This document shows, in pieces, positions 1 through 35,782 of a stretch of 35,782 bases of DNA. The position numbers and the translations under genes are program-made. Source of the stretch: Candidatus Moraniibacteriota bacterium (GTDB taxonomy: Bacteria; Patescibacteriota; Minisyncoccia; Moranbacterales; UBA2206); the NCBI GenBank assembly GCA_037137555.1, contig JBAXKA010000003.1, forward strand, positions 1 through 35,782, read 5' to 3'. How positions within the stretch are numbered: the stretch's first letter is position 1; each line of letters starts with the position of its first letter. The notes beneath the pieces are model-generated. The model ran no database searches and was not told where the DNA came from. It saw nothing but the letters and a program-made list of their open reading frames with translations.

Positions 1-174
1 TGGTATGGCTAATAGTCCCCTCTTTTTGGGAGCTTAGTTTGTTTTTTAGTTTAGACAAAATTATCATTTTTTATTTTGTTTTTTTAGGTGATACTACCTG
101 ATTATTGTAGCATAGTTTTTTGAAATGCAACAATGGGGATTTAATTTTTTAATTTTATAGCTTAAAATTCATAT

Positions 175-1977
175 TTGGCAAAATCTCCATTTACCGATAT
201 AATGAAAACAATGAAAATATCCACCAAATTCAATGCATACAAATTATTTTCCGCCCTCGGAATCTTTATTTTGGGGTTGGAATTTTTGGCGATTATTCTG
301 ACGCTATTCAAAATCTTTTATTGGCCTTTTTTTGCTCTCTATTTTTTAATTGGCAGTATTGTCTTGCTAACACTTTTTTTGCGCAATCACAAAAACTTAA
401 ATCGCTCGCAAGTTTTAATTTTTTTATTGCTTTTGCTATTTTCTTTTTCAGCTATTCTTCTTTCAACCTATTCCGCCGAACCATCCGTCTTTTCTGGACG
501 CGATCAAGGCTCATTCAGTGAAGCCGCCATTAGATTATCTCAAAATCATCAATTAACTTTCACAACAACCTCCTCGCAAGAATTTTTCAAAATTTATGGT
601 CCAGGCTCAGCCCTTAATTTTCCTGGCTTCAATTATACGCAAGAAGGAACATTGATTACGCATTTTTCTGTGGGCTATATTGCTTGGCTCGCTATTTTTT
701 ATAGCTTTTTTGGTCTCGCTGGCTTTCTAGTGGCTAATGGCATTTTGTTTTGCTTATTTTTATTCTCTTTTTTTGCTTTAATTAAAATTCAGACCAACTT
801 GCGTTCAGCTTGGGTTGGATTTTTTATTGTGATAAGCACTTTTGTTTTTTCTTGGTTTCTCAAATTCACCCTGAGCGAAAATTTAGCTTTAGGTTTTATT
901 TGGTTTGGGCTATTGGAACTCTCGCTTTTTTTGAAATATCGCCAGCAACTTTTTTTATTTTCCGCTCTCGGTTCTTTTTTATTACTCACTTTCACAAGGA
1001 TAGAAGCATGGGCACTGCTTTTTATGCTAGCCGTTATTCTTTTTATTTTACATAAAAAAACGAAAAATATTTTCTTAAACATACAAAAACAAAAAATATT
1101 TTGGCTTTTAGGATTTTTTGTCACTATTTATTTTATCACGCTCAAAGTCAATAGTCAGTTTTATCTTTCTTCGCTAAAAGGCCTTGTGAATTCTTTTTCT
1201 TCCACAGGAAATAGCTTAACTGCTATTTCTGCATTTATTTATTTAAGCAAAATTTTTTATTATTATGGTCTTTTGCTTTTTTTCATCATCGGAATATTAG
1301 GCATTTTTTATTTTATTACTAAAAAGAAATATTTTGCGCTTGTGCCTTTCTTCTTGCTCTTGCCGTTATTTATTTATCTCATCCACCCAGGAATCTCGCT
1401 TGACCATCCCTGGATGCTTCGTCGTTTTTCTTTTGCCCTTATTCCTTTGATGATTTTTTATACTATATTGATTATCGATCGCCTATTTTTGAAAAAGCTT
1501 TATTTTTTCTCACTAGCAATTTTTCTGATTATGGCAAACTTAACTTTTTTTCTGCCTTATACTTTTTTTTCGGAAAATAAAAATCTACTCACTCAAACAA
1601 AAACGCTTAGTGAAAATTTTTCAAATACTGATCTTGTGCTTGTCGATCAACTCGCCTCTGGTGATGGTTGGTCAATGCTTGGTGCGCCAATGAATTTTCT
1701 CTATGGAAAACAAGCGGTTTATTTTTTTAATCCCGCCGACTTAAATAAACTAAATATTAAAAAATTTAGTAATATTTATTTTATCATTCCGGATGAAAAT
1801 TTAGCTCTATATGAAAAATTCGGTCTTTTAGAAAAAATAATTCCCCAAAAAGATTATCAAATCACCAGAAATGCTTTTGTTGTTTCTGACCTGACAAAAA
1901 CTAGTGGACTATTTCAAGAATTTCCCCTAGAATCTCAACAGACCATAAAAGGCAAAATCTATTTATTAAAAAATTAA
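175..1977 (+). CDS. Polytopic membrane glycosyltransferase, GT-C fold (PMT_2/ArnT-like), putative
   Basis: 600-aa ORF with many hydrophobic helices followed by a soluble C-terminal domain, the same layout as the paralogues at 15835-19741. The track start is TTG; the first in-frame ATG is at 202. Confidence 0.6.
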   Translation: MAKSPFTDIMKTMKISTKFNAYKLFSALGIFILGLEFLAIILTLFKIFYWPFFALYFLIGSIVLLTLFLRNHKNLNRSQVLIFLLLLLFSFSAILLSTYSAEPSVFSGRDQGSFSEAAIRLSQNHQLTFTTTSSQEFFKIYGPGSALNFPGFNYTQEGTLITHFSVGYIAWLAIFYSFFGLAGFLVANGILFCLFLFSFFALIKIQTNLRSAWVGFFIVISTFVFSWFLKFTLSENLALGFIWFGLLELSLFLKYRQQLFLFSALGSFLLLTFTRIEAWALLFMLAVILFILHKKTKNIFLNIQKQKIFWLLGFFVTIYFITLKVNSQFYLSSLKGLVNSFSSTGNSLTAISAFIYLSKIFYYYGLLLFFIIGILGIFYFITKKKYFALVPFFLLLPLFIYLIHPGISLDHPWMLRRFSFALIPLMIFYTILIIDRLFLKKLYFFSLAIFLIMANLTFFLPYTFFSENKNLLTQTKTLSENFSNTDLVLVDQLASGDGWSMLGAPMNFLYGKQAVYFFNPADLNKLNIKKFSNIYFIIPDENLALYEKFGLLEKIIPQKDYQITRNAFVVSDLTKTSGLFQEFPLESQQTIKGKIYLLKN

Positions 1978-1988
1978 CTCTTGCTACT

Positions 1989-3335
1989 ATGTCTTTTGAT
2001 CTAACTAAAGAAATTAAATTAGACGAAAAAAGTTATTCCCAATATCGACGCTGGCAATTATTTTTTTATCTTACTGGCTTTGTCGCATCGCTCTATGTCG
2101 CTTATTTTATTTTTTTCCCTACCCAAGAATTTAATTTTTCTTTTTTAATGTTGACATCTAACAAAGGCAACGCCCTTAACCCCAGAAACTTTGATGGCAC
2201 GCTGATTACAGATGGAAATTTTTCCGCCAAACAAAAAAAATATTTTGATACATCACTTGTTGGCAGTTTTTCCAAAATTAAATTAAGCTTTACGCCGAAT
2301 AAACAATCTGCAAAACCAGAAAATATGCATATTGATCTGCGAAAGTCCTATCGTGCATTTCTTTATCTGGAAGGCGAACCAGTCGGATTCAAAAATGGCA
2401 CACTATTGGAAAATAATCATAATTTTTATTTAGTTTCTGACGGGAAATTAAGAAAATTTAGCAATCTTGAAATTATCGCATCGCTCGGTTTTCCGCAAAC
2501 GGCTTTTGTTACTATAAACAATATCACTGAATTAAATTATAATCTTTTGGGCGAAGAGATCACTGATCCAAAAAATTATCCTGCTGACACGATCTTTAAA
2601 ATTGCTAATTTTTATTATCAACTAAATTCTGCTGGCTCGTTAAATAAATTTATCAGCACCACAGCATTTCATAGTCAATATGACGAAAAATTAGCTATCA
2701 CCAAAGATCCTGACTTTCTCAAAAATTATTCTATCACGGAGAATCCTATTGGCTTTGCTGATGGAACGCTAATTTCCTATGGCACATCCGTTTTTATTGT
2801 GAGTAAAAATAAAATTTATCCGGTTGGCGATCCAGATATTTTCATCAATCAAGGTTATGCGTGGAACGATATTATCACAGTCAGCGGAGATGAATTTTCT
2901 CTCTATGAAAAAGAAAAGCTTTTCACACTTACCAGCATTCATCCGGACGGCACTATTTTTTTCACGCCAGATTCTGCCAAATGGTATCAAATTAAAAATG
3001 GCCAAAAACATGAATTGCCCTCAGAGAAAATTGCAAATTCTTGGCTTCAAAAAAATCCCATTCTTGTTTCCGCTAAAAGTCTTGATATTTTGGGCGGGTG
3101 CGAATTACAAAAAGAATTTTTTGGCAATTATTCCTGTCTAATTCCTCTGAACGATCAGGAAGACACGGCGGGAAAATATTACGAATTTACTTTTGCCACA
3201 AAAGACGATCTTAAAATTAACAATCTCAATGTGCTCTACGAAAAAAATATGACTATCCCCAATCTTAAATTAGCCCTACGCACTATGATTCTAAAAATAA
3301 AAGCCCGCTATGGCATTCAAACAAACTCACAATAA
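1989..3335 (+). CDS. Hypothetical membrane-anchored extracytoplasmic protein
   Basis: 448-aa ORF with one N-terminal TM helix (WQLFFYLTGFVASLYVAYFIFF) and then a large soluble domain. It starts 11 nt after the upstream GT-C gene, so is probably co-transcribed. No motif recognised. Confidence 0.6.
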   Translation: MSFDLTKEIKLDEKSYSQYRRWQLFFYLTGFVASLYVAYFIFFPTQEFNFSFLMLTSNKGNALNPRNFDGTLITDGNFSAKQKKYFDTSLVGSFSKIKLSFTPNKQSAKPENMHIDLRKSYRAFLYLEGEPVGFKNGTLLENNHNFYLVSDGKLRKFSNLEIIASLGFPQTAFVTINNITELNYNLLGEEITDPKNYPADTIFKIANFYYQLNSAGSLNKFISTTAFHSQYDEKLAITKDPDFLKNYSITENPIGFADGTLISYGTSVFIVSKNKIYPVGDPDIFINQGYAWNDIITVSGDEFSLYEKEKLFTLTSIHPDGTIFFTPDSAKWYQIKNGQKHELPSEKIANSWLQKNPILVSAKSLDILGGCELQKEFFGNYSCLIPLNDQEDTAGKYYEFTFATKDDLKINNLNVLYEKNMTIPNLKLALRTMILKIKARYGIQTNSQ

Positions 3336-3350
3336 TATTATCTAAACATT

Positions 3351-3755
3351 ATGCTCAACAAAAAAATTCATTCCCCAAATACGCTAACAATTTGCTATAA
3401 ATTATTGCATGACAGTTTGTTTATGCTAATTATTTTTTTCACACTAACCCTCATCACCGAAGCCGTTCTTCCTGGCACTATTATTTCGCATATTGGTTTT
3501 TCCAAAATAATTATTGCGATGCTTCTGAATATTTTTATCCTAAAAATACTGGAAAAAAAAATCACACCAGATCAAGTTGATAAAAATATTTGTCCAAAAA
3601 ATAATAATCTTAAAAAAATCATCATCCCCTTTTCCGCTCTTGGCGCACTGCTCATTTTCAACAGCCAACTAGGCATGAATATTTTTTTAAATTTATTTTT
3701 ACTATTAATTTGTGCGATTTTGGGCTATTTAAGTTATTGGATTTTGTTTGATTAG
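3351..3755 (+). CDS. Small integral membrane protein (4 predicted TM), hypothetical
   Basis: 134-aa hydrophobic ORF. Its last 161 nt plus about 90 nt downstream are duplicated at 5698-5947. Confidence 0.55.
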   Translation: MLNKKIHSPNTLTICYKLLHDSLFMLIIFFTLTLITEAVLPGTIISHIGFSKIIIAMLLNIFILKILEKKITPDQVDKNICPKNNNLKKIIIPFSALGALLIFNSQLGMNIFLNLFLLLICAILGYLSYWILFD

Positions 3756-3844
3756 TTTTTGTTTTTTTGTTATAGTTTGAGTGTGGTTAAGTCGTGCAAA
3801 ATAGCTGAAAACATTTTGGATATAAACGCATTTTGGCGAAATGC
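3595..3844 (+). repeat. Direct repeat copy 1 (about 250 bp): 3' end of the 134-aa gene plus downstream attI-like relic
   Basis: Matches 5698-5947 at a constant offset of 2103 nt. I found no mismatches in the first ~220 nt. Three mismatches cluster at 3814-3825 and the copies diverge completely after GGCGAAA (3841/5944). Confidence 0.95.
3776..3841 (+). other. Relic of the integron Pc/attI region (attI-like site without recombinase gene)
   Basis: TTTGAGTGTGGTTAAGTC (3776-93) resembles TTTGAGTATAATTAAATC (30943-60). CAAAATAGC resembles CAAAAATAGC. CTGAAAACATTTTGGATATAAACG (3805-28) matches CTGAAAACACTTCGGATATAAACG (31002-25) at 22/24. It is followed by TTTTGGCGAAA where attI has GTTATCTGAAA. 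A second copy lies at 5879-5944. Confidence 0.6.
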
Positions 3845-3923
3845 TATGCGCTTCGCTGTGAAAATGGTTTATTTATAAGGGGAAATGAGCTACTATGCAA
3901 TTATTAAACTAAATTAAAAAAAT

Positions 3924-4526
3924 ATGAAAGGACTTATTTACATAATAACAACGGCCGTTTCTGGTTTAATTAAAATAGGACAAACTGGCACGGGTAATTA
4001 TCAGGAGCGAATGCGTAATCTTGAGGCGAATGGCTACTATAATGTTTCTGGTCTTAAAAGATTTTTTGCGATCGAACTTGAAGATTACAACGATAAAGAA
4101 AATCTTTTAAAGGAAATTTTTAATAAACATCAAGTTGGGAACAGTGAATTATTTGCTCTTGATTATGATTTAGTGAGACAGCTTTTATTGTCATTCGAAG
4201 GCAAGGTGGTATATCCCAAAGATATAAACAAAGAAAAAGAATTTGATGAGGTTTCGAAAGCGAGAGAACAAGGGGTGCGGTTTAGTTTTTATAAAAAAGG
4301 TATCGGGAACGGAGAAGAAATTGTTTTTATAGCTGACAAAGAAATTACTGCGAAAGTAGTTGGCGAGCGCGAAGTAGAATATGGTGAACAAATTTGGAAA
4401 CTTGCACCATTAACATACAAAATATATGAGCAAAAGGGCGGATTAAATGAGAGCAAAGCATATCAAGGAGCCGCTTATTGGCAATATAAAAGCAAAAGAC
4501 TGAGAGATTTGCCTGATATTAATTGA
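3924..4526 (+). CDS. T5orf172 / GIY-YIG-superfamily domain protein with an uncharacterised C-terminal domain
   Basis: The N-terminus MKGLIYIITT..GLIKIGQTG..YQERMRNLE..NSELF fits the T5orf172 (MUG113) GIY-YIG-like pattern. The C-terminal ~90 aa ends in YQGAAYWQYKSKRLRDL, possibly DUF4357-like; this is from memory and unverified. Confidence 0.65.
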   Translation: MKGLIYIITTAVSGLIKIGQTGTGNYQERMRNLEANGYYNVSGLKRFFAIELEDYNDKENLLKEIFNKHQVGNSELFALDYDLVRQLLLSFEGKVVYPKDINKEKEFDEVSKAREQGVRFSFYKKGIGNGEEIVFIADKEITAKVVGEREVEYGEQIWKLAPLTYKIYEQKGGLNESKAYQGAAYWQYKSKRLRDLPDIN

Positions 4527-4531
4527 AAAAT

Positions 4532-4616
4532 ATGACGCAATCAAAAGGCTTAATTTAGGAGTTTTCAAGGCATTTTTATTAAAAATGACGCAATTGGCTT
4601 GAAATAATGACGCAAT
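4532..4616 (+). promoter_or_regulatory. Three direct copies of ATGACGCAAT upstream of / overlapping the Fic gene start (candidate operator)
   Basis: Exact 10-mers at 4532-4541, 4585-4594 and 4607-4616, each preceded by A-rich sequence. They lie in the 80-nt T5orf172-Fic intergenic region. Confidence 0.45.
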
Positions 4617-5671
4617 GGTGCTATGATGTATTTATGAATAAAAGACAACAACAAATCATAGAATTTGCCAAGAAAAATCATTCTTTCCAAAATAAAGAAT
4701 TGGTTACTTTTTTTGATGATAAATATTCCAGAGAAACAATTACCAGAGACCTGTCTTTTTTATGCACACAAAATTTTTTGCAAAAAAACGGTGCTGGAGC
4801 TTTTGTAGTTTATTCGCTGTCCGACGCATATGGAAGCTTAAAAGAAGTTGATATTCAAAAATATTTTAAAACTCCATATTTAAAAAGAGATGTAAAGGAA
4901 AGTTTTAATTTTGAAATCTTTTCCATATTAAAAGATGATATTTTTACAGTGGAAGAAAAAGAAAAGCTGGAAAACTTACAAAGAAAATTTATTAAAAATT
5001 TCTCCAAATACGATAGCCAAACGCTTATCAATAAAGAATTTGAAAGAATAATGATTGAGTTTTCTTGGAAGTCATCGGCAATAGAGGGGAATACCTACTC
5101 ACTCCTAGGCACAGAAGCCTTGATTAAAAATAATGTCATCGGGGAAGGCAAGACCAAGGAAGAAACTCAAATGATTCTCAATCATAAAGACGCTTTTAAT
5201 GAGGCGATCCAAAATAGGGCGCGTTTTATTAAATTACGATTGGCTGATGTTGAATATATCCATTCTGTTTTAACAAAAAAACTTGGAATAACCAAAAATA
5301 TTAGAAAAGCCGGGGTTGGCATTACTGGCACAAAGTATAAACCCCTGGATAATGAATCGCAAATCAAAGAAGCATTGCAAAATATGGTTGATTTTATCAA
5401 CAAAAAGGAATCATTTTTTGAAAAGGCCTTTTTGATTTCTATCCTTATCGCCTATATCCAGATTTTTGAAGATGGAAATAAAAGGACTTCGCGGATGATT
5501 TCCAATGCTATTTTATTAGCACATCATTCAATCCCACTTTCTTACAGAATCGTAGATGTTGAAGAGTACAAAAAGGCGATTATATTATTTTATGAGCTAA
5601 ATAATCTTGCTTATTTCAAACAGATATTTATAGAGCAATTCGAAGATGCGGTCAATAATTATTTCAAATAA
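4607..5671 (+). CDS. Fic/DOC-family protein with N-terminal winged-HTH and a degenerate Fic motif (His replaced by Gln)
   Basis: The Fic motif position reads IQIFEDGNKRTSR, versus canonical HxFx(D/E)GNGRxxR. An inhibitory-helix-like motif SSAIEGN ([ST]xxxE[GN]) lies upstream. The N-terminal ~60 aa look DeoR/wHTH-like. The likely true start is the ATG at 4634 (MNKRQQQ...). Confidence 0.75.
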   Translation: MTQWCYDVFMNKRQQQIIEFAKKNHSFQNKELVTFFDDKYSRETITRDLSFLCTQNFLQKNGAGAFVVYSLSDAYGSLKEVDIQKYFKTPYLKRDVKESFNFEIFSILKDDIFTVEEKEKLENLQRKFIKNFSKYDSQTLINKEFERIMIEFSWKSSAIEGNTYSLLGTEALIKNNVIGEGKTKEETQMILNHKDAFNEAIQNRARFIKLRLADVEYIHSVLTKKLGITKNIRKAGVGITGTKYKPLDNESQIKEALQNMVDFINKKESFFEKAFLISILIAYIQIFEDGNKRTSRMISNAILLAHHSIPLSYRIVDVEEYKKAIILFYELNNLAYFKQIFIEQFEDAVNNYFK

Positions 5672-5697
5672 CCACTTATGAACGAATCAGAAACAAA

Positions 5698-5947
5698 CAA
5701 AAAATAATAATCTTAAAAAAATCATCATCCCCTTTTCCGCTCTTGGCGCACTGCTCATTTTCAACAGCCAACTAGGCATGAATATTTTTTTAAATTTATT
5801 TTTACTATTAATTTGTGCGATTTTGGGCTATTTAAGTTATTGGATTTTGTTTGATTAGTTTTTGTTTTTTTGTTATAGTTTGAGTGTGGTTAAGTCGTGC
5901 AAAATAGCTGAAAACATGTTGGGTATAGACGCATTTTGGCGAAAGGC
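5698..5947 (+). repeat. Direct repeat copy 2: orphan 3' fragment of the 134-aa membrane-protein gene plus attI-like relic
   Basis: Duplicate of 3595-3844. It has no upstream in-frame start: the ATG at 5679 reads a different frame and stops at 5706-5708, so the coding part is a gene remnant. Confidence 0.9.
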
Positions 5948-6077
5948 ATTTTTTACTTTTGGGCAATCGCCCATCTCAAAAAAAGAATTTGAATTTTGTT
6001 TTTTTATTAATTTATAAAGGGGTATGAGGTGTTTTCTCCGCTACGAAAACGATTTAATTATATTGTAAAATATAGAT

Positions 6078-7670
6078 ATGAATACAACGACCATTAAACA
6101 ATTGTTGACCATAAAAGAGGCTTGCGAATGGGCAAGCTCGTTTTTAGGTCGTGCAATCAGTGAAACAAATATTTCTTACTTAATACAATATGGAAAAGTA
6201 AAAAAATATGGTGAAAATGGCAGTACTCAAATTCATATTAATGATTTAAAAAATTATTATCAATCATTTAACGGAACAAGAGAGGTTGAATGGAAAAAAA
6301 AGCTAGGCGATGACTTAAATTGGAGTTTGTCATTTGATAATTTAAGAGAAACAGATACCACAAAACATGTTCATAGGCTGCACCCATACAAAGGTAAATT
6401 TATTCCTCAATTAGTTGAGTATTTTATAGATGAACATACTGATGATTTTAAAAAACAATCCTTTTTCAAAAAAGGCGATATTGTATTAGATCCTTTTTCT
6501 GGTTCAGGGACAACTCTTGTGCAAGCAAATGAACTTGGTATTCATGCAATAGGTGTAGATATTTCTCGATTTAATTGCATGATAACCGATACAAAACTAC
6601 TAGACTATAACTTAAATTTATTAATACAAGACATCAAAACTATAAACTTAGCGATTACTAAATTTGAAACTGACGCAAAAATACAAGAATTTGAAAAAGA
6701 ATTATATTTTGAATTATCAAAATTCAACAATGAACATTTTCCATCCCCAGATTATAAAAGAAAAATTTATAAAAAAGAAATCGATGAAAATAAATATTCG
6801 GCTACTAAAGAAAAAGAATTTTTATCAATCTATAATAAATTAGTAAAAAAGTATAAAATTGAATTAAAACAAGAAAAAAATAACTCTTTTCTTGATAAAT
6901 GGTACATAAAAAATATACGAAAAGAGATTGATTTTGCATTTGAACAAATCAAGCAAATAAAAAATGAAAAAAATAAAAGAGTTTTGGCTGTGATATTAAG
7001 TAGAACAATTCGCTCTTGTAGGGCAACTACTCATTCTGATTTAGCTACATTAAAAGAACCTCAGACAACTACTTATTATTGTTGGAAACATAAAAAAATT
7101 TGCAAACCTCTTTTTTCTATTAAATATTGGTTTAGTCGTTATGCAAACGACACTATTGCTAGAATTAAAGAATTTCAAAAATTAAAAAATGGTGTACATT
7201 GGGCATCGATTACTGGCGATTCCAGAACCGTTGATATAGCAAAAGAAATTCAATTAAGAAATAAAGAATTTTATAATCTTATAAAAAACCAAAAGATTAA
7301 AGGGATATTTTCTTCACCGCCATATGTCGGACAAATAGATTATCATGAGCAACATGCTTATGCATATGATCTTTTCAGTTTTGAAAGAAAAGATGAGTTA
7401 GAAATTGGTCCATTATACAAAGGACAGGGAATGGAAGCCAAAAAATCGTATGTCGAAGGTATATCGCAAGTTTTGCTAAATTCAAAAAAATACTTTGCAA
7501 ATAATTATGATGTATTTTTGGTAGCAAATGATAAATGGAATTTATATCCTACAATAGCCGAGAAAGCTGGCATGAAAATTGTCAATCAATACAAACGACC
7601 AGTATTAAATCGCACAGAAAGAGATAAAAATCCTTATTCAGAAATAATATTTCATTTAAAAAATAATTAA
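6078..7670 (+). CDS. SAM-dependent DNA methyltransferase (N6-adenine or N4-cytosine), type II R-M
   Basis: HPYKGKFIPQLV...VLDPFSGSGTT (motifs X/I, aa ~101-146), GVDIS (motif II), and SSPPY (motif IV, aa ~411-415). A ~200-aa Lys/Glu-rich insert lies between them. The N-terminal ~45 aa look HTH-like. The gene stops 1 nt before the next ORF. Confidence 0.85.
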   Translation: MNTTTIKQLLTIKEACEWASSFLGRAISETNISYLIQYGKVKKYGENGSTQIHINDLKNYYQSFNGTREVEWKKKLGDDLNWSLSFDNLRETDTTKHVHRLHPYKGKFIPQLVEYFIDEHTDDFKKQSFFKKGDIVLDPFSGSGTTLVQANELGIHAIGVDISRFNCMITDTKLLDYNLNLLIQDIKTINLAITKFETDAKIQEFEKELYFELSKFNNEHFPSPDYKRKIYKKEIDENKYSATKEKEFLSIYNKLVKKYKIELKQEKNNSFLDKWYIKNIRKEIDFAFEQIKQIKNEKNKRVLAVILSRTIRSCRATTHSDLATLKEPQTTTYYCWKHKKICKPLFSIKYWFSRYANDTIARIKEFQKLKNGVHWASITGDSRTVDIAKEIQLRNKEFYNLIKNQKIKGIFSSPPYVGQIDYHEQHAYAYDLFSFERKDELEIGPLYKGQGMEAKKSYVEGISQVLLNSKKYFANNYDVFLVANDKWNLYPTIAEKAGMKIVNQYKRPVLNRTERDKNPYSEIIFHLKNN

Positions 7671-7671
7671 T

Positions 7672-8466
7672 ATGGCATTATCAAAAAATTTACAACAGAA
7701 GGTTTATAAATTTATAAAGGACAAAGTCCTAAAGAAAATTGACGCATACAATTTGAGCGATGAGGATTCATCAAAACCTTTTCAATATGCTCTTTTTACA
7801 AAAAAGGGTTACTTGGCAAAAGGATTTATTCATGGATGCGAAACAGCACTTGGGAACTGGCACGAAACCATAGCAAAAATTATTGCTACTGAAAATTTTG
7901 CAACTGCAAATAAATTACAAGGGCAAAACAAGTTGAAAGGAAAAATCACAAGAGAAGCACAAAGAACATTAGAAAATATTTTAAGTGATCTTGATAGTGT
8001 TAAAAGGGAGCCGAATCATAAGTCAGAGTCAGAAGAAATTTTCAATGCTAGCCAAAACCTCAAAAAAACAGAGGCCAGAATACAAACTGTTGATCTCTAT
8101 CTAGAAACAAAGGATGGTGAAGAAATTTATTTTGAAATAAAAGGGCCTAAGCCAAATAAAAACGAAATGAGAGCAGCAAAAAGAGACTTGCTAGAAATAT
8201 ATGCAATAAGATCAACAGAAAGCAAGAAAGTCAAAATTTATCTAGGTATGTATTATAACCCCTATTATCCTGAAGATTACCAAAGATGGACATGTTTAAA
8301 ATTCTTTGATGAAGGAAATGACTTTCTTATTGGCAAAGATTTTTGGGACTTCTTAGGAGGAAGTGGTGCTTACGAGGAACTGATTGATATTTATGAAAAA
8401 GTTGGAGAAGAAATAAGACCAGTGCTAGACCAAAAGTTCAAGGACATCGCAAAGAGTCAAAACTAA
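7672..8466 (+). CDS. Type II restriction endonuclease, PD-(D/E)xK fold (possibly TdeIII-like)
   Basis: 264 aa, translationally adjacent to the MTase. VDLYLETKDGEEIYFEIKGPKPN gives a D...ExK nuclease motif. The TdeIII family assignment is from memory only. Confidence 0.65.
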   Translation: MALSKNLQQKVYKFIKDKVLKKIDAYNLSDEDSSKPFQYALFTKKGYLAKGFIHGCETALGNWHETIAKIIATENFATANKLQGQNKLKGKITREAQRTLENILSDLDSVKREPNHKSESEEIFNASQNLKKTEARIQTVDLYLETKDGEEIYFEIKGPKPNKNEMRAAKRDLLEIYAIRSTESKKVKIYLGMYYNPYYPEDYQRWTCLKFFDEGNDFLIGKDFWDFLGGSGAYEELIDIYEKVGEEIRPVLDQKFKDIAKSQN

Positions 8467-8472
8467 TAAGAA

Positions 8473-8527
8473 GTTTTGGTTTTTGGCCATTCACACCCTC
8501 AATTCCCCTCTGCCAAAAATCCAAAAC
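8473..8527 (+). other. Stem-loop with conserved C-rich 24-nt loop immediately after the REase stop
   Basis: GTTTTGGTTTTTGGC (8473-87) pairs with GCCAAAAATCCAAAAC (8512-27), giving 15 bp with one bulge. The loop is CATTCACACCCTCAATTCCCCTCT. A homologue with a covarying stem lies at 32229-32281. Confidence 0.7.
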
Positions 8528-8574
8528 AAAAAAACTTATCTAATCTATTTAAAATAAAAAATAAATCAACCAAT

Positions 8575-9690
8575 TCAATCCTTCAAATATTCCAGCGTTT
8601 CTTTCGCACATTTTTCCCAAGAAAACTTTTTGATTTGTTCGGTGCCTTTTTTGATCATAGTTTCTCGTAAGTTTTTATCTTTCAAGACCAGTTCGATTTT
8701 TTCCGCCAAATCAACGGGACTTTTTTCTTGAAAATATAATGGCGCATCGCCACCCACTTCACCAAGGCTAGAATTTAATGCACAAATCAGTGGCACACGA
8801 GAAGCAAGAATTTCCAACACAGGCAAGCCAAAACCTTCATAAAGCGATGGATAAACATACACGCTGGCACCACGAACCAAATGACCCAAATCAGAAAAAG
8901 TTAATCGACCGGGAGTTAGAATATCTTTTTTAAAACGACTTTCTGCAATTTGTTTAAACACATCATCAGAAAGCCATGCCCGCTCCCCTGCAATAACTAA
9001 TTTAATTTTTGATTTAGTTTTTTCTTTGAAAATATCAAAAGCCGAAACCAAAACGCCCAAATTTTTTCTTGGCTGAATCGCACCGGCGTATAAAATATAC
9101 TCACCAGAAATGTTCATTTTATTTTTCACCGCCTGCTCAATCGAAAAATCTCGTTCAATAGAAAAAACTTCTGCGTCAAAACCATGATAAATCACTTTGA
9201 TTTTATGCTCACTTACATTTGGATAAAATTTTAAAATATCTTTTTTGGTTGATTCGGAAATTGCAATAATTTTGTCCGCTTTTGTAAATGCCCATTTTCC
9301 TAAAAGATTTAATTTAAACAAATCTTTTTTGGGAAAATATTCCGGAAAATATTTATAGGCCAAATCATGTGCCGTTACGACTGTTTTTATTTTTGTCGCA
9401 CAAAACACCGGAATATTATGCATCGGCATCCAAAGCACATCCGGTTTATCTTTTCGCAACTCATTGGCTAGCCAAAGTTGAGTCCAAAATACAGGAAAGT
9501 TTTTTTGTTTAATTTTATAGTTGGGAAAATTCGGCGGAGCAAGTTCAGGATTAAATTTATTTTTATGATACAACAAAAAATCACTAGAGTTATCTAGTTT
9601 TCCAAAATATTTCAACATATTCTGAATATAAACACGAGTTCCGTCAATACGACTCGCGTCCAAATCAGCAACTTGAATAGCAATTTTCAT
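8575..9690 (-). CDS. Glycosyltransferase family 4 (GT-B)
   Basis: 371 aa. C-terminal signature YPSLYEGFGLPVLEILASRVPLI, typical of GT4/GT1 retaining transferases. Confidence 0.85.
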   Translation of the reverse strand: MKIAIQVADLDASRIDGTRVYIQNMLKYFGKLDNSSDFLLYHKNKFNPELAPPNFPNYKIKQKNFPVFWTQLWLANELRKDKPDVLWMPMHNIPVFCATKIKTVVTAHDLAYKYFPEYFPKKDLFKLNLLGKWAFTKADKIIAISESTKKDILKFYPNVSEHKIKVIYHGFDAEVFSIERDFSIEQAVKNKMNISGEYILYAGAIQPRKNLGVLVSAFDIFKEKTKSKIKLVIAGERAWLSDDVFKQIAESRFKKDILTPGRLTFSDLGHLVRGASVYVYPSLYEGFGLPVLEILASRVPLICALNSSLGEVGGDAPLYFQEKSPVDLAEKIELVLKDKNLRETMIKKGTEQIKKFSWEKCAKETLEYLKD

Positions 9691-9698
9691 TAAATAGA

Positions 9699-10565
9699 TT
9701 AAAATTTTAAACTTTTTAAATAGGCTTTTAATTTATCACCAATTTCTGCATGTTTTAGTCCAATATGAATAACGGCTTTGAGAAAATTAAATTTATCACC
9801 CGTATCTAGCCATGTTCCTTCAAGTATTCTGCCATAAATTGGTCTATTTTTTTCAAGCATTGCTTCGAAAGCATCGATTAAGCGAATTTCGCCTGAGTTA
9901 CCATGTTCAATCTTAGATAATTCTTCAAAAACTTCTGGCGTGATAATATATTTTCCCACGGCGACCAAGTCTGACTTAGCATCTTCCATTTTTGGTTTTT
10001 CCACCACATTTTTAACTTCAATATTTTTTTCATCCAATTTCACACCATCAAAAACACCAAATTTAGAAACTTCGCTTTTATCGACACGACTCAAGCCAAT
10101 AACTGGATCGCCATAGCGTTCAAATGTTTCCATTAGCTGTTTTGTTGACGGCACTTCGCTGTCATACATACAATCACCAAAAATAACTAGCACTGGTTCA
10201 TCGCCGACAATATGTCTCGCTTGTAAAATAGCATGGCCATCACCAAGTGGCATTGATTGACGCACATAAGAAAATTTAGCCAGATTGGGAATTCTTTGCA
10301 CCTCACGAAGCAAATCATGTTTATTTTTTTCCACCAATGTTTCTTCCAGTTCAAAAGAAATATCAAAATGATCTTCAATCGCCCGCTTGCCTCGTCCTGT
10401 CACAAAAATTATTTCCTCAATACCTGCCGCAACAGCCTCTTCCACTAAATATTGCACGACTGGTTTGTCCACAACTGTGAGCATCTCTTTTGGTTGCGCT
10501 TTTGTCGCTGGTAAAAATCTTGTTCCAAATCCTGCTACTGGCAAAATTGCTTTTTTGATTTTCAT
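9699..10565 (-). CDS. galU: UTP--glucose-1-phosphate uridylyltransferase
   Basis: 288 aa. The N-terminus KAILPVAGFGTRFLPATKAQPKEMLTVVDKPVVQYLVEEA is the classical GalU signature. Confidence 0.92.
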   Translation of the reverse strand: MKIKKAILPVAGFGTRFLPATKAQPKEMLTVVDKPVVQYLVEEAVAAGIEEIIFVTGRGKRAIEDHFDISFELEETLVEKNKHDLLREVQRIPNLAKFSYVRQSMPLGDGHAILQARHIVGDEPVLVIFGDCMYDSEVPSTKQLMETFERYGDPVIGLSRVDKSEVSKFGVFDGVKLDEKNIEVKNVVEKPKMEDAKSDLVAVGKYIITPEVFEELSKIEHGNSGEIRLIDAFEAMLEKNRPIYGRILEGTWLDTGDKFNFLKAVIHIGLKHAEIGDKLKAYLKSLKF

Positions 10566-10733
10566 AATTTTTAAAAATTAAAAAATTAACTGCTTATTCC
10601 GCTCAAATCCTCTACTAAATTTATAGCAGAAATTAGAAGAAAAATCAAAATTTCAAGTAATCGCCAGTTTCACTTTACGAAAAACAAAATTTAGTCTATA
10701 CTAAACATAGCTTAATTCGTTTAAATATATCCT

Positions 10734-10967
10734 ATGTTTTCACTTTTAAAATTGGCTATTTGGATTTGTGGAGTGGCTGTTGTCAGTTATTTTGTGCTTA
10801 ATTTTTTTGGCTTTGAAATAAATCAAGAATATTTTAAGGCCAGCAAAATTGAATGTCAAAAAAAGATAGAAGAATGTAAGGGCAAGCTTATTCACAATGG
10901 CGTTGATGGAGCTAATTGTGATTTTAATTGTGCCGATCCAAAACTAATTATCAATAAAAAACCTTAA
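10734..10967 (+). CDS. Small membrane-anchored Cys-rich protein, hypothetical
   Basis: 77 aa with one N-terminal TM helix and then a Cys-containing tail. It heads the downstream same-strand glycosyltransferase genes. Confidence 0.45.
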   Translation: MFSLLKLAIWICGVAVVSYFVLNFFGFEINQEYFKASKIECQKKIEECKGKLIHNGVDGANCDFNCADPKLIINKKP

Positions 10968-10977
10968 GCAAATATCT

Positions 10978-11961
10978 ATGAAACTAATTGTCAACATCCC
11001 CGCTTATAATGAAGAAGAGAAAATTGGAGAAACAATTGCTCGCATCAGAAAAAGTTTTTCGGCTGATTTTTATTCTCAAGGCGAAGGCACTGCTATTTCG
11101 CAAAAGTTAATTCAAATAGTGGATGACGGATCAAGTGATAAAACTGTGTCTGTTGCAAAAACAGCCGGTGTGGATTTAATTGTTTCCTATAAACCCAATC
11201 GTCGCTTGGCTTATTCTTTCAAACGAGCAGTAGAAAATTCTTTGGAAAATGGAGCCGACATTATGGTTAATATTGATGCGGATGGTCAATTTGATCCCAA
11301 TGATATTCCCAAAATACTCTTGCCAATTCTTTCTGGACAATGCGACATGGTTATTGCTAGTCGGTTTGGAAAACATGAGGCTATTGGTATGCCAAAAATT
11401 AAATATCATCTCAATCGTTTTGCCGCCAAAATGATTGGCTTTTTTCTAAATTATCCCATTGATGATTTGACTTGTGGCTTTCGTGCTCATAATCGCGAAA
11501 CGCTTTTGCGACTCAATATTACTAATGTCAGTTTTACTTACACGCAAGAAACAATTATTGATGCTATCGGCAAAAATTTAAAGTTACAATGGATTCCCGT
11601 TAAGGTTCAATATTTCGCTGACCGAGAAAGTCGCATTGTGAAATCAGTTTGGAAATTTGTTTCTAATTCTGCAAAAATAATTTTGAAAGCAGTTCGCGAT
11701 GTTCGTCCCATGAAATTTTTTGGCGTGCCAGGTTTAACACTTGTTACGGCTTCGCTTTTAGTTTTCCTGCTTTTTCTTTTTCATTATTTCCAAACATTTC
11801 AAGTTACCACTTATCGCAATTATCTTTTCCTTTCTGTTATTTTGCTTTTCGTTGGTTCACAGTTGCTGATTTTCGCACTGATTGCCGATATGATTAAGAC
11901 CAACCGCAATCTCACCGAAGAACAAATGTATCTTTCAAAAAAAGACCGTCTTAAAAAGTAG
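10978..11961 (+). CDS. Glycosyltransferase family 2 (polyprenyl-phosphate glycosyltransferase, DPM1/GtrB/ArnC-like) with C-terminal TM helices
   Basis: NIPAYNEEEKI...VDDGSSDKT...NIDADGQFDP (GT-A DxD region) plus two C-terminal TM segments. Confidence 0.85.
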   Translation: MKLIVNIPAYNEEEKIGETIARIRKSFSADFYSQGEGTAISQKLIQIVDDGSSDKTVSVAKTAGVDLIVSYKPNRRLAYSFKRAVENSLENGADIMVNIDADGQFDPNDIPKILLPILSGQCDMVIASRFGKHEAIGMPKIKYHLNRFAAKMIGFFLNYPIDDLTCGFRAHNRETLLRLNITNVSFTYTQETIIDAIGKNLKLQWIPVKVQYFADRESRIVKSVWKFVSNSAKIILKAVRDVRPMKFFGVPGLTLVTASLLVFLLFLFHYFQTFQVTTYRNYLFLSVILLFVGSQLLIFALIADMIKTNRNLTEEQMYLSKKDRLKK

Positions 11962-11977
11962 TTTTTATATTATATTT

Positions 11978-13102
11978 ATGGCAAAAAAAACTCGCCTGCT
12001 TTTTATTTCTCGTGCCTATCCGCCGATTCTTGGCGGAATTGAAATGCAAAATTTTGGAATTGCCAAAGCACTTTCGGAAATAACACCCACAAAAATCATC
12101 GCTAATAAATATGGCAAAAAGTTTTTGCCAGTTTTTTTGCCTTGGATTATATTAAAAAGTTTATTTATTCTACCAAATTATGATGTAATTTTGTTTGGCG
12201 ATGGTGTTTTGGCGCCAGTTGGAATATTTTTAAAATGCTTTTATCCTAAAAAGAAATTCTTGTCTATTGTTCATGGATTGGATATTACTTTTGCTCACAA
12301 GAAATCACTACTGGGAAAAATTTATAGAGCTATTAATATTCCTGCTCTCAAAAAACTCGATAAATTAATTATGGTTGGCAACGAAACAATTAACCAAGCC
12401 ATTAAGTTTGATATTCCAAAAGAAAAATGCGTTTTTATTCCCAATGGCCTTGATCTTTCCCAAAAAGTTAAGTTATCCGAACGAAAAGAGCTAGCAGATT
12501 TACTAAAAATAGATTTAGCTAATAAAAAAATTATTTTTCGTGGTGGCAGATTCGTAAAGCATAAAGGCTTGGAATGGTTTATCAGAAATGTAATGCCAAA
12601 ACTGCCGGAAAATTATATTCTAGTGGCTGCTGGTGGCGTTGTGGCAAATAAAACTGTCGGTGATGAAAATTATTATCCTAAATGTCTCAAGGCCATAAAA
12701 GATTTAAAGCTGGAAAATCGCATCAAACTGTTTCCCAATTTAGCTGAAAGCAAAATGCTAATACTATTTAACACTGTGGATATTTATATTTCTCCTAACA
12801 TTAAAGTTCCTGGATCAATGGAAGGTTTTGGCATCACCGCGATTGAAGGTGGCGGTTGTGGTTGTGTTGTGCTGGCTTCTAATCTCGAAGGATTAAAAGA
12901 TGCGATTATCGATGGCAAAAATGGATTTTTAGTTGAGCCCGGCAATGCTAATGCTTGGACGATGAAAATAAAAGAATTACTTGAAGATGATTCTTTCCGA
13001 GCAGATTTTGGCAAAAAAGCACAAACATTTGTAACGGAAAATTTCGCTTGGGAAAAAATTTCCCAAAAATATCTCGAGGAAATCGAAAAAACATTATGCT
13101 AG
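11978..13102 (+). CDS. Glycosyltransferase family 4 (GT-B)
   Basis: 374 aa. SMEGFGITAIEGGGCGCVVLASNLEGLKDAIIDGKNGFLV matches the GT4 EX7E region. Confidence 0.85.
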   Translation: MAKKTRLLFISRAYPPILGGIEMQNFGIAKALSEITPTKIIANKYGKKFLPVFLPWIILKSLFILPNYDVILFGDGVLAPVGIFLKCFYPKKKFLSIVHGLDITFAHKKSLLGKIYRAINIPALKKLDKLIMVGNETINQAIKFDIPKEKCVFIPNGLDLSQKVKLSERKELADLLKIDLANKKIIFRGGRFVKHKGLEWFIRNVMPKLPENYILVAAGGVVANKTVGDENYYPKCLKAIKDLKLENRIKLFPNLAESKMLILFNTVDIYISPNIKVPGSMEGFGITAIEGGGCGCVVLASNLEGLKDAIIDGKNGFLVEPGNANAWTMKIKELLEDDSFRADFGKKAQTFVTENFAWEKISQKYLEEIEKTLC

Positions 13103-15012
13103 AATTTATTCAATCACAAATTATTTTTTATCTCACAATCACGCTAGTGCTTTTTGTGCCAGGCTATTTTATGCTTTTGGCTTTTTTCGGCAAAGAGAAA
13201 TTAAGCTCGCTAGAAAGAGTTATTCTTTCTAGTAGTCTAAGTATTCTTATTACAGATTTTTTAATGCTTTTGTTATCTCGGGTTGGCATAATTTTTACAA
13301 GAAATTCGCTAATTTTAACACTTATACTTTTTAGTTTTTGCTGTTTTATTGTTTATAGAAAAAGATTTAAAAAATCACCAGCAATCGTTGATAAAAATTC
13401 GCTTTTTACTTTTTCCTCAAAGCAATTGTTATTTATTATGCTCGTTCTTTTTCTATCTTTCTTTCTTCGCTCGGCCTATTTGCAAAATTCATCACCACCC
13501 TCAAGCACTGACCTTGGTCATCATATGTATTGGTCAAAACTTTTTTCCGAAACAGGTAAAATTCAAAACTACACACAAAGCGATATCATCAAAGAAAATG
13601 AAATTTATCAAATTGATTCTCCCCGCCCAATCAGTGATTTCGTAATCGGCGAACATCTAATTTTTTCTGCCATCAATCTTATCTCTGGTGCCAACTTTAT
13701 TTCTGCCTTTCCTATTCTCGTGCTTTTTTATATCAATATTTTCACTTTGCTGGCAATATTTATTTTATCTTTGCGTTTATTTGAAAATAATCCACAAAAT
13801 AAAAACATAGCAATTTTCGTGCTACTTTTTTGCGGAGCAATTTTCGCAATCGATCCACCACAAGCTAAATTTATTGGTGGCGGTGTGGTGGGAAATATTA
13901 TCGGAAATTTGCTCATGCCCATCACTTTTTATTTTTACATTCGCTTTTTGCGAGAACGAGTTACGCCGTTTTTATTTTTCGCCCTATTCCTTTCAATGGG
14001 ACTTTTCTATACACATCATTTAACAGCTTTAATTTTTCTCTTAACTTTTGCTATTTTTATTTTGCTTGCACTATTTTTTAATTTTCATGCAACAAAAAAA
14101 ATTCTGCTTGGCGAAATAAAATTATTGCGTTCACCACTCCTAATAACTTTTTTTCTTTTTGTGTTTATCTTTGTTTTTAGTATTTACACTCCGACTTATC
14201 TCAAAAATAGTGCCATAAACACCGTCGTAGGTGCCACAAAAAAAATCGAACACACAGGATTATCCCTCTTGCAATTCAGAAATATTCTCGGAGAAGCTCG
14301 TTTTGCACTTGGATCTTTGGGATTTATTTTATTTTTATTTTTTTACAAAAAAAATGACTTTAAATATTCGTTTTTACTTTTGCTTAGCTGGACATCCATT
14401 ATCACAATCATTTCTCTGGCACCAAATTTAATCAAGCTCTCCATTCCCTCTGGTCGTGTAGCTAATTATGGAATTTATCCTTTTGCCCTAATTAGTGCCT
14501 TTGTATTTGTGTCTATTTTTACACAAAAAAAATTCAATAATAAACTAATTATTAGTGCTTTTATATTAATTTTTATTTTTACTTTCATTAGTGGCTTCGA
14601 TGGTAATGTAGATTATTTTAAGAAAAATACTACAAATAAAAATGCTTGGCAAACAATTCAGACTGGAAACTACCTTGCCTCAAAAATGTCTTCCACTGAT
14701 TTTCTCGCTTCTGATCATGTTTATTTAATTGCCGATTCGTGGCTAAAATTATTTTTCATGCGTGATTATTATTTTCCCAGTTACCGAGCAAACTTTGAAC
14801 GCTATGAAAATGGTATTGATAAACATGAATTTTGCACGCGAGATATGATTTCCAGTCCCGATGGAGAACTTGGAAAGAAATGTTTTTCCGATTTAGGCAC
14901 GAATTTTGTCATGGTGGACAAGGCCATGGATAGCATGCAATTTCAAAAATTAAATAATTTTTGGCAAATTTATTCTAATGATAAAATCAATGTCTATTAT
15001 CGCAAAAAATAA
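13096..15012 (+). CDS. Large polytopic membrane protein, GT-C-like glycosyltransferase (putative)
   Basis: About 638 aa from the ATG at 13096 (MLEFIQSQ...), which overlaps the upstream stop as ATGCTAG. The track's TTG at 13048 would overlap the GT4 gene by 55 nt. More than 12 hydrophobic helices and a C-terminal soluble domain. Confidence 0.6.
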   Translation: MLEFIQSQIIFYLTITLVLFVPGYFMLLAFFGKEKLSSLERVILSSSLSILITDFLMLLLSRVGIIFTRNSLILTLILFSFCCFIVYRKRFKKSPAIVDKNSLFTFSSKQLLFIMLVLFLSFFLRSAYLQNSSPPSSTDLGHHMYWSKLFSETGKIQNYTQSDIIKENEIYQIDSPRPISDFVIGEHLIFSAINLISGANFISAFPILVLFYINIFTLLAIFILSLRLFENNPQNKNIAIFVLLFCGAIFAIDPPQAKFIGGGVVGNIIGNLLMPITFYFYIRFLRERVTPFLFFALFLSMGLFYTHHLTALIFLLTFAIFILLALFFNFHATKKILLGEIKLLRSPLLITFFLFVFIFVFSIYTPTYLKNSAINTVVGATKKIEHTGLSLLQFRNILGEARFALGSLGFILFLFFYKKNDFKYSFLLLLSWTSIITIISLAPNLIKLSIPSGRVANYGIYPFALISAFVFVSIFTQKKFNNKLIISAFILIFIFTFISGFDGNVDYFKKNTTNKNAWQTIQTGNYLASKMSSTDFLASDHVYLIADSWLKLFFMRDYYFPSYRANFERYENGIDKHEFCTRDMISSPDGELGKKCFSDLGTNFVMVDKAMDSMQFQKLNNFWQIYSNDKINVYYRKK

Positions 15013-15379
15013 ACTAACAAGCGAGAAAAAAATCATTCTGACTGTGATTATTTTTTTGTTTTTTAGTTTTAGTTTTCTCGCTTATAGTGAGCGAAAACAA
15101 ACAGACCCCACTGGCCAAAATAGCTGGTGGGAACTTTATTTTGAAAATCCCCAATCGCAAGATCTAACTTTTACAATCAAAAATTATGGCAAAGCCAAAA
15201 AATTTCACTGGAAAAAACTAGAAAAAGAAAATCCCGTCCCATTGCAAGAAGCTGACATCTTCATTCAAGCTGGACAAAAAAGCACCATTCCCCTCTCACT
15301 AGAAATAGAAAAAAAGATCATCCTAGAAGTTACCGATGAAGAGAATAAAAAGAAAGAGATCTATAAAATAATTAATTAA
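14978..15379 (+). CDS. Small membrane-anchored protein, hypothetical
   Basis: 133 aa with a TM helix (IILTVIIFLFFSFSFLAY) and then a soluble domain. It overlaps the upstream stop by 35 nt. An alternative ATG is at 14990. Confidence 0.5.
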   Translation: MIKSMSIIAKNKLTSEKKIILTVIIFLFFSFSFLAYSERKQTDPTGQNSWWELYFENPQSQDLTFTIKNYGKAKKFHWKKLEKENPVPLQEADIFIQAGQKSTIPLSLEIEKKIILEVTDEENKKKEIYKIIN

Positions 15380-15393
15380 CTGAAATCAAGCAT

Positions 15394-15786
15394 ATGAAAA
15401 ATTTCAACGGTGTTATTATTGAAGAAAGTCTTGAGAATAAAGATGTTTTGGGAAAAATAAAAATTCTCAAAACGGATGTTGAACAGGTAACCAAAGAACA
15501 TGGAACTCCCTGGATAAAACAATGGACTTTACACACCGTTGAAATTTTAGAAAATCAAGCTGATAATATTGCGAAAGAAATTAGCAAGGCATTGGATTCT
15601 AAGCAGGATTGGTATGCTGATTTCAAGAATGGTGATTTTCATTACATTATCTTCCGCAATAAAATATTCAAAGTTGATCGTGCCAAATCAAAGCAATATA
15701 ACAATGTAACGAAATATGGCATATCATTAGGCATCCCAGATTACCAGCTTGATTTTTCACCGCATATAAAAGAATGGGAGAGATAA
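15394..15786 (+). CDS. Hypothetical cytoplasmic protein
   Basis: 130-aa ORF, non-hydrophobic, with no motif recognised. Confidence 0.5.
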   Translation: MKNFNGVIIEESLENKDVLGKIKILKTDVEQVTKEHGTPWIKQWTLHTVEILENQADNIAKEISKALDSKQDWYADFKNGDFHYIIFRNKIFKVDRAKSKQYNNVTKYGISLGIPDYQLDFSPHIKEWER

Positions 15787-15834
15787 ACAATAATTAACAA
15801 GTTTAACCAATAAGCCACAAAGCAACTGGTGCGC

Positions 15835-17670
15835 TTACTCTTTTTTAGCCTTATAAATACTCACAAAGTTTTTTGGTCTGCCATCAATATTTATTTTCCA
15901 CATAGGCTTTTCCGACAAATCCTCTTTAAGAATATTCCAAATTTTATTATTTGCTATTGCTCCCCTGCGTGTCATAACATAATAATCAATCGTATTTTCT
16001 TCTGACTTTCCCATATAATTATTATACCCAGAAGCTTGAATGCAAGTTCCATTAAAAAAATAACAGACGCCCCAATAATCTGACCAGACTTTTAAATTAG
16101 TCGAATTTGGCAAAGCATTTAAAATTTGTGCCGCTTCATAACCACCATAACCCCAAGCACCTGTGATAATCCTGTCTTTTGGTAATAAATTACTTGTATA
16201 ATTAAAATAATACGGCTTGATAAACCATAAGCTCAAACTGCTTATGCCAACAATGACTAGCACTGCTATGAATTTATGTTGCACACGATTTATTTTTCCT
16301 AAAATAAACTCATCAATCGAAAAAGCTGCGATCAACATTAATAATGGATAAAGCATCACGCTATAACGAATATTAACTAAAAGATCTTGCTTTAAAACCG
16401 CCGCATAAAAAACAATCAAAAAAACTGAAGCAGAAAAAACAATCAAAGGATATTTTAATTTTACAAATATGCCCTTAATCCATAAGGCGATGACTGAAAA
16501 TAAAACTAATGGGGTGAGAGAAAAAACTAGTGGATAAATTTCCAGAAATAATTTATCCTGAAAGTCTTGTCTGCGAAATGGATAGCTACTCCCCGCATCA
16601 AAATTCATGCCTTTTATGTTTAAAAAATTATCCATACCAAACCAGTTAAATAAAACCAAACAAAACATCGTTGCAATAATAAAAAATATTACTCTCATCA
16701 AGAACGGAAAAATCTTGTTAATTATTTTTGCCAGAAAAAACATAATTCTAGATTGCAAAAAATGAGCATCAAGATAAATCAACAAATTCAATAACATAAT
16801 AGACCAAAATATTGGTGCCATGCCCTTAAAACCAATTGTGCCGTAATAAAAAAAACTAGGGTCAACAATAACAGCTGGCATCAATATCGCGAAAACAAAA
16901 AATGAACCAGCTAAAATAGCTAAATAAGTTAATATATTTTCCTTGGCTCTTTTGGAAAAATCAAGCTGATTTTTTTCTTGCAACAGATGAATCAATATCA
17001 ACATAAAGAAAAACGGAATAAAAATAACGGCCGAATATTTACTTAAAAGTGCAAAGCCAAATAATATCGAGCATAAAATGGCATCTTTTTTTCCTCGATA
17101 TTTCAGATAATTTAAAAGTGAAATGAGTGCAGAGAAAGAAAAAATCCATAAAAGCGAATCGGGATTGATGATTTGAGAAACGCCAATAATAATCGGGTTC
17201 AATAAAATCAAAGTTACGGCGGTTAGTGCTAGCCATCTATTTTCCGTTAAGCGTTTGATTGCCCAAAAAAGAAATAGTGAAAATAATCCGTTGAAAATTA
17301 GAAGTGGCAAACGAAACGCTAGATTAATTCTTTCCGTTTCCGCGGATGTAAAATTACTTTGATAATCCGCTGTTTCAATAGTGCGTTCATGTAAATTATC
17401 TTCAAATAAAATTCCAATACCAGAAACATACGCCAACATCACTCCGGGTTTATCATTTATTCGTGTGCTTAGCCAATCATTTTTTGCAATCGCATTCCAA
17501 TAATCATGAATCCTACCTGCCGTTGGATCATACATCCAATAATGCTCATCGGCTGTTTCGAATTTTGTTATATGATAAACACCAAAAGCAAAATAAAGAC
17601 TGAGCGGTATTAAAAGCAGTAGCAAAAATTTGCTTTTTAGTTGTTTTTTTATGGATTGAATTTTTTGCAT
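15835..17670 (-). CDS. GT-C / PMT_2-family membrane glycosyltransferase (paralogue A)
   Basis: Aligns along its whole length with the upstream paralogue (FETADEHYWMY...RINDKPGVMLAYVSG vs FVSFDEHYWLY...RINDKPGITLAYVSG). I trimmed the track ORF (to 17919) to the ATG at 17670 (MQKIQSIKK...), because the extension overlaps the upstream gene. Confidence 0.8.
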   Translation of the reverse strand: MQKIQSIKKQLKSKFLLLLLIPLSLYFAFGVYHITKFETADEHYWMYDPTAGRIHDYWNAIAKNDWLSTRINDKPGVMLAYVSGIGILFEDNLHERTIETADYQSNFTSAETERINLAFRLPLLIFNGLFSLFLFWAIKRLTENRWLALTAVTLILLNPIIIGVSQIINPDSLLWIFSFSALISLLNYLKYRGKKDAILCSILFGFALLSKYSAVIFIPFFFMLILIHLLQEKNQLDFSKRAKENILTYLAILAGSFFVFAILMPAVIVDPSFFYYGTIGFKGMAPIFWSIMLLNLLIYLDAHFLQSRIMFFLAKIINKIFPFLMRVIFFIIATMFCLVLFNWFGMDNFLNIKGMNFDAGSSYPFRRQDFQDKLFLEIYPLVFSLTPLVLFSVIALWIKGIFVKLKYPLIVFSASVFLIVFYAAVLKQDLLVNIRYSVMLYPLLMLIAAFSIDEFILGKINRVQHKFIAVLVIVGISSLSLWFIKPYYFNYTSNLLPKDRIITGAWGYGGYEAAQILNALPNSTNLKVWSDYWGVCYFFNGTCIQASGYNNYMGKSEENTIDYYVMTRRGAIANNKIWNILKEDLSEKPMWKINIDGRPKNFVSIYKAKKE

Positions 17671-17680
17671 TGTTTCATTA

Positions 17681-19741
17681 TTATTCTGTGCCAATTGCAC
17701 CTTCGACTTTCTTAGCTTTAAAAACTCGCACATAATTCTTATACCGACCATCGATTTCCAGATTAAAAACTGGTTTTCCATCTTCTCTATAAATTGGTCC
17801 CACGAAATTTGGACGCAATTGATTTTGCAGTGTGGCATAAAAATAATCAATTGGATATTGTTCTGTTCTTGTTTTTGCTTTACGAATACATTTGCCAATA
17901 TAAAATTCACAAAAACCATATGAATCCGCCCAGACTATTGTATTTTTCGCATCAGGCAATTTATTCATTTCTTGGGCTATCTCATAACCACCATAACCCC
18001 AACCACTAGTAATGATATATTTTTTTGGCAAAAAATCATTGCTATAACTAAAATAATACGGCCTGATCAGCCAGATGCTTAAGCAAGCCGAACAGACAAC
18101 TAATAAATATATTACTCCGTAAGTCAAATTGCGCAACTTATTCCAGTTTATAAAAATATAAATTAGTTTTGTTGTTATAACAACCACGGAAATAACAATC
18201 AATGCAAAAATAATTCGGTGAAAATTATAAAAAATTCGCAAATTTGCTTCACTAATAATTTTAGCTTGTTCAAAAGAAGATGTCATAAATAAAAGCAGGA
18301 TTATTGAAAATAGCAATGCGAAAAAAATTAAAAATTTTCGCGAATCTTTATGTTCTTTTTCTTTTTGGGCTATAAAAAAATTCTCCAGCGCAATCGCTGA
18401 AAGCAAAGCAGAAATAGGAAAAAGAATAATACTATAACGAATAGTCAAAACCAAGCCTTGCTTAATTACTGCTAGATAAAAAATAAAAATAAAAGCTGAT
18501 AAAATAAATGTCAAATATTCCTGCTTAATTTTTTGAAAGATACTTTTTGACCAAAGATAAATTAAAGAAAATAAAATTATTGGCAAAGAAGCAAAGGCTA
18601 ACGGCACGGTTTCCATAATGAATTGAGAGCTTAATGGCAAATTGCCAAACTCTGGTTTTCGTTTCATATCAAAAGAAATATCTGAAAGATCAATCAAGCG
18701 ATGACGAAGCATCCAATTAATTAAAACGATGACAATACTAGAAAGCAATAATAATGCAACTAATTTTGGCGCATTTTTTTTGACAAATTGCAATTTTTCT
18801 AATAAATAATATAAAATTTTATTTTGATTAAAATAAGCATCCGCCATAAGTAGCAAATTGACCAACATTGAAAACCAAAAGATTGGAGCCATACCGGGAA
18901 AACCAATCGTGCCGGCATAAAAAAATTGTGGCTCAACAAAAACAGCTGGCATCATTAAAGCAAAAATCAAAAAACCGCCAAAAACAATTCCCAGATAAGC
19001 TAAGCTGTTTTTTAAAACGAGCGCTTTTAATTTTTCTGCTTTATTTGTCCAACCAGAAAATTCAAATAAATAAAAAGCTAACAGCATAAAAAGAAAAAAC
19101 GGAACGAGAATAACACTCACATATTTGCTCGCCATAGACAAACCAAAGAAAAATAGCGTTAGCCAAAAATATTTTTTTTCAGTTTGCAAGAGCCAAGCCG
19201 CAAAAGTCAACATCGCCGCGAAAGCAAAAATCCAAAACAACGAATCCGGATTAACAATTTGCGAGATCCCAATAATCACAGGAGAAAGATATATTAAAGC
19301 AACTGCCAAAAGTGCCAGCCATTCATTCTTTGTGATCTTTTTAATGATCCAGAAAAAATAAAAAATAAAAAAACCAGTCGTCAACAAGATTGGCAAACGA
19401 AAGAGAAAATTAATTTTCTCTGTTTTTTGCGGATCAAAAATTTTCACGGTTTTATCTGTAAAAATCACATGTTCATCTACGATATTATTATCAAAAAGCA
19501 ACGCCAGTCCGGAAACATAGGCGAGTGTAATTCCTGGTTTATCATTGATTCTTGTTTTTTCCCAATCCCCTTCGGCAATTGCTTTCCAATATTGATGGAT
19601 TCGATCATTATCCGAATTATACAACCAATAATGTTCATCAAATGAAACAAACTTAGTCAGATGCGTAAATCCAAAAAAGAAATACACAGCCAAGACAACT
19701 AACAATAAAAATTTAATTTGATATTTTTTTTTAATCAGCAT
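17681..19741 (-). CDS. GT-C / PMT_2-family membrane glycosyltransferase (paralogue B)
   Basis: 686 aa. DEHYW loop motif, many TM helices, and a conserved C-terminal domain (GWGYGGYE...). It is in tandem with paralogue A, 10 nt apart. Confidence 0.8.
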   Translation of the reverse strand: MLIKKKYQIKFLLLVVLAVYFFFGFTHLTKFVSFDEHYWLYNSDNDRIHQYWKAIAEGDWEKTRINDKPGITLAYVSGLALLFDNNIVDEHVIFTDKTVKIFDPQKTEKINFLFRLPILLTTGFFIFYFFWIIKKITKNEWLALLAVALIYLSPVIIGISQIVNPDSLFWIFAFAAMLTFAAWLLQTEKKYFWLTLFFFGLSMASKYVSVILVPFFLFMLLAFYLFEFSGWTNKAEKLKALVLKNSLAYLGIVFGGFLIFALMMPAVFVEPQFFYAGTIGFPGMAPIFWFSMLVNLLLMADAYFNQNKILYYLLEKLQFVKKNAPKLVALLLLSSIVIVLINWMLRHRLIDLSDISFDMKRKPEFGNLPLSSQFIMETVPLAFASLPIILFSLIYLWSKSIFQKIKQEYLTFILSAFIFIFYLAVIKQGLVLTIRYSIILFPISALLSAIALENFFIAQKEKEHKDSRKFLIFFALLFSIILLLFMTSSFEQAKIISEANLRIFYNFHRIIFALIVISVVVITTKLIYIFINWNKLRNLTYGVIYLLVVCSACLSIWLIRPYYFSYSNDFLPKKYIITSGWGYGGYEIAQEMNKLPDAKNTIVWADSYGFCEFYIGKCIRKAKTRTEQYPIDYFYATLQNQLRPNFVGPIYREDGKPVFNLEIDGRYKNYVRVFKAKKVEGAIGTE

Positions 19742-19756
19742 AATGTTACAAAAAAA

Positions 19757-20890
19757 TTATAACTGCACTTTTATTTTTAATTCTTCTCCATTTCGCAAGA
19801 TTGTCAATTCCAGCTCTTCGCCTTTTTTATATTTATACAATAAATCCGGCAATGTTTTTTGAGCATCTATTTTTTCGCCCGCAACGGAAATTATAATATC
19901 ATTGATTTTTAATCCCGCTTTTTCCGCTGGAGAATTTGCCATAATTGAAAGCCCTTGCTGTCCCGAAGGAGAATAAATCAATGCGCCAGATTCACTCGGT
20001 AAATTATTTATTGATGCGTATATTTTATTTACTGGAAGATAATATATGCCAAGCGTAGAATTAGTGCTAATTTCTTTTCGCAATTCTTTATCGATAACCA
20101 ATTTTATTTTATTAGACGGGATTTGAAAAAAACTTTCCAAATTGTTTCTTCGCACCATGCCTGTGATGCCCACAATTTGACCAGCATAATCCACAATTGG
20201 TCCACCCAAATAATGACCTTGTGCAGAAAGATCAATCTCAAAAACACCTTCTAGTTTTTCTGATGAAGCAATTGTTTTTTCTGACAAATTATAATAGGCA
20301 TTAAAACTACTTAAAATTCCTGCAGCAAAAAATGGAGCATAAACTGGCGAGTCGTTACCGATAGCAATAATTTTTTCTCCCGGAATTGCTTCATCGGAAT
20401 TAGCAAATGAAGCCACAGAAAGATTGCTGGCGTTTATTTTAAGAAAAGCCAAATTACTGTAAGAATCAATGTTTGAAAGAGTTGCATCATAAATATTTCC
20501 GTCGTCCGTCGCTACTTTATATTTTGCATTCTCTGTGAGCAATGTTCCAGCATATGTCACAATTAGTCCATCGCTTGCCACAATCAAGCCTGTGCCATTT
20601 TTTATTACCGGCAAGTTAGTTTTCTCTGCCACAGCATAAGAAGTTATATTCACCATAGACGCAGTGATTTGACTAACTATTTTATTTACCGAAGCATCTT
20701 CTTTAATATAAATCTGTTCTGTTTTATTGATGATTGTCACTTCTTCGGTGGATTTTTTTATAAAATCATATTTAGCAAAAAACTTCGTCGTAGCCAGGCG
20801 AGGAAAAATATATCGATTAGTCACCACACCGCTTAAACCACTGATAAAAATAATCCCTAGAATAAAAACGCTTTTTTTAGTTTTTCGCAT
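19757..20890 (-). CDS. HtrA/DegP-like trypsin-fold + PDZ protein with all three catalytic residues substituted (pseudoprotease)
   Basis: Aligned to the active paralogue at 24298-25587: TNKHVV becomes TYAGTL (His lost), DVAVIKI becomes NLAFLKI (Asp to Asn), and GNSGGP becomes HYLGGP (Ser to Leu). The N-terminal TM and C-terminal PDZ are retained. Confidence 0.75.
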   Translation of the reverse strand: MRKTKKSVFILGIIFISGLSGVVTNRYIFPRLATTKFFAKYDFIKKSTEEVTIINKTEQIYIKEDASVNKIVSQITASMVNITSYAVAEKTNLPVIKNGTGLIVASDGLIVTYAGTLLTENAKYKVATDDGNIYDATLSNIDSYSNLAFLKINASNLSVASFANSDEAIPGEKIIAIGNDSPVYAPFFAAGILSSFNAYYNLSEKTIASSEKLEGVFEIDLSAQGHYLGGPIVDYAGQIVGITGMVRRNNLESFFQIPSNKIKLVIDKELRKEISTNSTLGIYYLPVNKIYASINNLPSESGALIYSPSGQQGLSIMANSPAEKAGLKINDIIISVAGEKIDAQKTLPDLLYKYKKGEELELTILRNGEELKIKVQL

Positions 20891-20916
20891 AGAATAAATA
20901 TAAAAAATATTTTAAA

Positions 20917-21666
20917 TTAAATCACCGGAATCCATTTTGAAGTTATTAACACAAGCAAGATCAAAAATGAAAAAAATACTATATTAACTATCGCTCTTTT
21001 TTGACTTAAATTGTTCAGAAAATGACCTTGAACAATACTCCAGAGGATATAATAAAGTATAAGGGCAATTACGCCTGTGGTCAAATACCCAAACGGCCAA
21101 AAACTAATCGCCCAAACTATTTCCATCATAGCTAGTCCCAGCAAAAAACTATATGTCCAGACCACTTTTTGCTCATTGTTTTTTATAATAGAAAGATATT
21201 GATAGCTCACTAATAGCGTGCTTAAAAAATAAACTAACATTAATATATATAATGGCACGAGAAAATTCAAATAAAGTCCATAGGCACTGGCATAAATAAA
21301 AAAAATCGTCGTAGATGTTGCCGCCATATTCATGCCTTTGGCCGTTTGATCTTTTTCATATATTCCTAAACGATATGCACCAAAAAGTGCTAGATAATTC
21401 ATGCTAGAAGCCAGCACGATGAAAATCTGCTGTTCATATGCCAAAGTGATTAAATATAATAAGGCCGCCGAAGAAAGTGTGAAAAAAATCGGAAGAATAG
21501 AAAATTTCCATTTTGCCCCAACATGTTTTCCCTCCCAAAGAGCAACTAAAATTAAAAATGCTACTGTACTTATAACAAGATTAAAATTATCGCGAATATA
21601 AATAACAAATTCCAAGCCAAGCAAGAATAAAAGACTATACAGAAATGGACGCAATTTTAAAAACAT
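20917..21666 (-). CDS. Integral membrane protein (about 7 TM), hypothetical
   Basis: 249-aa highly hydrophobic ORF directly downstream of clpB on the same strand. Confidence 0.55.
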   Translation of the reverse strand: MFLKLRPFLYSLLFLLGLEFVIYIRDNFNLVISTVAFLILVALWEGKHVGAKWKFSILPIFFTLSSAALLYLITLAYEQQIFIVLASSMNYLALFGAYRLGIYEKDQTAKGMNMAATSTTIFFIYASAYGLYLNFLVPLYILMLVYFLSTLLVSYQYLSIIKNNEQKVVWTYSFLLGLAMMEIVWAISFWPFGYLTTGVIALILYYILWSIVQGHFLNNLSQKRAIVNIVFFSFLILLVLITSKWIPVI

Positions 21667-21671
21667 ATTAT

Positions 21672-24287
21672 TTATGCAATTTCAAAAGTAAGTTTACCAC
21701 TTTTTGCATCAATTTTCAAAGTGTTGCCTGCTATTATTTTATTTTCAATAATCATCCGTGCCAATTCATTCATTATTTCAGTTTGAATAAGTCGCTTTAA
21801 TGGTCTGGCACCATAGGTTGTATCATAACCTTTTTCGCTCAACCATTCTTTTGCATTTGCCGTAAGTTTTATTTTTATATTTTTCTCCGCTAATCTTTTT
21901 TCAATCTGCACTAATTGCAAATCAACAATCTGACGAAGCATTTGGCGACTAATTGGATGAAAAATAATTATCTCATCCATGCGATTTAAAAATTCTGGTT
22001 TAAAATTTTCCTTAAGTGAACTCAGCACTTTTTGTTGCATATCCACTTCAGCAATTGCCTCATCTTCTTTTTCTTCACGAAAACCCAGATTATTTTTATA
22101 AATAATATCGGAACCAAGATTTGAAGTCATAATGATGACCGTATTTTTAAAATTAATTCTTCGCCCTTTTGCATCAGTCAGATGACCTTCATCTAAAATT
22201 TGCAGCATAATATTAAAAACCTGTTGATTGGCTTTTTCGATTTCATCAAATAAAATAACCGAGTAAGGTTTTCGCCGAACAGTTTCTGTTAGCTGACCAC
22301 CTTCCTCATAGCCAACATAGCCCGGTGGTGAACCAATTAATTTTGAAGCACTGTGCGATTCTGTATATTCTCCCATATCAATTCTAATGATTGCTTTTTC
22401 ATCATTAAATAAAAATTCTGCCAACGCTTTTGCCAATTCTGTTTTTCCCACGCCAGTTGGTCCCAGAAAAATAAATGATCCGATTGGTCTTTTGCTTTCT
22501 GCGATTCCGGAACGAGATCGTCTAACGGCATTTGCTACGGCAGAAATTGCATCAGTTTGTCCCATCACTCGCTTGCCAATCGCCTCCTCCATTTGGATTA
22601 ATTTTTGAGCTTCACCTTCAATTAATTTTGATACAGGAATGCCTGTCCAGCGAGATACAACTTTGGCAATATCCTCAGCGGTTACTTCTTCCTTAAGAAT
22701 TGCACCTTTACTTTGAAGATTGCTTAATTTTTTCTTTTCCAAAATAATTTTTTTCTCTAGCTCGGGAATTTTTCCATAACGAATTTCAGCTACATTATCC
22801 AGTTCCATTTTTCGCTCGGCAATTTCCGCCATTGATTTCAATCGATCAATTTCAATTGAATGTTTTCGAATATTAGTAATTAATTCTTTTTCCGCTTGCC
22901 ATTGTAATAAAACCGTGCTTTCTTTTTCTCGAATTTCCGCTAACTTCCGATTCAGCTCACGAATTTTTTTCTTCACATCTTTATTTTTTTCTTTTTCCAG
23001 TGCTTTTTTTTCAATTTCCATGCGACGCAATAATCTTTCCGTGGAATCAATTTCCGTTGGCATCGAATCAATTTCCATTCGTAAAGCACTTGTGGCTTCA
23101 TCAATTAAATCCACCGCTTTGTCCGGCAAAAAACGATCCGTAATATACCGATCAGAAAGCTTAACCGCTTCTTGAATTGCTGCATCAGTTATTTTCACTC
23201 CATGATGCACTTCGTATTTTTCTTTAAGTCCACGCAAAATTGCAATCGAATCTTCAATTGATGGTTCGCCCACTATAATTGGTTGAAATCTTCTTTCAAA
23301 AGCAGCATCCTTTTCGATATATTTTTGATATTCTTTGGTTGTTGTCGCACCAATCATGCGAAGTTTTCCCCGAGCCAGTGCCGGCTTTAACATATTAGAC
23401 GCATCCATCGTGCCTTCAATCGCACCAGCACCAACCAGTGTGTGCAACTCGTCAATAAATAAAATATATTTTCCCGCTTCACGATCAATCTCACCTATCA
23501 AAGCCTTTAAGCGTTCTTCAAATTCTCCCCGAAATTTTGTGCCAGCAATTAAAAGACCCAAATCTAATGACATTAAAGATTTATCTTTCAAAGTTTCCGG
23601 CACATCACCGTCGGCAATTCTTTGCGCCAAACCTTCTGCAATCGCTGTTTTTCCTGTTCCCGCTTCACCAATAAGCACCGGATTATTTTTTGTTCTGCGA
23701 CTAAGCACTTGCATCACTCGTCGGATTTCATCATCACGACCAATTACTGGATCAAGTTTATTATCTTTTGCCAATTGCGTCAGGTCAATTGTATATTTTC
23801 GCAAAGCCTGCAATCTATTTTCTGGATCAGGTGAATCTATTTTTTGTGATCCTCGCAACTCTTTAATAATTTTAAAAATACTTTCATAAATAATCCCGTG
23901 TTCGGCCAGAAAATCTCCAATCACACCTCTAGTTGCTAGAAAAGAAAGTAGCAAATGTTCCATAGAAACATATTCATCATTATTCTTTCTCGCTTCAATT
24001 TCTGCATTATTCAAAACCAGCACAACCTCAGGAGCAATAAAAATTTGCTTGATTCCTTGTGGCGGGTTATGTGGATATTTTTCAATCTCTCTGGTTATAT
24101 CATATTTTATTTTATCCCCATCCAGTTCTATTTTTTTAAAAATTACTGGAATAATTGAATCTTCTTGATCAAGAAGAGCAAAAAGCAAATGAAAAACATC
24201 CACCTGCTGTTGATTATTAATAATGGCCAATTCTTGTGCGTGTTGCAAGACCAATTGCGCCTTAGTTGTAAATCGATTAAGATCCAT
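21672..24287 (-). CDS. clpB: ATP-dependent chaperone/disaggregase ClpB
   Basis: 871 aa. Clp N-domain, two AAA+ modules (GEAGTGKTAIAEGLA; GPTGVGKTELAKALA) and a long coiled-coil middle domain. Confidence 0.95.
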   Translation of the reverse strand: MDLNRFTTKAQLVLQHAQELAIINNQQQVDVFHLLFALLDQEDSIIPVIFKKIELDGDKIKYDITREIEKYPHNPPQGIKQIFIAPEVVLVLNNAEIEARKNNDEYVSMEHLLLSFLATRGVIGDFLAEHGIIYESIFKIIKELRGSQKIDSPDPENRLQALRKYTIDLTQLAKDNKLDPVIGRDDEIRRVMQVLSRRTKNNPVLIGEAGTGKTAIAEGLAQRIADGDVPETLKDKSLMSLDLGLLIAGTKFRGEFEERLKALIGEIDREAGKYILFIDELHTLVGAGAIEGTMDASNMLKPALARGKLRMIGATTTKEYQKYIEKDAAFERRFQPIIVGEPSIEDSIAILRGLKEKYEVHHGVKITDAAIQEAVKLSDRYITDRFLPDKAVDLIDEATSALRMEIDSMPTEIDSTERLLRRMEIEKKALEKEKNKDVKKKIRELNRKLAEIREKESTVLLQWQAEKELITNIRKHSIEIDRLKSMAEIAERKMELDNVAEIRYGKIPELEKKIILEKKKLSNLQSKGAILKEEVTAEDIAKVVSRWTGIPVSKLIEGEAQKLIQMEEAIGKRVMGQTDAISAVANAVRRSRSGIAESKRPIGSFIFLGPTGVGKTELAKALAEFLFNDEKAIIRIDMGEYTESHSASKLIGSPPGYVGYEEGGQLTETVRRKPYSVILFDEIEKANQQVFNIMLQILDEGHLTDAKGRRINFKNTVIIMTSNLGSDIIYKNNLGFREEKEDEAIAEVDMQQKVLSSLKENFKPEFLNRMDEIIIFHPISRQMLRQIVDLQLVQIEKRLAEKNIKIKLTANAKEWLSEKGYDTTYGARPLKRLIQTEIMNELARMIIENKIIAGNTLKIDAKSGKLTFEIA

Positions 24288-24297
24288 ATTTTTTAAA

Positions 24298-25587
24298 TTA
24301 TATTCTTTCTTCTAATTTAATTTTCACTTCTTTTATGTTGCCTTTGTGCCAAATCTTTAAAACTATCTCATCCCCAACTTTAAATTTAGCTAGAAGCTCG
24401 ATAAAGGCATTATTTGCATCAATTTTTTGTCCATTTATTTCCAAGATTATATCATTTTCCACTATCCCAGCCTTGTCTGCTGGAGAACCAGGAATAACCG
24501 CAAAATCAGTTATTTCTTGTCCACGCAAAATCATTATTCCATAATTAAAAGCTAGATTGATTTTTTTTTGCAAAACATCATCAACTGGAATGTAACGCAC
24601 GCCAAGATATGGCGTAGATATTTTTCCAGTATTTTTTACTTGCTCAGTTGTTTTCATTACTTGATTTGCTGGAATAGCAAAACCAACATTTTGTGCACCT
24701 TGTGCAATTGCCACATTAATTCCAATTACTTTTCCATTGATATCCAAAAGCGGACCACCAGAATTTCCCGGATTAATTGCTGCATCAGTTTGAATAATAT
24801 TGGTCAATTTTTCGCTATCATTAAAACCGTTACCAGCGATTAAAGTTCTTTTTAATCCAGAAATAATTCCCTTACTAACAGTATTAGAAAATTCACCTAA
24901 CGAATTACCAATAGCAATTGCCGTTTGTCCAATTTTTAAACTTTCCGAATCTCCAAAACTAAGTGTAGCATAATCTGTTCCCTCAATTTTAATTACCGCA
25001 ACATCAATTGATGGATCGCGCGCCAAAACTTTAGCGCCATGTTCTTTGCCATCACTCGTAATGACGGTATATTCAGCCATAGCGTCAGAAACAACATGCT
25101 TATTAGTCGCAATCATACCATCGGAAGTTATAAGAAAACCCGTGCCTGCACCAATTTTTTCTTTTTGCATATTTCCAGGCGAACTGTTTTGATCAGGAGT
25201 ATTATCAAAAAAACCAAACGGATCAAAAAACTTTTGTATTTTTGGCATATCCTTACTGACAACAATACTAACAACGGCTGGAGTGCTTTTTTCAACAACA
25301 TCAATCACGGCAGAATCTTCCTGAATTATTTTCTCTCGTGAAATAATAGAACTTATTTTTTCTTGATGATTAAATAAATTAGGAAATTTTTGAGAAATTC
25401 GTGTGAAAATTGTTTGTCCAAATCCTCCTGACAAAAAACCAAAAACGGTACCAGTCATGGCTGATACTAAAATAACTAACAATATACTTGATGCGAAATA
25501 AGCACACGAATGGTTAATCTTTCTTTTTTTTGTCGCCACTATTCTTTCCCCTTGCGACTCTTCTGGGGCAATATTGATATTATCCAT
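24298..25587 (-). CDS. htrA: Serine protease HtrA/DegP family with PDZ domain (catalytically intact)
   Basis: GTGFLITSDGMIATNKHVV (His), DVAVIKI (Asp), NPGNSGGPLLD (Ser). N-terminal TM anchor and C-terminal PDZ. Confidence 0.9.
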   Translation of the reverse strand: MDNINIAPEESQGERIVATKKRKINHSCAYFASSILLVILVSAMTGTVFGFLSGGFGQTIFTRISQKFPNLFNHQEKISSIISREKIIQEDSAVIDVVEKSTPAVVSIVVSKDMPKIQKFFDPFGFFDNTPDQNSSPGNMQKEKIGAGTGFLITSDGMIATNKHVVSDAMAEYTVITSDGKEHGAKVLARDPSIDVAVIKIEGTDYATLSFGDSESLKIGQTAIAIGNSLGEFSNTVSKGIISGLKRTLIAGNGFNDSEKLTNIIQTDAAINPGNSGGPLLDINGKVIGINVAIAQGAQNVGFAIPANQVMKTTEQVKNTGKISTPYLGVRYIPVDDVLQKKINLAFNYGIMILRGQEITDFAVIPGSPADKAGIVENDIILEINGQKIDANNAFIELLAKFKVGDEIVLKIWHKGNIKEVKIKLEERI

Positions 25588-25596
25588 ATTTATTAT

Positions 25597-25776
25597 TTAC
25601 TCCATTGAAATTGCGCTGACCGGACAACTATCGATCACACTTTGACAATCACAATCACCACACTCCTCAGAAATTACTTTGGATTTCCCATCTTCAATTT
25701 TGAAAACAGCAGAACAAAGCGACTCGCATGTTCCACAACCAATACACATCTCTTCATTAACTTTTACTTTTGTCAT
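25597..25776 (-). CDS. Small ferredoxin (single Fe-S cluster type), 59 aa
   Basis: Not in the ORF track (below its length cut-off). My translation of the minus strand: MTKVKVNEEMCIGCGTCESLCSAVFKIEDGKSKVISEECGDCDCQSVIDSCPVSAISME. CxxCxxC...CP is the ferredoxin pattern. Confidence 0.75.
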   Translation of the reverse strand: MTKVKVNEEMCIGCGTCESLCSAVFKIEDGKSKVISEECGDCDCQSVIDSCPVSAISME

Positions 25777-25794
25777 ATGATTAAAAAAATTAAA

Positions 25795-26619
25795 TTAATT
25801 AACTAAAAAACTTTTTTTTGTTTCCTTGTTTGTCAGTAGTGATTTCATCTGAATAATCGCAGTAATATTTAATTTTTGAATTCGATCTTCAGAGGACAGT
25901 CCATCGCGAATCAACAATGCATTGATACTTTCGAGGTTTGATAAAACCACGAGCTGTTCGATTGAAGCGTAATCTCTAATATTTCCAACTAATTTTCTAT
26001 TTTGATCTCGCCATATTTTTGCAGTTATTCCAAACAAAGCAACATTTAGTAAATCCGCTTCGCTGGCATATTGCATATTAATTTGGTTTTTAGTTAATTC
26101 TGGCGGGATCAATTTCTCTTTTATGGCGTCAGTATGAATCCGATAATTTACTTTTGCCAAAGTTCTTTGAAAACTCCACTCAAGTTTTAAATTATTTGAT
26201 TCACTATCTTTAAGACGCTGAAATTCTTTGATCAGATATATTTTGAATTCAGCGCTAATCCACATTCCGAATTCGAATGCAATATCTTTATGCGCATATG
26301 TTCCGCCATATCTTCCAGTTGTCGCCTTTAATCCTATGGCATTAGTTTTTTCAACCCAGTCCTTTGCACTTATCTTATAATTATTTAAACCGGCCTTACT
26401 TTTAATTATGGCGAATTCGCCATAATTAAAAGCTGGATTATAAATACTTTCCCAAATCCCTATAAATTCAACCGTATTTCTATTTCGAAGCCAGTCAGAA
26501 ATGAAAAAATCACCATCTTTTGCTTTAAGCATGTCCGTCAAAGAAATATAATCATCACCATGATATTTAACGATGGTGATTTCACTTCCTTTTACAATAA
26601 TTTTCGTTTTCTTTGGCAT
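25795..26619 (-). CDS. KilA-N domain-containing protein
   Basis: YISLTDM...WLRNRNTVEFIGIWE...GRYGGTYAHKDIAFEFGMWISAEFKIYLIKEFQRLK is the familiar bacterial KilA-N family pattern. I chose the start at ATG 26619 (MPKKTKIIV); the track start 26652 overlaps the upstream gene. Confidence 0.8.
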   Translation of the reverse strand: MPKKTKIIVKGSEITIVKYHGDDYISLTDMLKAKDGDFFISDWLRNRNTVEFIGIWESIYNPAFNYGEFAIIKSKAGLNNYKISAKDWVEKTNAIGLKATTGRYGGTYAHKDIAFEFGMWISAEFKIYLIKEFQRLKDSESNNLKLEWSFQRTLAKVNYRIHTDAIKEKLIPPELTKNQINMQYASEADLLNVALFGITAKIWRDQNRKLVGNIRDYASIEQLVVLSNLESINALLIRDGLSSEDRIQKLNITAIIQMKSLLTNKETKKSFLVN

Positions 26620-26629
26620 ATACTTTTTT

Positions 26630-27682
26630 TTAAAACAAAACCGAAATGTCATCTGGGGAATTTTTTTCTAAATTATTTTCGAAATCTTTCAACTCGTTAT
26701 TTTTAAATTCCACTTGACCAGTTGCCTTATTCCAAAAAAGATCTTTTGCGAAAATATGAATGTCAAAATCTTTGATATATTTATCCAACCAACCAGCAAA
26801 ATTATTCGTGCGCACAAAGATTTGCTTCAACTGAACTTTTTCCGCATCATCCTCACTTTTTCTATCTTCCAGAAAAATAATATGATAACCCAGTGAGCTT
26901 TCAATTATTGCACTTCGTTCGCCCTTTTTTAGACCAAAGACAACCTGAGCTATTTCCGGCAACATTTCTGATCCGCTAAACCAACCCAATTCGCCATCAC
27001 TTTTAGCACTCTCACCTTCAGAATATTTTCGAGCAACATCAGCGAAAGTTTTTTTCTCAGTCAATTCTTTTTGAGCCAAAGTTATCTTATTTTTTGCTTC
27101 CGTTCTGGCTTTATCATTTTCTTTGATATTTTCAAATAATTTTTCTTGATACATATCCGGCTTCACAATATTTTCTTCAAAATCTGCTATTGTCCAACCA
27201 TATAATTTTGTTAAATTATTTTTAAGATATTCTTCACTACCATATTCTTGCATTTTTCGAGAAACTGCTTGAGAAATATCTTCCGGATTTATCGTCAAAC
27301 CTCTTTTTCTGGCTTCATTTTCAATTAGTTTATTTTCAATTAATTTATTTAAAATATTTTTTTCTTTAATTCGCAATCTTTTTTTTCCGTCCTCTGTTGC
27401 AAAATCAACACGCAAACCAAGCTCGGAAAAATCTTGATTTTCATAAAACATTCTGGCAGAATCCAGTTGACTTTTCAATTTATTTTCACTAATAAAATTT
27501 GTGCTCCAACTAGCCACGGGATAAGGCACAATCGCTGTGGTTTTTCGGGTCAATTTATTATCCACATTAAAACCATAAATTAAAATTGCGATTATGCTAA
27601 AATATAAAAACAAAAAAAACAAAAGGCTCAATATTATTGTGAGTAGTTTAATTTTTTTTAGATTAGCTTTTTTTTGCATCAT
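26630..27682 (-). CDS. Parvulin-type peptidyl-prolyl cis-trans isomerase (PrsA/SurA-like), membrane anchored
   Basis: GELGWFSGSEMLPEIAQVVFGLKKGERSAIIESSLGYHIIFLEDR is a PPIC rotamase signature, with an N-terminal TM helix. The track start 27691 is TTG; the first ATG is at 27682. Confidence 0.85.
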   Translation of the reverse strand: MMQKKANLKKIKLLTIILSLLFFLFLYFSIIAILIYGFNVDNKLTRKTTAIVPYPVASWSTNFISENKLKSQLDSARMFYENQDFSELGLRVDFATEDGKKRLRIKEKNILNKLIENKLIENEARKRGLTINPEDISQAVSRKMQEYGSEEYLKNNLTKLYGWTIADFEENIVKPDMYQEKLFENIKENDKARTEAKNKITLAQKELTEKKTFADVARKYSEGESAKSDGELGWFSGSEMLPEIAQVVFGLKKGERSAIIESSLGYHIIFLEDRKSEDDAEKVQLKQIFVRTNNFAGWLDKYIKDFDIHIFAKDLFWNKATGQVEFKNNELKDFENNLEKNSPDDISVLF

Positions 27683-27687
27683 ACAAT

Positions 27688-28086
27688 TCAATACTTAAAG
27701 AAATAATCCCACCATTTTTGCGGATTAGAATTTTTTATCAACAACTCCTGATTGGCAACGACCGTTTCAGTATTTATTTTTTTGGGAGTAAGTCCCGAAT
27801 CAATCACTACTACATTTTCAGCTGGATCTTGCAGGTTCAATTTATCTCGAATTTCTTTTTCCTGGTAATCCCGACCTTCCAAATAAGCAATTTTGTCAGA
27901 CAATCGCATATTATCACCCTGAATTCGCTTTGCTTCTTCTTCTAGTTTTGTAATTTCAGCTTGCACTTGTCTTTTGTGATAAGTTTCCTTGGAAATTGCC
28001 AAAAAAATAAACACACCCGCCACACAGCCGAGAAAAATTATAATTCGAATCAGCCATGAATTTCCTTTGTCACTATTATTGCGCAT
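27688..28086 (-). CDS. Septum formation initiator family protein (FtsB/DivIC-like)
   Basis: 132 aa. N-terminal TM, then a coiled coil (QAEITKLEEEAKRIQGDNMRLSDKIAYLEGRDYQEKEIRDKLNL), typical of FtsB/DivIC. Confidence 0.7.
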   Translation of the reverse strand: MRNNSDKGNSWLIRIIIFLGCVAGVFIFLAISKETYHKRQVQAEITKLEEEAKRIQGDNMRLSDKIAYLEGRDYQEKEIRDKLNLQDPAENVVVIDSGLTPKKINTETVVANQELLIKNSNPQKWWDYFFKY

Positions 28087-28100
28087 AAAATTAGTGCCTG

Positions 28101-28220
28101 TTAATTCCCTAGCATTGTCAATGCTGGTGCAACTGTCATTGCCACCATGGAAAGCACAGCCAAAACAGAAATCACCACCCAGATTTTATAGATTTTTTTG
28201 TTGCGTTTTTTAAAGCTCAT
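28101..28220 (-). CDS. Possible 39-aa membrane peptide (low confidence)
   Basis: Minus-strand ORF MSFKKRNKKIYKIWVVISVLAVLSMVAMTVAPALTMLGN, with a basic N-terminus and one TM. It fills the lepA-ftsB-like gap. There is no supporting motif. Confidence 0.3.
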   Translation of the reverse strand: MSFKKRNKKIYKIWVVISVLAVLSMVAMTVAPALTMLGN

Positions 28221-28272
28221 AAAATTATTTTAGCAAATTATTAGTTAGTTGACAAATCAAATTAATTAGCCC

Positions 28273-28300
28273 GTAGAGACGCATTGCAATGCGTCTCTAC
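28273..28300. terminator. Perfect 28-nt palindrome (GC-rich hairpin) just downstream of lepA
   Basis: GTAGAGACGCATTGCAATGCGTCTCTAC. It is flanked by a T-run on the plus strand and by AT-rich sequence on the minus strand. Plausibly an intrinsic or bidirectional terminator. Confidence 0.5.
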
Positions 28301-28310
28301 TTTATTTTTT

Positions 28311-30095
28311 TTATTTTTTTAAAACCGCCAAAAAAGCTTCCGACGGAATCGCCACCTTGCCAATGTTTTTCATTTTCTTCTTGCCTTTTTTTTGTTTTTC
28401 CAAAAGTTTTCTTTTTCTGGTAATATCACCACCATAGAGGCCACTAATCACATCTTTGCGAAAAGCTTTAACGGTTTCTCGTGCTAAAACTTTCCCACCA
28501 ATAGCCGCTTGAATAGCAATTTGAAAATTTTGTCGCGGAATAGCCTCTTTTAATTTTTCCACAATCCGCTTACCTTCACTATGCGCCCAAATTTTTGGCA
28601 CAATTCGTGAAAAGGCTTCCACTTTTTCCTCGGCAATAATAATATCTAATTTCACAAGCTCATTGGCACGATAATCAGACAATTCATAATTCATTGACGC
28701 ATAACCAGAAGAAGCACTTTTCAGATCATCATGCAAATTCGTGATCACATCCGTCAGCGGACAATTAAATTTCAAAATCATTCGTTCACTATTTAAATAT
28801 TCCGTATCGAGATATTCCGCCCGCGTATTTTTCATCATTTCCATAATCGCTCCTAAATAATTAGACGGAGAAATAATTTCCAGATGCACATACGGCTCAA
28901 AAATCGCTTCAATCACTGAAGGATCTGGCAATTCCGAAGGAGAATAAACTTTCAATCTTTTTTCTTGACTTTTTCCGGTTAATTGAATTTCATAAACAAC
29001 ACCTGGCGTGGTAATAGTTGGACTCAACTCAAATTCTTTTTCCAATCGCGCTTGAATAATTTCTAAATGCAAGAGACCCAAAAATCCACAACGAAAACCA
29101 CGACCAAGTGCCAAGTTGCTTTCCGGCTCAAATACAAAAGCCGCATCGTTTAATTTCAATTTTGAAAGTGCATCCCGCATTAAATTATAATCATCCCCAG
29201 AAGTGGGATAAAAAGAAGCATACACCATCGGACTGACTTCACGATAACCTGGCAATTTTTCAATTTGTTTTTCAAATTTAGAAATCGTGACTGTATCACC
29301 AACCTTGCAATATTCCACACTTTTGAAACCAGTAGCGATATAACCAATTTCTCCCACTTTCAATTTCGCAGTTTTTTGAAAATCCGGCTTGAAATATCCC
29401 ACCTCAATCACATCACTTTTCGCTCCCGTCGCCAACATTAAAATTTCTTCTTCCGCTGAAATTCCCCCATCAATTATTCGCACATACGCCAAAACGCCTT
29501 TATAAATATCATATTTAGAATCAAACACCAAAGCACGCAATGGCTTATTTTCATCACCACTTGGAGCAGGCACAACTTCCATAATTTTTTGTAATAATTT
29601 CTCCACGCCCGCACCAGTTTTGCCTGACACTTCCAAAATATCTTCTTTTTTGCAACCAATAATATGCATAATTTCCGCTTTAGTTTTTTCCACATCAGCA
29701 TTCGGCAAATCAATTTTATTCGCCACAGGAATAATTTCTAAATTATGTTCAATCGCTTGATATAGATTAGCCAATGTCTGAGCTTGCACACCTTTCGTCG
29801 CATCAACTAAAATCACTGCACCTTCCACAGCGGCCAGCGATCTCGAAACTTCATAACCAAAATCCACATGCCCTGGCGTGTCAATTAAATTTAAAATATG
29901 TCCAGCATATTCCATGCGCACCGGTTGCATTTTAATCGTAATCCCCCGCTCTCGCTCAAGATCCATCTGATCAAGCAACTGCTCTTTCATTTTGCGCGCC
30001 TCAACCGTTTTAGTAATTTCCAACATACGATCAGCCAGCGTGGATTTGCCATGATCAATGTGTGCGATAATACAAAAATTTCGAATATTTTTCAT
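28311..30095 (-). CDS. lepA: Translation elongation factor 4 (LepA)
   Basis: 594 aa. NFCIIAHIDHGKSTLADRMLE G1 motif, DTPGHVDF, NKID, and the LepA-specific C-terminal domain. Confidence 0.95.
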   Translation of the reverse strand: MKNIRNFCIIAHIDHGKSTLADRMLEITKTVEARKMKEQLLDQMDLERERGITIKMQPVRMEYAGHILNLIDTPGHVDFGYEVSRSLAAVEGAVILVDATKGVQAQTLANLYQAIEHNLEIIPVANKIDLPNADVEKTKAEIMHIIGCKKEDILEVSGKTGAGVEKLLQKIMEVVPAPSGDENKPLRALVFDSKYDIYKGVLAYVRIIDGGISAEEEILMLATGAKSDVIEVGYFKPDFQKTAKLKVGEIGYIATGFKSVEYCKVGDTVTISKFEKQIEKLPGYREVSPMVYASFYPTSGDDYNLMRDALSKLKLNDAAFVFEPESNLALGRGFRCGFLGLLHLEIIQARLEKEFELSPTITTPGVVYEIQLTGKSQEKRLKVYSPSELPDPSVIEAIFEPYVHLEIISPSNYLGAIMEMMKNTRAEYLDTEYLNSERMILKFNCPLTDVITNLHDDLKSASSGYASMNYELSDYRANELVKLDIIIAEEKVEAFSRIVPKIWAHSEGKRIVEKLKEAIPRQNFQIAIQAAIGGKVLARETVKAFRKDVISGLYGGDITRKRKLLEKQKKGKKKMKNIGKVAIPSEAFLAVLKK

Positions 30096-30101
30096 AAATT
30101 G

Positions 30102-30917
30102 TTATTCTAGTGGACTTTTAATTTTCCTTAACATCGGATTAGTCACTTTCGTATAAATCTGGGTTGTTCTAATGTTAGCATGCCCTAGCAATTCTTGCAC
30201 GAAACGAACATCTACGCCATTTTCTAACAAATGCGTTGCAAAACTATGACGCAAAGAATGAAATGTCGCCTCTTTTTTAATTCCCGCTTTTTTGAGTGCA
30301 GTTTCAAAAACTTTTTGTGCAGTTCTTTCGGTTAATTTTCCACCGCGTTCACTAGCGAAAATATAATCATTGAGTTTTTTGTTTGCAATTAATTTTTCAA
30401 CATCACCAATTAGTTTTTCCGGCAAAAGTGTTATCCGATCTTTATTTCTTTTAGCGTCTTTAATGTGAATCGTCAATTCCGCCAAACAAACATCTTTAAC
30501 TTTCAAATTAATAATCTCACTCACCCGCAAACCACCAGAATAAGCCAAAGCAATCATCAAATTATGTTTTTTATTATTAATTACTAGCAATATTTTTTCA
30601 ATTTCAGCGCGAGAAAGCACAATCGGTAACTTGCTTGGAGTCTTGGCAAAGCGCACATCAATTTTTCCCCGAAATTTCAAAACATTCCAGCAGAAGAAGT
30701 TAATCGCTTGCAAATTCTGATTAGACATCTGCGATGATTTCCCCTCATCTATTTTTGACAAAATATACTGCTTAATAAAATCCACATCAACAATTTCAAA
30801 ATTATTCTGTTTAGCTTTTAAATAATTAGTAACACAATAAGTATATGCACTGATAGTTTTTGGACTATATTTTCTCAATCGCAATTCATCATTTAGTTTT
30901 TTTAAGTAAAAATCCAT
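30102..30917 (-). CDS. Tyrosine site-specific recombinase, integron-integrase-like but lacking the IntI-specific insertion
   Basis: 271 aa. R (GGLRVSE), HSLRHSFATH (HxxR) and LLGHANIRTTQIYTKV (H, Y). SAM-like N-terminal domain (YSPKTISAYTYCVTNYL) and a ...KSPLE C-terminus. It is divergent from the cassette array. Confidence 0.85.
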   Translation of the reverse strand: MDFYLKKLNDELRLRKYSPKTISAYTYCVTNYLKAKQNNFEIVDVDFIKQYILSKIDEGKSSQMSNQNLQAINFFCWNVLKFRGKIDVRFAKTPSKLPIVLSRAEIEKILLVINNKKHNLMIALAYSGGLRVSEIINLKVKDVCLAELTIHIKDAKRNKDRITLLPEKLIGDVEKLIANKKLNDYIFASERGGKLTERTAQKVFETALKKAGIKKEATFHSLRHSFATHLLENGVDVRFVQELLGHANIRTTQIYTKVTNPMLRKIKSPLE

Positions 30918-30925
30918 TTATTTAT

Positions 30926-30954
30926 TTGACACATTATTACAATTTGAGTATAAT
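30926..30954 (+). promoter_or_regulatory. Pc-like cassette promoter, perfect sigma70 consensus
   Basis: TTGACA (30926-31), a 17-nt spacer, then TATAAT (30949-54). It points into attI and the cassette array. Confidence 0.65.
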
Positions 30955-30957
30955 TAA

Positions 30958-30986
30958 ATCATACAGAATATTCACAAAAATAGCAA
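30958..30986 (-). promoter_or_regulatory. Candidate recombinase promoter (Pint-like), face-to-face with Pc
   Basis: On the minus strand: TTGCTA (30986-81), a 17-nt spacer, then TATGAT (30963-58), about 40 nt upstream of the recombinase ATG (30917). Confidence 0.45.
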
Positions 30987-30998
30987 TATTATGCATGC

Positions 30999-31037
30999 TA
31001 TCTGAAAACACTTCGGATATAAACGAGTTATCTGAAA
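30999..31037 (+). other. attI-like site: two direct TATCTGAAA boxes; inferred crossover G|TT at 31027/31028
   Basis: TATCTGAAA occurs at 30999-31007 and at 31029-31037. The second box is part of GTTATCTG (31027-34), the exact reverse complement of cassette 1's inverse core CAGATAAC (32349-56). Confidence 0.65.
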
Positions 31038-31139
31038 TTTGCTTTTTCTTTTCGCCTATCGGCGACGCATTTCTGTAATGAATTAATTGAATTTATTTAT
31101 TTTAAAAGGGGGTATAAGGAAGAAAACTTTATTAATATT

Positions 31140-32222
31140 TTGAATACAAATATGGAAAAATTCTCACCAGAATTAGTACAAGCGCAAACTGAGGCTCTTG
31201 ATATTCAAAAAAAAGCAAAAGAGGAGAAAGAAAAGAAAGGAGAAGTCGGAAGTTTAAGCAACGAAGATTATGAGAATGCTTGCCTGCCCCGCGTTGAAAG
31301 TTATGAGAAATTTTTGGAGGAAAATACAAAACTAGAATCCTTCGTTGATCACATTGAGCAAAACTCCCCAAATGGCGAAATAAATATATACAGTCCTGAA
31401 TTTTGGTATTCCTATCAGAAATTTATTGAAACTGTTTGGACAAAAGAAGGATTGGCACAATTAAACAGTAAGGACTACGAGGATTTTGAAGATTATAGAC
31501 ATGATTCCAATAAAATGCGAAAACCGATTGATCATGTTTTTTCTAACGGTGCATCTATTTTCAGGGGTAACGAACATTTCAATAGAATAAAACAGCGTTC
31601 TCTTTTGAATACTTTAAATAAAAATGGCATATCTACTGAAAACCTGCAAACCATAAAAGATTCATTTGCACATTATTATCGTAGCGATGGCGGCTATGGA
31701 CCAAAAAATATTAGCAAAAGTGCCTTGGAGCAATCGTACTTACAACGAATTGAGGCAGTCAAAAAATTGAACCAAAGTCAAGAACTATCGAAAATAACCG
31801 AAATCTGGGATGAATACGGATTACTTGATTCTCTATCTAGCGAGGTCAGCACATGTTTTGGCGGGCGCAACGAAACGCCAATTATAAGAAAGATAAGAGA
31901 GAAGCACAAAAATTCTTTTAAGGAAAAAAAGTTTAAAGAAATTGAGTTAGCTATAGTTGAAACAATTACCTTAAACGGACTAAAGGATAGCTTTTTATTA
32001 ACAAAAGAGTATGACAAATTAATTGAAATAGAGAAAAAAGACCCAAATTTAATAAAATCAGCTATTGCTGGAACATCCGCCCTCACCTTTGTTGTACTTA
32101 CTTCCAATATAGTCTCAACAGTAGTTGGAGACGCTTACGCATACACCCCAATAGGTGCAGTTCCAAATATTGATAGTATTTCTCGCGAGATGAAAGAGTT
32201 TTGTTGCGACGTAGAAGAGTAA
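31140..32222 (+). CDS. Cassette 1 ORF: hypothetical protein with C-terminal TM helix
   Basis: 360-aa ORF (TTG in the track; first ATG at 31152, MEKFSPEL...). The N-terminus is charged and the C-terminus has a hydrophobic segment, SAIAGTSALTFVVLTSNIVSTVVG. No motif recognised. Confidence 0.6.
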   Translation: MNTNMEKFSPELVQAQTEALDIQKKAKEEKEKKGEVGSLSNEDYENACLPRVESYEKFLEENTKLESFVDHIEQNSPNGEINIYSPEFWYSYQKFIETVWTKEGLAQLNSKDYEDFEDYRHDSNKMRKPIDHVFSNGASIFRGNEHFNRIKQRSLLNTLNKNGISTENLQTIKDSFAHYYRSDGGYGPKNISKSALEQSYLQRIEAVKKLNQSQELSKITEIWDEYGLLDSLSSEVSTCFGGRNETPIIRKIREKHKNSFKEKKFKEIELAIVETITLNGLKDSFLLTKEYDKLIEIEKKDPNLIKSAIAGTSALTFVVLTSNIVSTVVGDAYAYTPIGAVPNIDSISREMKEFCCDVEE

Positions 32223-32228
32223 TAAGGA

Positions 32229-32281
32229 GTCTTTGTTTCTGGGCATTCACCCCTTAATCCCCTCTGCCCAAAAACAAAGAC
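32229..32281 (+). other. Stem-loop with conserved C-rich loop after the cassette 1 ORF (homologue of 8473-8527)
   Basis: GTCTTTGTTTCTGGGC (32229-44) pairs with GCCCAAAAACAAAGAC (32266-81) at 15/16 bp. The loop is ATTCACCCCTTAATCCCCTCT. The stem sequence differs from the 8.5-kb copy while pairing is kept. Confidence 0.7.
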
Positions 32282-32348
32282 AAAATTCAATTAATTCATT
32301 ACAGAAATACTATTCCTCTGCTGAGGAATGAAAAGAAAAAGCAAACAT

Positions 32349-32437
32349 CAGATAACACGGCATATCTGGTTACGGCTTTTTACAAAAGCCTCCACCCAAA
32401 TTGCTACGCAACTTCAGATATGCCGAAACGTTAGCTG
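32349..32437 (+). other. attC-like site 1 (89 bp)
   Basis: R'' CAGATAAC; P1 GGCATATCTG (32359-68) pairs with CAGATATGCC (32415-24); P2 GGCTTTT/AAAAGCC; conserved CCACCCAAATT (32392-402); R' GTTAGCTG (32430-37). Confidence 0.75.
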
Positions 32438-33815
32438 AAATAAATTTTTATCTTTGTAGTAATTTCAAGTTCTGTGCGTTGATCAAAGACGAAAATTTGA
32501 TTTTTTAAATTAAAAGTTTTTTCCGCTTCGCGGATTATTTGGGGGCAATTTTATTTTTTATTTTAAATACAATATGATGAACAAACAAATCAACACCGCT
32601 TTGGCGATTGCGGTAATAATCATAATCGCTGGAATTGCGGGCGGAACAATTTATACAAACATTGCGAATAACAATCCGGCCACAATTATTCCTGTAATCA
32701 ATAAAACTCAACAAAACAAAGTTATTAGCAAATCTTCAGATGATATTGCTATAGGCAAGTCATGTGATGCTCGTAATTTAAAATCCTACAACGGTGGCGG
32801 AGAAATTGCAGCCACAAAAGGTTTACAATGTTATATGTACGACGACCTTTCTGACAGAATGCTTAACAATGGCAAGTGGATTTATCCGAGCGGCAAGGAA
32901 ACGGTTCGCAAGGGCGTTTGGGTTTATCCGAATCATATGAGCATACCGATATTCTTAGCCCAAGAAAAACCTTCCTTGTTTGATACGGTTTCAATAAATG
33001 ACCTTACACAAAACTGGAAGTTATACGATAATTCCAACGGTAATTATAGTTTTAAGTTTCCGAAACAATGGGAAGTAAAAAAAGACGCTTCAAATGCAAA
33101 CCAATTGACAATAGAAAAAATAAATACGACCGAAGCAAATACTATATTCGCAACAATCACATATTATCCGAATGCTAAATTCGAAACTACAGATGATTAT
33201 CAAAATATTAACGAAGCTCCAGATGATTGGCTTGTGCCTGACAATTCTACTGACACATTCATCCTTACTCGCCATTTTGATTTAAATGGCGCTACTGCAC
33301 TCTTAGTCGAAAGAATGAATAATTTTGACTTGGGTGGAAGTTCTTATGGCGAAACAATTTTTGTCACTAAGCCAAATTCATATTTTACGATTGAATATAC
33401 AAAATATCAGGACGCCGATATTGATTTGCCAGTAGAGATGTTAATTAAAACCTTACGGTTTAAATAACATCTTATAAAAAAATAAGGAAGAAAAATAAAA
33501 AATAAAATTGCCCCCAAATAATCGTTTTGCCATTCGGCAAAACAAAAACTTTTAATTTAAAAAATCAAATTTTCTTTACGATAAGCAAAGTTTATACTGT
33601 TAAAGACGAAGATAAAAATTTACATCAGCTAACACGGAGTAAACGGTTCAGAAATTTTTCAATATTAATAATTAGAGGAGTAAAAAATTTCTTCACCCAA
33701 ATTCGTTTTCCTTAGTCAGTGCCATTATCAAGATTAGTGCATTTAATATAATTCCGTTAAGATAACAAAGTTTAATCAATTAAGTCGGAAAACGAACTTC
33801 GTTTACTCCGATACG
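32431..33815 (+). mobile_element. Gene cassette 2
   Basis: Opens TTAGCTG and ends at G of GTTATGTG. The IR arms are 32430-32564 and 33492-33633, including perfect 31-bp (32491-521/33544-74) and 32-bp (32533-64/33492-523) blocks. Confidence 0.75.
32574..33467 (+). CDS. Cassette 2 ORF: secreted/membrane-anchored hypothetical protein
   Basis: 297 aa. N-terminal signal-anchor (ALAIAVIIIIAGIAGGTIY) and then a soluble domain. No motif recognised. Confidence 0.65.
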   Translation: MMNKQINTALAIAVIIIIAGIAGGTIYTNIANNNPATIIPVINKTQQNKVISKSSDDIAIGKSCDARNLKSYNGGGEIAATKGLQCYMYDDLSDRMLNNGKWIYPSGKETVRKGVWVYPNHMSIPIFLAQEKPSLFDTVSINDLTQNWKLYDNSNGNYSFKFPKQWEVKKDASNANQLTIEKINTTEANTIFATITYYPNAKFETTDDYQNINEAPDDWLVPDNSTDTFILTRHFDLNGATALLVERMNNFDLGGSSYGETIFVTKPNSYFTIEYTKYQDADIDLPVEMLIKTLRFK

Positions 33816-33822
33816 TTATGTG
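33626..33822 (+). other. attC-like site 2 (197 bp)
   Basis: R'' CAGCTAAC; P1 GGAGTAAACG (33636-45) pairs with CGTTTACTCC (33800-09); P2 33650-59/33683-92; conserved TCACCCAAATT (33693-703); P3 CGTTTTCC (33704-11) pairs with GGAAAACG (33787-94); R' GTTATGTG (33815-22). Confidence 0.75.
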
Positions 33823-34957
33823 AAATACCCAGAAATTTCTTTATTCATTTTTAAGATTTTTTTGGCGAATGCACGGGTCGAATAACTCAGATATAAATAA
33901 TTAAAATTAATTTTAAAAAACAAAGTATGAAAAACAAAAGAGGAAACGTTGCCGTAATTGCGCTTATCATCGTTATTGTGGCAATTACAACAGGCGTAAT
34001 CACTTGGCTTATCGCGACAAAAACACAAGCGCCAGTTCAGCAGGCAGTTGTAACTCAACCTGCGCCAGTTGCAAAAACACAGCCAGTAGTTCAATCTACC
34101 ACGCCAACTGCACAGTCAACACCAGCTAGCGATGTGAGTAAACAGGGCATTAAAGAATATAAATCAGGGAATACATTCAGTTTTAATTATCCTTCTCAAG
34201 TTTGTGATCCTGAAAGTAAAAAATGTTATCCGATTGTGTTGTCTGAAGATAAATCAGTAATCACACTAAATGCTTCAGAAGGTGGTTTATTTAAGATTTA
34301 TTATGGTACAAATATTACTGATGATAAATCAGCTAATAATTTCTTACAAACCACATTGAAGAACGGACTATGCAAGATTGATACAACTGAAACTAATATG
34401 CTACAAGGAACAACGATTAAAAATGTTTTCTTAGATGGAGGTTGTTCTCTTTATGGTCCTGCATATGAAAAATATTCTTCTGCTCATCCGGATGCAATTG
34501 GCTTAGCTGGAAAAAATAGGGCTTATTGGGCAACTGATAGCAAGGAAATGATTGTCTATGTTCTTGGTCAGGGAGGTGGTTGTTCATTTCTTGATTGTGA
34601 ATTGGAAGGAAAAATATCAGAAAGTATTAACCTTGGTGGAATCAATGTATTTGATAAATCTATGAGTGGAATTTAAAAACAGTGTCGCAAAAGAAATAAT
34701 TTTTTGAATTCATAAATGCAATTCGCCAAAAAATACATTAAGGAGGAAGAAATTTCTGGGTACATCACATAACAGCCCATATCTGGCTACAGGAAATTGA
34801 CGCTATTGAAAACAATATTGAGTGTCAATTTCCCTCCGCCCAAATTTTCATCCCTTAGTTTTGATGAAGGTTTAGGTGGAGTTCATCAAAAAATATATCA
34901 GCCTATAATCAAAGTCTATCCTATAAAACGGGATGAAAACTTCAGATATGGGCAACG
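33816..34957 (+). mobile_element. Gene cassette 3
   Basis: Opens TTATGTG and ends at G of GTTAGGCG. The IR arms are 33815-33872 and 34718-34773, with a perfect 16-bp block at 33826-41/34747-62. Confidence 0.75.
33927..34676 (+). CDS. Cassette 3 ORF: membrane-anchored extracytoplasmic protein with P/T/Q/V-rich linker
   Basis: 249 aa. N-terminal TM (VAVIALIIVIVAITTGVITWLIA), the linker QAPVQQAVVTQPAPVAKTQPVVQSTTPTAQSTPA, and a Cys-containing globular domain. Confidence 0.65.
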   Translation: MKNKRGNVAVIALIIVIVAITTGVITWLIATKTQAPVQQAVVTQPAPVAKTQPVVQSTTPTAQSTPASDVSKQGIKEYKSGNTFSFNYPSQVCDPESKKCYPIVLSEDKSVITLNASEGGLFKIYYGTNITDDKSANNFLQTTLKNGLCKIDTTETNMLQGTTIKNVFLDGGCSLYGPAYEKYSSAHPDAIGLAGKNRAYWATDSKEMIVYVLGQGGGCSFLDCELEGKISESINLGGINVFDKSMSGI

Positions 34958-34964
34958 TTAGGCG
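34766..34964 (+). other. attC-like site 3 (199 bp)
   Basis: R'' CACATAAC; P1 CCCATATCTG (34776-85) pairs with CAGATATGGG (34943-52); P2 AGGAAATTGAC (34791-801) pairs with GTCAATTTCC (34824-33); conserved CCGCCCAAATT (34836-46); P3 TTTCATCCC (34846-54) pairs with GGGATGAAA (34930-38); R' GTTAGGCG (34957-64). Confidence 0.75.
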
Positions 34965-35072
34965 AAAAAACTAAAAATTTCCTCTCTATTTTTGAAAAGA
35001 ATTTTTGGCAATTTTGCTCGGTCGATAACTCGGTATATAATTAAGATAAGTTTAACAAATTAAAAAAAAATT

Positions 35073-35627
35073 ATGAAAAAAGTATTAGCAATAAGTTCGG
35101 TGTTGCTTGGAGTCGTCTTTTTGGCTGGGTGTGGTCAACAGCCGGTGAGTCAAACGCAGCCAACAACGCCAGCTCCCATAGTGAAACAGCCAGCAACTAC
35201 TCCTCCGGTCGCAACTCAACCAGCGCCAACAACTCCAGCCGTCACTCAAAATTACATTGAAGTAAAAGAATTGGGATTCAAGATTCCCGTTGATGCCTCA
35301 AGCGCAAATGAGATAACTTACAAAATTACACAAGTCACAAAAGACAGTCCAACTCCTGGCGTGTACTTTTCAACCAAGGAGCTAAACTCAATGAGTAAGG
35401 ATTGCGAAGAAGGATCGATTGGGGCAATTTCAAAAGTGTCTGGCAAAGTATCCACAGATCCTAATTCAGAAAATTTCATGCCAGGAGAAATAAAACAACT
35501 CCAAGGTTTTTCACTGGTATTTCAGACTCCTCAAGCCCCTTGTCACTCCGGCGACAACTCTCTGGATAGAAAATTTATGCAAATCCTTGAAACTGGATTT
35601 AAAAATGCGGTTCTACTTGGTCAGTAA
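35073..35627 (+). CDS. Cassette 4 ORF: lipoprotein with P/T/Q-rich linker
   Basis: 184 aa. Signal peptide with lipobox (VFLAGC|GQQ), the linker QPTTPAPIVKQPATTPPVATQPAPTTPAV, and then a globular domain. Confidence 0.7.
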   Translation: MKKVLAISSVLLGVVFLAGCGQQPVSQTQPTTPAPIVKQPATTPPVATQPAPTTPAVTQNYIEVKELGFKIPVDASSANEITYKITQVTKDSPTPGVYFSTKELNSMSKDCEEGSIGAISKVSGKVSTDPNSENFMPGEIKQLQGFSLVFQTPQAPCHSGDNSLDRKFMQILETGFKNAVLLGQ

Positions 35628-35674
35628 ATTGCCAAAAATTCTTTATCATTAAGAATGGAAATTTTTAGTTTCAT

Positions 35675-35782
35675 CGCCTAACAACGCATATCTGGCTACA
35701 GGAAAATCACTCAAATATATTCAAAGGATGTGATTTTCCCTCCGCCCAAATTTTCATCCCTTAGTTTTGATGAAGGTTTAGG
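35675..35782 (+). other. attC-like site 4 (partial)
   Basis: R'' CGCCTAAC (35675-82), the reverse complement of the cassette 4 opening GTTAGGCG; P1 5' strand GCATATCTG; P2 AGGAAAATCAC/GTGATTTTCC (covaries with site 3). The rest is near-identical to site 3 up to the window edge. Confidence 0.7.

What the first reader, a model, noticed from the sequence alone, without database searches (positions are those of the whole stretch)
3595..5947. 250-bp direct repeats (gene 3' end plus downstream) enclose a two-gene T5orf172-Fic insert
Seen: 3595-3844 and 5698-5947 match at a constant offset of 2103 nt. I saw no mismatches in the first ~220 nt. Three mismatches cluster at 3814-3825 and the copies diverge completely after GGCGAAA. 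Copy 1 completes the 134-aa membrane-protein gene. Copy 2 is an orphan C-terminal fragment with no in-frame start. The 1.85 kb between them carries only the T5orf172-like and Fic genes.
Inference: this is the footprint of a Campbell-type insertion of a circular element carrying a homologous copy of this segment, or of site-specific insertion at the attI-like sequence inside the repeat. The near-identity implies a recent event. The mismatches confined to the attI-like end suggest the two copies came from different alleles or sites.
Basis: partly seen in the sequence, partly recalled or inferred. Interest (0 to 1): 0.62.

Follow-up and report, generated by a model that had tools for sequence, protein, structure and literature searches.

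The report
Duplicated gene-end flanking two defence genes
A 247-base piece (the end of a small membrane-protein gene plus an integron-attI-like site) is truly present twice around two candidate phage-defence genes in a candidate-phyla (Moranbacteria-like) bacterium. It is the scar of one microhomology join plus homologous exchange in a strain-variable defence/cassette island, not the fresh footprint of a self-mobile element.

Summary
3595-3841 and 5698-5944 are direct repeats at offset 2103, with three mismatches, all in the last 27 nt. A second assembly (L001) spans both copies. In two runs of another study the repeat has about twice the depth of its 1:1:1 neighbours.

The repeat holds the last 161 nt of a 134-aa membrane-protein gene plus an 86-nt spacer. 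The spacer's end matches the attI-like box beside the window's Xer-like recombinase 24/27. The insert is PDC-S57 (T5orf172) plus a SoFic-like Fic.

The site is a variable defence/cassette island between the membrane gene and a GT4 gene. Sister strains carry type I R-M, Pycsar, EcoRI R-M or small cassettes there.

The Fic-to-copy-2 joint is a 9-nt microhomology (CAAAAAATA). The distal mismatches stay linked to whatever lies downstream, so the other crossover was homologous, not at the attI-like core.

The same two joints occur in lineages that differ by about 1% and carry other downstream cassettes. Both copies share lineage-specific SNPs, so the event is not recent; the copies are kept alike by gene conversion.

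I favour homology-facilitated illegitimate recombination. A Campbell-type circle remains possible.

The parts
3351..3755 (+). 134-aa predicted membrane protein gene (left flank of the island); no family match
   Evidence: same length in L010 and L011
3595..3841 (+). Repeat copy 1 (R1): last 161 nt of the membrane gene, a 48-nt conserved spacer and a 38-nt attI-like/cassette-start part
3595..3603 (+). CAAAAAATA inside the membrane gene: parental microhomology used for joint J2
3748..3776 (+). Promoter-like TTGATT-17-TATAGT with TG, facing the cassettes; repeated at 5851-5879. Consensus match only.
3802..3828 (+). attI-like box TAGCTGAAAACATTTTGGATATAAACG (24/27 to 30999-31025)
   Evidence: score 39; shuffles 20.3 +/- 2.8, max 37
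3831..3884 (+). Cassette-type leader 'e' (TTTTGGCGAAATG...TATAAGGGGAA). It is like L011 copy e1 (3 mismatches), not e2 (10). The breakpoint to T5orf172-linked sequence lies at about 3874-3885 (joint J1).
3924..4526 (+). T5orf172-domain protein; matches PADLOC candidate defence family PDC-S57
   Evidence: PF10544, 1.5e-6; PDC-S57, 3.1e-53
4607..5671 (+). wHTH + Fic/Doc-family protein; SoFic / PDC-S04-like
   Evidence: PF02661, 2.7e-13; HTH_DeoR; SoFic, 2.6e-19
5698..5706 (+). Joint J2: CAAAAAATA shared by the Fic downstream sequence (as in L002/L005/L011) and the membrane gene
5698..5944 (+). Repeat copy 2 (R2): orphan 3' gene fragment, spacer and attI-like box (5905-5931), with the G-G-G distal signature
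5941..6077 (+). Leader of the R-M cassette, collinear with the leader of cassette 1 of the integron-like array
6078..8466 (+). Type II R-M pair (N4/N6 methyltransferase 6078-7670, TdeIII endonuclease 7672-8466)
   Evidence: The same pair sits between two attC-like sites in Peregrinibacteria contig L025.
8473..8527 (+). C-rich-loop hairpin at the 3' end of the R-M module (also after cassette 1 and after the R-M pair in L025)
8546..9690 (-). Right boundary of the variable region (homology to all haplotypes resumes at 8546-8556) and the GT4 glycosyltransferase gene 8575-9690
30102..30917 (-). Xer-like tyrosine recombinase of the integron-like array, 24 kb away; the only candidate enzyme for the attI-like boxes
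   Evidence: PF00589, 2.1e-44
30999..31025 (+). Recombinase-proximal attI-like box homologous to 3802-3828 and 5905-5931

Best explanation
The repeat is a genuine chromosomal duplication of the 3' end of the membrane-protein gene plus a recombinase-less promoter/attI-like platform. It lies in a strain-variable defence/cassette island bounded by the membrane gene and the GT4 gene.

It arose once, through one illegitimate join at a 9-nt microhomology (CAAAAAATA) between the sequence just downstream of Fic and the interior of the membrane gene. A homologous crossover accompanied this join.

The simplest route is homology-facilitated illegitimate recombination (HFIR). Incoming DNA of a strain with the order membrane gene - R - cassette - GT4 was anchored by homology on the GT4 side. 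It was joined at the microhomology to a recipient with the order ...leader - T5orf172 - Fic - 205-aa gene - GT4. This replaced the 205-aa gene and left an orphan gene end (R2) in front of the newly arrived cassette.

The arrangement then spread between related lineages by recombination. The cassette after R2 was later exchanged at the attI-like core (R-M here, a 112-aa cassette elsewhere). The first ~210 nt of the two copies have been kept identical by gene conversion.

Shown: the duplication, the joints, the population variation, the linkage of the distal alleles and the shared SNPs. Inferred: the HFIR route, gene conversion and any promoter role of R2.
For: - Duplication is real and single-copy.
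- J2 microhomology: in L002, L005 and L011 the Fic downstream reads ...AAACAAAAAATAGCTAG..., the membrane gene reads ...GTCCAAAAAATAATAATC..., and the recombinant reads ...AAACAAAAAATAATAATC....
- All haplotypes without J2 have Fic - 205-aa gene - GT4 (L002, L003, L005-L007, L011). Every complete J2 haplotype (the window and L015) lacks the 205-aa gene and has R2 plus a cassette instead. In X6/X7 the same order is inferred from separate contigs.
- Homology of every haplotype resumes at 8546-8556, next to GT4.
- Distal alleles are linked to the downstream sequence. T-A-A/G goes with leader e (window R1, L029, L011). G-G-G goes with the R-M or B' cassettes (window R2, L015 R2, L020). The homologous crossover therefore lay left of 3804.
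- A haplotype with the membrane gene, R (G-G-G) and B' but no insert exists (X11 record 8 and L020).
- Age: L029 has identical J1 and J2 but 24 substitutions. L015 carries Fic-J2-R2 at 99.76% identity in a backbone that is only 95.9% identical.
- Concerted evolution: 3710C/3719C are in all R depth of X6/X7, while both window copies have T.
- HFIR uses 3-10 bp joins plus one homologous anchor (PMC6382021). Natural competence is shown in Patescibacteria (PMC10633639). The organism is Moranbacteria/Parcubacteria-like by the names of LepA cluster members.
Against: - The predicted recipient haplotype (membrane gene - R - e - T5orf172 - Fic - 205-aa gene - GT4) and the predicted donor for this window (membrane gene - R - TdeIII R-M - GT4) were not found. 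The R-M is near-identical only in run X1.
- HFIR, a Campbell-type circle and unequal sister exchange all predict the same final sequence, and the data do not separate them.
- In X1 the collapsed repeat unitig has depth 13.5, against 9.6-13.5 for its neighbours. It is not doubled there; I attribute this to low, uneven Nextera coverage.
- MEGAHIT contig L009 is a closed 2103-nt loop with no branch at the membrane-gene entry. That would also fit a circular or tandem form in that sample.
- Competence of this organism was not tested.
Confidence: 0.5

Rival explanations
1. Campbell-type insertion. A 2.1-kb circle [R + leader + T5orf172 + Fic] formed earlier by deletion between the two CAAAAAATA direct repeats. 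It then integrated by RecA-dependent recombination within R into a chromosome with the order membrane gene - R - cassette.
For: - It gives exactly the observed order and the observed linkage of distal alleles, provided the crossover lay left of 3804.
- An empty-site-like haplotype exists for the B' series.
- L009 is a closed 2103-nt loop in a k141 graph.
Against: - The unit carries no replication or transfer function, and nothing matching it was found in viral contigs.
- It needs two separate rare events and survival of a non-replicating circle.
- Insert and flanks stand at 1:1 depth in two samples.
- The graph loop is equally expected from a repeat-bounded segment.
Confidence: 0.27
2. Unequal sister-chromatid exchange at the 9-nt microhomology first made a tandem duplication [R-insert][R-insert]. 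The second insert copy (and the 205-aa gene) was later replaced by other cassettes.
For: - It uses the same microhomology joint.
- Later cassette exchange at the R2 attI-like core is documented, with R-M versus the 112-aa cassette at the same place.
Against: - No haplotype with two insert copies was seen in any run or contig.
- It needs an extra replacement step that also removes the 205-aa gene.
Confidence: 0.1
3. Site-specific insertion by the distant Xer-like recombinase at the attI-like core inside the repeat (attI x attI, or attI x secondary site).
For: - The attI-like box lies at the distal end of both copies.
- Cassettes downstream of R2 begin with the cassette-start box, and the 112-aa cassette in L015 ends with an attC-like site.
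- The R-M pair is a bona fide cassette in L025.
Against: - Such an event would not duplicate 209 nt upstream of the core.
- J2 has no G|TT core.
- The distal alleles of R1 and R2 remain linked to their downstream sequences. That is the opposite of what a crossover at the core into an empty-site strain would give.
- There is no attC-like site after Fic.
Confidence: 0.05
4. Assembly artefact: two strain variants were chained through a shared 247-nt sequence.
For: - Short-read graphs collapse the repeat.
- The X1 repeat unitig is not doubled in depth.
Against: - Both novel joints (R to T5orf172 leader, Fic to R) lie on single contigs from three studies (L001, L009, L029).
- L001 spans the whole structure.
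- Repeat depth is doubled in X6 and X7, with 1:1:1 neighbours.
Confidence: 0.03

Closest known systems
Homology-facilitated illegitimate recombination during natural transformation (Acinetobacter baylyi, Streptococcus pneumoniae, Pseudomonas stutzeri; de Vries & Wackernagel 2002, as summarised in PMC6382021)
   Same: There is one long homologous anchor (the GT4 side) and one join at a 3-10 bp microhomology (9 nt here). A resident segment (the 205-aa gene) is replaced, and donor sequence that duplicates a recipient sequence is carried in.
   Different: This is inferred from natural haplotypes of an uncultured CPR bacterium, not observed experimentally. The donor and recipient haplotypes were not both recovered.
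Campbell-type integration and islands that insert into a gene's 3' end and carry a replacement end
   Same: Direct repeats flank the insert. The upstream copy completes the gene and the downstream copy is an orphan fragment.
   Different: The insert carries no integrase. The repeat's left edge is a microhomology joint, not an att core. The insert is a resident distal part of the same island in sister strains.
Integrons and CALINs (clusters of attC sites lacking an integrase), with defence genes as cassettes
   Same: An attI-like box and an outward promoter-like element precede the cassettes. attC-like sites (RYYYAAC ... stem ... GTTRRRY-like, crossover at G|TT) bound neighbouring cassettes in L011, L015 and L025. 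The R-M pair is a cassette elsewhere.
   Different: The platform has no adjacent recombinase. The only candidate is a short Xer-like enzyme 24 kb away. The T5orf172-Fic pair has no attC-like site. The platform itself, with a gene end attached, is duplicated.
Defence-island hotspots with strain-variable content between conserved core genes
   Same: The same two flanks hold type I R-M + Pycsar + PDC-S57 + Fic (L011), EcoRI R-M (L010), TdeIII R-M (this window) or small cassettes (L015).
   Different: Here part of the turnover uses integron-like sites, in a CPR genome.

Membership tests
Integrative element inserted by Campbell/site-specific recombination into a gene 3' end | Direct repeats (att) flank the element, with the gene restored by the upstream copy | tested here: met
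Integrative element inserted by Campbell/site-specific recombination into a gene 3' end | Element-encoded integrase or recombinase | tested here: not met
   Only T5orf172 and Fic lie between the repeats.
Integrative element inserted by Campbell/site-specific recombination into a gene 3' end | Empty-site allele in relatives | tested here: inconclusive
   A haplotype of membrane gene - R - B' exists in the sister series (L020, X11). None was found for the R-M version.
Integrative element inserted by Campbell/site-specific recombination into a gene 3' end | Free circular form | not testable with these tools
   Only collapsed Logan contigs are held. The L009 loop is ambiguous.
Integron gene cassette | attC-like site at the 3' end of the inserted unit | tested here: not met
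   Only 26 nt lie between the Fic stop and R2. In L011, 88 nt follow with no attC-like site. The scan finds such sites only at 32354-32432, 33631-33817, 34771-34959 and L011 15925-16017.
Integron gene cassette | attI-like site at the proximal boundary | tested here: met
   3802-3828 matches 30999-31025 at 24/27, with collinear flanks.
Integron gene cassette | Adjacent integrase | tested here: not met
   The nearest tyrosine recombinase is at 30102-30917.
HFIR product | Novel joint at 3-10 bp microhomology | tested here: met
   9 nt, CAAAAAATA
HFIR product | The other end lies in extended homology shared by donor and recipient | tested here: met
   All haplotypes are homologous from 8546-8556 onward.
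HFIR product | Resident segment replaced | tested here: met
   The 205-aa gene is present in all non-J2 haplotypes and absent from both complete J2 haplotypes, the window and L015.
HFIR product | Naturally transformable host | not tested
   Known for Saccharibacteria (PMC10633639).
PADLOC PDC-S57 / SoFic candidate defence genes | HMM match of the protein | tested here: met
   PDC-S57 3.1e-53; SoFic 2.6e-19; PDC-S04 3.3e-15. Function not tested.

The most novel reading that the evidence does not exclude
The duplicated unit (gene end + outward promoter + attI-like box) is a working second acceptor and expression platform. The island would then have two 'first positions', one driving T5orf172-Fic and one driving whichever cassette lands after R2. 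The 2.1-kb segment [leader-T5orf172-Fic-gene fragment-attI-like] could also be looped out and re-inserted as an attI-bearing pseudo-cassette, by RecA or by the distant Xer-like recombinase. That would explain its spread into at least three backbones.
Probability: 0.15. Interest if true: 0.7.

Novelty: new variant of a known kind. Interest (0 to 1): 0.5.

Why it matters
This is a dated, multi-lineage example of how ultra-small CPR bacteria reshuffle defence genes.

Three processes act in one 5-kb island: illegitimate (microhomology) joining, homologous exchange and integron-like cassette swapping.

It shows that near-identical repeats need not mean a recent insertion. Here the copies co-evolve.

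It shows that a recombinase-less attI-like platform can be duplicated together with a fragment of its neighbouring gene.

It also supports the view that the integron-like system of these bacteria carries R-M and other defence genes as cassettes shared across CPR phyla.

Tried and rejected
I could not search the window's own genome for more repeat copies, competence genes or a second recombinase.
- Genome contigs: neither the membrane protein nor a 35-nt repeat pattern gave a hit.
- Metagenome contigs gave one locus only.
- The exact methylase protein is not on record.
- Viral contigs have no relative of Fic, only a trivial 19-aa match for T5orf172, and no J2 pattern. A phage or viral origin of the unit is therefore unsupported.
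- The short motifs GGCGAAA and TATAAGGGG alone are too common to be informative.
- Depth in X1 does not resolve copy number.
- A simple attC scan finds no site inside 3756-8575 of the window.
- Rejected: a site-specific origin of the duplication, an assembly artefact, and an obligate two-gene T5orf172-Fic system. T5orf172 is truncated in L005/L006 and broken in L015, while Fic stays intact there: the same 354-aa protein in L005/L006 and in L004/L016, which is identical to L015.
Full report
**Observation.** The window holds one long direct repeat, 3595-3844 / 5698-5947, at offset 2103. The copies differ at 3815/5918 (T/G), 3820/5923 (A/G) and 3825/5928 (A/G), and they part for good at 3842/5945. 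The effective repeat (R) is therefore 247 nt. R1 completes the 134-aa ORF 3351-3755. R2 is an orphan: its frame opens after a TGA at 5679-5681 and has no start before the Met108 equivalent.

**Is it real?** Yes.
- JGI contig L001 (3284 nt) equals window 3141-6384 with one SNP. It spans membrane gene, R1, insert, R2 and the methylase start.
- Logan contig L029, from a different study, carries both novel joints on one 1971-nt piece.
- In runs X6 and X7 the word depths are: membrane-gene contig 10.8/15.9, insert 11.2/16.4, exit contig 9.2/14, collapsed repeat 20/28.1. That is one integrated insert per chromosome with the repeat present twice.
- Two loose ends remain. In run X1, the probable source, the repeat unitig is not doubled (13.5 against 9.6-13.5). 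MEGAHIT contig L009 is a closed 2103-nt loop.

**What the parts are.**
- LepA cluster members at 90% identity or more are named Candidatus Moraniibacteriota or Parcubacteria group, so this is a CPR bacterium.
- The T5orf172 protein matches PADLOC candidate defence family PDC-S57 (3.1e-53). The Fic protein matches SoFic (2.6e-19) and PDC-S04.
- Downstream lie a type II methyltransferase and a TdeIII endonuclease.
- R consists of the last 161 nt of the membrane gene, a 48-nt spacer conserved in all strains (to 3803), and a 38-nt distal part.
- The distal part (3802-3828) matches 30999-31025 at 24/27. That site lies beside the window's Xer-like tyrosine recombinase gene 30102-30917 (score 39 against 20.3 +/- 2.8 in shuffles, max 37).
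- The R-M leader is collinear with the leader of the first cassette of that integron-like array.
- attC-like sites (…AAC, 9-11-bp stem … stem, ACG|TT) lie at 32354-32432, 33631-33817 and 34771-34959 in the window. One also lies in L011 just upstream of the T5orf172 leader, and a near-match lies after the 112-aa gene of L015.
- In Peregrinibacteria contig L025 the same methylase-TdeIII pair sits between two attC-like sites and has the same C-rich hairpin at its 3' end.
- A 95%-identical copy of 6036-8494 forms its own 2476-nt contig in bioreactor run X21.
- The earlier scan notes pointed me to the array. I checked only the points cited here.

**The site is a variable island.** The flanks are the membrane gene on the left and GT4 (8575-9690, minus strand) on the right. 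Between them:
- Sister strain L011 (97.5% identical flanks) has HsdR, HsdM, DUF1016, HsdS, DUF6602, a Pycsar-like cyclase, PycTM, a 91-aa ORF, T5orf172, Fic and a 205-aa PsbP-like gene.
- L010 has an EcoRI-type R-M directly after position 3803.
- L005 and L006 have a truncated T5orf172, Fic and the 205-aa gene.
- L015, a differently organised backbone (GT4 side 95.9% identical), has a broken T5orf172, Fic, J2, R2, a 112-aa cassette, an attC-like site, and 86-aa and 241-aa genes.
- All haplotypes regain homology at 8546-8556.

**The joints.**
- *J2 (Fic to R2).* Strains without the duplication read ...GAAACAAACAAAAAATAGCTAG... downstream of Fic. The membrane gene reads ...TTTGTCCAAAAAATAATAATC.... 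The recombinant reads ...GAAACAAACAAAAAATAATAATC.... The joint is therefore the 9-nt microhomology CAAAAAATA, with no G|TT core.
- *J1 (R1 to T5orf172).* L011 has two diverged copies of a 54-nt leader 'e' (7116-7169 after R; 16016-16069 before T5orf172; 80% alike) around its 8.85-kb type I/Pycsar block. The window has one copy. It is e1-like up to TATAAGGGGAA (3 mismatches against 10 for e2) and T5orf172-linked beyond.
- L029 has the same J1 and J2. Each joint therefore arose once.

**Where was the other crossover?** The three distal mismatches are not random.
- T-A-A (T-A-G in L011) is always followed by leader e (window R1, L029, L011).
- G-G-G is always followed by the R-M or B' cassettes (window R2, L015 R2, L020).
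- A crossover at the attI-like core into an empty-site strain would have put the resident's G-G-G in R1. That is not what is seen.
- The exchange that built the duplication therefore lay left of 3804, in plain homology.
- The R-M/B' difference, by contrast, begins at the core (after GACG / GGCGAAA). That fits cassette exchange there.

**Age.**
- L029 differs from the window at 24 substitutions plus 2 single-base indels over 1971 nt, yet it has both joints.
- L015 carries Fic-J2-R2 at 99.76% identity in a backbone that is 95.9% identical.
- Between the window and L011 the insert is 99.56% identical (8/1822), against 97.5% and 98.3% for the flanks.
- The unit has therefore moved between lineages more recently than the backbones diverged, but the duplication predates the window/X6 split.
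- In X6 and X7 all repeat depth carries 3710C and 3719C, whereas both window copies carry T. The copies evolve in concert.

**Empty site.** In X11 a membrane-gene contig (with T at 3623) and the Fic contig both enter a repeat whose only exit is B'. JGI contig L020 starts with that T and runs through R into B', and it differs from L015 at one further site. So a haplotype of membrane gene - R - B' exists. Whether it sits in a separate strain is not shown. No equivalent was found for the R-M version, because the R-M is near-identical only in X1.

**Mechanism.** One illegitimate join plus one homologous exchange explains everything.
- I favour HFIR. Donor DNA (…membrane gene-R-cassette-GT4…) is anchored in GT4. 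It is joined at CAAAAAATA to a recipient with the order …e-T5orf172-Fic-205aa-GT4.
- This accounts in one step for the loss of the 205-aa gene from both complete J2 haplotypes (the window and L015), and for the allele linkage.
- HFIR uses 3-10-bp joins (PMC6382021). Patescibacteria can be naturally competent (PMC10633639).
- A RecA-mediated Campbell insertion of a [R+insert] circle, or unequal sister exchange followed by replacement, give the same sequence and remain open.
- Site-specific insertion at the attI-like core and assembly artefact are disfavoured.
- No viral relative of the unit was found.
- T5orf172 has decayed independently in L005/L006 and L015 while Fic stays intact there: the same 354-aa protein in L005/L006 and in L004/L016, which is identical to L015. 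The two genes are therefore not an obligate pair.

**Possible consequence (inference).** Each R copy carries a promoter-like TTGATT-17-TATAGT facing the cassettes. R2 may therefore give the R-M cassette its own 'first position'.

**Verdict.** The feature is real and the mechanism of origin is largely ordinary. The context is interesting: a duplicated, recombinase-less attI-like platform inside a CPR defence island whose cassettes circulate across CPR phyla.

Noticed in passing
window 6078-8527; L025 4049-7110: The methylase-TdeIII pair is a bona fide cassette between two attC-like sites in a Candidatus Peregrinibacteria MAG (REase 93% aa, DNA 75%). TdeIII homologues at 70-93% identity are named from Moranbacteria, Falkowbacteria, Parcubacteria and Peregrinibacteria. 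A 95%-identical DNA copy forms a separate 2476-nt contig in a bioreactor metagenome (X21).
   Followed up: partly
L010 7021-8519; L025 327-1829: The EcoRI-type R-M that follows the membrane gene in strain L010 is 88.6% identical in DNA to one in the Peregrinibacteria contig. There it sits next to the TdeIII cassette, so the same defence cassettes circulate between CPR phyla.
   Followed up: partly
window 4527-4616: Three copies of AATGACGCAAT-type 15-mers (4527, 4580, 4602) lie between T5orf172 and Fic. The last overlaps the Fic start. They are a possible operator for the Fic wHTH domain.
   Followed up: no
window 4607-5671 (Fic residues ~283-294): The Fic core reads QIFEDGNKRTSR: a Doc-like ...NKR motif with the catalytic His replaced by Gln. 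An S-x-x-x-E-G inhibitory-type motif (SSAIEG) is present upstream.
   Followed up: no
L029 vs window 4809-4897: 11 of the 24 substitutions between the two lineages' inserts cluster in 90 nt of the Fic N-terminal region. This suggests a small recombination patch.
   Followed up: no
window 3531-3605 in run X1: A low-depth X1 contig enters the repeat with the preceding letters ...TACTGGAAAAAAAATGTC. This would be a membrane-gene variant lacking about 30 nt (3561-3590). It is unverified.
   Followed up: no
window 32345-32432 vs L011 15916-16017; window 35064-35162 vs L011 17935-18033: The attC-like site after array cassette 1 is 83% identical to the site upstream of T5orf172 in L011. The start of array cassette 4 resembles the start of the 205-aa PsbP-like gene. 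The two cassette regions therefore exchange parts.
   Followed up: partly
L024 7103-8487: Yet another strain has RibD_C-domain and 105-aa genes (minus strand) next to GT4. This is a further island haplotype.
   Followed up: no
run X1, window 3595-3814: The collapsed repeat unitig has depth 13.5, although two copies at about 10-13x each are expected. This is unexplained; uneven Nextera coverage is suspected.
   Followed up: partly

What the first reader, a model, noticed from the sequence alone, without database searches (positions are those of the whole stretch)
3776..3841. A recombinase-less relic of the integron Pc/attI region sits in front of the defence genes, in two copies
Seen: the sequence downstream of the 134-aa gene is collinear with the recombinase-proximal region of the integron.
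- TTTGAGTGTGGTTAAGTC (3776-93) vs TTTGAGTATAATTAAATC (30943-60, which contains the Pc -10) matches at 14/18.
- CAAAATAGC vs CAAAAATAGC.
- CTGAAAACATTTTGGATATAAACG (3805-28) vs CTGAAAACACTTCGGATATAAACG (31002-25) matches at 22/24.
Both loci have two boxes ending in GAAA about 29 nt apart: AGCTGAAA and TTGGCGAAA here, versus TATCTGAAA twice in attI. AGCTGAAA and GGCGAAA are also the openings of cassettes 2 and 4. The second copy (5879-5944) precedes the R-M genes. The two 250-bp repeats stop matching exactly after the second box, which is where cassette sequence would begin.
Inference: this is a second attI-type insertion site, analogous to integrase-less cassette clusters (CALIN). It could be serviced in trans by the recombinase 27 kb away, and it has captured defence modules.
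Basis: partly seen in the sequence, partly recalled or inferred. Interest (0 to 1): 0.78.

Follow-up and report, generated by a model that had tools for sequence, protein, structure and literature searches.

The report
Fossil gene-capture site beside defence genes
A decayed second copy of the docking-and-promoter region of this bacterium's gene-capture system sits 27 kb from the working copy, in front of two anti-virus gene sets that were once mobile cassettes; the relic is real but has probably lost the ability to capture genes.

Summary
3759-3853 and 5862-5956 are homologous to the recombinase-proximal region at 30926-31050. A covariance model built only from 26 other CPR/Patescibacteria genomes scores them 35.3 bits (E 7e-4) and 25.6 bits (E 0.046), against 18 bits for the next-best site.

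The copies lie in a 4.8-kb lineage-specific insertion (3756-8574) between a conserved membrane-protein gene (p134) and a glycosyltransferase gene. These two genes abut in eight related loci. One close relative (L085) has the same p134-attI' junction in a less decayed state.

Both cargo modules are defence genes: PDC-S57/SoFic-like and a type II R-M. They carry the leader and trailer typical of this lineage's cassettes. A 93%-identical R-M occurs elsewhere as an intact cassette with its own attC.

The relic has no attC sites, so it is not a CALIN. It lacks inverted repeat IR1 and has lost family-invariant bases, including the crossover G of GTT. The 247-nt repeat includes part of p134 and runs 10 nt past the crossover point, so it was not made by canonical site-specific capture.

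Best reading: a fossil of the platform's proximal end with stranded cassettes, now at most a promoter/leader.

Separately, the platform recombinase is Xer-like and lacks the IntI-specific domain.

The parts
3351..3755 (+). p134: conserved 134-aa membrane-protein gene, last gene of a p600-p448-p134 operon. It is the left flank of the insertion.
   Evidence: ORF. Homologues at 40-87% identity, always followed within 0-6 nt (274 nt in L086) by a convergent gene in L086-L097.
3595..3841 (+). Direct repeat, copy 1: the last 161 nt of p134 plus attI' up to the cassette-side arm.
   Evidence: 247 nt, with 3 mismatches to 5698-5944.
3759..3853 (+). attI' copy 1: relic of the recombinase-proximal promoter/attachment region. 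Elements: -10-like TGTTATAGT at 3768-3776; arm A' TAGCTGAA at 3802-3809; arm B' TTTGGATA at 3815-3822; spacer TAAACGCAT; arm C' TTTGGCGAAAT at 3832-3842.
   Evidence: CM R1 35.3 bits, E 7e-4; nhmmer E 2e-4; 0 of 2000 shuffles reach the observed score; promoter-like TTGATT-17-TATAGT with TG.
3843..3923 (+). Shortened cassette-type leader in front of the T5orf172 gene.
   Evidence: Matches L005/L009 first elements and the proximal leader of the L098 GmrSD cassette.
3924..4526 (+). T5orf172-domain protein (PADLOC candidate defence family PDC-S57).
   Evidence: Pfam PF10544; PDC-S57 179 bits.
4607..5671 (+). HTH-Fic protein (SoFic-like / PDC-S04).
   Evidence: Pfam Fic + HTH_DeoR; SoFic 67.9 bits.
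5698..5944 (+). Direct repeat, copy 2: a startless 3' fragment of p134 (5698-5858) plus attI'.
   Evidence: tblastn detects the p134 C-terminal 52 aa a second time in L001.
5862..5956 (+). attI' copy 2. It is more decayed, with three extra substitutions in arm B and the spacer (positions equivalent to 3815, 3820, 3825).
   Evidence: CM 25.6 bits, E 0.046. Mismatch clustering P = 0.0045.
5935..6077 (+). Full cassette-type leader of the R-M module. It is colinear with genuine cassette starts.
   Evidence: Alignments to L006 (score 151), L013 and L049 and L105.
6078..7670 (+). Type II DNA methyltransferase.
   Evidence: Pfam N6_N4_Mtase; PADLOC MTase_II 796 bits. Homologues at 80-93% identity, mostly on 2-3 kb contigs.
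7672..8466 (+). TdeIII-family type II restriction endonuclease.
   Evidence: Pfam RE_TdeIII 197 bits; PADLOC REase_II.
8464..8559 (+). Cassette-type trailer, cut off about 30 nt before the point where relatives have the attC.
   Evidence: Matches 32220-32285 and trailers in L006, L012, L013, L098, L100. The intact version with attC is in L105.
8575..9690 (-). GT4 glycosyltransferase gene: right flank of the insertion. It abuts p134 in relatives.
30102..30917 (-). Platform recombinase: a Xer-like tyrosine recombinase of 271 aa without the IntI-specific domain.
30926..31050 (+). Functional-type attI. Elements: promoter boxes; IR1; arm A TATCTGAA; arm B TTCGGATA; crossover G|TT at 31026/31027; arm C TTATCTGAAAT.
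   Evidence: CM 104.6 bits; family alignment; covariation in IR1/IR2.
31027..35782 (+). Cassette array with attC sites at 32346-32436, 33623-33821, 34763-34966 and 35672 to the window end.
   Evidence: attC1 folds at -21.4 kcal/mol, z -6.3.

Best explanation
The feature is a fossil of the proximal end of this lineage's cassette-capture platform. It comprises the outward promoter, the recombinase-side half of the attachment site, and the first cassette or cassettes. It lies inside a 4.8-kb insertion between the stop codons of p134 and GT4, in a cell-envelope glycosylation locus.

Shown:
- It is homologous to the attI family.
- It is an insertion relative to related genomes.
- A sister strain has the same p134-attI' junction with IR1 still present.
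- The two cargo modules carry the leader and trailer of genuine cassettes.
- The R-M module exists elsewhere as an intact cassette with its own attC.
- The relic has no attC, no IR1, no G|TT, and altered invariant arm bases.

Inferred:
- The site is no longer a substrate for the recombinase 27 kb away.
- The two cargo modules are 'stranded' cassettes that can no longer be excised.
- The only likely remaining role of the relic is as a promoter/5' leader. TTGATT-17-TG-TATAGT sits at the position of the family-conserved -10 box and would drive the defence genes.
- The 247-nt duplication arose by homologous or illegitimate recombination that stacked two alternative cargo alleles of the same locus. 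Possible routes are Campbell-type integration of a 2.1-kb circle, unequal crossing-over, or homology-facilitated illegitimate recombination. The right-hand junction lies in the shared cassette start GAAA(T/G)GC. It did not arise by attI x attC capture.
- Decay may have been favoured. A live attI' in direct orientation with attI would allow deletion of about 27 kb that includes clpB and lepA.
For: Homology.

Family architecture: searches show one conserved region abutting the recombinase ATG in 40 CPR loci. No second copy was found in 1.03 Mb plus 0.15 Mb of related DNA.

Insertion: p134 is followed directly by GT4 in L087-L091 and, after a 274-nt repeat-rich spacer, in L086. It is followed by recJ in L092-L097. 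L085 shows p134 followed by TTTTTATTTTTTTGTTATAGTTTAAGTGTGATTAAGTCATGCAGAATATTCGCAAAAATAGCAACATCA and then the contig end.

Cassette origin of the cargo:
- The leader after copy 2 aligns with the first-cassette leader at the true attI of L006, where the cargo is HaeIII R-M plus Shedu.
- It also aligns with cassette starts right after G|TT in L013, L049 and L105.
- The trailer is shared with the window's own cassette 1 and with cassettes in L006, L012, L013, L098 and L100.
- L105 carries the R-M (MTase 93% aa identity) with matching terminal inverted repeats and a full attC.

Decay:
- 30-nt IR1 deletion.
- Invariant T76, C89, A101 and G102 are changed.
- Copy 2 has 3 further substitutions, all within 11 nt of arm B and the spacer (P = 0.0045).
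- The IR2 hairpin is no longer better than shuffles.
- No attC half-sites.
- No recombinase remnant.

Defence content. Promoter-like site.

The relic is about 70% identical both to the genome's own attI and to those of its nearest relatives, so it is an old paralogue and not a recent copy.
Against: - No experiment shows that the site is dead. Tyrosine recombinases tolerate some core variation, and secondary-site recombination is known for IntI1 (own knowledge).
- Two different cassette-type modules sit behind two copies. That pattern is also what repeated capture at a live site would suggest.
- The contig of the sister strain (L085) breaks 69 nt after p134, just as contigs break at true attI sites. 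This is compatible with strain-variable content there.
- How a fragment carrying the recombinase-side half of attI reached this junction is unexplained.
- The 220-nt exact part of the repeat exceeds the assemblers' k-mer size, so the tandem order rests on the assemblers' repeat resolution. Two independent assemblies do agree.
- Promoter activity is only a consensus match, in an AT-rich region where such matches are not enriched.
Confidence: 0.6

Rival explanations
1. This is the first reader's reading: a still-active satellite attachment site. The recombinase at 30102-30917 acts in trans on attI' and has inserted the two defence modules there as cassettes.
For: - True homology to attI with all three arm-like boxes in the right order and spacing, apart from 1 extra nt.
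- The cargo behind both copies starts colinearly with genuine cassettes.
- The two copies carry different modules.
- The sister strain keeps the junction and its contig breaks there.
- Cassettes of this pool are demonstrably mobile between genomes: 85-97% nt identity of attC/trailers where the recombinases are only 62-74% identical.
Against: - The G of G|TT and three other positions invariant in 26/26 attI sites are changed. Copy 2 is worse.
- IR1 is absent.
- No attC follows either module, so neither could have arrived, or could leave, as a canonical cassette in its present form.
- Both copies share the same cassette-side arm.
- The repeat includes 161 nt of p134, which capture at attI' cannot produce.
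- The R-M cassette start in the window (TTTGGCGAAAGGCAT) carries the arm of the other module, not its own arm (TTATGTGAAATGCAT in L105 and L013).
Confidence: 0.2
2. It is a shared regulatory module, not a recombination relic. The similarity would reflect a portable promoter/operator or 5'-UTR element used both for the cassette array and for defence genes. The inverted repeat in the 24-mer would be an operator or RNA hairpin.
For: - The conserved region contains a family-conserved extended -10 box, which is retained as TGTTATAGT in both copies.
- IR1 and IR2 show covariation across genomes.
- The relic lies 150-200 nt upstream of the first gene of each module.
Against: - In 40 related loci the region occurs once, always abutting the recombinase gene and ending at a cassette junction. 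It is never found in front of other genes.
- The inverted repeats, which would be the regulatory parts, are exactly what has decayed or been deleted in the copies.
- No Rfam family matches.
- This rival overlaps with the best explanation, which also allows a residual promoter role.
Confidence: 0.12
3. It is an assembly artefact or a mixed-population artefact. The true structures would be p134-attI'-R-M on the chromosome, plus a separate 2.1-kb circle or a second strain carrying attI'-T5orf172-Fic. On this reading the tandem arrangement is a mis-join through a 220-nt exact repeat.
For: - The exact part of the repeat (3595-3814) is longer than the k-mers used (k141 appears in the ENA contig name).
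- A circle of 2103 nt and the tandem form give the same de Bruijn graph (inference).
Against: - Two independent assemblies from different data sets give the same order across both repeats and both junctions: the ENA contig/window and JGI contig L001, which align over 3245 nt at near identity.
- The junction between the Fic tail and the interior of p134 must exist physically in either case.
- Even under this rival, attI' next to p134 and in front of defence genes remains real.
Confidence: 0.06

Closest known systems
Integron attI site with Pc promoter (e.g. attI1: simple site plus accessory integrase-binding repeats)
   Same: - In this family the region abuts the recombinase start codon and faces the cassettes.
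- It carries an outward promoter and three arm-like boxes: A (inverted), B and C.
- It ends at a G|TT junction, after which sequence varies between genomes.
- The relic is homologous to it.
   Different: - The relic is 27 kb from the recombinase gene.
- It lacks G|TT, IR1 and several invariant bases.
- It is followed by cassettes without attC.
- The family's recombinase is not an IntI by the defining-domain criterion.
CALIN (cluster of attC sites lacking an integron integrase)
   Same: Cassette-derived genes with no recombinase gene nearby, plausibly a degraded piece of a platform.
   Different: A CALIN is defined by at least 2 attC sites (PMC9024848). Here there are none. Instead, the recombinase-side half of attI is present, which CALINs lack.
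Decaying sedentary chromosomal integrons (inactivated intI, eroding arrays, as described for Xanthomonas; own knowledge)
   Same: Loss of recombination competence, with retention of cassette genes that are still useful.
   Different: Here a functional-looking platform persists elsewhere in the same genome. The relic is a displaced fragment, not the platform itself decaying in place.
Defence systems carried as integron cassettes (Darracq et al. 2024, bioRxiv 10.1101/2024.07.02.601686; abstract seen)
   Same: Defence systems occur as cassettes of this lineage's arrays:
- TdeIII-type R-M in L105 and L098.
- HaeIII R-M plus Shedu in L006.
- GmrSD in L098.
   Different: - The host is a CPR bacterium.
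- The recombinase is Xer-like.
- In the window the defence cassettes are stranded outside the array.
Xer/dif systems with integrated elements (IMEX such as CTX-phi at dif; xerS next to difSL; 'Cand' subgroup of Xer-related recombinases, PMC8138268)
   Same: - The recombinase aligns end to end with XerA structures.
- It is highly conserved and syntenic across CPR genomes.
- Its site lies next to its gene.
- Use of a folded single-stranded site by Xer has a precedent in CTX-phi (own knowledge).
   Different: - The array has integron-type attC sites with R''/L''/L'/R' boxes and GTTRRRY cores.
- It holds many promoter-proximal cassettes.
- A role of the site in chromosome dimer resolution is untested.

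Membership tests
Functional integron-type attI site | Lies next to, and divergent from, the recombinase gene | tested here: not met
   The nearest recombinase gene is 30102-30917, 27 kb away. There is no recombinase remnant around 3351-3758 or 5698-5861. In 40 related loci attI always abuts the recombinase ATG.
Functional integron-type attI site | Sequence homology to the attI of the same recombinase family | tested here: met
   CM built from 26 other genomes: 35.3 bits (E 7e-4) and 25.6 bits (E 0.046), against 18 bits for background. nhmmer E 2e-4. 0 of 2000 shuffles reach the observed score.
Functional integron-type attI site | Conserved crossover core (G|TT) and conserved recombinase-arm bases | tested here: not met
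   AGTT is invariant in 26/26 sites. The relic has CATTT with 1 extra nt. Invariant T76 and C89 are also changed. Copy 2 additionally changes invariant A92 and near-invariant T87 and A97.
Functional integron-type attI site | Followed by cassettes that end in attC sites | tested here: not met
   Cassette-type leader and trailer are present. No attC half-site is found in 3756-8575 with up to 3 mismatches allowed. The trailer is truncated about 30 nt before the attC position.
Functional integron-type attI site | Recombines with attC in the presence of the recombinase | not testable with these tools
   Needs a recombination assay.
CALIN | At least two attC sites | tested here: not met
   Zero attC-like sites in the insertion. 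Definition taken from PMC9024848.
CALIN | No integron integrase nearby | tested here: met
Integron (the platform at 30102-35782) | IntI with the IntI-specific additional domain around patch III (PMC9668308) | tested here: not met
   - The protein is 271 aa.
- TIGR02249 scores 201.8 bits, below the 265 cutoff, and matches in two stretches.
- Against VchIntIA (2a3v), 14 query residues stand in for residues 185-241.
- The alignments to XerA (5hxy, 4a8e) run end to end.
Integron (the platform at 30102-35782) | Array of cassettes separated by attC sites with R''-L''/L'-R' boxes that fold as hairpins | tested here: met
   - Four R''-L'' sites against 0.02 expected by chance.
- L'-R' halves with GTTRRRY cores.
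- attC1 bottom strand folds at -21.4 kcal/mol, z -6.3.
- The same motif occurs upstream of the recombinase, in cassette orientation, in L006, L012, L013, L015, L019, L026, L028, L034, L041, L043, L046 and L049.
Integron (the platform at 30102-35782) | Cassettes are mobile between genomes | tested here: met
   - attC/leader/trailer segments are 85-97% identical to those in genomes whose recombinases are only 62-74% identical.
- Window cassette 4 is the first cassette in L034.
- The R-M cassette occurs in different contexts in L098, L100, L103 and L105.
Xer/dif chromosome-dimer resolution system | Xer-type recombinase architecture | tested here: met
   The best NCBIfam model is XerA_Arch at 210.7 bits (cutoff 220). 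Full-length alignment to XerA structures.
Xer/dif chromosome-dimer resolution system | Housekeeping gene: conserved, syntenic, single copy | tested here: inconclusive
   60-91% identity across many CPR genomes. Conserved rec-lepA-divIC-ppiC-htrA-clpB synteny in 11 loci. Copy number per genome could not be checked.
Xer/dif chromosome-dimer resolution system | Site acts as dif at the replication terminus | not testable with these tools
   No complete source genome was available. The skew profile of a 36-kb window cannot locate a terminus.
Anti-phage defence island | Cluster of known or candidate defence genes | tested here: met
   PDC-S57 179 bits, SoFic 68 bits, MTase_II 796 bits, REase_II 97 bits.

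The most novel reading that the evidence does not exclude
CPR/Patescibacteria would run an integron analogue whose recombinase is a conserved Xer-type enzyme ('Cand' subgroup) without the IntI-specific domain. attI' would be, or recently was, a satellite docking site serviced in trans. One housekeeping-like recombinase would then seed and refresh defence islets away from its own array. This would also give a living model of the Xer-to-integron transition.
Probability: 0.15. Interest if true: 0.85.

Novelty: new variant of a known kind. Interest (0 to 1): 0.55.

Why it matters
- It shows that a piece of a cassette-capture platform (promoter, half attachment site and first cassettes) can be transplanted elsewhere in a chromosome. 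There it survives as a small defence island after losing its recombination sites. Neither 'integron' nor 'CALIN' searches would report this route to defence-island formation, because it has no integrase and no attC.
- It gives an internal 'dead-site' control for the live attI of the same genome. The bases that decayed are exactly those invariant across the family, so they are candidates for recombinase contacts.
- The context may matter more than the relic. The platform is run by a Xer-like recombinase lacking the domain that defines integron integrases, yet it sits next to canonical-looking attC arrays in many CPR genomes. I found no description of this in the searchable literature.
- If the platform is confirmed experimentally, it bears on how integrons evolved from Xer systems.

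Tried and rejected
- Chance similarity: rejected.
- Common dispersed motif: the 24-mer pattern found only the same organism's attI in the metagenome collection (L004) and nothing in viral contigs. That scan missed the 3.3-kb JGI contig L001, which carries both copies, so its power for short contigs is limited. The CM found no extra copies in 1.18 Mb of related loci.
- Recombinase pseudogene next to the relic: tblastn and blastn found nothing.
- Hidden attC sites in the insertion: none.
- Known RNA family: none.
- 'GT4 lies beyond the array in relatives, so the relic marks the ancestral platform position': dropped. The GT4 hits near other recombinases are only 30-38% identical paralogues, while both rec-lepA and p134-GT4 adjacencies are ancestral.
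- Inversion between attI and a secondary site: cannot create two recombinase-side halves in the same orientation (reasoning).
- Secondary-site insertion of an excised cassette circle: would not carry the recombinase-side half of attI, and would leave an attC at the right end. Neither fits.
- Third relic at 9557-9661: 18 bits, E 1.2, inside a conserved GT4 coding region. Treated as chance.
- Weak minus-strand IR1-like hit at 3484-3533 inside p134: E 2.7, treated as chance.
- T5orf172 relatives in viral contigs: only a 19-residue match, uninformative.
Full report
**1. What the window is**

The window has about 33% G+C and no tRNA genes. Its gene content and the names attached to its closest relatives place it in the CPR/Patescibacteria, near Moranbacteria.

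A 271-aa tyrosine recombinase gene lies at 30102-30917 on the minus strand. It faces away from a genuine cassette array that starts at 31027. Four sites share R''-L'' boxes of the form CATCRNNTAAC-ANNNN-RTAWNYGG, against 0.02 expected by chance. The matching L'-R' halves end in ACGTTAKSYGAAA. Cassette starts pair with cassette ends (I7, I13, I20, I9). attC1 folds far better than shuffles: bottom strand -21.4 kcal/mol, z -6.3.

The start of cassette 1 (TTATCTGAAATTTGC...) is complementary to its end (...GCAAACATCAGATAA). This places the attI crossover at G|TT, 31026/31027.

**2.

- The degenerate 24-mer occurs only at 3805, 5908 and 31002, even with three mismatches allowed. Expected by chance: 0.01.
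- The local alignment of the relic with the attI region beats all 2000 dinucleotide shuffles: 39 against a mean of 16.5 and a maximum of 31.

For a test independent of this genome, I fetched 80 loci encoding relatives of the recombinase. The 125 nt upstream of the gene are conserved in 26 CPR genomes, which I aligned. I then built a covariance model.
- With filters off, the model finds the window's attI at 104.6 bits, copy 1 (3759-3853) at 35.3 bits (E 7e-4) and copy 2 (5862-5956) at 25.6 bits (E 0.046). The best background hit scores 18 bits.
- A sequence-only profile gives E 2e-4 for copy 1.

The two copies belong to a 247-nt direct repeat, 3595-3841 / 5698-5944, with three mismatches.

**3. 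Anatomy of the family's attI**

The consensus is TnATTTTTTTGCTATAAT...ATTATACAnAATATTCGCAAAnTTnGCAATATTnTGTAC..TATACGAAAACACTTCGTATATAAACGAG|TTAnGCGAAAT. It contains the following elements.
- An extended -10 box (TGCTAYAAT) facing the cassettes.
- IR1: TACAnAATATT-12 nt-AATATTnTGTA.
- IR2: TATNCGAA-AACAC-TTCGNATA.
- A 7-8-nt spacer.
- An invariant AG|TT.
- The variable cassette arm TTRNNNGAAAT.

IR1 and IR2 covary across genomes: 28 cells carry double changes against 13.4 in shuffles, and 0 of 500 shuffles reach the observed covariation score.

I read IR2 plus the cassette arm as three recombinase-arm-like boxes. Arm A is inverted, then come B and C. B-spacer-C resembles the L'-R' half of the array's attC sites: compare ACTTCGGATATAAACGAGTTATCTGAAA with ACTTCAGATATGCCGAAACGTTAGCTGAAA. 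That these boxes bind the recombinase is inference.

Its two 'GAAA boxes' are arms A and C.

**4. What differs in the relic**

Both copies lack model positions 39-68, which is IR1. At positions invariant in 26/26 genomes they carry the following changes.
- G instead of T76.
- T instead of C89.
- CAT instead of A101-G102, with one extra base. This destroys the G of G|TT.

Copy 2 has three more changes: T87>G, A92>G and A97>G. These are the only mismatches in the whole 247-nt repeat, and all lie within 11 nt (P = 0.0045). Copy 1 has the family state at all three.

The IR2 hairpin of the copies folds no better than shuffles.

The relic is about 70% identical both to the genome's own attI and to those of its closest relatives. 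It is therefore an old paralogue, not a recent copy.

**5. It sits in a lineage-specific insertion**

p134 (3351-3755) has homologues at 40-87% identity. Their contexts are as follows.
- In L087 (the same MAG as L005, whose recombinase is 91% identical to the window's) and in L088-L091, the operon p600-p448-p134 is followed within 0-3 nt by the convergent GT4 gene.
- In L086 it is followed by GT4 after a 274-nt repeat-rich spacer.
- In L092-L097 it is followed by recJ.

None of these loci has an attI-like sequence.

In the window, 4819 nt (3756-8574) separate the p134 stop from the GT4 stop.

One closer relative, L085 (p134 87% identical), has the same junction. After the stop codon it reads TTTTTATTTTTTTGTTATAGTTTAAGTGTGATTAAGTCATGCAGAATATTCGCAAAAATAGCAACATCA, and then the contig ends. 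It matches copy 1 at 43/48 positions (89.6%) over the part they share and still has the left half of IR1.

So the p134-attI' junction predates the split of these two strains. The IR1 deletion came later, and the duplication later still, because both copies share the deletion.

No trace of a recombinase gene lies beside the relic.

**6. The cargo is made of former cassettes**

PADLOC assigns the T5orf172 protein to candidate system PDC-S57 (179 bits), the HTH-Fic protein to SoFic/PDC-S04, and the other two genes to a type II R-M (796 and 97 bits).

*Leader.* The 143-nt leader after copy 2 aligns with several genuine cassette starts.
- The first-cassette leader at the genuine attI of L006 (score 151). 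There the cargo is a HaeIII R-M plus a Shedu nuclease.
- Cassette starts directly after G|TT in L013, L049 and L105.

*Trailer.* The trailer after the restriction gene (8464-8559) matches the trailer of the window's own cassette 1. It also matches trailers in L006, L012, L013, L098 and L100.

*Intact version.* L105 carries the closest R-M (MTase 93% aa identity) as an intact cassette. It reads G|TTATGTGAAATGCATGTTTTACTTTTGGGCTATCGCCCA, then M and R, then the trailer, then AAAGTAAAACATGCACATCACATAAC, and finally a full attC.

*The window version.* In the window the same cassette begins TTTGGCGAAAGGCATTTTTTACTTTTGGGCAATCGCCCA. That is, it carries the arm of the other module. It ends about 30 nt short of where the attC should be, running into the GT4 stop.

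*The other module.* The T5orf172-Fic module has a shortened version of the same leader family and no trailer.

No attC half-site exists in 3756-8575. Both modules are therefore cassette-derived but stranded.

**7. How the duplication arose (inference)**

The repeat begins inside p134 and ends 10 nt beyond the crossover-equivalent position. Both copies carry the same cassette arm. Canonical attI x attC capture cannot produce this.

The right junction lies where the two cassette starts share GAAA(T/G)GC.

The simplest accounts are:
- Campbell-type integration of a 2.1-kb circle.
- Unequal crossing-over.
- Homology-facilitated illegitimate recombination between two alleles of the p134-attI' locus with different cargo.

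I cannot choose among them.

The tandem order rests on repeat resolution by the assemblers, because 220 nt of the repeat are exact. Two independent assemblies agree.

How the recombinase-side half of attI first reached the p134/GT4 junction is also unexplained. Neither an inversion nor secondary-site insertion of an excised cassette fits.

**8. What it most likely does now**

The most likely role is none in recombination. At most, the relic supplies a promoter and leader for the defence genes.

TTGATT-17-TG-TATAGT lies at 3748-3776 and 5851-5879, at the position of the family-conserved -10 box. This is only a consensus match, in a region where such matches are not enriched.

A live attI' in direct orientation with attI would risk deleting about 27 kb that includes clpB and lepA. 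This could explain why the changes fall on invariant positions. That point is speculation.

**9. Comparison with known systems**

The relic resembles an integron attI/Pc region, but it fails three of four testable defining features of a functional one. It is not a CALIN.

The platform itself fails the defining feature of integron integrases (definition in PMC9668308).
- The recombinase aligns end to end with XerA structures.
- Against VchIntIA, 14 residues replace the 57-residue segment that holds the additional domain.
- The TIGR02249 match is below cutoff and split in two.

The recombinase is 60-91% identical across many CPR genomes. It is syntenic with lepA-divIC-ppiC-htrA-clpB. It probably belongs to the 'Cand' Xer-related subgroup of Smyshlyaev et al. 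(PMC8138268).

Even so, canonical-looking attC arrays lie upstream of it in at least 12 related genomes. Cassettes are shared between distant hosts. About 19 of 45 related contigs break within 100-400 nt of its start codon.

I found no paper describing this arrangement. That is a statement about the searchable library only.

**10. Verdict**

The feature is a real, recombinase-less relic of the Pc/attI region in front of cassette-derived defence genes. It is a fossil with stranded cassettes, not a CALIN-like or demonstrably serviceable site.

As a finding it is a new variant of a known kind (a degraded integron fragment) and of moderate interest. The Xer-type platform it derives from is the more remarkable object and deserves its own follow-up.

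Noticed in passing
window 30102-35782; L005-L049: The cassette platform is run by a 271-aa Xer-like recombinase without the IntI-specific domain. The enzyme is 60-91% identical across many CPR genomes and syntenic with lepA-divIC-ppiC-htrA-clpB. It has one conserved attI-like site per genome and integron-type attC arrays. About 19 of 45 related contigs break just upstream of it. I found no description of this in the searchable literature.
   Followed up: partly
window 31027-31094/32283-32359; 32430-32564/33492-33633; 33815-33841/34747-34773; 34957-34987/35652-35682: Each cassette is closed by long inverted repeats that extend far beyond the attC R boxes. The arms include 26-, 31- and 32-nt stretches that are 100% complementary. 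The two ends of a cassette could therefore pair over 80-140 nt around the ORF.
   Followed up: no
window 6020-6070 (degenerate copy 3848-3885); L006 7565-7640; L049 5855-5900; L098 2245-2300; L105 215-270: A recurrent cassette leader element. An AAAGGGG box is followed by the hairpin GGTGTTTTCTCCGCT(CCGCT)ACGAAAACGATTTATTT, whose loop varies between cassettes. It precedes unrelated genes (R-M, Shedu, GmrSD, a dehydrogenase). It has no Rfam match.
   Followed up: partly
window 8482-8515 and 32240-32272; L006 (two places), L012, L013, L098, L100, L105: A recurrent cassette trailer, GGGCATTCACCCCTnAnCCCCTCTGCCC(A)n, directly after the stop codons of unrelated cassettes. Its function is unknown.
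   Followed up: partly
L005, L009, L014, L017, L018, L021, L023, L024, L027, L032, L040 (first about 60 nt after attI): In many relatives the first element after G|TT is a gene-less hairpin: GTTnnnnnAAAT, a GC-rich loop (CGCTCGCTTCGC-like), then ATTTnnnnnAAC. It looks like an 'empty cassette' made only of the terminal inverted repeats.
   Followed up: no
L105 100-145 and 2895-2925: The intact R-M cassette sits after AAACG in the loop of a palindrome (CGCAACACTAGTG-ACTTAAACG | CACTAGTGTTGCG). The downstream junction is G|CACTAG, not G|TT. This may be a different kind of target site.
   Followed up: no
window 30958-30995 (IR1) and the family alignment A1, columns 40-76: IR1 of attI overlaps a TTGCnA-17-TATAAT promoter-like site that faces the recombinase gene. 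This suggests an operator controlling recombinase expression. It is the part deleted in the relic.
   Followed up: no
window 25795-26652: A KilA-N domain gene lies between ppiC and htrA. It is absent from the otherwise syntenic block in all related loci examined, so it is another lineage-specific insertion.
   Followed up: no
window 9557-9661: A weak attI-like match (18 bits, E 1.2) lies inside the 5' part of the GT4 gene. It includes TTATTTTTATGATACAA and ATATAAACACGAGTT. It is probably chance.
   Followed up: partly
L098 1-10272; L100 1-13593: Recombinase-less stretches of same-strand small genes carry attC-like sites and defence or toxin genes (GmrSD, HicA, Fic, anti-Pycsar-like lactamase, R-M). 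These are true CALIN-like arrays or distal parts of arrays in other CPR genomes.
   Followed up: partly

What the first reader, a model, noticed from the sequence alone, without database searches (positions are those of the whole stretch)
3842..8527. The T5orf172-Fic and R-M modules carry cassette-1-type leaders, and the R-M module a cassette-1-type 3' hairpin
Seen: after the GAAA box, all three leaders follow the same plan. Each has a T-rich run, then a tiny hairpin, then TTGAAT(T)T / TTTATTTAT, then a G-rich motif.
- Cassette 1: TTTGCTTTTTCTTTTC, GCCtatcGGC (31054-63), ...AATTGAATTTATTTATTTTAAAAGGGGGTATAAGG (to 31119).
- R-M: GGCATTTTTTACTTTT, GGGCaatcGCCC (5961-72), ...AATTTGAATTTT...TTTATAAAGGGGTATGAGG (to 6029).
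- T5orf172: TGCTAT, GCGcttCGC (3848-56), ...GGTTTATTTATAAGGGGAAATGAG (to 3889).
The REase stop and the cassette 1 stop are both followed, after about 6 nt, by homologous stem-loops (8473-8527 and 32229-32281). Downstream of the R-M hairpin the sequence (AAAATAAAAAATAAATCAACCAATTCAAT) only vaguely resembles the expected 3' arm, and it runs into the convergent GT4 gene. No attC-like site remains.
Inference: these defence genes were acquired as cassettes of the same family as integron cassette 1 and have since been fixed or decayed. This links restriction-modification and a putative Fic-based module to this cassette system.
Basis: partly seen in the sequence, partly recalled or inferred. Interest (0 to 1): 0.72.

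Follow-up and report, generated by a model that had tools for sequence, protein, structure and literature searches.

The report
Stranded integron-like defence cassettes in a CPR bacterium
A restriction-modification gene pair and a small nuclease-like gene in this tiny uncultured bacterium still carry the flanks of mobile gene cassettes, so they were captured by the genome's integron-like system and later stranded elsewhere; the neighbouring Fic gene came from a different source.

Summary
One of the three genes is wrongly included, and one alignment is in the wrong register.

**Host and array.** The window is from a Patescibacteria (CPR, Moranbacteria-like) genome. At 30.1-37.3 kb it carries an integron-like array next to a short Xer/IntI-like recombinase.

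**R-M module (5936-8529): cassette origin well supported.**
- A leader profile built only from other genomes gives its best hit in the region here (E=1e-19).
- The 3' hairpin belongs to a family of 18 copies in which 11 of 17 stem pairs show compensatory changes.
- The same MTase + TdeIII R-M is a true cassette with an intact attC-like site in two other CPR genomes (L179, next to the recombinase; L177, mid-array).
- In the window the R-M has lost its 3' arm, R'' box and attC-like site.

**T5orf172.** Its leader is a truncated cassette leader, homologous to a true T5orf172 cassette in L154.

**Fic.** It is not cassette-derived. Window 4531-5696 is an 88-89% identical fragment of type I R-M operons and includes the first 19 nt of hsdR.

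**Upstream copies.** Both modules sit behind decayed copies of the platform's promoter/attI region, inside a 250-nt direct repeat.

**Codon usage** does not discriminate these genes from core genes.

The parts
3595..3844 (+). Direct repeat D1, copy a. It holds the last 161 nt of the 134-aa gene, a promoter-like site and a decayed attI-like box.
   Evidence: D1, 250 nt, 98%; 3595-3814 is 100% identical to 5698-5917, and 4 mismatches fall in the last 30 nt.
3748..3776 (+). Promoter-like site TTGATT-17-TATAGT with TG before the second hexamer. It lies at the position of the TGnTATAAT promoter found upstream of attI in relatives. The second copy is at 5851-5879.
   Evidence: This is a consensus match only, and function is inferred.
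3792..3846 (+). Pseudo-attI a. It has a degenerate hairpin-2/L box and an R-like box TTTTGGCGAAA (3831-3841) where a true site has GTTRRRYGAAA.
   Evidence: attI profile from 24 other genomes, E=4e-4, second best hit in 41 kb.
3845..3923 (+). T5orf172 leader, a truncated type-1 cassette leader. It keeps GAAATGCTATG and the 3' third of the leader. The T-run, the GGGC/GCCC hairpin, TTGAATTT and the main G box are missing.
   Evidence: contiguous 83% homology of 3849-4540 with L154 4927-5620, where a full leader follows R' and an attC-like site. E=0.63 against the general profile.
3924..4526 (+). T5orf172-domain gene (200 aa, full length).
   Evidence: PF10544, E=1.5e-6; 213 metagenome relatives; the 80 kept are 89-95% identical in amino acids. 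DNA homology is usually limited to the gene plus or minus about 20 nt.
4531..5696 (+). Fragment of a type I R-M operon. It holds the hsdS-Fic spacer, HTH-Fic (345 aa from 4634, stop at 5671) and the first 19 nt of hsdR (5678-5696).
   Evidence: 88-89% nucleotide identity to L086-L096 (hsdM-OLD-hsdS-Fic-hsdR). Homology ends at 5696, one base before D1 copy b.
5698..5947 (+). Direct repeat D1, copy b. It includes pseudo-attI b (5895-5949), which is more decayed than copy a.
   Evidence: (E=1.6). An independent JGI contig, L003, spans 134aa-D1-T5orf172-Fic-D1-MTase.
5936..6077 (+). Complete type-1 cassette leader of the R-M module. Order: R-like box, T-run, hairpin GGGCaatcGCCC (5961-5972), TTGAATTT, G box AAGGGGTATGAGGTG (6017-6031), hairpin GTTTTC...GAAAAC, CGATTTA.
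   Evidence: E=1e-19, the best hit in 41 kb to a profile built without window sequences. (z=5 against cassette 1). (86.6% to the L154 leader).
6078..7670 (+). N6/N4 DNA methyltransferase (530 aa, full length).
   Evidence: PF01555; 65-84% aa identity to the MTases of L177-L182.
7672..8466 (+). TdeIII-family type II restriction endonuclease (264 aa, full length).
   Evidence: PF09520, E=6e-58.
8465..8529 (+). Cassette-type 3' element. It is ATAAGAAG, then a 17-bp stem, with the loop TTCACACCCTCAATTCCCCTC.
   Evidence: 18 copies; 11 of 17 pairs with compensatory changes; 64 bits, E=1.7e-11; this copy is in the model's training alignment.
8530..8574 (+). Trailer with no 3' arm, R'' box or attC-like site. 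It abuts the stop codon of the convergent GT4 gene.
   Evidence: z=1.0, p=0.17 against the reverse-complemented leader.
30102..30917 (-). Reference platform: the Xer/IntI-like tyrosine recombinase (271 aa).
30937..31045 (+). Reference platform: promoter (TTGACA-17-TATAAT at 30928-30956), attI and the R' box GTTATCTGAAAT (31027).
   Evidence: E=1e-24.
31027..32437 (+). Reference cassette 1. It has a type-1 leader, a 356-aa ORF, the 3' hairpin at 32221-32283, the 3' arm at 32283-32359 and attC-like site 1 at 32350-32437.
   Evidence: I7, I11; attC-like bottom strand folds at z=-6.2.

Best explanation
Region 3.6-8.6 kb is a small defence islet. It is assembled from cassettes of the CPR integron-like system whose active platform lies at 30.1-37.3 kb.

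**The R-M cassette.**
- The MTase + TdeIII R-M was captured as a gene cassette.
- It keeps the full cassette frame on the 5' side: an R-like box and a type-1 leader.
- It also keeps the cassette 3' hairpin.
- Everything beyond that hairpin is lost: the 3' arm, the R'' box and the attC-like site.
- Its 5' recombination box is mutated, TTTTGGC where a true site has GTTRRRY.
- It therefore can no longer be excised by the recombinase. It is a fixed, apparently intact type II R-M.

**T5orf172.** It also came from a cassette. About two thirds of its leader is deleted.

**Fic.** The gene behind T5orf172 is a fragment torn from a type I R-M operon and joined on by illegitimate recombination.

**The upstream copies.**
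- Each module is preceded by a decayed copy of the platform's promoter/attI region.
- The upstream 220 nt of these copies are identical and include part of the neighbouring gene.
- So the tandem arrangement arose by duplication or homologous recombination, not by site-specific insertion.

**Shown:** the homologies, the truncations, the junctions, and the existence of the same genes as true cassettes elsewhere.

**Inferred:** the order of events; transcription from the promoter-like site in the repeat; and activity of the R-M.
For: **Platform**
- The array has five cassettes bounded by R''-L''...L'-R' sites with GTTRRRY-type boxes.
- attC-like site 1 folds as an imperfect hairpin (z=-6.2).
- The recombinase/attI/array unit recurs in CPR genomes. 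At least two junction motifs lie upstream in 19 of 25 loci, with the attI junction at a fixed 86 nt from the recombinase start in most of the closer relatives.

**R-M**
- Leader E=1e-19 to a profile built from other genomes.
- z=5 against cassette 1.
- Hairpin 64 bits against the hairpin model.
- Homologous R-M units are bona fide cassettes in L179 and L177.
- The HaeIII R-M + Shedu cassette in L007 has the same frame.
- The trailer shows no complementarity to the leader.

**T5orf172**
- Homology with the L154 cassette is contiguous from leader into gene.

**Fic**
- 88-89% nucleotide identity to hsd operons, including the start of hsdR.

**Repeat and pseudo-attI**
-.
- An independent contig, L003, has the same layout.
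- Promoter-like TTGATT-17-TGtTATAGT occurs in both copies.
- All four ORFs are full length relative to their homologs.
Against: - The R-like box is not a canonical core. It is identical in both copies for 10 nt past the expected crossover point, which is not what two independent insertions would give.
- Leader pieces also occur outside arrays: L146 next to a tRNA, L181, and a leaderless R-M in L182. A leader alone therefore does not prove capture at this locus.
- Most T5orf172 copies, roughly three quarters of the 80 read, are not in cassettes.
- Composition and codon usage of the four genes fall within or close to the core range: distance 0.21-0.28 against 0.16-0.27 for core genes.
- No experiment shows that the recombinase acts on these sites.
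Confidence: 0.72

Rival explanations
1. The repeat copies are live secondary landing pads. The recombinase still uses the attI-like boxes at 3792-3846 and 5895-5949 to insert cassettes, so the islet is a second, integrase-less array that works in trans.
For: Both modules begin exactly after the GAAA box. Copy a is a significant match to the attI profile (E=4e-4). attI-gene-attI architectures are recombined by IntI1 in class 1 integrons (PMC12901181, abstract).
Against: - The core reads TTTT where GTTR is expected.
- Hairpin 1 is deleted and hairpin 2 is degenerate.
- Copy b scores E=1.6.
- No attC-like site follows either module.
- The duplication includes 161 nt of a coding region, and the Fic piece ends inside hsdR.
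Confidence: 0.1
2. The leader and the 3' hairpin are general expression or stability elements (UTRs) of horizontally moving CPR genes. They are independent of the cassette system, and the R-M acquired them without ever being a cassette.
For: Partial leaders sit outside arrays in L146 and L181. The hairpin shows strong covariation, as expected of a functional RNA or ssDNA structure. No SD-type function is evident, because genes of this genome lack SD motifs.
Against: In every locus where both ends could be read, the leader starts at an R' box and the hairpin is followed by a 3' arm, R'' and an attC-like site (L007, L012, L047, L154, L177, L179). The window's R-M leader is also preceded by an attI-like box.
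Confidence: 0.1
3. The tandem layout is an assembly artefact caused by the 250-nt repeat. The T5orf172-Fic and R-M modules would then be alternative alleles in the population, not neighbours.
For: In one assembly the R-M lies on a different contig from the recombinase.
Against: An independent JGI contig from another sample, L003, spans 134aa-D1-T5orf172-Fic-D1-MTase start. The two copies differ at four positions that track their downstream modules.
Confidence: 0.05
4. The leader resemblance is chance similarity between AT-rich intergenic DNA.
For: T5orf172 against cassette 1 gives z=0.7. MAFFT identity after the GAAA box is low.
Against: For the R-M: z=5, E=1e-19 to an independent profile, and 86.6% identity to the L154 leader.
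Confidence: 0.02

Closest known systems
Integrons (IntI, attI, attC cassette arrays), including sedentary chromosomal integrons whose cassettes encode phage defence
   Same: - A divergent tyrosine recombinase, then a promoter, attI and a one-directional array.
- Cassette boundaries at GTTRRRY-type boxes.
- attC-like imperfect palindromes of the form R''-L''...L'-R', in which L''/L' co-vary within a site and R'' matches the R' at the cassette's own 5' end.
- Cargo includes defence genes. Defence cassettes in integrons are reported in bioRxiv 10.1101/2024.07.02.601719.
   Different: - The recombinase is 271 aa and lacks the IntI-specific additional domain. It scores below the integron-integrase cut-off (201.8 against 265 bits) and is about as close to archaeal XerA.
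- Cassettes carry long 5'/3' terminal inverted repeats plus a conserved leader and 3' hairpin.
- The host is Patescibacteria. My literature searches found no description of such arrays in that group.
Cassettes fixed outside an array (secondary-site insertion) and unusual delta-attI-type cassettes of class 1 and 2 integrons
   Same: A cassette-derived gene sits outside the functional array with an incomplete recombination site, or a gene is flanked by attI-derived sequence (PMC12901181).
   Different: - The attI-like sequence here lies within a 250-nt repeat that also includes part of a neighbouring gene.
- The R-M lacks any 3' site.
- Those delta-attI cassettes were shown to be recombination-proficient, whereas these look immobile.
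Xer/dif-based modules (IMEX elements, Acinetobacter pdif modules)
   Same: A Xer-like recombinase, and discrete gene modules bounded by short inverted-repeat recombination sites.
   Different: The sites here are long structured attC-like palindromes, not 28-bp 11-6-11 dif sites. Modules are unidirectional, downstream of one attI next to the recombinase. A role of the recombinase in dimer resolution is unknown.
Defence islands built around type I R-M operons with embedded Fic
   Same: The Fic piece at 4531-5696 is 88-89% identical to such operons in Moranbacteria (L086-L096).
   Different: Only Fic and 19 nt of hsdR are present here. hsdM, hsdS and the OLD-family gene are absent.

Membership tests
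Integron (sensu stricto) | An IntI integrase with the IntI-specific additional domain around patch III (Messier & Roy 2001, as cited in PMC9668308) | tested here: not met
   - TIGR02249 matches in two stretches at 201.8 bits, against a cut-off of 265. Residues 1-180 align to profile positions 2-180, and residues 194-270 align to positions 251-327 of PRK15417. About 55-70 profile positions are therefore absent.
- the alignment to VchIntIA (2a3v) is split in the same way. XerA (5hxy) matches in one stretch.
Integron (sensu stricto) | attC sites: imperfect palindromes R''-L''...L'-R' at the 3' end of each cassette, with a GTTRRRY core at the junction | tested here: met
   Searches show six junctions with boxes GTTATCT, GTTAGCT, GTTATGT, GTTAGGC, GTTATAC and GTTATGT. 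L''/L' are compensatory in attC-like site 2. In one search the bottom strand folds at z=-6.2. The IntegronFinder attC model was not available.
Integron (sensu stricto) | attI next to a divergently transcribed integrase, with a promoter reading into the array | tested here: met
   (TTGACA-17-TATAAT at 30928-30956); the region is conserved in other CPR loci (24 were used for the attI profile), with the junction at a fixed 86 nt from the recombinase start in most of the closer relatives.
Integron (sensu stricto) | Recombinase-catalysed excision and insertion of cassettes | not testable with these tools
   Indirect evidence only. The same cargo occurs with different neighbours in different genomes (L047 against window cassette 1; L177 and L179 against the window R-M).
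Gene cassette of this array family (R-M module 5936-8529) | A 5' boundary at an R' core that follows attI or an attC-like site | tested here: inconclusive
   An attI-like box precedes it, but the core reads TTTTGGC, not GTTRRRY.
Gene cassette of this array family (R-M module 5936-8529) | The conserved frame: a type-1 leader and a 3' hairpin | tested here: met
   E=1e-19; 64 bits; this copy is in the model's training alignment.
Gene cassette of this array family (R-M module 5936-8529) | A 3' arm, R'' box and attC-like site | tested here: not met
   (z=1.0). No R''/L'' motif lies before the GT4 stop at 8575.
Gene cassette of this array family (R-M module 5936-8529) | Homologous units occur as complete cassettes elsewhere | tested here: met
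   L179 and L177.
Gene cassette of this array family (T5orf172, 3845-4530) | Leader homologous to that of a bona fide cassette with the same cargo | tested here: met
   L154: attC-like site, R' box GTTATGTGAAAT, full leader, then T5orf172. The window copy retains only the 3' third, and scores E=0.63 against the general profile.
Gene cassette of this array family (Fic, 4531-5696) | Any cassette boundary or frame element | tested here: not met
   The flanks are the hsdS-Fic spacer and the hsdR start. The only hairpin-model hit there is noise (E=0.76).
Type II restriction-modification system (TdeIII family) | An adjacent DNA MTase and a TdeIII-family REase, both full length | tested here: met
   (PF01555; PF09520 at E=6e-58); lengths equal those of the homologs. 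Enzymatic activity and recognition site were not tested.
Xer/dif modules (IMEX, pdif) | Modules bounded by 28-bp dif-like sites (11-6-11) recognised by XerC/D | tested here: not met
   The junction sites are 88-210 nt structured palindromes.

The most novel reading that the evidence does not exclude
Patescibacteria have their own, so far undescribed, integron-like system.
- It uses a short recombinase, intermediate between XerA and IntI, that lacks the IntI additional domain.
- That recombinase sits next to a conserved attI and to arrays of cassettes built on a stereotyped frame. The frame is a leader with a G box, a 3' hairpin whose C-rich loop mirrors the G box, and long terminal inverted repeats.
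- The system trades defence genes (R-M, Shedu, T5orf172) among CPR lineages.
- It also seeds immobilised cassettes, together with copies of its promoter/attI, elsewhere in these very small genomes.
Probability: 0.4. Interest if true: 0.8.

Novelty: new variant of a known kind. Interest (0 to 1): 0.55.

Why it matters
CPR bacteria have tiny genomes and few recognised mobile elements. How they acquire and exchange defence genes is poorly understood.

This locus shows a cassette platform supplying an R-M system that then became a fixed chromosomal gene. The same R-M is still mobile as a cassette in other CPR lineages.

The locus also gives sequence handles that standard integron finders would miss, because the recombinase lacks the IntI signature domain. 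These handles are the attI profile, the leader profile and the hairpin model. They could be used to survey cassette arrays across Patescibacteria.

The conserved frame is a testable candidate for a new structural requirement of recombination, or for cassette RNA processing.

Tried and rejected
- **G-rich motif as a ribosome-binding site: rejected.** It lies 44-50 nt upstream of the start codons, and genes of this genome lack SD motifs.
- **Leader peptide after the G box: rejected.** Indels between homologous leaders break the frame.
- **Known RNA family: none found.** Rfam gave nothing at gathering thresholds or at E<=1 in the relevant regions.
- **Codon usage and GC as evidence of foreign origin: uninformative.** The four genes fall within or near the core range. 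Only MTase GC3 (0.18) stands out.
- **Recombinase as a housekeeping Xer tied to lepA: not supported.** lepA synteny holds in only 9 of 44 loci. Arrays are present in 19 of 25 loci.
- **Bacteroidetes-type promoter (TAnnTTTG), my first impression: dropped.** The organism proved to be Patescibacteria, with sigma-70-like promoters.
- **R-M, T5orf172 or Fic in the 80 recombinase loci fetched from genomes (L006-L085): no close homologs by tblastn.** The positive cases came from protein searches followed by context look-ups.
- **Literature on CPR integron-like arrays: nothing relevant in the held library.** Absence there is not proof that the system is undescribed.

Full report
**What is in the window**

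The recombinase's relatives identify the organism as a Patescibacteria (CPR) bacterium close to Moranbacteria.

The gene order, taken, is:
- three unknown ORFs at 175-3755;
- a T5orf172 gene at 3924-4526;
- an HTH-Fic gene at 4607/4634-5671;
- an N6/N4 MTase at 6078-7670 and a TdeIII-family REase at 7672-8466;
- a convergent GT4 gene, then glycosylation and housekeeping genes;
- a 271-aa tyrosine recombinase at 30102-30917 (minus strand);
- a one-directional gene array that runs off the window.

Using the source contig I extended the array by 5.1 kb. It has five cassettes bounded by boxes of GTTRRRY type: GTTATCT, GTTAGCT, GTTATGT, GTTAGGC, GTTATAC and GTTATGT.

Each junction is an attC-like imperfect palindrome. 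An example is 32350-32437: CAGATAAC-ac-GGCATATCTGG ... CAGATATGCC-gaaac-GTTAGCTG. The bottom strand of this site folds far better than shuffled sequence (z=-6.2).

**The platform is a recurrent CPR unit**

- The recombinase has more than 100 cluster relatives at 72-93% identity.
- In the other CPR loci read (24 of them were used for the attI profile) the upstream region is conserved. The order is a TGnTATAAT promoter, two inverted repeats whose arms co-vary, then AAACGA|GTTRRRYGAAAT. The junction lies 86 nt from the recombinase start in most of the closer relatives.
- Two or more junction motifs lie upstream in 19 of 25 loci that have enough sequence. Synteny with lepA holds in only 9 of 44 loci.
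- The recombinase lacks the IntI-specific additional domain. It matches integron-integrase models in two pieces and scores below their cut-offs. It is about as close to archaeal XerA.
- I therefore call the system integron-like, not an integron.
- I found no description of such arrays in CPR in the held literature.

**Checking the observation: the R-M module**

*Upstream box*
- The 34-nt box upstream of the 'GAAA box' is present at 3795, 5898 and 30992.
- I built an attI profile from 24 other genomes, with no window sequence in it.
- It hits the true attI at E=1e-24. Its next best hit in 41 kb is 3792-3846 (E=4e-4).
- The copy at 5895-5949 scores E=1.6. It differs from the first copy at three positions inside the box.

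*Leader*
- After the box, the R-M leader and the cassette-1 leader align from end to end. The score is z=5.0, and 0 of 300 shuffles reach it.
- A leader profile built from nine leaders of other genomes gives its best hit at 5936-6070 (E=1e-19). Cassette 1 scores E=1.5e-8.

*3' stem-loop*
- The 3' stem-loops are homologous.
- They belong to a family of which I collected 18 copies.
- All copies have ATAAGGAG, a 15-17 bp stem and the loop TTCACCCCTnnCCCCTC. Eleven of the 17 stem pairs show compensatory changes.
- The covariance model finds only these two strong copies in the window, at 64 and 79 bits. Both window copies are in its training alignment.

*Downstream*
- Beyond the R-M hairpin nothing cassette-like remains. 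Trailer against reverse-complemented leader gives z=1.0, compared with z=17.8 for cassette 1.

**Checking the interpretation for the R-M**

- **L179.** A recombinase 54% identical to the window's is followed by attI and the R' box GTTATGTGAAAT. Next comes a type-1 leader with GGGCTATCGCCC. The genes are an MTase (72% aa), two inserted genes and a TdeIII REase (82% aa). After them come the 3' hairpin, a 3' arm complementary to the leader, the R'' box CACATAAC and a complete attC-like site.
- **L177.** This is a Peregrinibacteria MAG. The same R-M (REase 93% identical) lies between two attC-like sites, behind an EcoRI R-M + ATPase cassette.
- **L007.** The first cassette holds a HaeIII-type REase, a C5 MTase and Shedu SduA. 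It sits in the same frame, and its leader matches the window's R-M leader.
- **L181.** It keeps a partial leader and an R''/L'' relic. **L182** has a naked R-M next to a tRNA.

So the R-M family moves as a cassette, and it also occurs stripped of its cassette flanks. The window copy is one such stranded case.

**T5orf172**

T5orf172 against cassette 1 gives z=0.7, and against the general profile E=0.63.
- The window's 3849-4540 is nevertheless contiguous, at 83% identity, with L154 4927-5620.
- L154 reads attC-like site, R' box GTTATGTGAAAT, a full type-1 leader, T5orf172, a 280-aa ORF, the 3' hairpin and the next R' box. That leader is 86.6% identical to the window's R-M leader.
- The window leader keeps GAAATGCTATG and then jumps to CGCTTCGCTGTGAAAATGGTTTATTTATAAGGGGAAA. 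This matches the part of the L154 leader that lies after the main G box.
- T5orf172 is a very compact mobile unit. Homology is usually limited to the gene plus or minus 20 nt, and 213 relatives were confirmed, the 80 kept being 89-95% identical in amino acids.
- In most of the 80 loci read it directly follows another coding region, in most of these an XRE-type HTH gene by its C-terminal sequence. Only L154, L141, L146 and probably L144 carry leader sequence.

**Fic**

- Fic is not part of a cassette.
- Window 4531-5696 is 88-89% identical in DNA to hsdM-OLD-hsdS-Fic-hsdR operons of other Moranbacteria. The match runs from 103 nt upstream of Fic to 19 nt inside hsdR.
- The second copy of the repeat begins one base later, at 5698.

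**The repeat**

- D1 (3595-3844 and 5698-5947) includes 161 nt of the 134-aa gene.
- The first 220 nt are identical between the copies. The last 30 nt, which hold the attI-like box, differ at four positions. The sequences diverge completely at 3845 and 5948.
- An independent JGI contig has the same layout.
- This pattern fits duplication or homologous recombination, not attI x attC insertion.
- Each copy holds a promoter-like site, TTGATT-17-TGtTATAGT. It lies where relatives have their array promoter. Its function is inferred.

**Mechanism and confidence**

- The R-M is most likely an intact type II system. It would be expressed from the repeat's promoter-like site or from within its leader.
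- It was captured as a cassette and can no longer be excised.
- I put about 0.72 on the overall stranded-cassette account. Confidence is higher for the R-M, moderate for T5orf172, and Fic is excluded.
- The rival accounts, each scored in its own section of this report, are live secondary landing pads, general UTR elements, an assembly artefact and chance similarity.

**Novelty**

- Defence genes in integron cassettes are already known (bioRxiv 10.1101/2024.07.02.601719). So are cassettes fixed outside arrays and attI-derived unusual cassettes (PMC12901181).
- What differs here is the system itself: a CPR host, a recombinase without the IntI domain, and a stereotyped cassette frame.
- I therefore rate it a new variant of a known kind.

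Noticed in passing
window 31024-31094 / 32283-32359; 32430-32564 / 33492-33633; 33815-33841 / 34747-34773; 34957-34987 / 35652-35682: Every cassette has long 5'UTR/3'UTR inverted repeats, up to 32 nt at 100% identity. They extend the R'/R'' pairing outward so that the ORF sits inside a long potential stem. This is not a feature of classical integron cassettes. It could lengthen the attC-like hairpin in the excised circle, or form an RNA duplex for processing.
   Followed up: partly
window 8465-8529, 32221-32283; extension 40650-40710; L007, L012-L014, L025, L029, L040, L042-L044, L047, L050, L154: The loop of the 3' hairpin (TTCACCCCTnnCCCCTC) is the reverse complement of the 5' G box (GAGGGGnAnAAGGTG). 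The two co-vary within a cassette: TGAGG/CCTCA in the window R-M and GGGGTG/CACCCC in L012. No Rfam family matches.
   Followed up: partly
window 33825-33926, 34967-35072; extension 35875-35983: Cassettes 3-5 share a second leader family (TTTTTGGCRAwT...GGTCGAwAACTC; pairwise z about 7). It also appears in the first cassettes of L016, L029, L035 and L042.
   Followed up: partly
beyond the window end: extension 37138-40710 (L001, reverse complement): A PEP-utilising enzyme gene (809 aa) and a 282-aa ORF follow the last attC-like site. They have a type-1 leader (E=9.5e-14) and a 3' hairpin, so a large metabolic gene appears to be a cassette.
   Followed up: no
window 30102-30917 (-) and L006-L050: The 271-aa recombinase is 72-93% identical across many CPR lineages, and about 40% identical to DPANN archaeal XerA-like proteins. 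It lacks the IntI additional domain, yet is accompanied by attI and cassette arrays in 19 of 25 loci.
   Followed up: partly
window 30957-31026 and relatives: Two inverted repeats lie between the promoter and the R' box..ATAATATTCG..GCAATATTAT.. and ATAyGAAAACACTTCrTAT. Their arms co-vary between genomes. The second has the same form as the L''/L' boxes of the attC-like sites.
   Followed up: no
window 4533-4616: ATGACGCAAT occurs three times (4533, 4585, 4607) upstream of and at the start of Fic. The homologs are 345 aa, so the likely start codon is 4634.
   Followed up: no
L086-L096: Close Fic homologs (91-92% aa identity) are embedded between hsdS and hsdR of type I R-M operons that also encode an OLD-family ATPase. 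In L091-L096 a 23S rRNA-IVP-like gene is present as well.
   Followed up: no
L179 3673-4997; L181 3295-4998: In relatives, extra genes are inserted between the MTase and the TdeIII REase. L179 has 79-aa and 362-aa unknown ORFs, and L181 has an AIPR abortive-infection protein.
   Followed up: no
window 25795-26652 (-): A KilA-N domain gene sits among housekeeping genes (HtrA, SurA).
   Followed up: no

Follow-up and report, generated by a model that had tools for sequence, protein, structure and literature searches.

The genome of a Candidatus Moraniibacteriota bacterium probably carries a chromosomal cassette-capture platform that is integron-like in its working and made of Xer-type parts. The window (the whole stretch of DNA analysed, 35,782 nt) contains a tyrosine recombinase gene, an attI-like region and an array of cassettes ending in structured sites. 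This Xer-type integron analogue is apparently real, active and undescribed; nothing of the kind was described for CPR in the literature covered, which included few subscription journals. The evidence supports the original prediction of an integron-type system, active now or until recently, in which both enzyme and sites depart from the canonical form.

The recombinase gene occupies one end of the locus:

30102..30917 (-), tyrosine recombinase of 271 aa, XerA/'Cand'-like (Pfam Phage_integrase, 2.1e-44)

Its catalytic motifs are GLRVSE, HSLRHSFATHLL and LLGHANIRTTQIYT. The top family model was NCBIfam XerA_Arch (210.7 bits, cut-off 220) and the closest solved structure XerA 5HXY; the integron integrase model TIGR02249 gave 201.8 bits (cut-off 265) with the match split in two stretches, and the XerD and XerC models 174.7 (cut-off 329.6) and 168.9 (cut-off 335). 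In the alignment, the IntI-specific insertion is absent, with residues 181-194 replacing residues 185-241 of IntI4 (2A3V). Because the enzyme lacks this insertion and scores as XerA-like, the platform is not a canonical integron: 'integron-like' fits, 'integron' does not. In IntI, the missing domain binds the extrahelical bases of attC. That the system is nevertheless a canonical integron of odd appearance, with IntI acting on ordinary attC sites, is almost certainly wrong. Its architecture, G|TT rule and attI position are integron-like and TIGR02249 does match, but this match stays below the cut-off and skips the IntI-specific segment, the best 120 relatives are all 266-298 aa long (≤280 aa in 119/120), and the three-way junction, the conserved CCCAAAT and the long outer repeats described below are all foreign to attC.

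The recombinase has been kept vertically, with 72-93% identity over Moran-, Wolfe- and Liptonbacteria and a conservation close to that of lepA, which is often adjacent. Viral contigs held no near relative (top match 26% identity). 'Cand' recombinases of candidate phyla are presumed to fill the Xer role (PMC8138268). Vertical inheritance, the XerA-like family and structure matches and this presumed role favour a different reading, as does the recombinase of a Pacearchaeota locus (L059), which passes the XerA cut-off. The enzyme would be an ordinary chromosome-dimer resolvase, attI the chromosomal dif, and the cassettes IMEX-like integrants, comparable to CTX-phi, which enters dif1 as a folded single strand. 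We regard this reading as possible but doubtful; Xer/dif with hitch-hikers is compatible with the main explanation and would alter what the platform is 'for'.

Beside the recombinase gene, toward the array, lie the following elements:

30926..30954 (+), putative Pc-like promoter directed into the array, TTGACA-17-TATAAT, 12/12 by consensus match only
30966..31038 (+), attI-like region with accessory boxes AATATTCACAAA and GCAATATT and the invariant GAAAACACTTC
31010-31020, 31021-31027 and 31028-31038 (+), attI core, ACTTCGGATAT, AAACGAG and TTATCTGAAAT

Read directly, the core has the 11-7-11 layout of dif, which also suits the resolvase reading; its arms are symmetric at 8/11 positions, and the crossover point is G31027|T31028. 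R arms such as TTATGTGAAAT share 10/11 bases with the E. coli XerD arm, TTATGTTAAAT. In ~25 genomes, the distance between the recombinase ATG and this site is constant (~85 nt), and when relatives are aligned, left arm and centre are conserved, conservation stops at GTT(A), and the sequence after G|TT is variable. Near-identical 70-nt left flanks (≤3 mismatches) precede two to four different first cassettes, a polymorphism that chance flank matches in coding DNA do not display. Genome contigs often break here (19/46, 100-400 nt upstream of the recombinase gene start), with those 19 breaks lying at the G|TT crossover or at most ~300 nt past it. By pattern match, the aligned relatives show a TGnTA(T/C)AAT-type -10 element where the Pc-like promoter lies; promoter-like sites over the region did not exceed shuffles in total count, and the 12/12 site alone is noted.

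Two attI-like regions (L124, L161), one without a recombinase, occur on a single 283-kb contig, which argues against a single-copy dif, and a third (L155) sits after a tRNA gene. A dif with an ever-changing right arm would also be unusual. GC skew and gene orientation in the 35.8-kb window only follow the gene strand and do not point to a replication terminus at attI. The recombinase is Xer-like, yet it is not simply XerC/D serving a dif elsewhere, an outcome that had been named as contrary to the original prediction: the site adjoins the enzyme's own gene and is the insertion point of the array.

Four cassettes follow in the window:

31028..32430 (+), cassette 1; ORF 31140-32222 (360 aa, no family); terminal inverted repeats 31024-31094 and 32283-32359
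32431..33815 (+), cassette 2; ORF 32574-33467 (297 aa); inverted repeats 32430-32564 and 33492-33633, extending to the ORF at both sides
33816..34957 (+), cassette 3; ORF 33927-34676 (249 aa); inverted repeats 33815-33841 and 34747-34773
34958..35782 (+), cassette 4, continuing into site E4; ORF 35073-35627 (184 aa, lipoprotein-type signal LAGC); inverted repeats 34957-35014 and 35626-35682

Each cassette had been claimed to open with an 8-mer that is the exact reverse complement of the first 8-mer of its own 3' element. All eight 8-mers are present at the positions claimed, and the match is exact in 4/4 cassettes, against a chance of ~1/256 per cassette with GTTA/TAAC held fixed. The longer source contig (L001) continues with cassettes 5 and 6, a non-coding mini-cassette and cassette 7. 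In this extended array, designated beforehand as the test, the rule extends to cassette 5 at 7/8 positions (GTTATACG / CGCATAAC) and to cassette 6 at 8/8 (GTTATGTG / CACATAAC), and it recurs in 24 other genomes. Across 38 sites from these 24 relatives, R'' matched the start of its own cassette exactly in 27/38 and with at most one mismatch in 34/38 (mean 0.42 mismatches), compared with 3/38 exact matches and a mean of 2.26 mismatches against R' of the same site (Wilcoxon p = 9e-7); with another cassette's 8-mer as a control, 2.8% were exact. Of the proposed RYYYAAC/GTTRRRY signature, AAC/GTT is invariant, but the full consensus is broken, for example by AGATAAC. The boundary 8-mers, though real, are merely the base of far longer cassette-specific inverted repeats (30-135 nt), which enclose each ORF and whose tips they form. 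Such long repeats are foreign to integron cassettes and may have another role, e.g. RNA pairing.

Array ORFs are mostly co-oriented (64/80) and nearly all restricted to a single genome, within arrays bounded by conserved flanks. The cargo is accessory and includes a HaeIII restriction-modification pair, Shedu, NUDIX, transporters and nucleotidyltransferases. An exact look-up of the cassette-1 protein gave no match, probably because gene prediction had placed its start elsewhere, and the trailer of cassette 4 with E4 is 92.6-92.8% identical to two other loci (L024 and L032). A crude test for N-terminal hydrophobic helices (15/80 array ORFs vs 61/173 elsewhere) is an unreliable heuristic on which we base no claim.

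The cassettes end in structured sites of two size classes:

32349..32437 (+), site E1, short class, 89 nt; DNA fold z = -5.6, covariance-model match 100.9 bits; parts in order R'' CAGATAAC, L'' CGGCATATCTG, hairpin 1, CTCCACCCAAAT, hairpin 2, AACTTC, L' CAGATATGCCG, AAAC, R' G|TTAGCTG
33626..33822 (+), site E2, long class, 197 nt; L stem GGAGTAAACG/CGTTTACTCC, covarying with respect to E1
34766..34964 (+), site E3, long class, 199 nt
35675..35782 (+), site E4, cut at the window end; whole in the longer source contig (L001 5045-5243), with the end ...taaacG|TTATACG

The common plan runs R'', L'', hairpin 1, single-stranded CYTCCRCCCAAAT, hairpin 2, AACTTC-L', 3-4 unpaired nt and R' G|TT. Pairing reached 88.3% compared with 65.2% in shuffles (slid controls 35-45%), and the covariation score 0.516 vs 0.154 in shuffles. 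Hairpins 1 and 2, neither of which was used in site finding, changed on both sides in 9/10 and 9/9 pairs; the L stem is 98% paired, a figure that is partly circular because this stem was used to find the sites. DNA fold z-scores range from -4 to -6, and predicted folds have an internal loop of 1 nt vs 3-4 nt. A covariance model built from 14 short-class sites (E ≤ 0.01) gave 64 matches in 1.06 Mb, which all lie beside the recombinase gene, on its upstream side and on the strand of the array; the three in the window are all known sites. Among other archaeal and Bacteroidota loci, whose recombinases are 33-46% identical, L059 alone gave covariance-model matches.

The sites and the mini-cassette had no Rfam match, which speaks against the very improbable view that they are RNA elements (terminators, or sites where RNase III would process a polycistronic transcript), with junction variation arising from homologous recombination between repeats. 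The complementarity of each cassette's 5' and 3' untranslated parts up to the ORF and the co-oriented ORFs behind a strong, consensus-predicted promoter would suit this view, but junctions with just 7 shared nt at one fixed phosphate and an attI conservation that ends at G|TT would not. An RNA role could exist alongside a recombination role.

Each site is also readable as two inverted double-stranded dif-like half-sites. By direct reading, the 5' half is ACATCAGATAA-CACGGC-ATATCTGGTTA (11-6-11) and the 3' half ACTTCAGATAT-GCCGAAACG-TTAGCTGAAAT; with every element comprising two inverted dif-like duplex sites, cassettes would be bounded by inverted sites, like pdif modules. Duplex module shuffling as in Acinetobacter pdif is an unlikely account of the array. 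It would recombine the dif-like 3' half-sites, each made up of L' arm, centre and R' arm, with the 5' half-sites as their inverted copies, and would require no folding of the DNA. The L arms are unconserved in sequence but keep their pairing, covarying with a partner 60-190 nt away, and covariation extends to both hairpins and to the cassette-specific repeats. The centre measures 8-10 nt in the 3' halves compared with 7 nt in attI and differs in sequence between partners; in known tyrosine recombinases, unequal centre sequences block the full two-step exchange.

Polymorphism exactly at G|TT, anticipated by the original prediction, was found in population data as swapped order, a circular assembly, a foreign attI and varied first cassettes. 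Three independent assemblies (L086, L087 and L093) have the order c4-c3 in place of c3-c4 at 100% identity, with an identical (100%) E4-c3 junction, ...gatgcgtaaacG|TTATGTGaaataccc. L087 is circular as assembled: the same 141 nt stand at its start and its end, and its 2,051 bp correspond to 909 + 1,142 (c3+c4). This contig could alternatively be a graph cycle of mixed arrays or a tandem duplication. In L086, c4 is joined to the attI of another recombinase lineage, which could reflect a path switch if the host has a near-identical c4. The junctions have just 7 nt (ACGTTAT) and one fixed phosphate in common. In the R' arm, strands are exchanged at G|TT, and it is exactly there that cassettes are reordered and shared among arrays.

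For the cassette-capture platform, we propose a mechanism based on a short tyrosine recombinase without the IntI insertion, a putative array-facing promoter and a candidate double-stranded dif-like attI (11-7-11), into which cassettes, each usually a single co-oriented ORF with a structured site behind it, would be inserted. The adjacent recombinase is the probable catalyst. Its substrate would be the site folded as a single strand, as in attC, with unpaired bases of one strand as the likely counterpart of the attC extrahelical bases. The long cassette-specific repeats would lengthen the R stem and may thereby provide a stable duplex 11-bp Xer-type arm. Single strand exchange would occur on the bottom strand (AA|C), followed by resolution through replication. 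A plain double-strand reaction is disfavoured because the L arms vary but pair and the centres differ in length and sequence.

The platform resembles integrons, especially sedentary chromosomal ones, in its recombinase divergent from a co-oriented array, attI beside the gene, and promoter (here putative) toward the array. Its sites are likewise imperfect palindromes with boxes R''-L''...L'-R' and invariant AAC/GTT, and resemble one another within a lineage; the accessory cargo is for the most part unknown but includes defence genes, and vertical inheritance of the recombinase gene is also shared. With the crossover at G|TT in both systems, every cassette brings along the terminal part of its own site. 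Unlike integrons, the platform has an XerA-like enzyme without the IntI insertion, dif-like R arms of 11-13 bp, sites with a three-way junction and a conserved single-stranded segment, and complementarity reaching 30-135 nt past the R boxes to the ORF. Many cassettes seem to have their own leader/promoter, and the platform occurs in CPR bacteria and in a single DPANN archaeon.

An Xer-family enzyme, a dif-like core and tandem integrations are shared with Xer/dif and the IMEX at V. cholerae dif1 (CTX-phi, TLC, VGJ), and CTX-phi likewise uses a folded single strand as a duplex-site mimic and a single strand exchange, as we infer here. The adjoining of site and recombinase gene recalls the single-recombinase systems XerA, XerS and XerH; for XerS, the dif site (difSL) lies beside the recombinase gene. 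In contrast to IMEX, the units are one-gene cassettes rather than phages or islands, with a dedicated structured site family and a reorderable array. Acinetobacter pdif modules are similar in being small gene modules with inversely oriented Xer-type boundary sites that are shuffled between replicons. However, pdif sites are plain 28-bp duplex XerC/XerD plasmid sites with enzymes encoded elsewhere, whereas the platform has covarying hairpin sites, one adjacent enzyme and a chromosomal location with attI. Archaeal integrons, called by the IntI-specific domain and an attC model, have been described as arrays in DPANN and other archaea, with 6 IntIs against 539 attCs and most without a detectable IntI (Ghaly et al. 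2022, PMC9668308). Unlike these, the Pacearchaeota array (L059) shows the same architecture as the platform beside a bona fide XerA (XerA_Arch 236.6 bits, cut-off 220).

Integrons are defined by the special domain of IntI. An array beside an enzyme without this domain that obeys the integron cassette rule and looks active in natural populations bears on the origin of integrons from Xer-type enzymes and on the origin of attC sites and cassettes. We tentatively suggest, with somewhat less than even confidence, a second, Xer-based 'integron' lineage, in which a short XerA-like recombinase captures one-gene cassettes at an attI derived from dif, using hairpin sites folded from a single strand. This lineage would be widespread in CPR and present in DPANN, and would either be the intermediate that has long been sought between Xer/dif and IntI/attC or have arisen independently. 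If so, the IntI domain would not be required for hairpin-site gene capture, and 'empty' hairpin cassettes, together with ORFs placed in a hairpin scaffold's loop, would offer a clue to cassette formation. In CPR and DPANN, genomes are tiny and few mobile elements are known; CPR, and perhaps DPANN, would gain a dedicated exchange route for accessory genes, among them restriction-modification, Shedu and transporters. Such a lineage could also account for part of the unresolved excess of 'integron-type' recombinases and IntI-less arrays (PMC13323075, PMC9668308).

The 8-mers that open the cassettes and those that begin their 3' elements lie exactly where the original prediction placed them (8/8 coordinates), and in cassettes 1–4 the 8-mer at the opening and the one starting the same cassette's own 3' element are exact reverse complements of each other (4/4). 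On a longer ENA contig of the same genome (L001; ERZ27300174 k141_751332), the array continues with cassettes 5 and 6, a mini-cassette and a seventh cassette, and the rule holds at 7/8 positions in cassette 5 and 8/8 in cassette 6. Each 3' element is a structured site comprising, in order, R'', L'', hairpin 1, CCCAAAT, hairpin 2, L' and R', which contains the G|TT crossover. Among 38 sites from 24 genomes, R'' was a perfect complement of its own cassette's start in 27 and had at most one mismatch in 34, whereas it was the exact complement of R' of the same site in just three (p = 9e-7 for the difference). In the site alignment, pairing was correspondingly poor at the four positions of the same-site R stem that vary. 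Own-cassette complementarity and poor same-site pairing are both expected from a crossover between G and TT.

Cassette-specific inverted repeats (30–135 nt) extend beyond the 8-mers, which form only their base; in cassette 2 the repeats reach the start codon and the stop codon. With the 8-mers left out, local alignment of cassette heads to their reverse-complemented tails gave a median score of 21.5, compared with 9.5 for mismatched pairs, and 20/34 cassettes scored above the 99th percentile of this control. Long cassette-specific inverted repeats are a general property of the cassettes. In the window, the repeat at 32533-32564 / 33492-33523, together with other inverted repeats, makes the non-coding part of a cassette wholly palindromic up to the ORF, so that each ORF occupies the loop of a giant hairpin. 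Other genomes have similar leaders and trailers around unrelated ORFs, which hints at a reusable hairpin scaffold.

Sites were collected by structural search, by motif and by a pattern for the 3' half-site; this pattern matched 77 times in 189 kb of array strand versus 17 times in 973 kb elsewhere. Thirty-three sites aligned well, with AACA, CCAAAT, ACTTC and CGTT invariant. On this alignment, the proposed structure was 88.3% paired, compared with 65.2% in shuffles and 35–45% with slid partners. In hairpins 1 and 2, neither of which was used for site finding, both sides were altered in 9/10 and 9/9 pairs, respectively; the L stem was 98% paired, but it was a selection criterion for sites. DNA folding agreed with the alignment structure (z-scores −4 to −6) and predicted an R stem, an internal loop of 1 nt versus 3–4 nt, an L stem, a three-way junction and a single-stranded CCCAAAT. 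A covariance model built on 14 short sites yielded 64 matches in 1.06 Mb, all on the array strand and upstream of the recombinase gene, and none elsewhere in the window. The sites had no Rfam match. In long-class sites, the hairpin 2 loop contains a TATAAT-like −10 element (TGnTATAAT in some) directed toward the next cassette:
window 33725-33752; columns about 118-140 of alignment A1: TATAAT-like −10 element in the hairpin 2 loop
Such a site could contain an internal promoter reading the next cassette.

Array ORFs were mostly co-oriented (64/80), and roughly one third of the 65 scanned matched Pfam families, including a HaeIII restriction-modification pair, Shedu SduA_C, three NUDIX proteins, CbiM, a Na/Ca exchanger, SMR and EamA transporters, nucleotidyltransferases, VanW and a SET domain. 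None of the four window cassette ORFs had a family match (0/4). The extension and the mini-cassette are as follows:
L001 extension, cassette 5: two ORFs
L001 extension, cassette 6: PEP-utilising enzyme (809 aa) and a 282-aa ORF
after cassette 6: non-coding mini-cassette, then the seventh cassette
L090 11874-12056: mini-cassette of the same genome as the window, 3' of site E6
L022 9895-9720, 8697-8520 and 7917-7740: mini-cassettes
L007, L031, L032, L037, L099, L110, L148 and L117/L124/L141: further loci with the mini-cassette
This conserved, non-coding unit of about 175–185 nt starts with a 47-nt hairpin flanked by R'/R'' boxes (GTTGTGGCGAAATG...CATTTCGCCACAAC), after which comes a composite site whose L stem measures 16 bp. 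Common to distant CPR lineages, it is often the first cassette and occurs in three copies in one Wolfebacteria genome. Rfam gave no match to the unit, which has the look of an empty cassette. Window 34958-35782, L024 8242-9207 and L091 900-2226 have the leader, the signal peptide of lipoprotein type (MKKVLAISSVLLGVVFLAGC...), the trailer and the site in common, but the mature part of the protein differs; the proteins have 184, 230 and 253 aa, respectively. Other observations in the window concern the following genes:
25795-26652 (−): 285-aa KilA-N domain protein (precomputed annotation for L001), with housekeeping neighbours (SurA-like rotamase, DivIC, ClpB, HtrA-like protease)
15835-17919 and 17681-19741 (−): ORFs of 694 and 686 aa, overlapping by about 240 nt as listed
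A wrongly called start codon in the mechanical ORF list may explain this overlap, as may a frameshift.

The 271-aa protein encoded beside the array is a complete tyrosine recombinase by Pfam, with the catalytic motifs present in its translation.
Scores of the recombinase against protein families and structures.
NCBIfam XerA_Arch: 210.7 bits (cut-off 220)
NCBIfam integron integrase TIGR02249: 201.8 bits in two stretches (cut-off 265)
NCBIfam XerD: 174.7 bits (cut-off 329.6)
NCBIfam XerC: 168.9 bits (cut-off 335)
PDB XerA 5HXY: 138.6 bits
PDB IntI4 2A3V: 131.6 bits
PDB XerA 4A8E: 130.9 bits
PDB E. coli XerD: 91 bits
In the IntI4 alignment, 14 recombinase residues replace 57 IntI4 residues, so the protein lacks the IntI-specific insertion. 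The 120 closest relatives (72–93% identity; 266–298 aa, 119/120 at most 280 aa) belong to Moran-, Wolfe- and other Patescibacteria. Conservation of the recombinase is similar to that of the neighbouring lepA, and no close relative was found in IMG/VR.

The insertion point of the array is attI, a conserved dif-like core (ACTTCG-N-ATATAAA-N-GAG|TT-NNNNN-AAAT) that some 25 genomes carry at a distance of about 85 nt from the start of the recombinase gene. In the attI alignment, GAAAACACTTC...AGTT is invariant and followed by 4–5 variable bases and (G)AAAT, with no conservation beyond. Read directly, the core is a dif-type 11-7-11 site. The E. coli dif is GGTGCGCATAA-TGTATA-TTATGTTAAAT, and R arms such as TTATGTGAAAT are identical to its XerD arm at 10/11 positions. 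A perfect TTGACA-17-TATAAT between recombinase gene and attI faces the array and is, by consensus match alone, a candidate promoter. attI may double as the chromosomal dif, as the conservation and Xer character of the recombinase would suggest, but two attI-like regions occur on one contig, and another lies directly 3' of a tRNA gene with no recombinase gene adjacent. attI-like regions lacking an adjacent recombinase gene were seen at these loci:
L155, about 2600-2707
one of L124 and L161, which lie on a single 283-kb contig (Ga0209727_1000014); the other is the recombinase-linked copy
L110 and L148

L arms, hairpins and outer repeats change in sequence while pairing is kept, and the centre of the 3' half-site spans 8–10 nt, versus 7 nt in attI, and also varies in sequence. 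Such differences in centre length and sequence are not tolerated by known tyrosine recombinases in a two-step duplex reaction; we rank low a duplex exchange like that of pdif modules, in which each element would represent a pair of dif-like half-sites in inverted orientation. Because pairing persists despite sequence change and the half-site centres are variable, we favour recombination on the folded strand: the adjacent recombinase would catalyse a single strand exchange, which would be resolved by replication as in attC × attI and CTX-phi.

Natural populations show exchange at G|TT, with cassettes reordered and shared among arrays. Cassette 4 followed by cassette 3 was recovered at 100% identity, with exact cassette-protein matches, in L086, L087 and L093 (three samples, two assembly pipelines). 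The join reads ...gatgcgtaaacG|TTATGTGaaa, and ACGTTAT is the sole sequence common to both blocks. L087, identical over the terminal 141 nt at both ends, closes to 2,051 bp, the sum of cassettes 4 and 3 (909 + 1,142), and may represent a circle of two cassettes, a tandem duplication, or a cycle in the assembly graph caused by mixed arrays. L086 starts with the N-terminus of another recombinase together with its attI, and cassette 4 is fused to this attI at G|TT. The left flank of L086 shares 83.8% identity with L037, whose lineage has a recombinase 62% identical to that of the window. A path switch during assembly is a less likely source of this attI–cassette 4 join. A metagenome scan with the attI core returned 105 stretches, in which near-identical 70-nt left flanks (≤3 mismatches) were followed by 2–4 different sequences per group, starting exactly after the G; two of these variants, L129 and L136, came from one sample. 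Such right-side variation was absent from chance core matches in coding DNA. Arrays have the recombinase on one side and conserved genes on the other, nearly all of their ORFs are confined to single genomes, and similarity between arrays is limited to sites, leaders and trailers. The cassette 4 trailer and its site E4 recur at 92.6–92.8% identity in L024 and L032, whereas lepA of L024 and of the window are about 70% identical. Nineteen of 46 genome contigs break off 100–400 nt upstream of where the recombinase gene starts, which puts their ends either on the G|TT crossover or no more than about 300 nt past it.

One similar locus (L059) is truly archaeal, encoding aIF2-alpha, Bud32 and archaeal RecJ. 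Its recombinase scores above the XerA cut-off, three covariance-model matches lie upstream of the recombinase gene, and its attI-like sequence GTTAGTTG has the complement CAACTAAC at the opening of the first site. Other archaeal and Bacteroidota loci had no covariance-model matches. The following were also observed:
L059 10769-13873: archaeal SRP54 gene split by an intein (N- and C-terminal splicing regions)
L052: CRISPR-like direct repeats GTTTCAATTTT[GC]CTGATGCAAAAC with spacers, adjoining a Woesearchaeota XerA-like gene (about 100–230 nt upstream of the recombinase in array orientation)

A literature search, with most subscription journals outside its coverage, found no published description of such a system. 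Integron surveys and tools require an IntI domain (PMC9024848, PMC9668308), 'Cand' recombinases of candidate phyla have been presumed to be Xer (PMC8138268), and in a 2026 study 97% of contigs with 'integron-type' recombinases had no recognised attC (PMC13323075). The integron-type interpretation originally proposed is supported, with the system being an integron analogue rather than a member of the integron family.

Follow-up and report, generated by a model that had tools for sequence, protein, structure and literature searches.

The stretch of DNA analysed here, 35,782 nt long and referred to below as the window, contains an array of gene cassettes that is real and that is specifically linked to the family of the tyrosine recombinase encoded beside it. 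On the strength of sequence comparisons, we consider it likely that a CPR/Patescibacteria bacterium here carries a gene-capture platform of the integron type, which would be composed of a 271-aa recombinase, an outward promoter, an attI-like site and co-oriented cassettes that each end in an attC-like palindrome. We found no description of integron-like arrays in CPR/Patescibacteria in the literature. The original prediction, of a minimal IntI-related or Xer-like enzyme with a cassette array, has thus gained substance: the array and its oriented sites are tied to the enzyme family, which falls near IntI in a rough tree. The features are as follows.

3792..3841, plus strand: weak attI-like tripartite site (attI HMM 15 bits, E 0.02)
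28311..30095, minus strand: lepA, 7 nt downstream of the recombinase gene and on the same strand; a backbone gene outside the mobile system
30102..30917, minus strand: tyrosine recombinase of 271 aa (ORF, motifs, Pfam); a simple tyrosine recombinase (YR) of Xer-like length, without the IntI insertion
30926..30954, plus strand: predicted sigma-70 consensus promoter (TTGACA, 17 nt, TATAAT), a perfect consensus match only
30962..31039, plus strand: attI-like site (attI HMM, homology break, covarying palindrome)
31028..32430, plus strand: cassette 1, ORF 31152-32222 (356 aa, no Pfam match) and attC1
32346..32441, plus strand: attC1, R'' CATCAGATAAC (32346-32356), A, L'' CGGCATATCTG (32358-32368), loop, L' CAGATATGCCG (32415-32425), AAAC, R' GTTAGCTGAAAT (32430-32441)
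32431..33815, plus strand: cassette 2, ORF 32574-33467 (297 aa, N-terminal TM helix, weak PsbP-like match) and attC2
33623..33826, plus strand: attC2, R'' CATCAGCTAAC, L'' CGGAGTAAACG (33635-33645), 154-nt loop, L' CGTTTACTCCG (33800-33810), ATAC, R' GTTATGTGAAAT (33815-33826)
33816..34957, plus strand: cassette 3, ORF 33927-34676 (249 aa, N-terminal TM helix) and attC3
34763..34968, plus strand: attC3, R'' CATCACATAAC, L'' GCCCATATCTG, loop, L' CAGATATGGGC, AAC, R' GTTAGGCGAAAA (34957-34968)
34958..35782, plus strand: cassette 4, ORF 35073-35627 (184 aa, lipoprotein-type signal peptide); the window end cuts attC4
from 35672, plus strand: 5' part of attC4, R'' CATCGCCTAAC; the site ends at about 35877 in the source contig

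Four cassettes thus lie in the window; the source contig, which ends inside attC6, has at least six. By a strict scan, the window has three complete sites where about 0.6 are expected, and a half-site scan found no attC-like sites in the other 31 kb. The sites share a common plan, an imperfect palindrome in which nnnTAAC and an 11-nt box are followed by a loop, the complementary box and GTTAnnn; the outer boxes match the canonical RYYYAAC in only part of the sites (e.g., GCCTAAC). When covariation was counted on stem-anchored columns, the cognate 11-bp stems had a mean of 1.34 mismatches and 20 of the 32 were perfect, with 22 distinct stem sequences, whereas non-cognate pairings had a mean of 5.05 mismatches and none of 956 was perfect. 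The L boxes are poorly matched in 7 of the 32 sites; a single bulged base explains some of these, and others resemble hybrids. The fold z-scores of the sites range from -2.3 to -5.6 (-4.4 and -5.6 for attC1 folded as single-stranded DNA, -5.3 for attC3). In the folded form, most of the spacer is paired and contains an asymmetric internal loop (1 x 3-4 nt); a TT bulge, and sometimes a bulged G (attC4, attC5), is located on the 3' arm of the sense strand, and the stem runs 20-135 nt past the R boxes. The two ends of cassette 2 complement each other along about 135 nt (32430-32564 with 33492-33633). G.T and A.C pairs are about equally frequent in the stems (8 vs 7), and these counts do not point to either strand as the one that folds. 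Only the hairpin brings the R and L boxes together into a core-like site, with a central region of about 6 nt; in the duplex form, an L'-R' pair lies 8-9 bp apart.

The recombinase gene diverges from the array, and the promoter points from the recombinase side into the array, which is the position of the Pc promoter in integrons; its region is conserved in relatives, and lepA is the conserved flank of the locus in the closest of them. The attI-like site consists of the palindrome TATCTGAA-AACAC-TTCGGATA (30999-31019), followed by TAAACGA and by G|TTATCTGAAAT (31027-31038). The palindrome is of the canonical 8-5-8 core-site type and covaries. The crossover, in our reading, lies between 31027 and 31028, some 110 nt from the recombinase start on its upstream side. 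With the attI HMM, about 40 CPR loci each yield a single strong match, whose distance upstream of the recombinase gene is always 40-115 nt, and in about 29 loci homology stops at GAGTT|(A/G)nnn. The same boundary is visible in comparisons with three syntenic loci (L001, L005 and L006), in which a shared backbone from 19.7 to 31.03 kb ends at 31029-31039, with unrelated cassettes beyond. The weak site at 3792..3841 may be a secondary target of the recombinase, although its link to the system is tentative; it is part of a direct repeat of 250 nt, with copies at 3595-3844 and 5698-5947, that flanks genes for T5orf172 and Fic/DOC proteins. Rfam and tRNA scans of the window gave no matches.

The link between the sites and the recombinase family was assessed with half-site HMMs that had been trained on a subset of these loci. 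In 46 genomes of CPR species, 98 half-sites scored 12 bits or more; all of them are upstream of the recombinase gene and on the predicted strand, with none on the other strand or downstream, despite there being twice as much downstream sequence (P = 3e-47; 58 of the matches were not training sites). Of the 27 loci whose contig extends 600 nt or more past the recombinase gene on the upstream side, 26 have sites. In 18 of the 46 genomes the contig ends within 330 nt of the gene on this side, and in none of them does it end so near on the downstream side. A metagenome scan seeded on the site alone returned at least 120 loci; 12 of these carry a relative of the recombinase, and the half-sites of 11 of them, 61 in total, all lie where predicted, the overall outcome of this test being 61 vs 3. 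The same kind of sites is present upstream of an insertion-less relative of the recombinase in a Pacearchaeota locus. Among the non-CPR relatives, a relaxed hairpin scan, which is too noisy to generalise from, gave 82 matches upstream vs 52 downstream, with no clear repeat family in one locus (L058); another (L053) has ACGTTG-type repeats downstream of its recombinase gene. Viral contigs yielded one distant match only and, judged from these searches, the recombinase module is not phage-borne. The original prediction had named as its opposing case a housekeeping XerC/D kept beside lepA in array-less relatives; what we found is that synteny with lepA is restricted to the closest subclade and that, as stated above, nearly all loci with sufficient upstream sequence have arrays.

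The cassettes themselves carry sequence signatures of site-specific mobility, with a putative crossover at G|TTA. First, the triplet in R' of a preceding site (n-1) equals that in R'' of site n in all four cases within the window and in 21 of 27 across loci (3.6 expected), whereas R' and R'' of the same site agree in only 2 of 32. Second, a NUDIX cassette is shared by two loci (L009 and L015) with 86.6% identity over 844 nt; it has G|TTA at both edges, and its neighbours differ. A crossover within the R''-L'' half-site, such that the ORF would move with its upstream palindrome, was rejected on account of the homology break at attI and the edges of the NUDIX cassette. The cassettes are 342-5795 bp long and mostly contain a single ORF, 24 of 25 being oriented away from the recombinase; the single ORF facing the other way belongs to one cassette of L008. 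Their contents are of the accessory and defence type (NUDIX, HD, SMR/EamA, VanW, a type IIG restriction-modification enzyme and Shedu SduA). When the four cassette proteins of the window were compared with 80 related loci by tblastn, a signal peptide was the only shared element.

The recombinase has the catalytic residues R131, H220, R223, H246 and Y255, within the motifs YSGGLRVSE (R131), AKRNKDRITLLPEKL (155-169), HSLRHSFATH (H220, R223) and LLGHANIRTTQIYTKV (H246, Y255), with KSPLE at its C-terminus. The length of 271 aa, the RHRY set and the motifs quoted in the original prediction were all found in the ORF, the spacing of about 60 residues between the hairpin and HSLRH was counted as 59 (D160-R161 to H220), and both of the Pfam domains proposed for checking match the protein (PF00589, 2e-44, and PF13495). 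The predicted resemblance to IntI at both termini is borne out as well. The NCBIfam IntI profile TIGR02249 gives a match in two pieces, in which residues 5-180 correspond to profile positions 2-180, followed by a jump; a second IntI profile, NF011946, aligns residues 194-270 with positions 251-327. Similarly, phmmer aligns residues 5-180 of the recombinase with 6-184 of VchIntIA (2a3v) and residues 195-270 with 242-317, so that about 57 residues of VchIntIA stand opposite about 14 of the recombinase. A motif SP(L/F/I)(D/E/S) located about 12 residues past the catalytic tyrosine is common to the recombinase and the IntIs and absent from XerC, XerD and XerA.

The segment specific to IntI is missing, as had been predicted. 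A MAFFT alignment of the recombinase with IntI1, ten IntIs of the Vibrio/Pseudoalteromonas type and XerA/C/D revealed IntI insertions of about 32 aa and about 11 aa (about 43 aa together) that the recombinase lacks, as do XerA/C/D. We hold the insertion to be absent because the profile matches, the phmmer alignment with 2a3v and the MAFFT alignment agree independently. In an AlphaFold model of the recombinase (pLDDT 83.8), residues 178-196 form short strands and a loop, without an extra helix. With 201.8 bits for TIGR02249 (curated cut-off 265) and 123.5 for NF011946 (cut-off 435), the protein scores below both IntI models and, therefore, a detector demanding an IntI-specific domain would not call it; detectors of this type would be expected to overlook such enzymes. 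In a rough neighbour-joining (NJ) tree, the insertion-less clade that holds the recombinase joins IntI, apart from XerA/C/D, with 98.5% bootstrap, while the recombinase itself lies outside the IntI clade. On the question of phylogeny raised with the original prediction, the enzyme falls, as far as such a tree goes, with IntI and is not nested within XerC/D, and on this rough tree the insertion-less recombinase would be the closest outgroup of IntI.

These observations suggest the following mechanism. The 271-aa recombinase, as the probable catalyst of cassette exchange, would bind half-sites of the TTCnn(n)TA type. Strand exchange at G|TTA would join attI to the R' box of an attC in insertion, and two attCs to each other in excision, with the cassette leaving as a circle. 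The consensus promoter would drive the expression of the inserted cassettes. The attC site probably reacts as a folded single strand, a substrate that we propose because the core-like arrangement of R and L boxes exists only in the hairpin. XerCD recombines the folded hairpin of the CTX phage without any IntI insertion, and a single-strand reaction without the I2 insertion would therefore have a precedent; by this analogy, the proposed chemistry appears to be feasible without I2. It should be noted that the IntI insertion has been described as essential for integron function and for the recognition of folded attC (PMC8138268, PMC7790495), and its absence means that chemistry on folded attC cannot be assumed. 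In addition to cassette capture, the recombinase may resolve chromosome dimers at the attI palindrome, a function that would be compatible with a capture platform.

Such a function leads to the alternative that survives best, although we regard it as improbable, namely, that the recombinase is a single housekeeping Xer of the 'Cand' type that replaces XerC/D, that the adjacent site is its dif, and that the cassettes are IMEX-like hitchhikers, their capture being a by-product. CTX and TLC phages pile up at dif in Vibrio in such a manner. The recombinase is colinear with the XerA structures 5hxy and 4a8e in phmmer comparisons, and its score with the XerA_Arch model NF040815 is 210.7 bits, close to the cut-off of 220, while it stays far under the cut-offs of the XerD and XerC models. 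It is highly conserved and single-copy at every locus seen, and the window contains no second tyrosine recombinase. The covarying 8-5-8 palindrome in attI could serve as a dif, and a dif beside the gene is a hallmark of XerS and XerH (PMC5357621). Moreover, the 'Cand' simple YRs, which are Xer-related and come from Candidate phyla, have been treated as Xer substitutes (Smyshlyaev et al. 2021, PMC8138268). Taxonomy and architecture of the recombinase fit this subgroup, to which we liken it by the subgroup's description; the presumed Xer substitution is the only function given there, and associated sites or cassettes are unmentioned (PMC8138268). However, the inserted units are neither phages nor islands but co-oriented, mostly single-ORF cassettes near the promoter, each with its own structured palindrome, as in integrons, and there are many sites in arrays instead of one dif of 28-31 bp per chromosome. 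In addition, we place the crossover at the R' half-site downstream of the palindrome and not within it. The identities of recombinase and LepA are discordant, which is unexpected for a strictly vertical gene: relative to this locus, L005 and L006 are 96% identical in LepA and 83% in the recombinase, while L004 is 61% identical in LepA and 85% in the recombinase. A weaker point, which comes from the 36-57 kb available, is that genes diverge from the attI point, where the cumulative GC skew also reaches a local minimum; this does not resemble a terminus. The housekeeping explanation is compatible with a dual role of the enzyme and differs from a capture platform mainly in emphasis.

A second alternative, to which we give very little credence, is DNA inversion of the shufflon or phase-variation type, in which the recombinase would flip single surface-protein genes on and off. 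Inverted repeats of 20-135 nt, with recombinase half-sites within them, do flank each cassette, several cassettes of the window encode membrane or secreted proteins, and the oppositely oriented ORF in L008 would agree with flipping. Nevertheless, all other cassettes have one orientation, and the inner palindrome, i.e., the L boxes and the loop, would have no role. Since syntenic genomes differ wholly in content and one cassette recurs in different surroundings, insertion and excision, and not inversion, are required. Finally, that the palindromes are ordinary terminators or REP-like repeats lying by coincidence next to an unrelated Xer or phage integrase remnant is the least credible explanation: the elements are intergenic hairpins, some of them near T-rich runs, and the region contains a few terminator-like matches, though no more than shuffled sequences do; but neither the biased position and orientation of the sites in both tests, nor the circular permutation of R' and R'' with homology breaks exactly at G|TTA, nor their confinement to the array within the window would be expected of terminators.

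The interpretation as an integron-type capture platform has several implications. Integrons are the textbook gene-capture system, and the I2 insertion is held to be the innovation that converted a Xer-like double-strand recombinase into a single-strand attC recombinase. The widespread combination of integron-type cassettes and attC-type sites with an insertion-less enzyme bears directly on this view, and such a system would make the origin of integrons experimentally testable, the questions being whether the enzyme acts on folded or on duplex sites and what replaces the recognition of extrahelical bases. CPR bacteria would, in addition, join the hosts of integron-like gene capture; as episymbionts with tiny genomes, they would gain from the exchange of surface and defence genes. 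Furthermore, the system points to a blind spot in integron detectors demanding an IntI-specific domain, and insertion-less systems of this kind may explain orphan attC arrays in archaea. A tentative and rather doubtful extension is that the CPR platforms and their DPANN and Bacteroidota relatives, which adjoin insertion-less recombinases, form a sister or ancestral grade of integrons ('proto-integrons'), in which one Xer-type enzyme would resolve dimers at the attI palindrome as well as capture cassettes bearing hairpins. If this were true, recombination of folded attC would neither need nor post-date the I2 helix, and the enzymes acting on many attC arrays without IntI (CALINs), most archaeal ones among them, would belong to this overlooked class.

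Among known systems, XerA, XerS and XerH resemble the recombinase in having an N-terminal SAM-like domain and a catalytic domain, in size and in lacking the insertion, and their half-sites of about 11 bp likewise surround a short central region. The recombinase gene adjoins its site in XerS/difSL and XerH/difH (PMC5357621), whereas the dif of XerA is not adjacent to xerA (PMC2958812). The present locus differs from these systems in its ordered array of long structured palindromes with variable loops that bound mobile ORFs; XerA and XerC/D are, in addition, split from the recombinase in the rough tree and are without the C-terminal SPL motif. IMEX, such as CTX with XerCD, share the insertion-less Xer-type enzyme, the reaction of a folded hairpin with a duplex site, and tandem accumulation, but as phages or islands they bring replication or transfer genes of their own and use the host dif at the terminus, and they are not minimal cassettes under a common promoter. 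CALINs are clusters of attC sites without IntI and include most archaeal 'integrons' (Ghaly et al. 2022, PMC9668308). They resemble the present locus in having attC-type arrays without a recognisable IntI; here, however, one recombinase family consistently adjoins the arrays, which are therefore not orphan. Integrons differ in that none has been described in CPR and in that their enzyme has the insertion of the I2 helix region, whereas the recombinase lacks it and scores below the cut-offs of both IntI models. Canonical attC sites have, in the folded bottom strand, a symmetrical unpaired spacer and two extrahelical G/T bases, whereas the spacer here is mostly paired, with its asymmetric internal loop, and the stem continues far beyond the R boxes; the extra bases on the sense-strand 3' arm would be the mirror image of the canonical arrangement in the VchIntIA-VCR structure. 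The missing insertion may, as the original prediction had it, account for the different geometry of the sites. In most other respects, the likeness to integrons is close. In both cases, a tyrosine recombinase is divergent from the array, with an outward promoter in between, and a conserved attI, with extra direct or inverted binding elements and a G|TT crossover, lies next to the recombinase where arrays of different content start. A cassette consists of one ORF and a 3' imperfect palindrome, whose outer boxes include the canonical GCCTAAC/GTTAGGC and whose inner boxes are variable in sequence yet complementary, and each cassette begins with bases that belong to its own 3' site. Families of attC are shared within a lineage, the content is accessory or defensive, and assemblies break at the array. 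The enzyme itself, finally, groups with IntI in the rough tree and shares its C-terminal SPL motif.

The recombinase is a tyrosine recombinase in which Pfam detects a PF00589 (Phage_integrase) catalytic domain (2e-44) and an N-terminal SAM-like domain (PF13495). The motifs quoted in the original prediction are all present in the 271-aa ORF, and the spacing between the KDR hairpin and HSLRH is 59 residues, where about 60 had been given. The central claim, that the protein lacks the IntI-specific insertion, is borne out by two-piece profile matches, by alignments with VchIntIA and IntI1, and by an AlphaFold model, all of which agree. TIGR02249, the IntI profile, aligns as two separate pieces with part of the profile skipped between them, and positions 251-327 of NF011946 align to residues 194-270. 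Relative to the sequence of the VchIntIA crystal structure (2a3v), residues 5-180 correspond to 6-184 and residues 195-270 to 242-317, so that about 57 VchIntIA residues lie between the two aligned blocks versus about 14 in the recombinase; archaeal XerA (5hxy, 4a8e) is colinear with it. When IntI1 from plasmid pEC22-NDM-5 and ten proteins named 'integron integrase' were aligned, these carried insertions of ~32 aa and ~11 aa, both missing in the same alignment from the recombinase, its relatives, XerA, XerC and XerD. The AlphaFold model (pLDDT 83.8) has no additional helix at the insertion position.

Foldseek returns IntI (2a3v, 8.8e-15) and XerA (5hxy, 1.3e-14) as tied, and the NCBIfam scores are 210.7 for XerA_Arch (cut-off 220), 201.8 for IntI although the segment is missing (cut-off 265), 174.7 for XerD and 168.9 for XerC. 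Members of the family are numerous in CPR and strongly conserved (72-93% identity, all about 271 aa, among the best 120 clusters). We built a neighbour-joining tree from 270 gap-poor columns with 200 bootstraps; it is rough, being a distance method with limited sampling, and because its columns are gap-poor the insertion indel does not drive it. The CPR recombinases and the IntIs each form a single clade (100% bootstrap for both), and the two alone group together in only 2.5% of bootstraps, the CPR recombinases not falling inside IntI. Insertion-less proteins taken more widely, from CPR, DPANN archaea, Bacteroidota and Firmicutes, cluster with IntI to the exclusion of the XerA group and E. coli XerC/D (98.5%); as a set of their own, they are monophyletic in only 60%. 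A C-terminal SP(L/F/I)(D/E/S), ~12 residues past the catalytic tyrosine, is common to the insertion-less set and the IntIs and is missing from XerC, XerD and XerA. The rough tree supports the view that the recombinase group comprises the closest relatives of IntI while standing outside it, as either an ancestral grade or a sister group, and the NCBIfam scores are in line with this.

The locus is laid out as follows.

30102-30917, minus strand: recombinase, 271 aa (ORF reading)
30926-30954: putative sigma-70 promoter, perfect consensus match, pointing outward from the recombinase
30999-31038: ...TATCTGAA-AACAC-TTCGGATA-TAAACGA-G|TTATCTGAAAT, the end of a conserved attI-like region
31152-32222: cassette ORF 1, co-oriented with the other three
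32574-33467: cassette ORF 2, co-oriented
33927-34676: cassette ORF 3, co-oriented
35073-35627: cassette ORF 4, co-oriented

The elements between the cassette ORFs (96-206 nt) share a single layout, in which CATCnnnTAAC and an A precede a box of 11 nt, a loop separates this box from its complement, and nAAC and GTTAnnnGAAAT close the element. Among the conserved outer boxes of these attC-like sites is the canonical integron pair GCCTAAC / GTTAGGC, and the inner boxes vary in sequence from site to site with complementarity kept within each site. Folded as single strands (z-scores -2.3 to -5.6), the sites form an R helix, then an internal loop of 1 x 3-4 nt, an L helix of 11 bp and a branched tip that varies. 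The array runs past the window in the source contig (L084; window-equivalent 35783-40917), where attC4 is completed. Cassette 5 there has two small ORFs, and cassette 6 (3.65 kb) carries a gene for an 809-aa PEP-utilising enzyme (PPDK_N) and a 282-aa ORF; its R'' outer box (CACATAAC) matches R' of attC5, and the contig terminates within attC6.

Such sites are associated with the recombinase well beyond this genome. With half-site HMMs built from 20 sites, 98 strong half-sites were found on the predicted strand, upstream of the gene, in 46 CPR loci from species-representative genomes (P = 3e-47; 58 of the 98 are not training sites), and none on the opposite strand or in the twice as much DNA downstream. 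Where at least 600 nt of upstream sequence is available, 26 of 27 loci have sites, and in about 40 loci an attI HMM gives exactly one strong hit each, located 40-115 nt upstream of the recombinase. The contig ends within 330 nt upstream of the recombinase in 18/46 loci and that close downstream in 0/46; one-sided breaks of this kind are what assembly usually produces at a repeated, strain-variable array. A reverse test seeded solely with the 3' half-site motif returned at least 120 metagenomic loci, 12 of them with a recombinase relative, and in 11 of these 12 all 61 half-sites are positioned as predicted.

Four lines of evidence, read from the sequences, argue for the array units being mobile cassettes. 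First, the variable triplet that follows GTTA at a cassette start exactly complements the one preceding TAAC at that cassette's own 3' end (4/4 in the window; 21/27 across genomes vs 3.6 expected), and it matches the site where it is physically located in just 2/32. A circular-permutation signature of this kind classically defined integron cassettes. Second, the inner stems covary: cognate ones have 1.34 mismatches on average (20/32 perfect, with 22 different stem sequences), versus 5.05 for non-cognate stems (0/956 perfect). Third, the window and three related loci (L001, L005 and L006) are collinear starting at 19.7 kb and across lepA and the recombinase, until similarity breaks off at 31029-31039, the G|TTA of attI, past which the sole matches are attC-type fragments. 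Fourth, L009 and L015 have in common a NUDIX cassette (844 nt, 86.6% identity) whose similarity runs from the upstream G|TTATCGG to its own ...AACG|TTA, with unrelated adjacent L' boxes and downstream triplets. Given these boundaries, the mobile unit is an ORF plus its own 3' palindrome, as in integrons. The same boundaries rule out a crossover within the R''-L'' half-site.

The serious rival is that the recombinase is the organism's single Xer, with dif beside its gene and the cassettes as IMEX-like passengers. In XerS/difSL and XerH/difH, dif likewise lies next to the recombinase gene (PMC5357621), and 'Cand', a subgroup of simple tyrosine recombinases from Candidate phyla, is presumed to replace Xer (PMC8138268). 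The attI region moreover contains a covarying 8-5-8 palindrome of core-site type, TATnnGAA-AACAC-TTCnnATA (30999-31019; at the equivalent position in 25 loci), whose variable dinucleotides are complementary in 17/25 loci vs 8.5 expected. This palindrome is a candidate duplex core or dif-type site, with the cassette crossover 8 nt further on. However, minimal single-ORF cassettes under one promoter, an inferred crossover outside the palindrome, and a divergent gene layout that is not terminus-like all speak against Xer/dif as the whole story, as do recombinase identities discordant with LepA: across 28311-30917, LepA is 96% and the recombinase 83% identical to L005 and L006, versus 61% and 85% for L004. 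The discordance points to a recombinase-attI module that was exchanged laterally, or replaced by another allele, at a conserved position. The recombinase may have a dual role in Xer/dif and cassette capture, the window having no second tyrosine recombinase. Inversion (shufflon-like) of cassette-flanking repeats and ordinary intergenic hairpins are both contradicted by the positional statistics and the boundary evidence.

Taken as mobile cassettes, 25 units across loci measure 342-5795 bp, and 24/25 are directed away from the recombinase. They encode accessory and defence products of a typical kind: NUDIX, HD, histidine phosphatase, VanW, PLP enzyme, SMR/EamA transporter, a type IIG restriction-modification enzyme and Shedu SduA. 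Large multi-ORF cassettes with anti-phage genes were seen at L002 10915-14658 and L045 10988-16782 (both read away from the recombinase); the genes are for a protein like Shedu SduA and for a type IIG restriction-modification enzyme like Eco57I/MmeI. The window cassettes code for uncharacterised membrane, secreted or lipoprotein-type products. Cassette ends are also complementary for 20-135 nt past the R boxes (score 21.6 for cognate vs 9.6 for non-cognate ends), and 23/25 cassettes in relatives score above the controls' 95th percentile. The pairing of 32430-32564 with 33492-33633, in cassette 2, is nearly perfect, and the other complementary ends in the window are:

31024-31094 / 32283-32359
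33815-33841 / 34747-34773
34957-34987 / 35652-35682

The arms are kilobases apart in the array; in an excised circle, their complementarity would lengthen the attC stem considerably. We know of no equivalent in canonical integrons. Certain sites, in which the L boxes do not match, resemble hybrids.

The half-sites follow the pattern TTCnn(n)TA. On the 5' arm of the folded attC, ~6 nt lie between the R box (CnnnTAAC / GTTAnnnG) and the conserved L part (TATCTGG / TTCAGATA), and the central region would be the variable, paired portion of the inner stem. The 3' arm has 3-4 extra bases plus a TT bulge, and a bulged G occurs in attC4, attC5 and some others, which recalls the extrahelical G of canonical attC sites. 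In attC4 (35672-35782 plus L084) and attC5, this single G lies on the inner-stem 3' strand (CAGAT[G]ATGCCG vs CGGCATATCTG); The observation extends to L039 and L006, the bulged base in L006 being an A. In the VchIntIA-VCR structure, the canonical extrahelical bases appear to be on the opposite arm from the extra bases here. On duplex DNA, 8-9 bp separate L' from R', a long spacing for the core of a tyrosine recombinase; this favours, without proving, a folded-strand reaction, in which the folded attC strand would react with attI in duplex form and replication would then resolve the product, as it does in integrons. The CTX-phage hairpin is recombined in its folded form by XerCD, which has no IntI-type insertion, so such chemistry is feasible. 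The I2 helix, in the region of the insertion, is described as recognising attC via extrahelical bases (PMC7790495; PMC8138268; canonical attC features are described in PMC7439510), and a recombinase without it must use something else for recognition.

Several other features of the window were observed. Genes for T5orf172 (3924-4526) and Fic/DOC-HTH (4607-5671) proteins are flanked by the two copies of a 250-nt direct repeat (3595-3844 and 5698-5947, 98% identical). Both copies finish with a tripartite attI-like site (3792-3841; attI HMM 15 bits, E 0.02), and the few differences between them are located in the arm that resembles L'. The arrangement could reflect secondary targeting by this recombinase, or else an IMEX-like insertion. 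Directly past the second site, 5948-6062 resembles the start of the first cassette of L002 (GC-rich hairpin GGGCAATCGCCC), and 8465-8539 is similar to 32221-32285, the 3' flank of cassette 1; the ORFs at 6078-8466 may be a fossil cassette without a recombinase nearby. Two long minus-strand ORFs (15835-17919 and 17681-19741; 694 and 686 aa) have a 239-nt same-strand overlap, which may be real or may come from a frameshift or an artefact of start-codon choice. KilA-N domain proteins are usually phage-associated; one is encoded at 25795-26652 (minus strand) in the conserved backbone, between a PPIase/SurA-like gene and housekeeping genes.

Our literature search found no description of integron-like arrays in CPR/Patescibacteria, and the protein group to which the recombinase probably belongs is known solely as 'Cand', with no sites or cassettes assigned (PMC8138268). 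In archaea, 6 IntIs (insertion present) and 539 attC sites are reported from 75 genomes (PMC9668308), which means that most of those arrays are without a recognised integrase. Three sites of the present type lie upstream of an insertion-less relative in a Pacearchaeota locus (L057), ACGTTG-type repeats lie downstream of another in Cytophagales (L053), and two canonical-looking sites lie near one in Bacteroidales (L072); the canonical XerA loci L073-L075 have no attC-like sites. The system differs from integrons in the insertion that defines IntI, which was tested for and is missing, and on this account we do not file it in the integron family as currently defined. Its architecture is integron-like, and its recombinase and cassettes probably operate by an integron-like mechanism.

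Follow-up and report, generated by a model that had tools for sequence, protein, structure and literature searches.

Complementary arms around the gene cassettes of an integron-like platform in Patescibacteria point to a split palindromic scaffold

The four gene cassettes at the end of a 35 782-nucleotide stretch of Candidatus Moraniibacteriota DNA (GCA_037137555.1 JBAXKA010000003.1:1-35782; the window) have 5' and 3' untranslated regions (UTRs) that are complementary to each other far past the 8-bp recombination core, and the non-coding DNA of each cassette amounts to one imperfect palindrome of ~320-490 nt. In the explanation that we favour, to which we assign as a whole a probability of about 0.55, the window carries an integron-like platform for gene capture that belongs to a Patescibacteria (CPR) bacterium, and the 5' UTR, attC-like site and 3' UTR of a cassette would be a single palindromic scaffold, interrupted in the array and made whole again when the cassette is excised as a circle. 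Judged by its sequence, the platform appears to combine a Xer-type recombinase and a promoter divergent from it with a dif-like attI and a series of cassettes, between which lie attC-type hairpin sites. No description of split palindromic cassette scaffolds was found in the searchable literature.

The recombinase gene (30102..30917, minus strand) encodes a 271-aa tyrosine recombinase of the XerA or 'Cand' type, the latter a Xer-related recombinase subgroup (PMC8138268). The protein matched Pfam Phage_integrase and SAM_4 and scored 210.7 bits with NCBIfam XerA_Arch, while the integron-integrase profiles TIGR02249 and PRK15417 matched in two pieces, skipping ~70 profile positions, with scores under the cut-off. 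Likewise, in the PDB comparison XerA aligned in one full-length stretch and VchIntIA (2a3v) in two, and BLASTP against IntI1 left a gap of ~40 residues facing IntI1 196-250. Passages of PMC9668308 (after Messier & Roy 2001) and PMC4792948 describe the IntI family as marked by an additional IntI-specific domain around patch III, and this domain is absent here. The enzyme is unusually conserved: homologues across Patescibacteria and candidate phyla are 72-93% identical, and its relatives number over 7,000.

The locus resembles integrons in several respects. The recombinase gene points away from an array whose cassettes are for the most part single-ORF and same-strand, and in sequence both a Pc-like promoter and an attI are present, as in a canonical integron. 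The candidate promoter (30926..30954, plus strand; TTGACA-17-TATAAT) was found by consensus scan as a 12/12 sigma-70 pattern match and points into the array, adjoining the attI-like, dif-like site ACTTCGGATAT-AAACGA-GTTATCTGAAAT (31010..31038, plus strand). The latter is kept in ~50 related loci at a constant distance from the recombinase gene, with the consensus ...ACTTCGnATATAAAnGA|GTTnnnnnGAAAT. Cassette-specific sequence begins at its GTT, and we infer that crossover takes place at G|TT, 31027/31028. As in integrons, and especially sedentary chromosomal ones, the sites are homogeneous and the cargo unrelated, and the 5' end of a cassette is complementary to its own R''. Unlike in integrons, complementarity continues for 60-150 bp past R'' and R', the crossover would lie in the stem, and the scaffold is conserved on both sides of the ORF. 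An excerpt of PMC4670013 describes a class 1 cassette as an ORF with a short 5' UTR and a 3' attC; in the class 1 array of pJB12, our sole comparison array, 5' UTRs were 11-31 nt and pairing comprised the core and ~4 nt. Canonical integrons have short 5' UTRs and complementarity confined to attC, whereas here the median 5' UTR was 116 nt and the arms 60-150 nt. Because of these arms outside attC and the XerA-like enzyme, which profiles, PDB comparison and BLASTP agree has no IntI-specific domain, a canonical integron was rejected.

The complementarity was examined by an inverted-repeat scan and by gapped alignment of each 5' UTR with the reverse complement of its own 3' UTR. Both reproduced every element that the first-pass annotation had listed beyond the core, with adjustments to some lengths. 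End-to-end complementarity ran far past the core in all four cassettes, with perfect blocks of 14-32 bp, and own-arm pairs scored 45-122 against a non-self mean of 22 and 95th percentile of 31. The perfect 8-bp cores lie at 31027-34/32349-56, 32430-37/33626-33, 33815-22/34766-73 and 34957-64/35675-82 for cassettes 1-4. A 3-nt mismatch of AAA against CAT had been described next to the core; the layout is as described, except that the first A pairs with the T of CAT, giving 9 bp followed by a 2-nt mismatch. The conserved AAA is also present as claimed, but is part of GTTnnnnnGAAAT, a conserved recombinase-arm motif that occurs at attI as well. Straight after the core and these 3 nt comes a first perfect block of 16, 14, 16 and 15 nt in cassettes 1, 2, 3 and 4, respectively, which agrees with the earlier lengths save in cassette 2, put at about 12 bp.

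All cassette features are on the plus strand. Cassette 1 has its 5' arm at 31035..31094 (AAA, the 16-nt block, the hairpin GCCtatcGGC and a 26-nt block), a 360-aa ORF without family match at 31140..32222, its 3' arm at 32283..32348 (the 26-nt block, the hairpin ATTCCTCtgctGAGGAAT, the 16-nt block and CAT) and attC-like site 1 at 32349..32437 (R'' CAGATAAC, a 1-nt spacer, L''...L', a 4-nt spacer and R' GTTAGCTG); its 26-nt block pairs 31069-94 with 32283-308. Cassette 2 comprises a 5' arm at 32438..32564 with perfect blocks of 14, 31 and 32 nt and two arm-specific hairpins, a 297-aa ORF at 32574..33467, a 3' arm at 33492..33625 and attC-like site 2 at 33626..33822, the longer blocks pairing as 32491-521/33544-74 (31 nt) and 32533-64/33492-523 (32 nt). 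In cassette 3, the 5' arm (33823..33873) has the 16-nt block, an internal loop and the block TTTTTTGGCGAAT; it is followed by a 249-aa ORF with an N-terminal membrane anchor (33927..34676), the 3' arm (34717..34765) and attC-like site 3 (34766..34964). Cassette 4 has a 5' arm with blocks of 15 and 19 nt (34965..35014), a 184-aa ORF with a lipoprotein-like signal (35073..35627), a 3' arm (35626..35674) and attC-like site 4, incomplete at the window end (35675..35782). The further blocks of 26, 31 and 32 bp were as first described; the last one (34996-35014/35626-44) is 19 bp rather than 17, and does begin inside the stop codon, TAA at 35625-27. The arms of cassettes 1, 2 and 3 are based on inverted repeats, alignment and folding, and those of cassette 4 on inverted repeats and alignment. 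The arm-specific small hairpins noted earlier also appeared in minimum-energy folds of the circularly permuted junctions.

The arms are general. Of 73 non-identical cassettes drawn from 45 related loci in Patescibacteria, 48 were core-matched; 45 of these had scores exceeding the 95th percentile of the non-self controls (5,256 pairs), and the perfect run following the core and 3 nt had a median of 14 nt; a lack of arms in additional cassettes, against which the idea had been staked, was thus not found. The other 25 chained cassettes had non-matching cores, and strong arms in only 10 cases; they are probably missed sites or ORF-less units. Pairing was kept despite divergence, as had been proposed: all 15 pairs of the first block varied on both sides, 91% of cells being paired, and the covariation score was 0.79 against 0.18 shuffled (0/500 shuffles reached 0.79) and at most 0.27 with a slid partner. 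At least two different pair identities occurred in 18/54, 27/53 and 21/59 paired columns of three arm families.

Such pairing might serve RNA, as the first-pass annotation had also proposed. The arms lie under the Pc-like promoter, a pattern match, and at least in cassette 1 would be transcribed, which makes a role in RNA possible: 5' and 3' UTRs would pair in polycistronic transcripts and either be cut by RNase III or gate translation, giving, in the first case, monocistronic mRNAs with paired, protected ends, much as the processing stalks of 16S/23S rRNA surround their functional unit with long inverted repeats. A perfect sigma-70 consensus promoter is directed into the array, perfect Watson-Crick blocks of 19-32 bp correspond to the RNase III size requirement, pairing reaches to within ~10 nt of the start codon and resumes from or just past the stop codon, and a hairpin loop in the 3' UTR, TTCACCCCTTAnCCCCTCT, is complementary to a G-rich, Shine-Dalgarno-like stretch of the 5' UTR. 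G-U pairs were scarce in the first-block covariation set, in agreement with RNase III preferences; yet the helix mismatch count gave no excess of G-U over A-C mismatches. As regards strand, G.T-type mismatches numbered 3 on the top vs 8 on the bottom, no significant difference (p = 0.23). The arms matched no Rfam family. Moreover, the first block abuts the outer edge of the recombinase R box and extends the same helix, and arm family correlates, though less strictly and with exceptions, with the inner attC-like type; RNA alone explains neither. Unlike those of rRNA stalks, the repeats here directly adjoin a tyrosine-recombinase core and occur in arrays only. We therefore consider an RNA function of the arms credible but unlikely.

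This restriction to arrays also bears on the question of dispersed repeats, since a genome-wide MITE or REP family had been named beforehand as what would undo the proposal. Arm sequences are indeed met with in many genomes and are AT-rich, as copies of such a family or chance similarity would be, and MITEs have terminal inverted repeats around a unit. However, BLAST matches to the arms numbered 46 in 240 kb of array DNA against 2 in 426 kb of non-array flanks and 3, of low complexity, in the remaining 30.9 kb of the window. The arms recur only in arrays adjoining the recombinase, at constant position and orientation to the core, and have neither transposase-type termini nor target duplications; chance is excluded by the non-self and shuffle controls. 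A MITE/REP origin was rejected on these counts, and together with chance is scarcely credible.

Within the window the block sequences look unrelated between cassettes 1, 2 and 3/4, as first reported, but across arrays they fall into a few shared families: the arms are not made for each gene, and the same few are common to cassettes with unrelated ORFs. Where cassettes have the same arms, the limits of homology coincide almost exactly with the start codon and the stop codon. Window cassette 2 and cassette 1 of locus L004 were 87% identical over 1-139 and, past the ORF at 145-1038, 83% identical over 1040-1212; their proteins were unrelated (E = 20). In three more cassette pairs, 5' homology gave out at most a few bases from the start codon, and 3' homology began at, or at most ~60 nt past, the stop codon; in the C4/L037 pair, 5' homology continued into a related N-terminal region. 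BLASTP found no similarity among cargo inside arm families. Arms and R box are thus, on comparison of these cassettes, reusable scaffolds holding unrelated ORFs, each inserted very nearly from its start codon to its stop codon. The same scaffolds turn up in more than one genome and at more than one array position, one array (L011) has a tandem duplicate cassette, and ORF-less mini-cassettes exist. Related arrays bear defence genes (restriction-modification, Shedu, HEPN/MNT). Since the families are common to unrelated ORFs and homology goes no further than the ORF boundaries, the arms did not originate, as suggested earlier, by templated fold-back copying of one arm from its partner, cassette by cassette.

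Scaffold sharing with breakpoints at ORF ends, and the mini-cassettes, would also follow if ORFs were loaded into a pre-existing palindromic carrier whose arms are a functionless by-product, their perfect pairing restored through mismatch correction or gene conversion whenever the cassette goes through a folded single-stranded stage. Consistent with this, 729 helix positions were matched and 23 unmatched, even though homologous arms of different cassettes differ at one third to one half of columns. Blind homogenisation is not acting, however, because every cassette retains certain conserved mismatches, namely the AA/CA of 2 nt, those in the outer L boxes and the hairpins specific to each arm, and UTRs of 100 nt in very small genomes need selection anyway. 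A by-product without function thus seems distinctly improbable.

The sites between the cassettes were located by a finder that did not use the arms. Upstream of the recombinase it gave 41 sites, all on the cassette strand and none on the other, compared with 11 in 872 kb elsewhere. Like attC sites of canonical integrons, they have the order R''-L''...L'-R', AAC/GTT (invariant in 45/45 sequences), a variable middle and strand-marking asymmetry, the spacers being 1 nt vs 3-4 nt at every site; some L' boxes have a bulged G. The central regions would be 8 bp (L'-R'), 5 bp (R''-L'') and 6 bp (attI). In pdif modules, genes on Acinetobacter plasmids are bracketed by inverted XerC/XerD sites (PMC11705084, PMC7399989). 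The cassettes are similar in that genes lie in series between inverted Xer-type binding sites, but the inverted copies are non-equivalent: their spacing differs by 2-3 nt and the outer arm bases are mismatched, unlike the two equivalent, inverted 28-bp duplex XerC/XerD sites of pdif. With such spacers a folded site fits and two equivalent duplex sites do not. To our knowledge, long arm complementarity outside the sites is no described feature of pdif modules.

Folding was simulated on isolated single strands. Addition of the arms contributed 35-80 kcal/mol to the predicted ssDNA junction fold, and relative to shuffled 5' arms the junction energy had z = -8 to -25. R-box pairing probability was 0.96-0.99 in the circle junction vs 0.75, 0.15 and 0.26 in the array context. 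In silico, then, the arms lengthen the attC-type hairpin of an excised circle into a long branched rod, as the first-pass annotation had supposed.

Alternatively, the arms may work in the array itself, pairing across the ORF in replication-fork ssDNA so as to join the flanking sites, define the unit and promote excision. Arms match their own cassette and not the neighbouring site, and pairing with the own core is perfect while that with the neighbour is mismatched; since similar L boxes are common to many sites, a composite site could form. But pairing of R'' with the own 5' core removes both from the two attC-like hairpins needed for excision, and ~1 kb or more of single strand would have to be exposed, so that we give an action within the array little credence.

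We return to the split scaffold. Because the crossover point G|TT would fall within the stem and away from its base, a cassette that inserts would have its palindrome divided, the outer stretch of one side ending up as the 5' UTR and everything else remaining 3' of the ORF. In the chromosome the halves would be ~1 kb apart and harmless, and in the excised circle they would rejoin, with the R box perfect and clamped by 60-150 additional base pairs. According to the predictions, the rejoined palindrome would hold the recombination site firmly in a folded form, a hairpin or cruciform mimicking duplex dif that could be the substrate of the Xer-like enzyme. Val et al. in 2005 reportedly found that phage CTX integrates its single-stranded genome via a folded attP hairpin mimicking dif. 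The platform is like IMEX/CTX in its Xer-type enzyme, its dif-like target, in which a short central region lies between two inverted arms, its incoming site of two inverted dif-like halves that must fold (here on sequence and predicted folds) and the piling up of elements in tandem at one site; it is unlike them in its promoterless single-gene cassettes, which carry no replication or phage functions, and in a recombinase gene that always adjoins the array. Two observations are not expected on the simplest forms of this model: the small arm-specific hairpins (four-way junctions) if arms only stabilise a stem, and the sharing of arms and R'' but not of the inner attC-like part by cassette 2 and its L004 counterpart if crossover occurs only at R'. 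In the array, the pairing of the R box with its neighbour contains mismatches and the box is predicted to fold poorly, which would bias the system to capture and retention. Split scaffolds of this kind would bear on how cassettes fold, move and are made.

An inverted-repeat scan over 30900-35782 returned as its top pairs exactly the blocks described in the first-pass annotation, including the four pairs made of a core and its first block. Perfect blocks of 32 nt (32533-64/33492-523), 31 nt (32491-521/33544-74), 26 nt (31069-94/32283-308) and 19 nt (34996-35014/35626-44) were recovered. Each 5′ UTR was then aligned, with gaps, to the reverse complement of its own 3′ UTR, and the same layout was found in all four window cassettes (C1 to C4): a perfect 8-bp core, one A-T pair, a 2-nt mismatch (AA vs CA), a perfect run of 16, 14, 16 and 15 nt for C1 to C4, an arm-specific insert, and more blocks. 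The end-to-end complementarity claimed beyond the core of every cassette is therefore reproduced by both methods. The perfect core and the listed blocks stand, while the 3-nt mismatch said to follow the core becomes nine base pairs and two mismatches, the first block of C2 is 14 bp rather than about 12 bp, and the last block is 19 bp rather than 17 bp.

Loci carrying homologous recombinase genes were taken from assemblies, species-representative genomes and metagenomes. Nearly every Patescibacteria locus with enough upstream DNA has a divergent run of small genes on one strand. Chaining of attI, the dif-like site beside the recombinase gene, with the detected attC-like sites gave 73 non-identical cassettes from 45 loci. 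Arms were scored for complementarity with the first 11 nt left out, using 5,256 non-self pairs of a 5′ arm and a 3′ arm as controls. Cores matched, with at most one mismatch, in 48 of the 73 cassettes, and 45 of these 48 exceeded the 95th percentile of the controls; their median arm score was 54.5, compared with 21 for the controls, and the median perfect run directly after the core and the next 3 nt was 14 nt. Cargo in reverse orientation was seen in only three small cases among the 48. Of the 25 cassettes with non-matching cores, most of which reflect an undetected site or an intervening ORF-less unit, 10 were still over the threshold. For covariation, 45 distinct cassettes were aligned without gaps (18 nt, R″, an artificial loop, R′ and 18 nt). 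Under the expected structure 94% of cells are paired, compared with 61% after shuffling and no more than 49% with a slid partner, and all 15 pairs of the first block have changed on both sides. The covariation score was 0.79 (0.18 shuffled), a value reached by none of 500 shuffles, and G-U pairs are very few. The arms are a family-wide, covarying feature, and the first condition under which the first-pass annotation would be refuted, a lack of arm complementarity in additional cassettes, fails. The inverted-repeat observation is confirmed and extended to further cassettes, and the interpretation first placed on it is partly supported.

The attC-like sites consist of R″ (nnnnnAAC, usually CnnnTAAC), 1 nt, L″ ... 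L′, 3-4 nt and R′ (GTTnnnnn), followed by GAAAT. A site finder based only on AAC/GTT and L-box pairing, with the arms unused, detected 41 sites on the cassette strand in 247 kb upstream of recombinase genes, none on the opposite strand of the same 247 kb, and 11 in 872 kb elsewhere. An interpretation as paired duplex pdif-like sites was discarded, since unequal spacers and mismatched outer arm bases mean that the inverted halves are not equivalent duplex sites; the two halves would make sense as one folded site. GAAAT in the right arm, ACTTC in L′ and ACTTC ... GAAAT in attI are one element in two orientations. Given this shared outer motif, the 'AAA' earlier taken for a conserved mismatch is part of the recombinase-binding arm and not a spacer. 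R″ has ACATC in place of ACTTC, which would account for the conserved 2-nt mismatch. Just past the first inner hairpin, every attC-like site in the window and in the related loci also has the motif CTCCRCCCAAATT (core ACCCAAATT), which is conserved and apparently unpaired (window positions 32390-32402, 33691-33703, 34834-34846 and 35740-35752). Its presence depends neither on site length (89-199 nt) nor on arm family, and some copies contain an anti-Shine-Dalgarno-like CCTCC.

The gene at 30102-30917 (- strand) encodes a 271-aa tyrosine recombinase. Its top NCBIfam model is archaeal-type XerA (210.7 bits, cut-off 220), and integron-integrase profiles fit it in two pieces only, with ~70 positions skipped. 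Against solved structures it aligns over its full length with XerA (5hxy, 4a8e), whereas its alignment to 2a3v, a Vibrio integron integrase, falls into two stretches. BLASTP against IntI1, using an IntI1 sequence 100% identical to annotated intI1, gave 29% identity and a gap of ~40 residues opposite IntI1 196-250, the IntI-specific domain. Relatives are numerous (more than 7,000 at E ≤ 1e-20) and unusually conserved, the best 120 having 72-93% identity and lengths of 266-298 aa; those with a named source belong to Wolfebacteria, Moranbacteria and other Patescibacteria. A published classification places Xer-related recombinases of candidate phyla in a 'Cand' subgroup, assumed to be Xer stand-ins (PMC8138268).

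The attI-like site, ACTTCGGATAT-AAACGA-GTTATCTGAAAT at 31010-31038, has dif architecture and is kept at the same place in ~50 related loci. No comparable attI was found upstream of distant recombinase relatives (~40% identity) in DPANN archaea and Bacteroidota, and the platform appears to be confined to the Patescibacteria clade. An inverted copy of the attI left arm lies just upstream (30998-31020), again at the same place in ~50 loci; in most of them it reads ATATCCGAA-AACAC-TTCGGATAT and makes three arm-like boxes in a row. This copy may act as an accessory binding site, or may fold, when single-stranded, into a hairpin that forms the L box of attI. GC skew, inspected for a position of attI at the replication terminus, tracks gene orientation only. 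Rfam gave no match on the array at E ≤ 1, and the tRNA scan found none.

In architecture and site logic the arrays are integron-like. They differ in that the defining IntI domain is absent and complementarity ends elsewhere, and a reading as canonical integrons fails on these two points. In a class 1 control array from plasmid pJB12 (aac(6')-Il, blaVIM-2, aac(3)-Ia, aac(6')-Ib4), 5′ UTRs are 11-31 nt long and end-to-end pairing consists of a 7-bp core and ~4 nt, in agreement with the textbook description (PMC4670013). Archaeal integrons reported to date have an IntI with the extra domain (PMC9668308), and this domain is regarded as specific for the single-strand pathway (PMC4792948). Full-text searches directed at candidate phyla turned up no account of cassette arrays there or of arms of this kind; this absence from the searchable literature is not proof of novelty.

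The window cassettes were circularly permuted and folded as single-stranded DNA on both strands. On either strand the predicted fold is a single long rod with the attC-like site at its tip. Below it follow the R box, the small internal loop and the first block, then a four-way junction built by both arm-specific hairpins, and finally the distal blocks. The predicted energy is -19 to -40 kcal/mol for the site alone and -72 to -111 kcal/mol with the arms, and shuffling of the 5′ arm gave z = -8 to -25. The proposal that the arms lengthen the hairpin at the circle junction thus holds in silico. Predicted R-box pairing probability is 0.96-0.99 at the circle junction but 0.75, 0.15 and 0.26 in the array context, since in an array the next cassette supplies the R′ half, with unmatched flanks.

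From this anatomy, a split palindrome is the most likely mechanism. In an excised circle the attC-like site would lie between the two arms, and a perfect R box would be completed by the core of the same cassette. A palindrome this long would be a hazard if contiguous in the chromosome; split by an ORF of ~1 kb, it would stay hidden until excision. For a Xer-type enzyme that lacks the IntI domain, the required substrate should be nearly duplex dif in form, like the folded attP of phage CTX. The 60-150 extra base pairs would clamp the site into such a near-duplex substrate, and capture would be favoured over loss. This model leaves the conserved four-way junctions unexplained, as it does the mosaic of arms and inner sites described below. 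Folding within the array that draws neighbouring sites together is possible but unsupported.

A BLAST search with the eight window arms gave 46 matches in the arrays of other genomes (240 kb), as against three low-complexity matches in the other 30.9 kb of the window and two in 426 kb of non-array flanks. The arms are neither a dispersed repeat nor unique to a single cassette; their matches are concentrated in arrays, and dispersed MITE/REP copies, raised in the first-pass annotation as what would undo its claim, are excluded on the data in hand, as is chance. Sorted by arm sequence, the cassettes fall into a few recurrent families: family A (TAAATTTTTATCTT ... GAAAATTTGATTTT) takes in C2, family B (... 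TTTTTGGCAAT ...) takes in C3 and C4, and family C (a T-rich block, a GGGCTATCGCCC-type hairpin, then ... AAAAAGAAT ... TTTTGTTTTT) takes in C1. Among cassettes of one family, between a third and half of the well-paired columns contain at least two different base-pair identities, so the arms diverge together. ORFs within one arm family have no detectable similarity, and DNA homology between same-family cassettes ends at the ORF ends. Thus C2 and the first cassette of the related locus L004 are homologous over 1-139 (87%) and 1040-1212 (83%), around an ORF at 145-1038. The corresponding 5′ homology, 3′ homology and ORF are 8-94, 1257-1376 and 114-1196 for C1 with L057 C1; 1-118, 906-1145 and 113-862 for C3 with L052 C1; and 1-267 (into a shared signal peptide), 669-825 and 117-671 for C4 with L037 C2.

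Arm family is correlated with the type of attC-like site, imperfectly, in a mosaic. C2 (site 33626-33822) and L004 C1 have arms and R″ in common but not the inner site, a mosaic that is not predicted by a single crossover point at R′. Within the site their homology covers only about the first 15 nt; the L boxes and the middle are different. Because unrelated ORFs have arms in common, the idea that one arm is templated from the other by fold-back copying, anew for each gene, is ruled out. By these comparisons, the non-coding parts of the cassette are a reusable carrier. The same cargo in different scaffolds was sought among the 73 cassettes, and homologous cargo pairs are very few. The arms could also be a by-product of carrier loading, kept perfect through repair of the folded state; this rival agrees with scaffold sharing but not with the survival of the conserved mismatches.

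Two further elements lie just inside the arms or beside the ORFs. A hairpin right after the stop codon, with a stem that varies and covaries, is common to many cassettes with unrelated ORFs (window 32229-32281, and L004, L039, L052, L054, L057, L118 and L132); its conserved loop, TTCACCCCTTAnCCCCTCT, is complementary to a G-rich AGAGGGGTAA stretch of 5′ UTRs. Family B cassettes (window 33876-33898 and 35020-35041, and L023, L026, L037 and L052) have a conserved element on the 5′ side only, just inside the arms: GGTCGAATAACTC and then a TATAAT-like stretch. The 3′ arm contains no partner for this element, which may be a cassette promoter or leader.

A role of the arms in RNA, as RNase III processing stalks or through UTR pairing that controls translation, is compatible with the data. 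A predicted sigma-70-type promoter, a perfect TTGACA-17-TATAAT match at 30926-30954 (+ strand), points into the array, perfect blocks reach at least 19 bp, and the 3′ UTR loop is complementary to the G-rich stretch ahead of the start codon. However, such a role leaves unexplained why the helix begins exactly at the R-box edge and why the arms go with the site type. A mismatch-type test for strand or RNA gave 3 top and 8 bottom G.T-type mismatches (p = 0.23), from only 23 mismatches in 752 helix positions. Within cassettes, promoter consensus matches are no more frequent than in shuffles, the 12/12 site beside attI being the sole standout. A weaker divergent promoter-like site for the recombinase (30986-30958, -) overlaps a possible operator, the conserved element AATATTCnCAAA ... 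GCAATATT.

Cargo of the related arrays includes HaeIII- and BpuJI-type restriction-modification, Shedu (SduA_C), HEPN/MNT pairs and RhuM, a parallel to the defence cargo of sedentary chromosomal integrons. Whole defence systems occur within cassettes: a 3.7-kb cassette holds HaeIII-type restriction-modification and a Shedu SduA_C protein, and others hold a BpuJI-type system with two methylases or HEPN/MNT pairs (locus coordinates: L001, rc upstream, 123-3955; L004 2054-5915; L013 8179-8800). ORF-less mini-cassettes, with 33-80 nt from R′ to R″, often a CGCTTCGCT-type loop and then a GC-rich attC-like hairpin, occur in L006 (upstream part, rc; 126-301, 1322-1497 and 2105-2280), L009, L020, L028, L029, L043, L051, L154 and L163. 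They usually adjoin attI; at a Wolfebacteria locus three repeats lie between ordinary cassettes. One unit of L006 (upstream part, rc; 1497-2105) has a 49-nt body, 6-bp arms and 567 nt between L″ and L′ with an apparent reverse-strand ORF, placing cargo in the site loop and not between the arms; this single case suggests that either rod end can carry genes. At L011 (rc upstream), an identical 963-bp cassette with its site forms a tandem pair beside attI (122-1085 and 1085-2048), consistent with recent site-specific duplication or re-insertion. At L004 (10824-13124) the lepA beside the recombinase encodes 766 aa instead of the expected ~595, with a PDDEXK_3 nuclease domain between two GTP_EFTU matches, which suggests an insertion, intein-like or a nested element. 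Among the loci from species-representative genomes and metagenomes, a large share of contigs break off at attI or in the first cassette, within 100-300 bp of the recombinase gene on its upstream side (e.g. L016, L019, L033, L038 and L042). Assembly seems to be interrupted by these arrays, which are therefore probably too rare in genome bins.

The most far-reaching reading, tentative and with a probability of roughly 30%, is a proto-integron of Patescibacteria: a housekeeping-type Xer without the IntI domain would move rod-shaped palindromic carriers (arms plus attC-like site) via folded single strands, with ORFs loaded start-to-stop into these pre-existing carriers, perhaps into one or the other terminal loop of the rod. 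The long arms may be a structural substitute for the IntI domain, and a palindrome that is divided in the chromosome, and complete in the free circle alone, suggests a simple directionality device. Integron finders that rely on the IntI domain would probably overlook these arrays. With a Xer-like enzyme lacking that domain beside attC-type arrays, the passage from Xer/dif to single-strand, structure-specific recombination becomes testable. So does cassette genesis, as a conserved non-gene part flanks the ORF on both sides and homology breaks at the start and stop codons. Models that add a recombination site only at the 3′ end of a gene cannot yield this two-sided pattern, which points to ORFs loaded into a reusable palindromic carrier. 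If the proto-integron reading is true, it would show a route from Xer/dif to integrons, and cassettes would be made by loading genes into a carrier, not by addition of attC 3′ of a gene.
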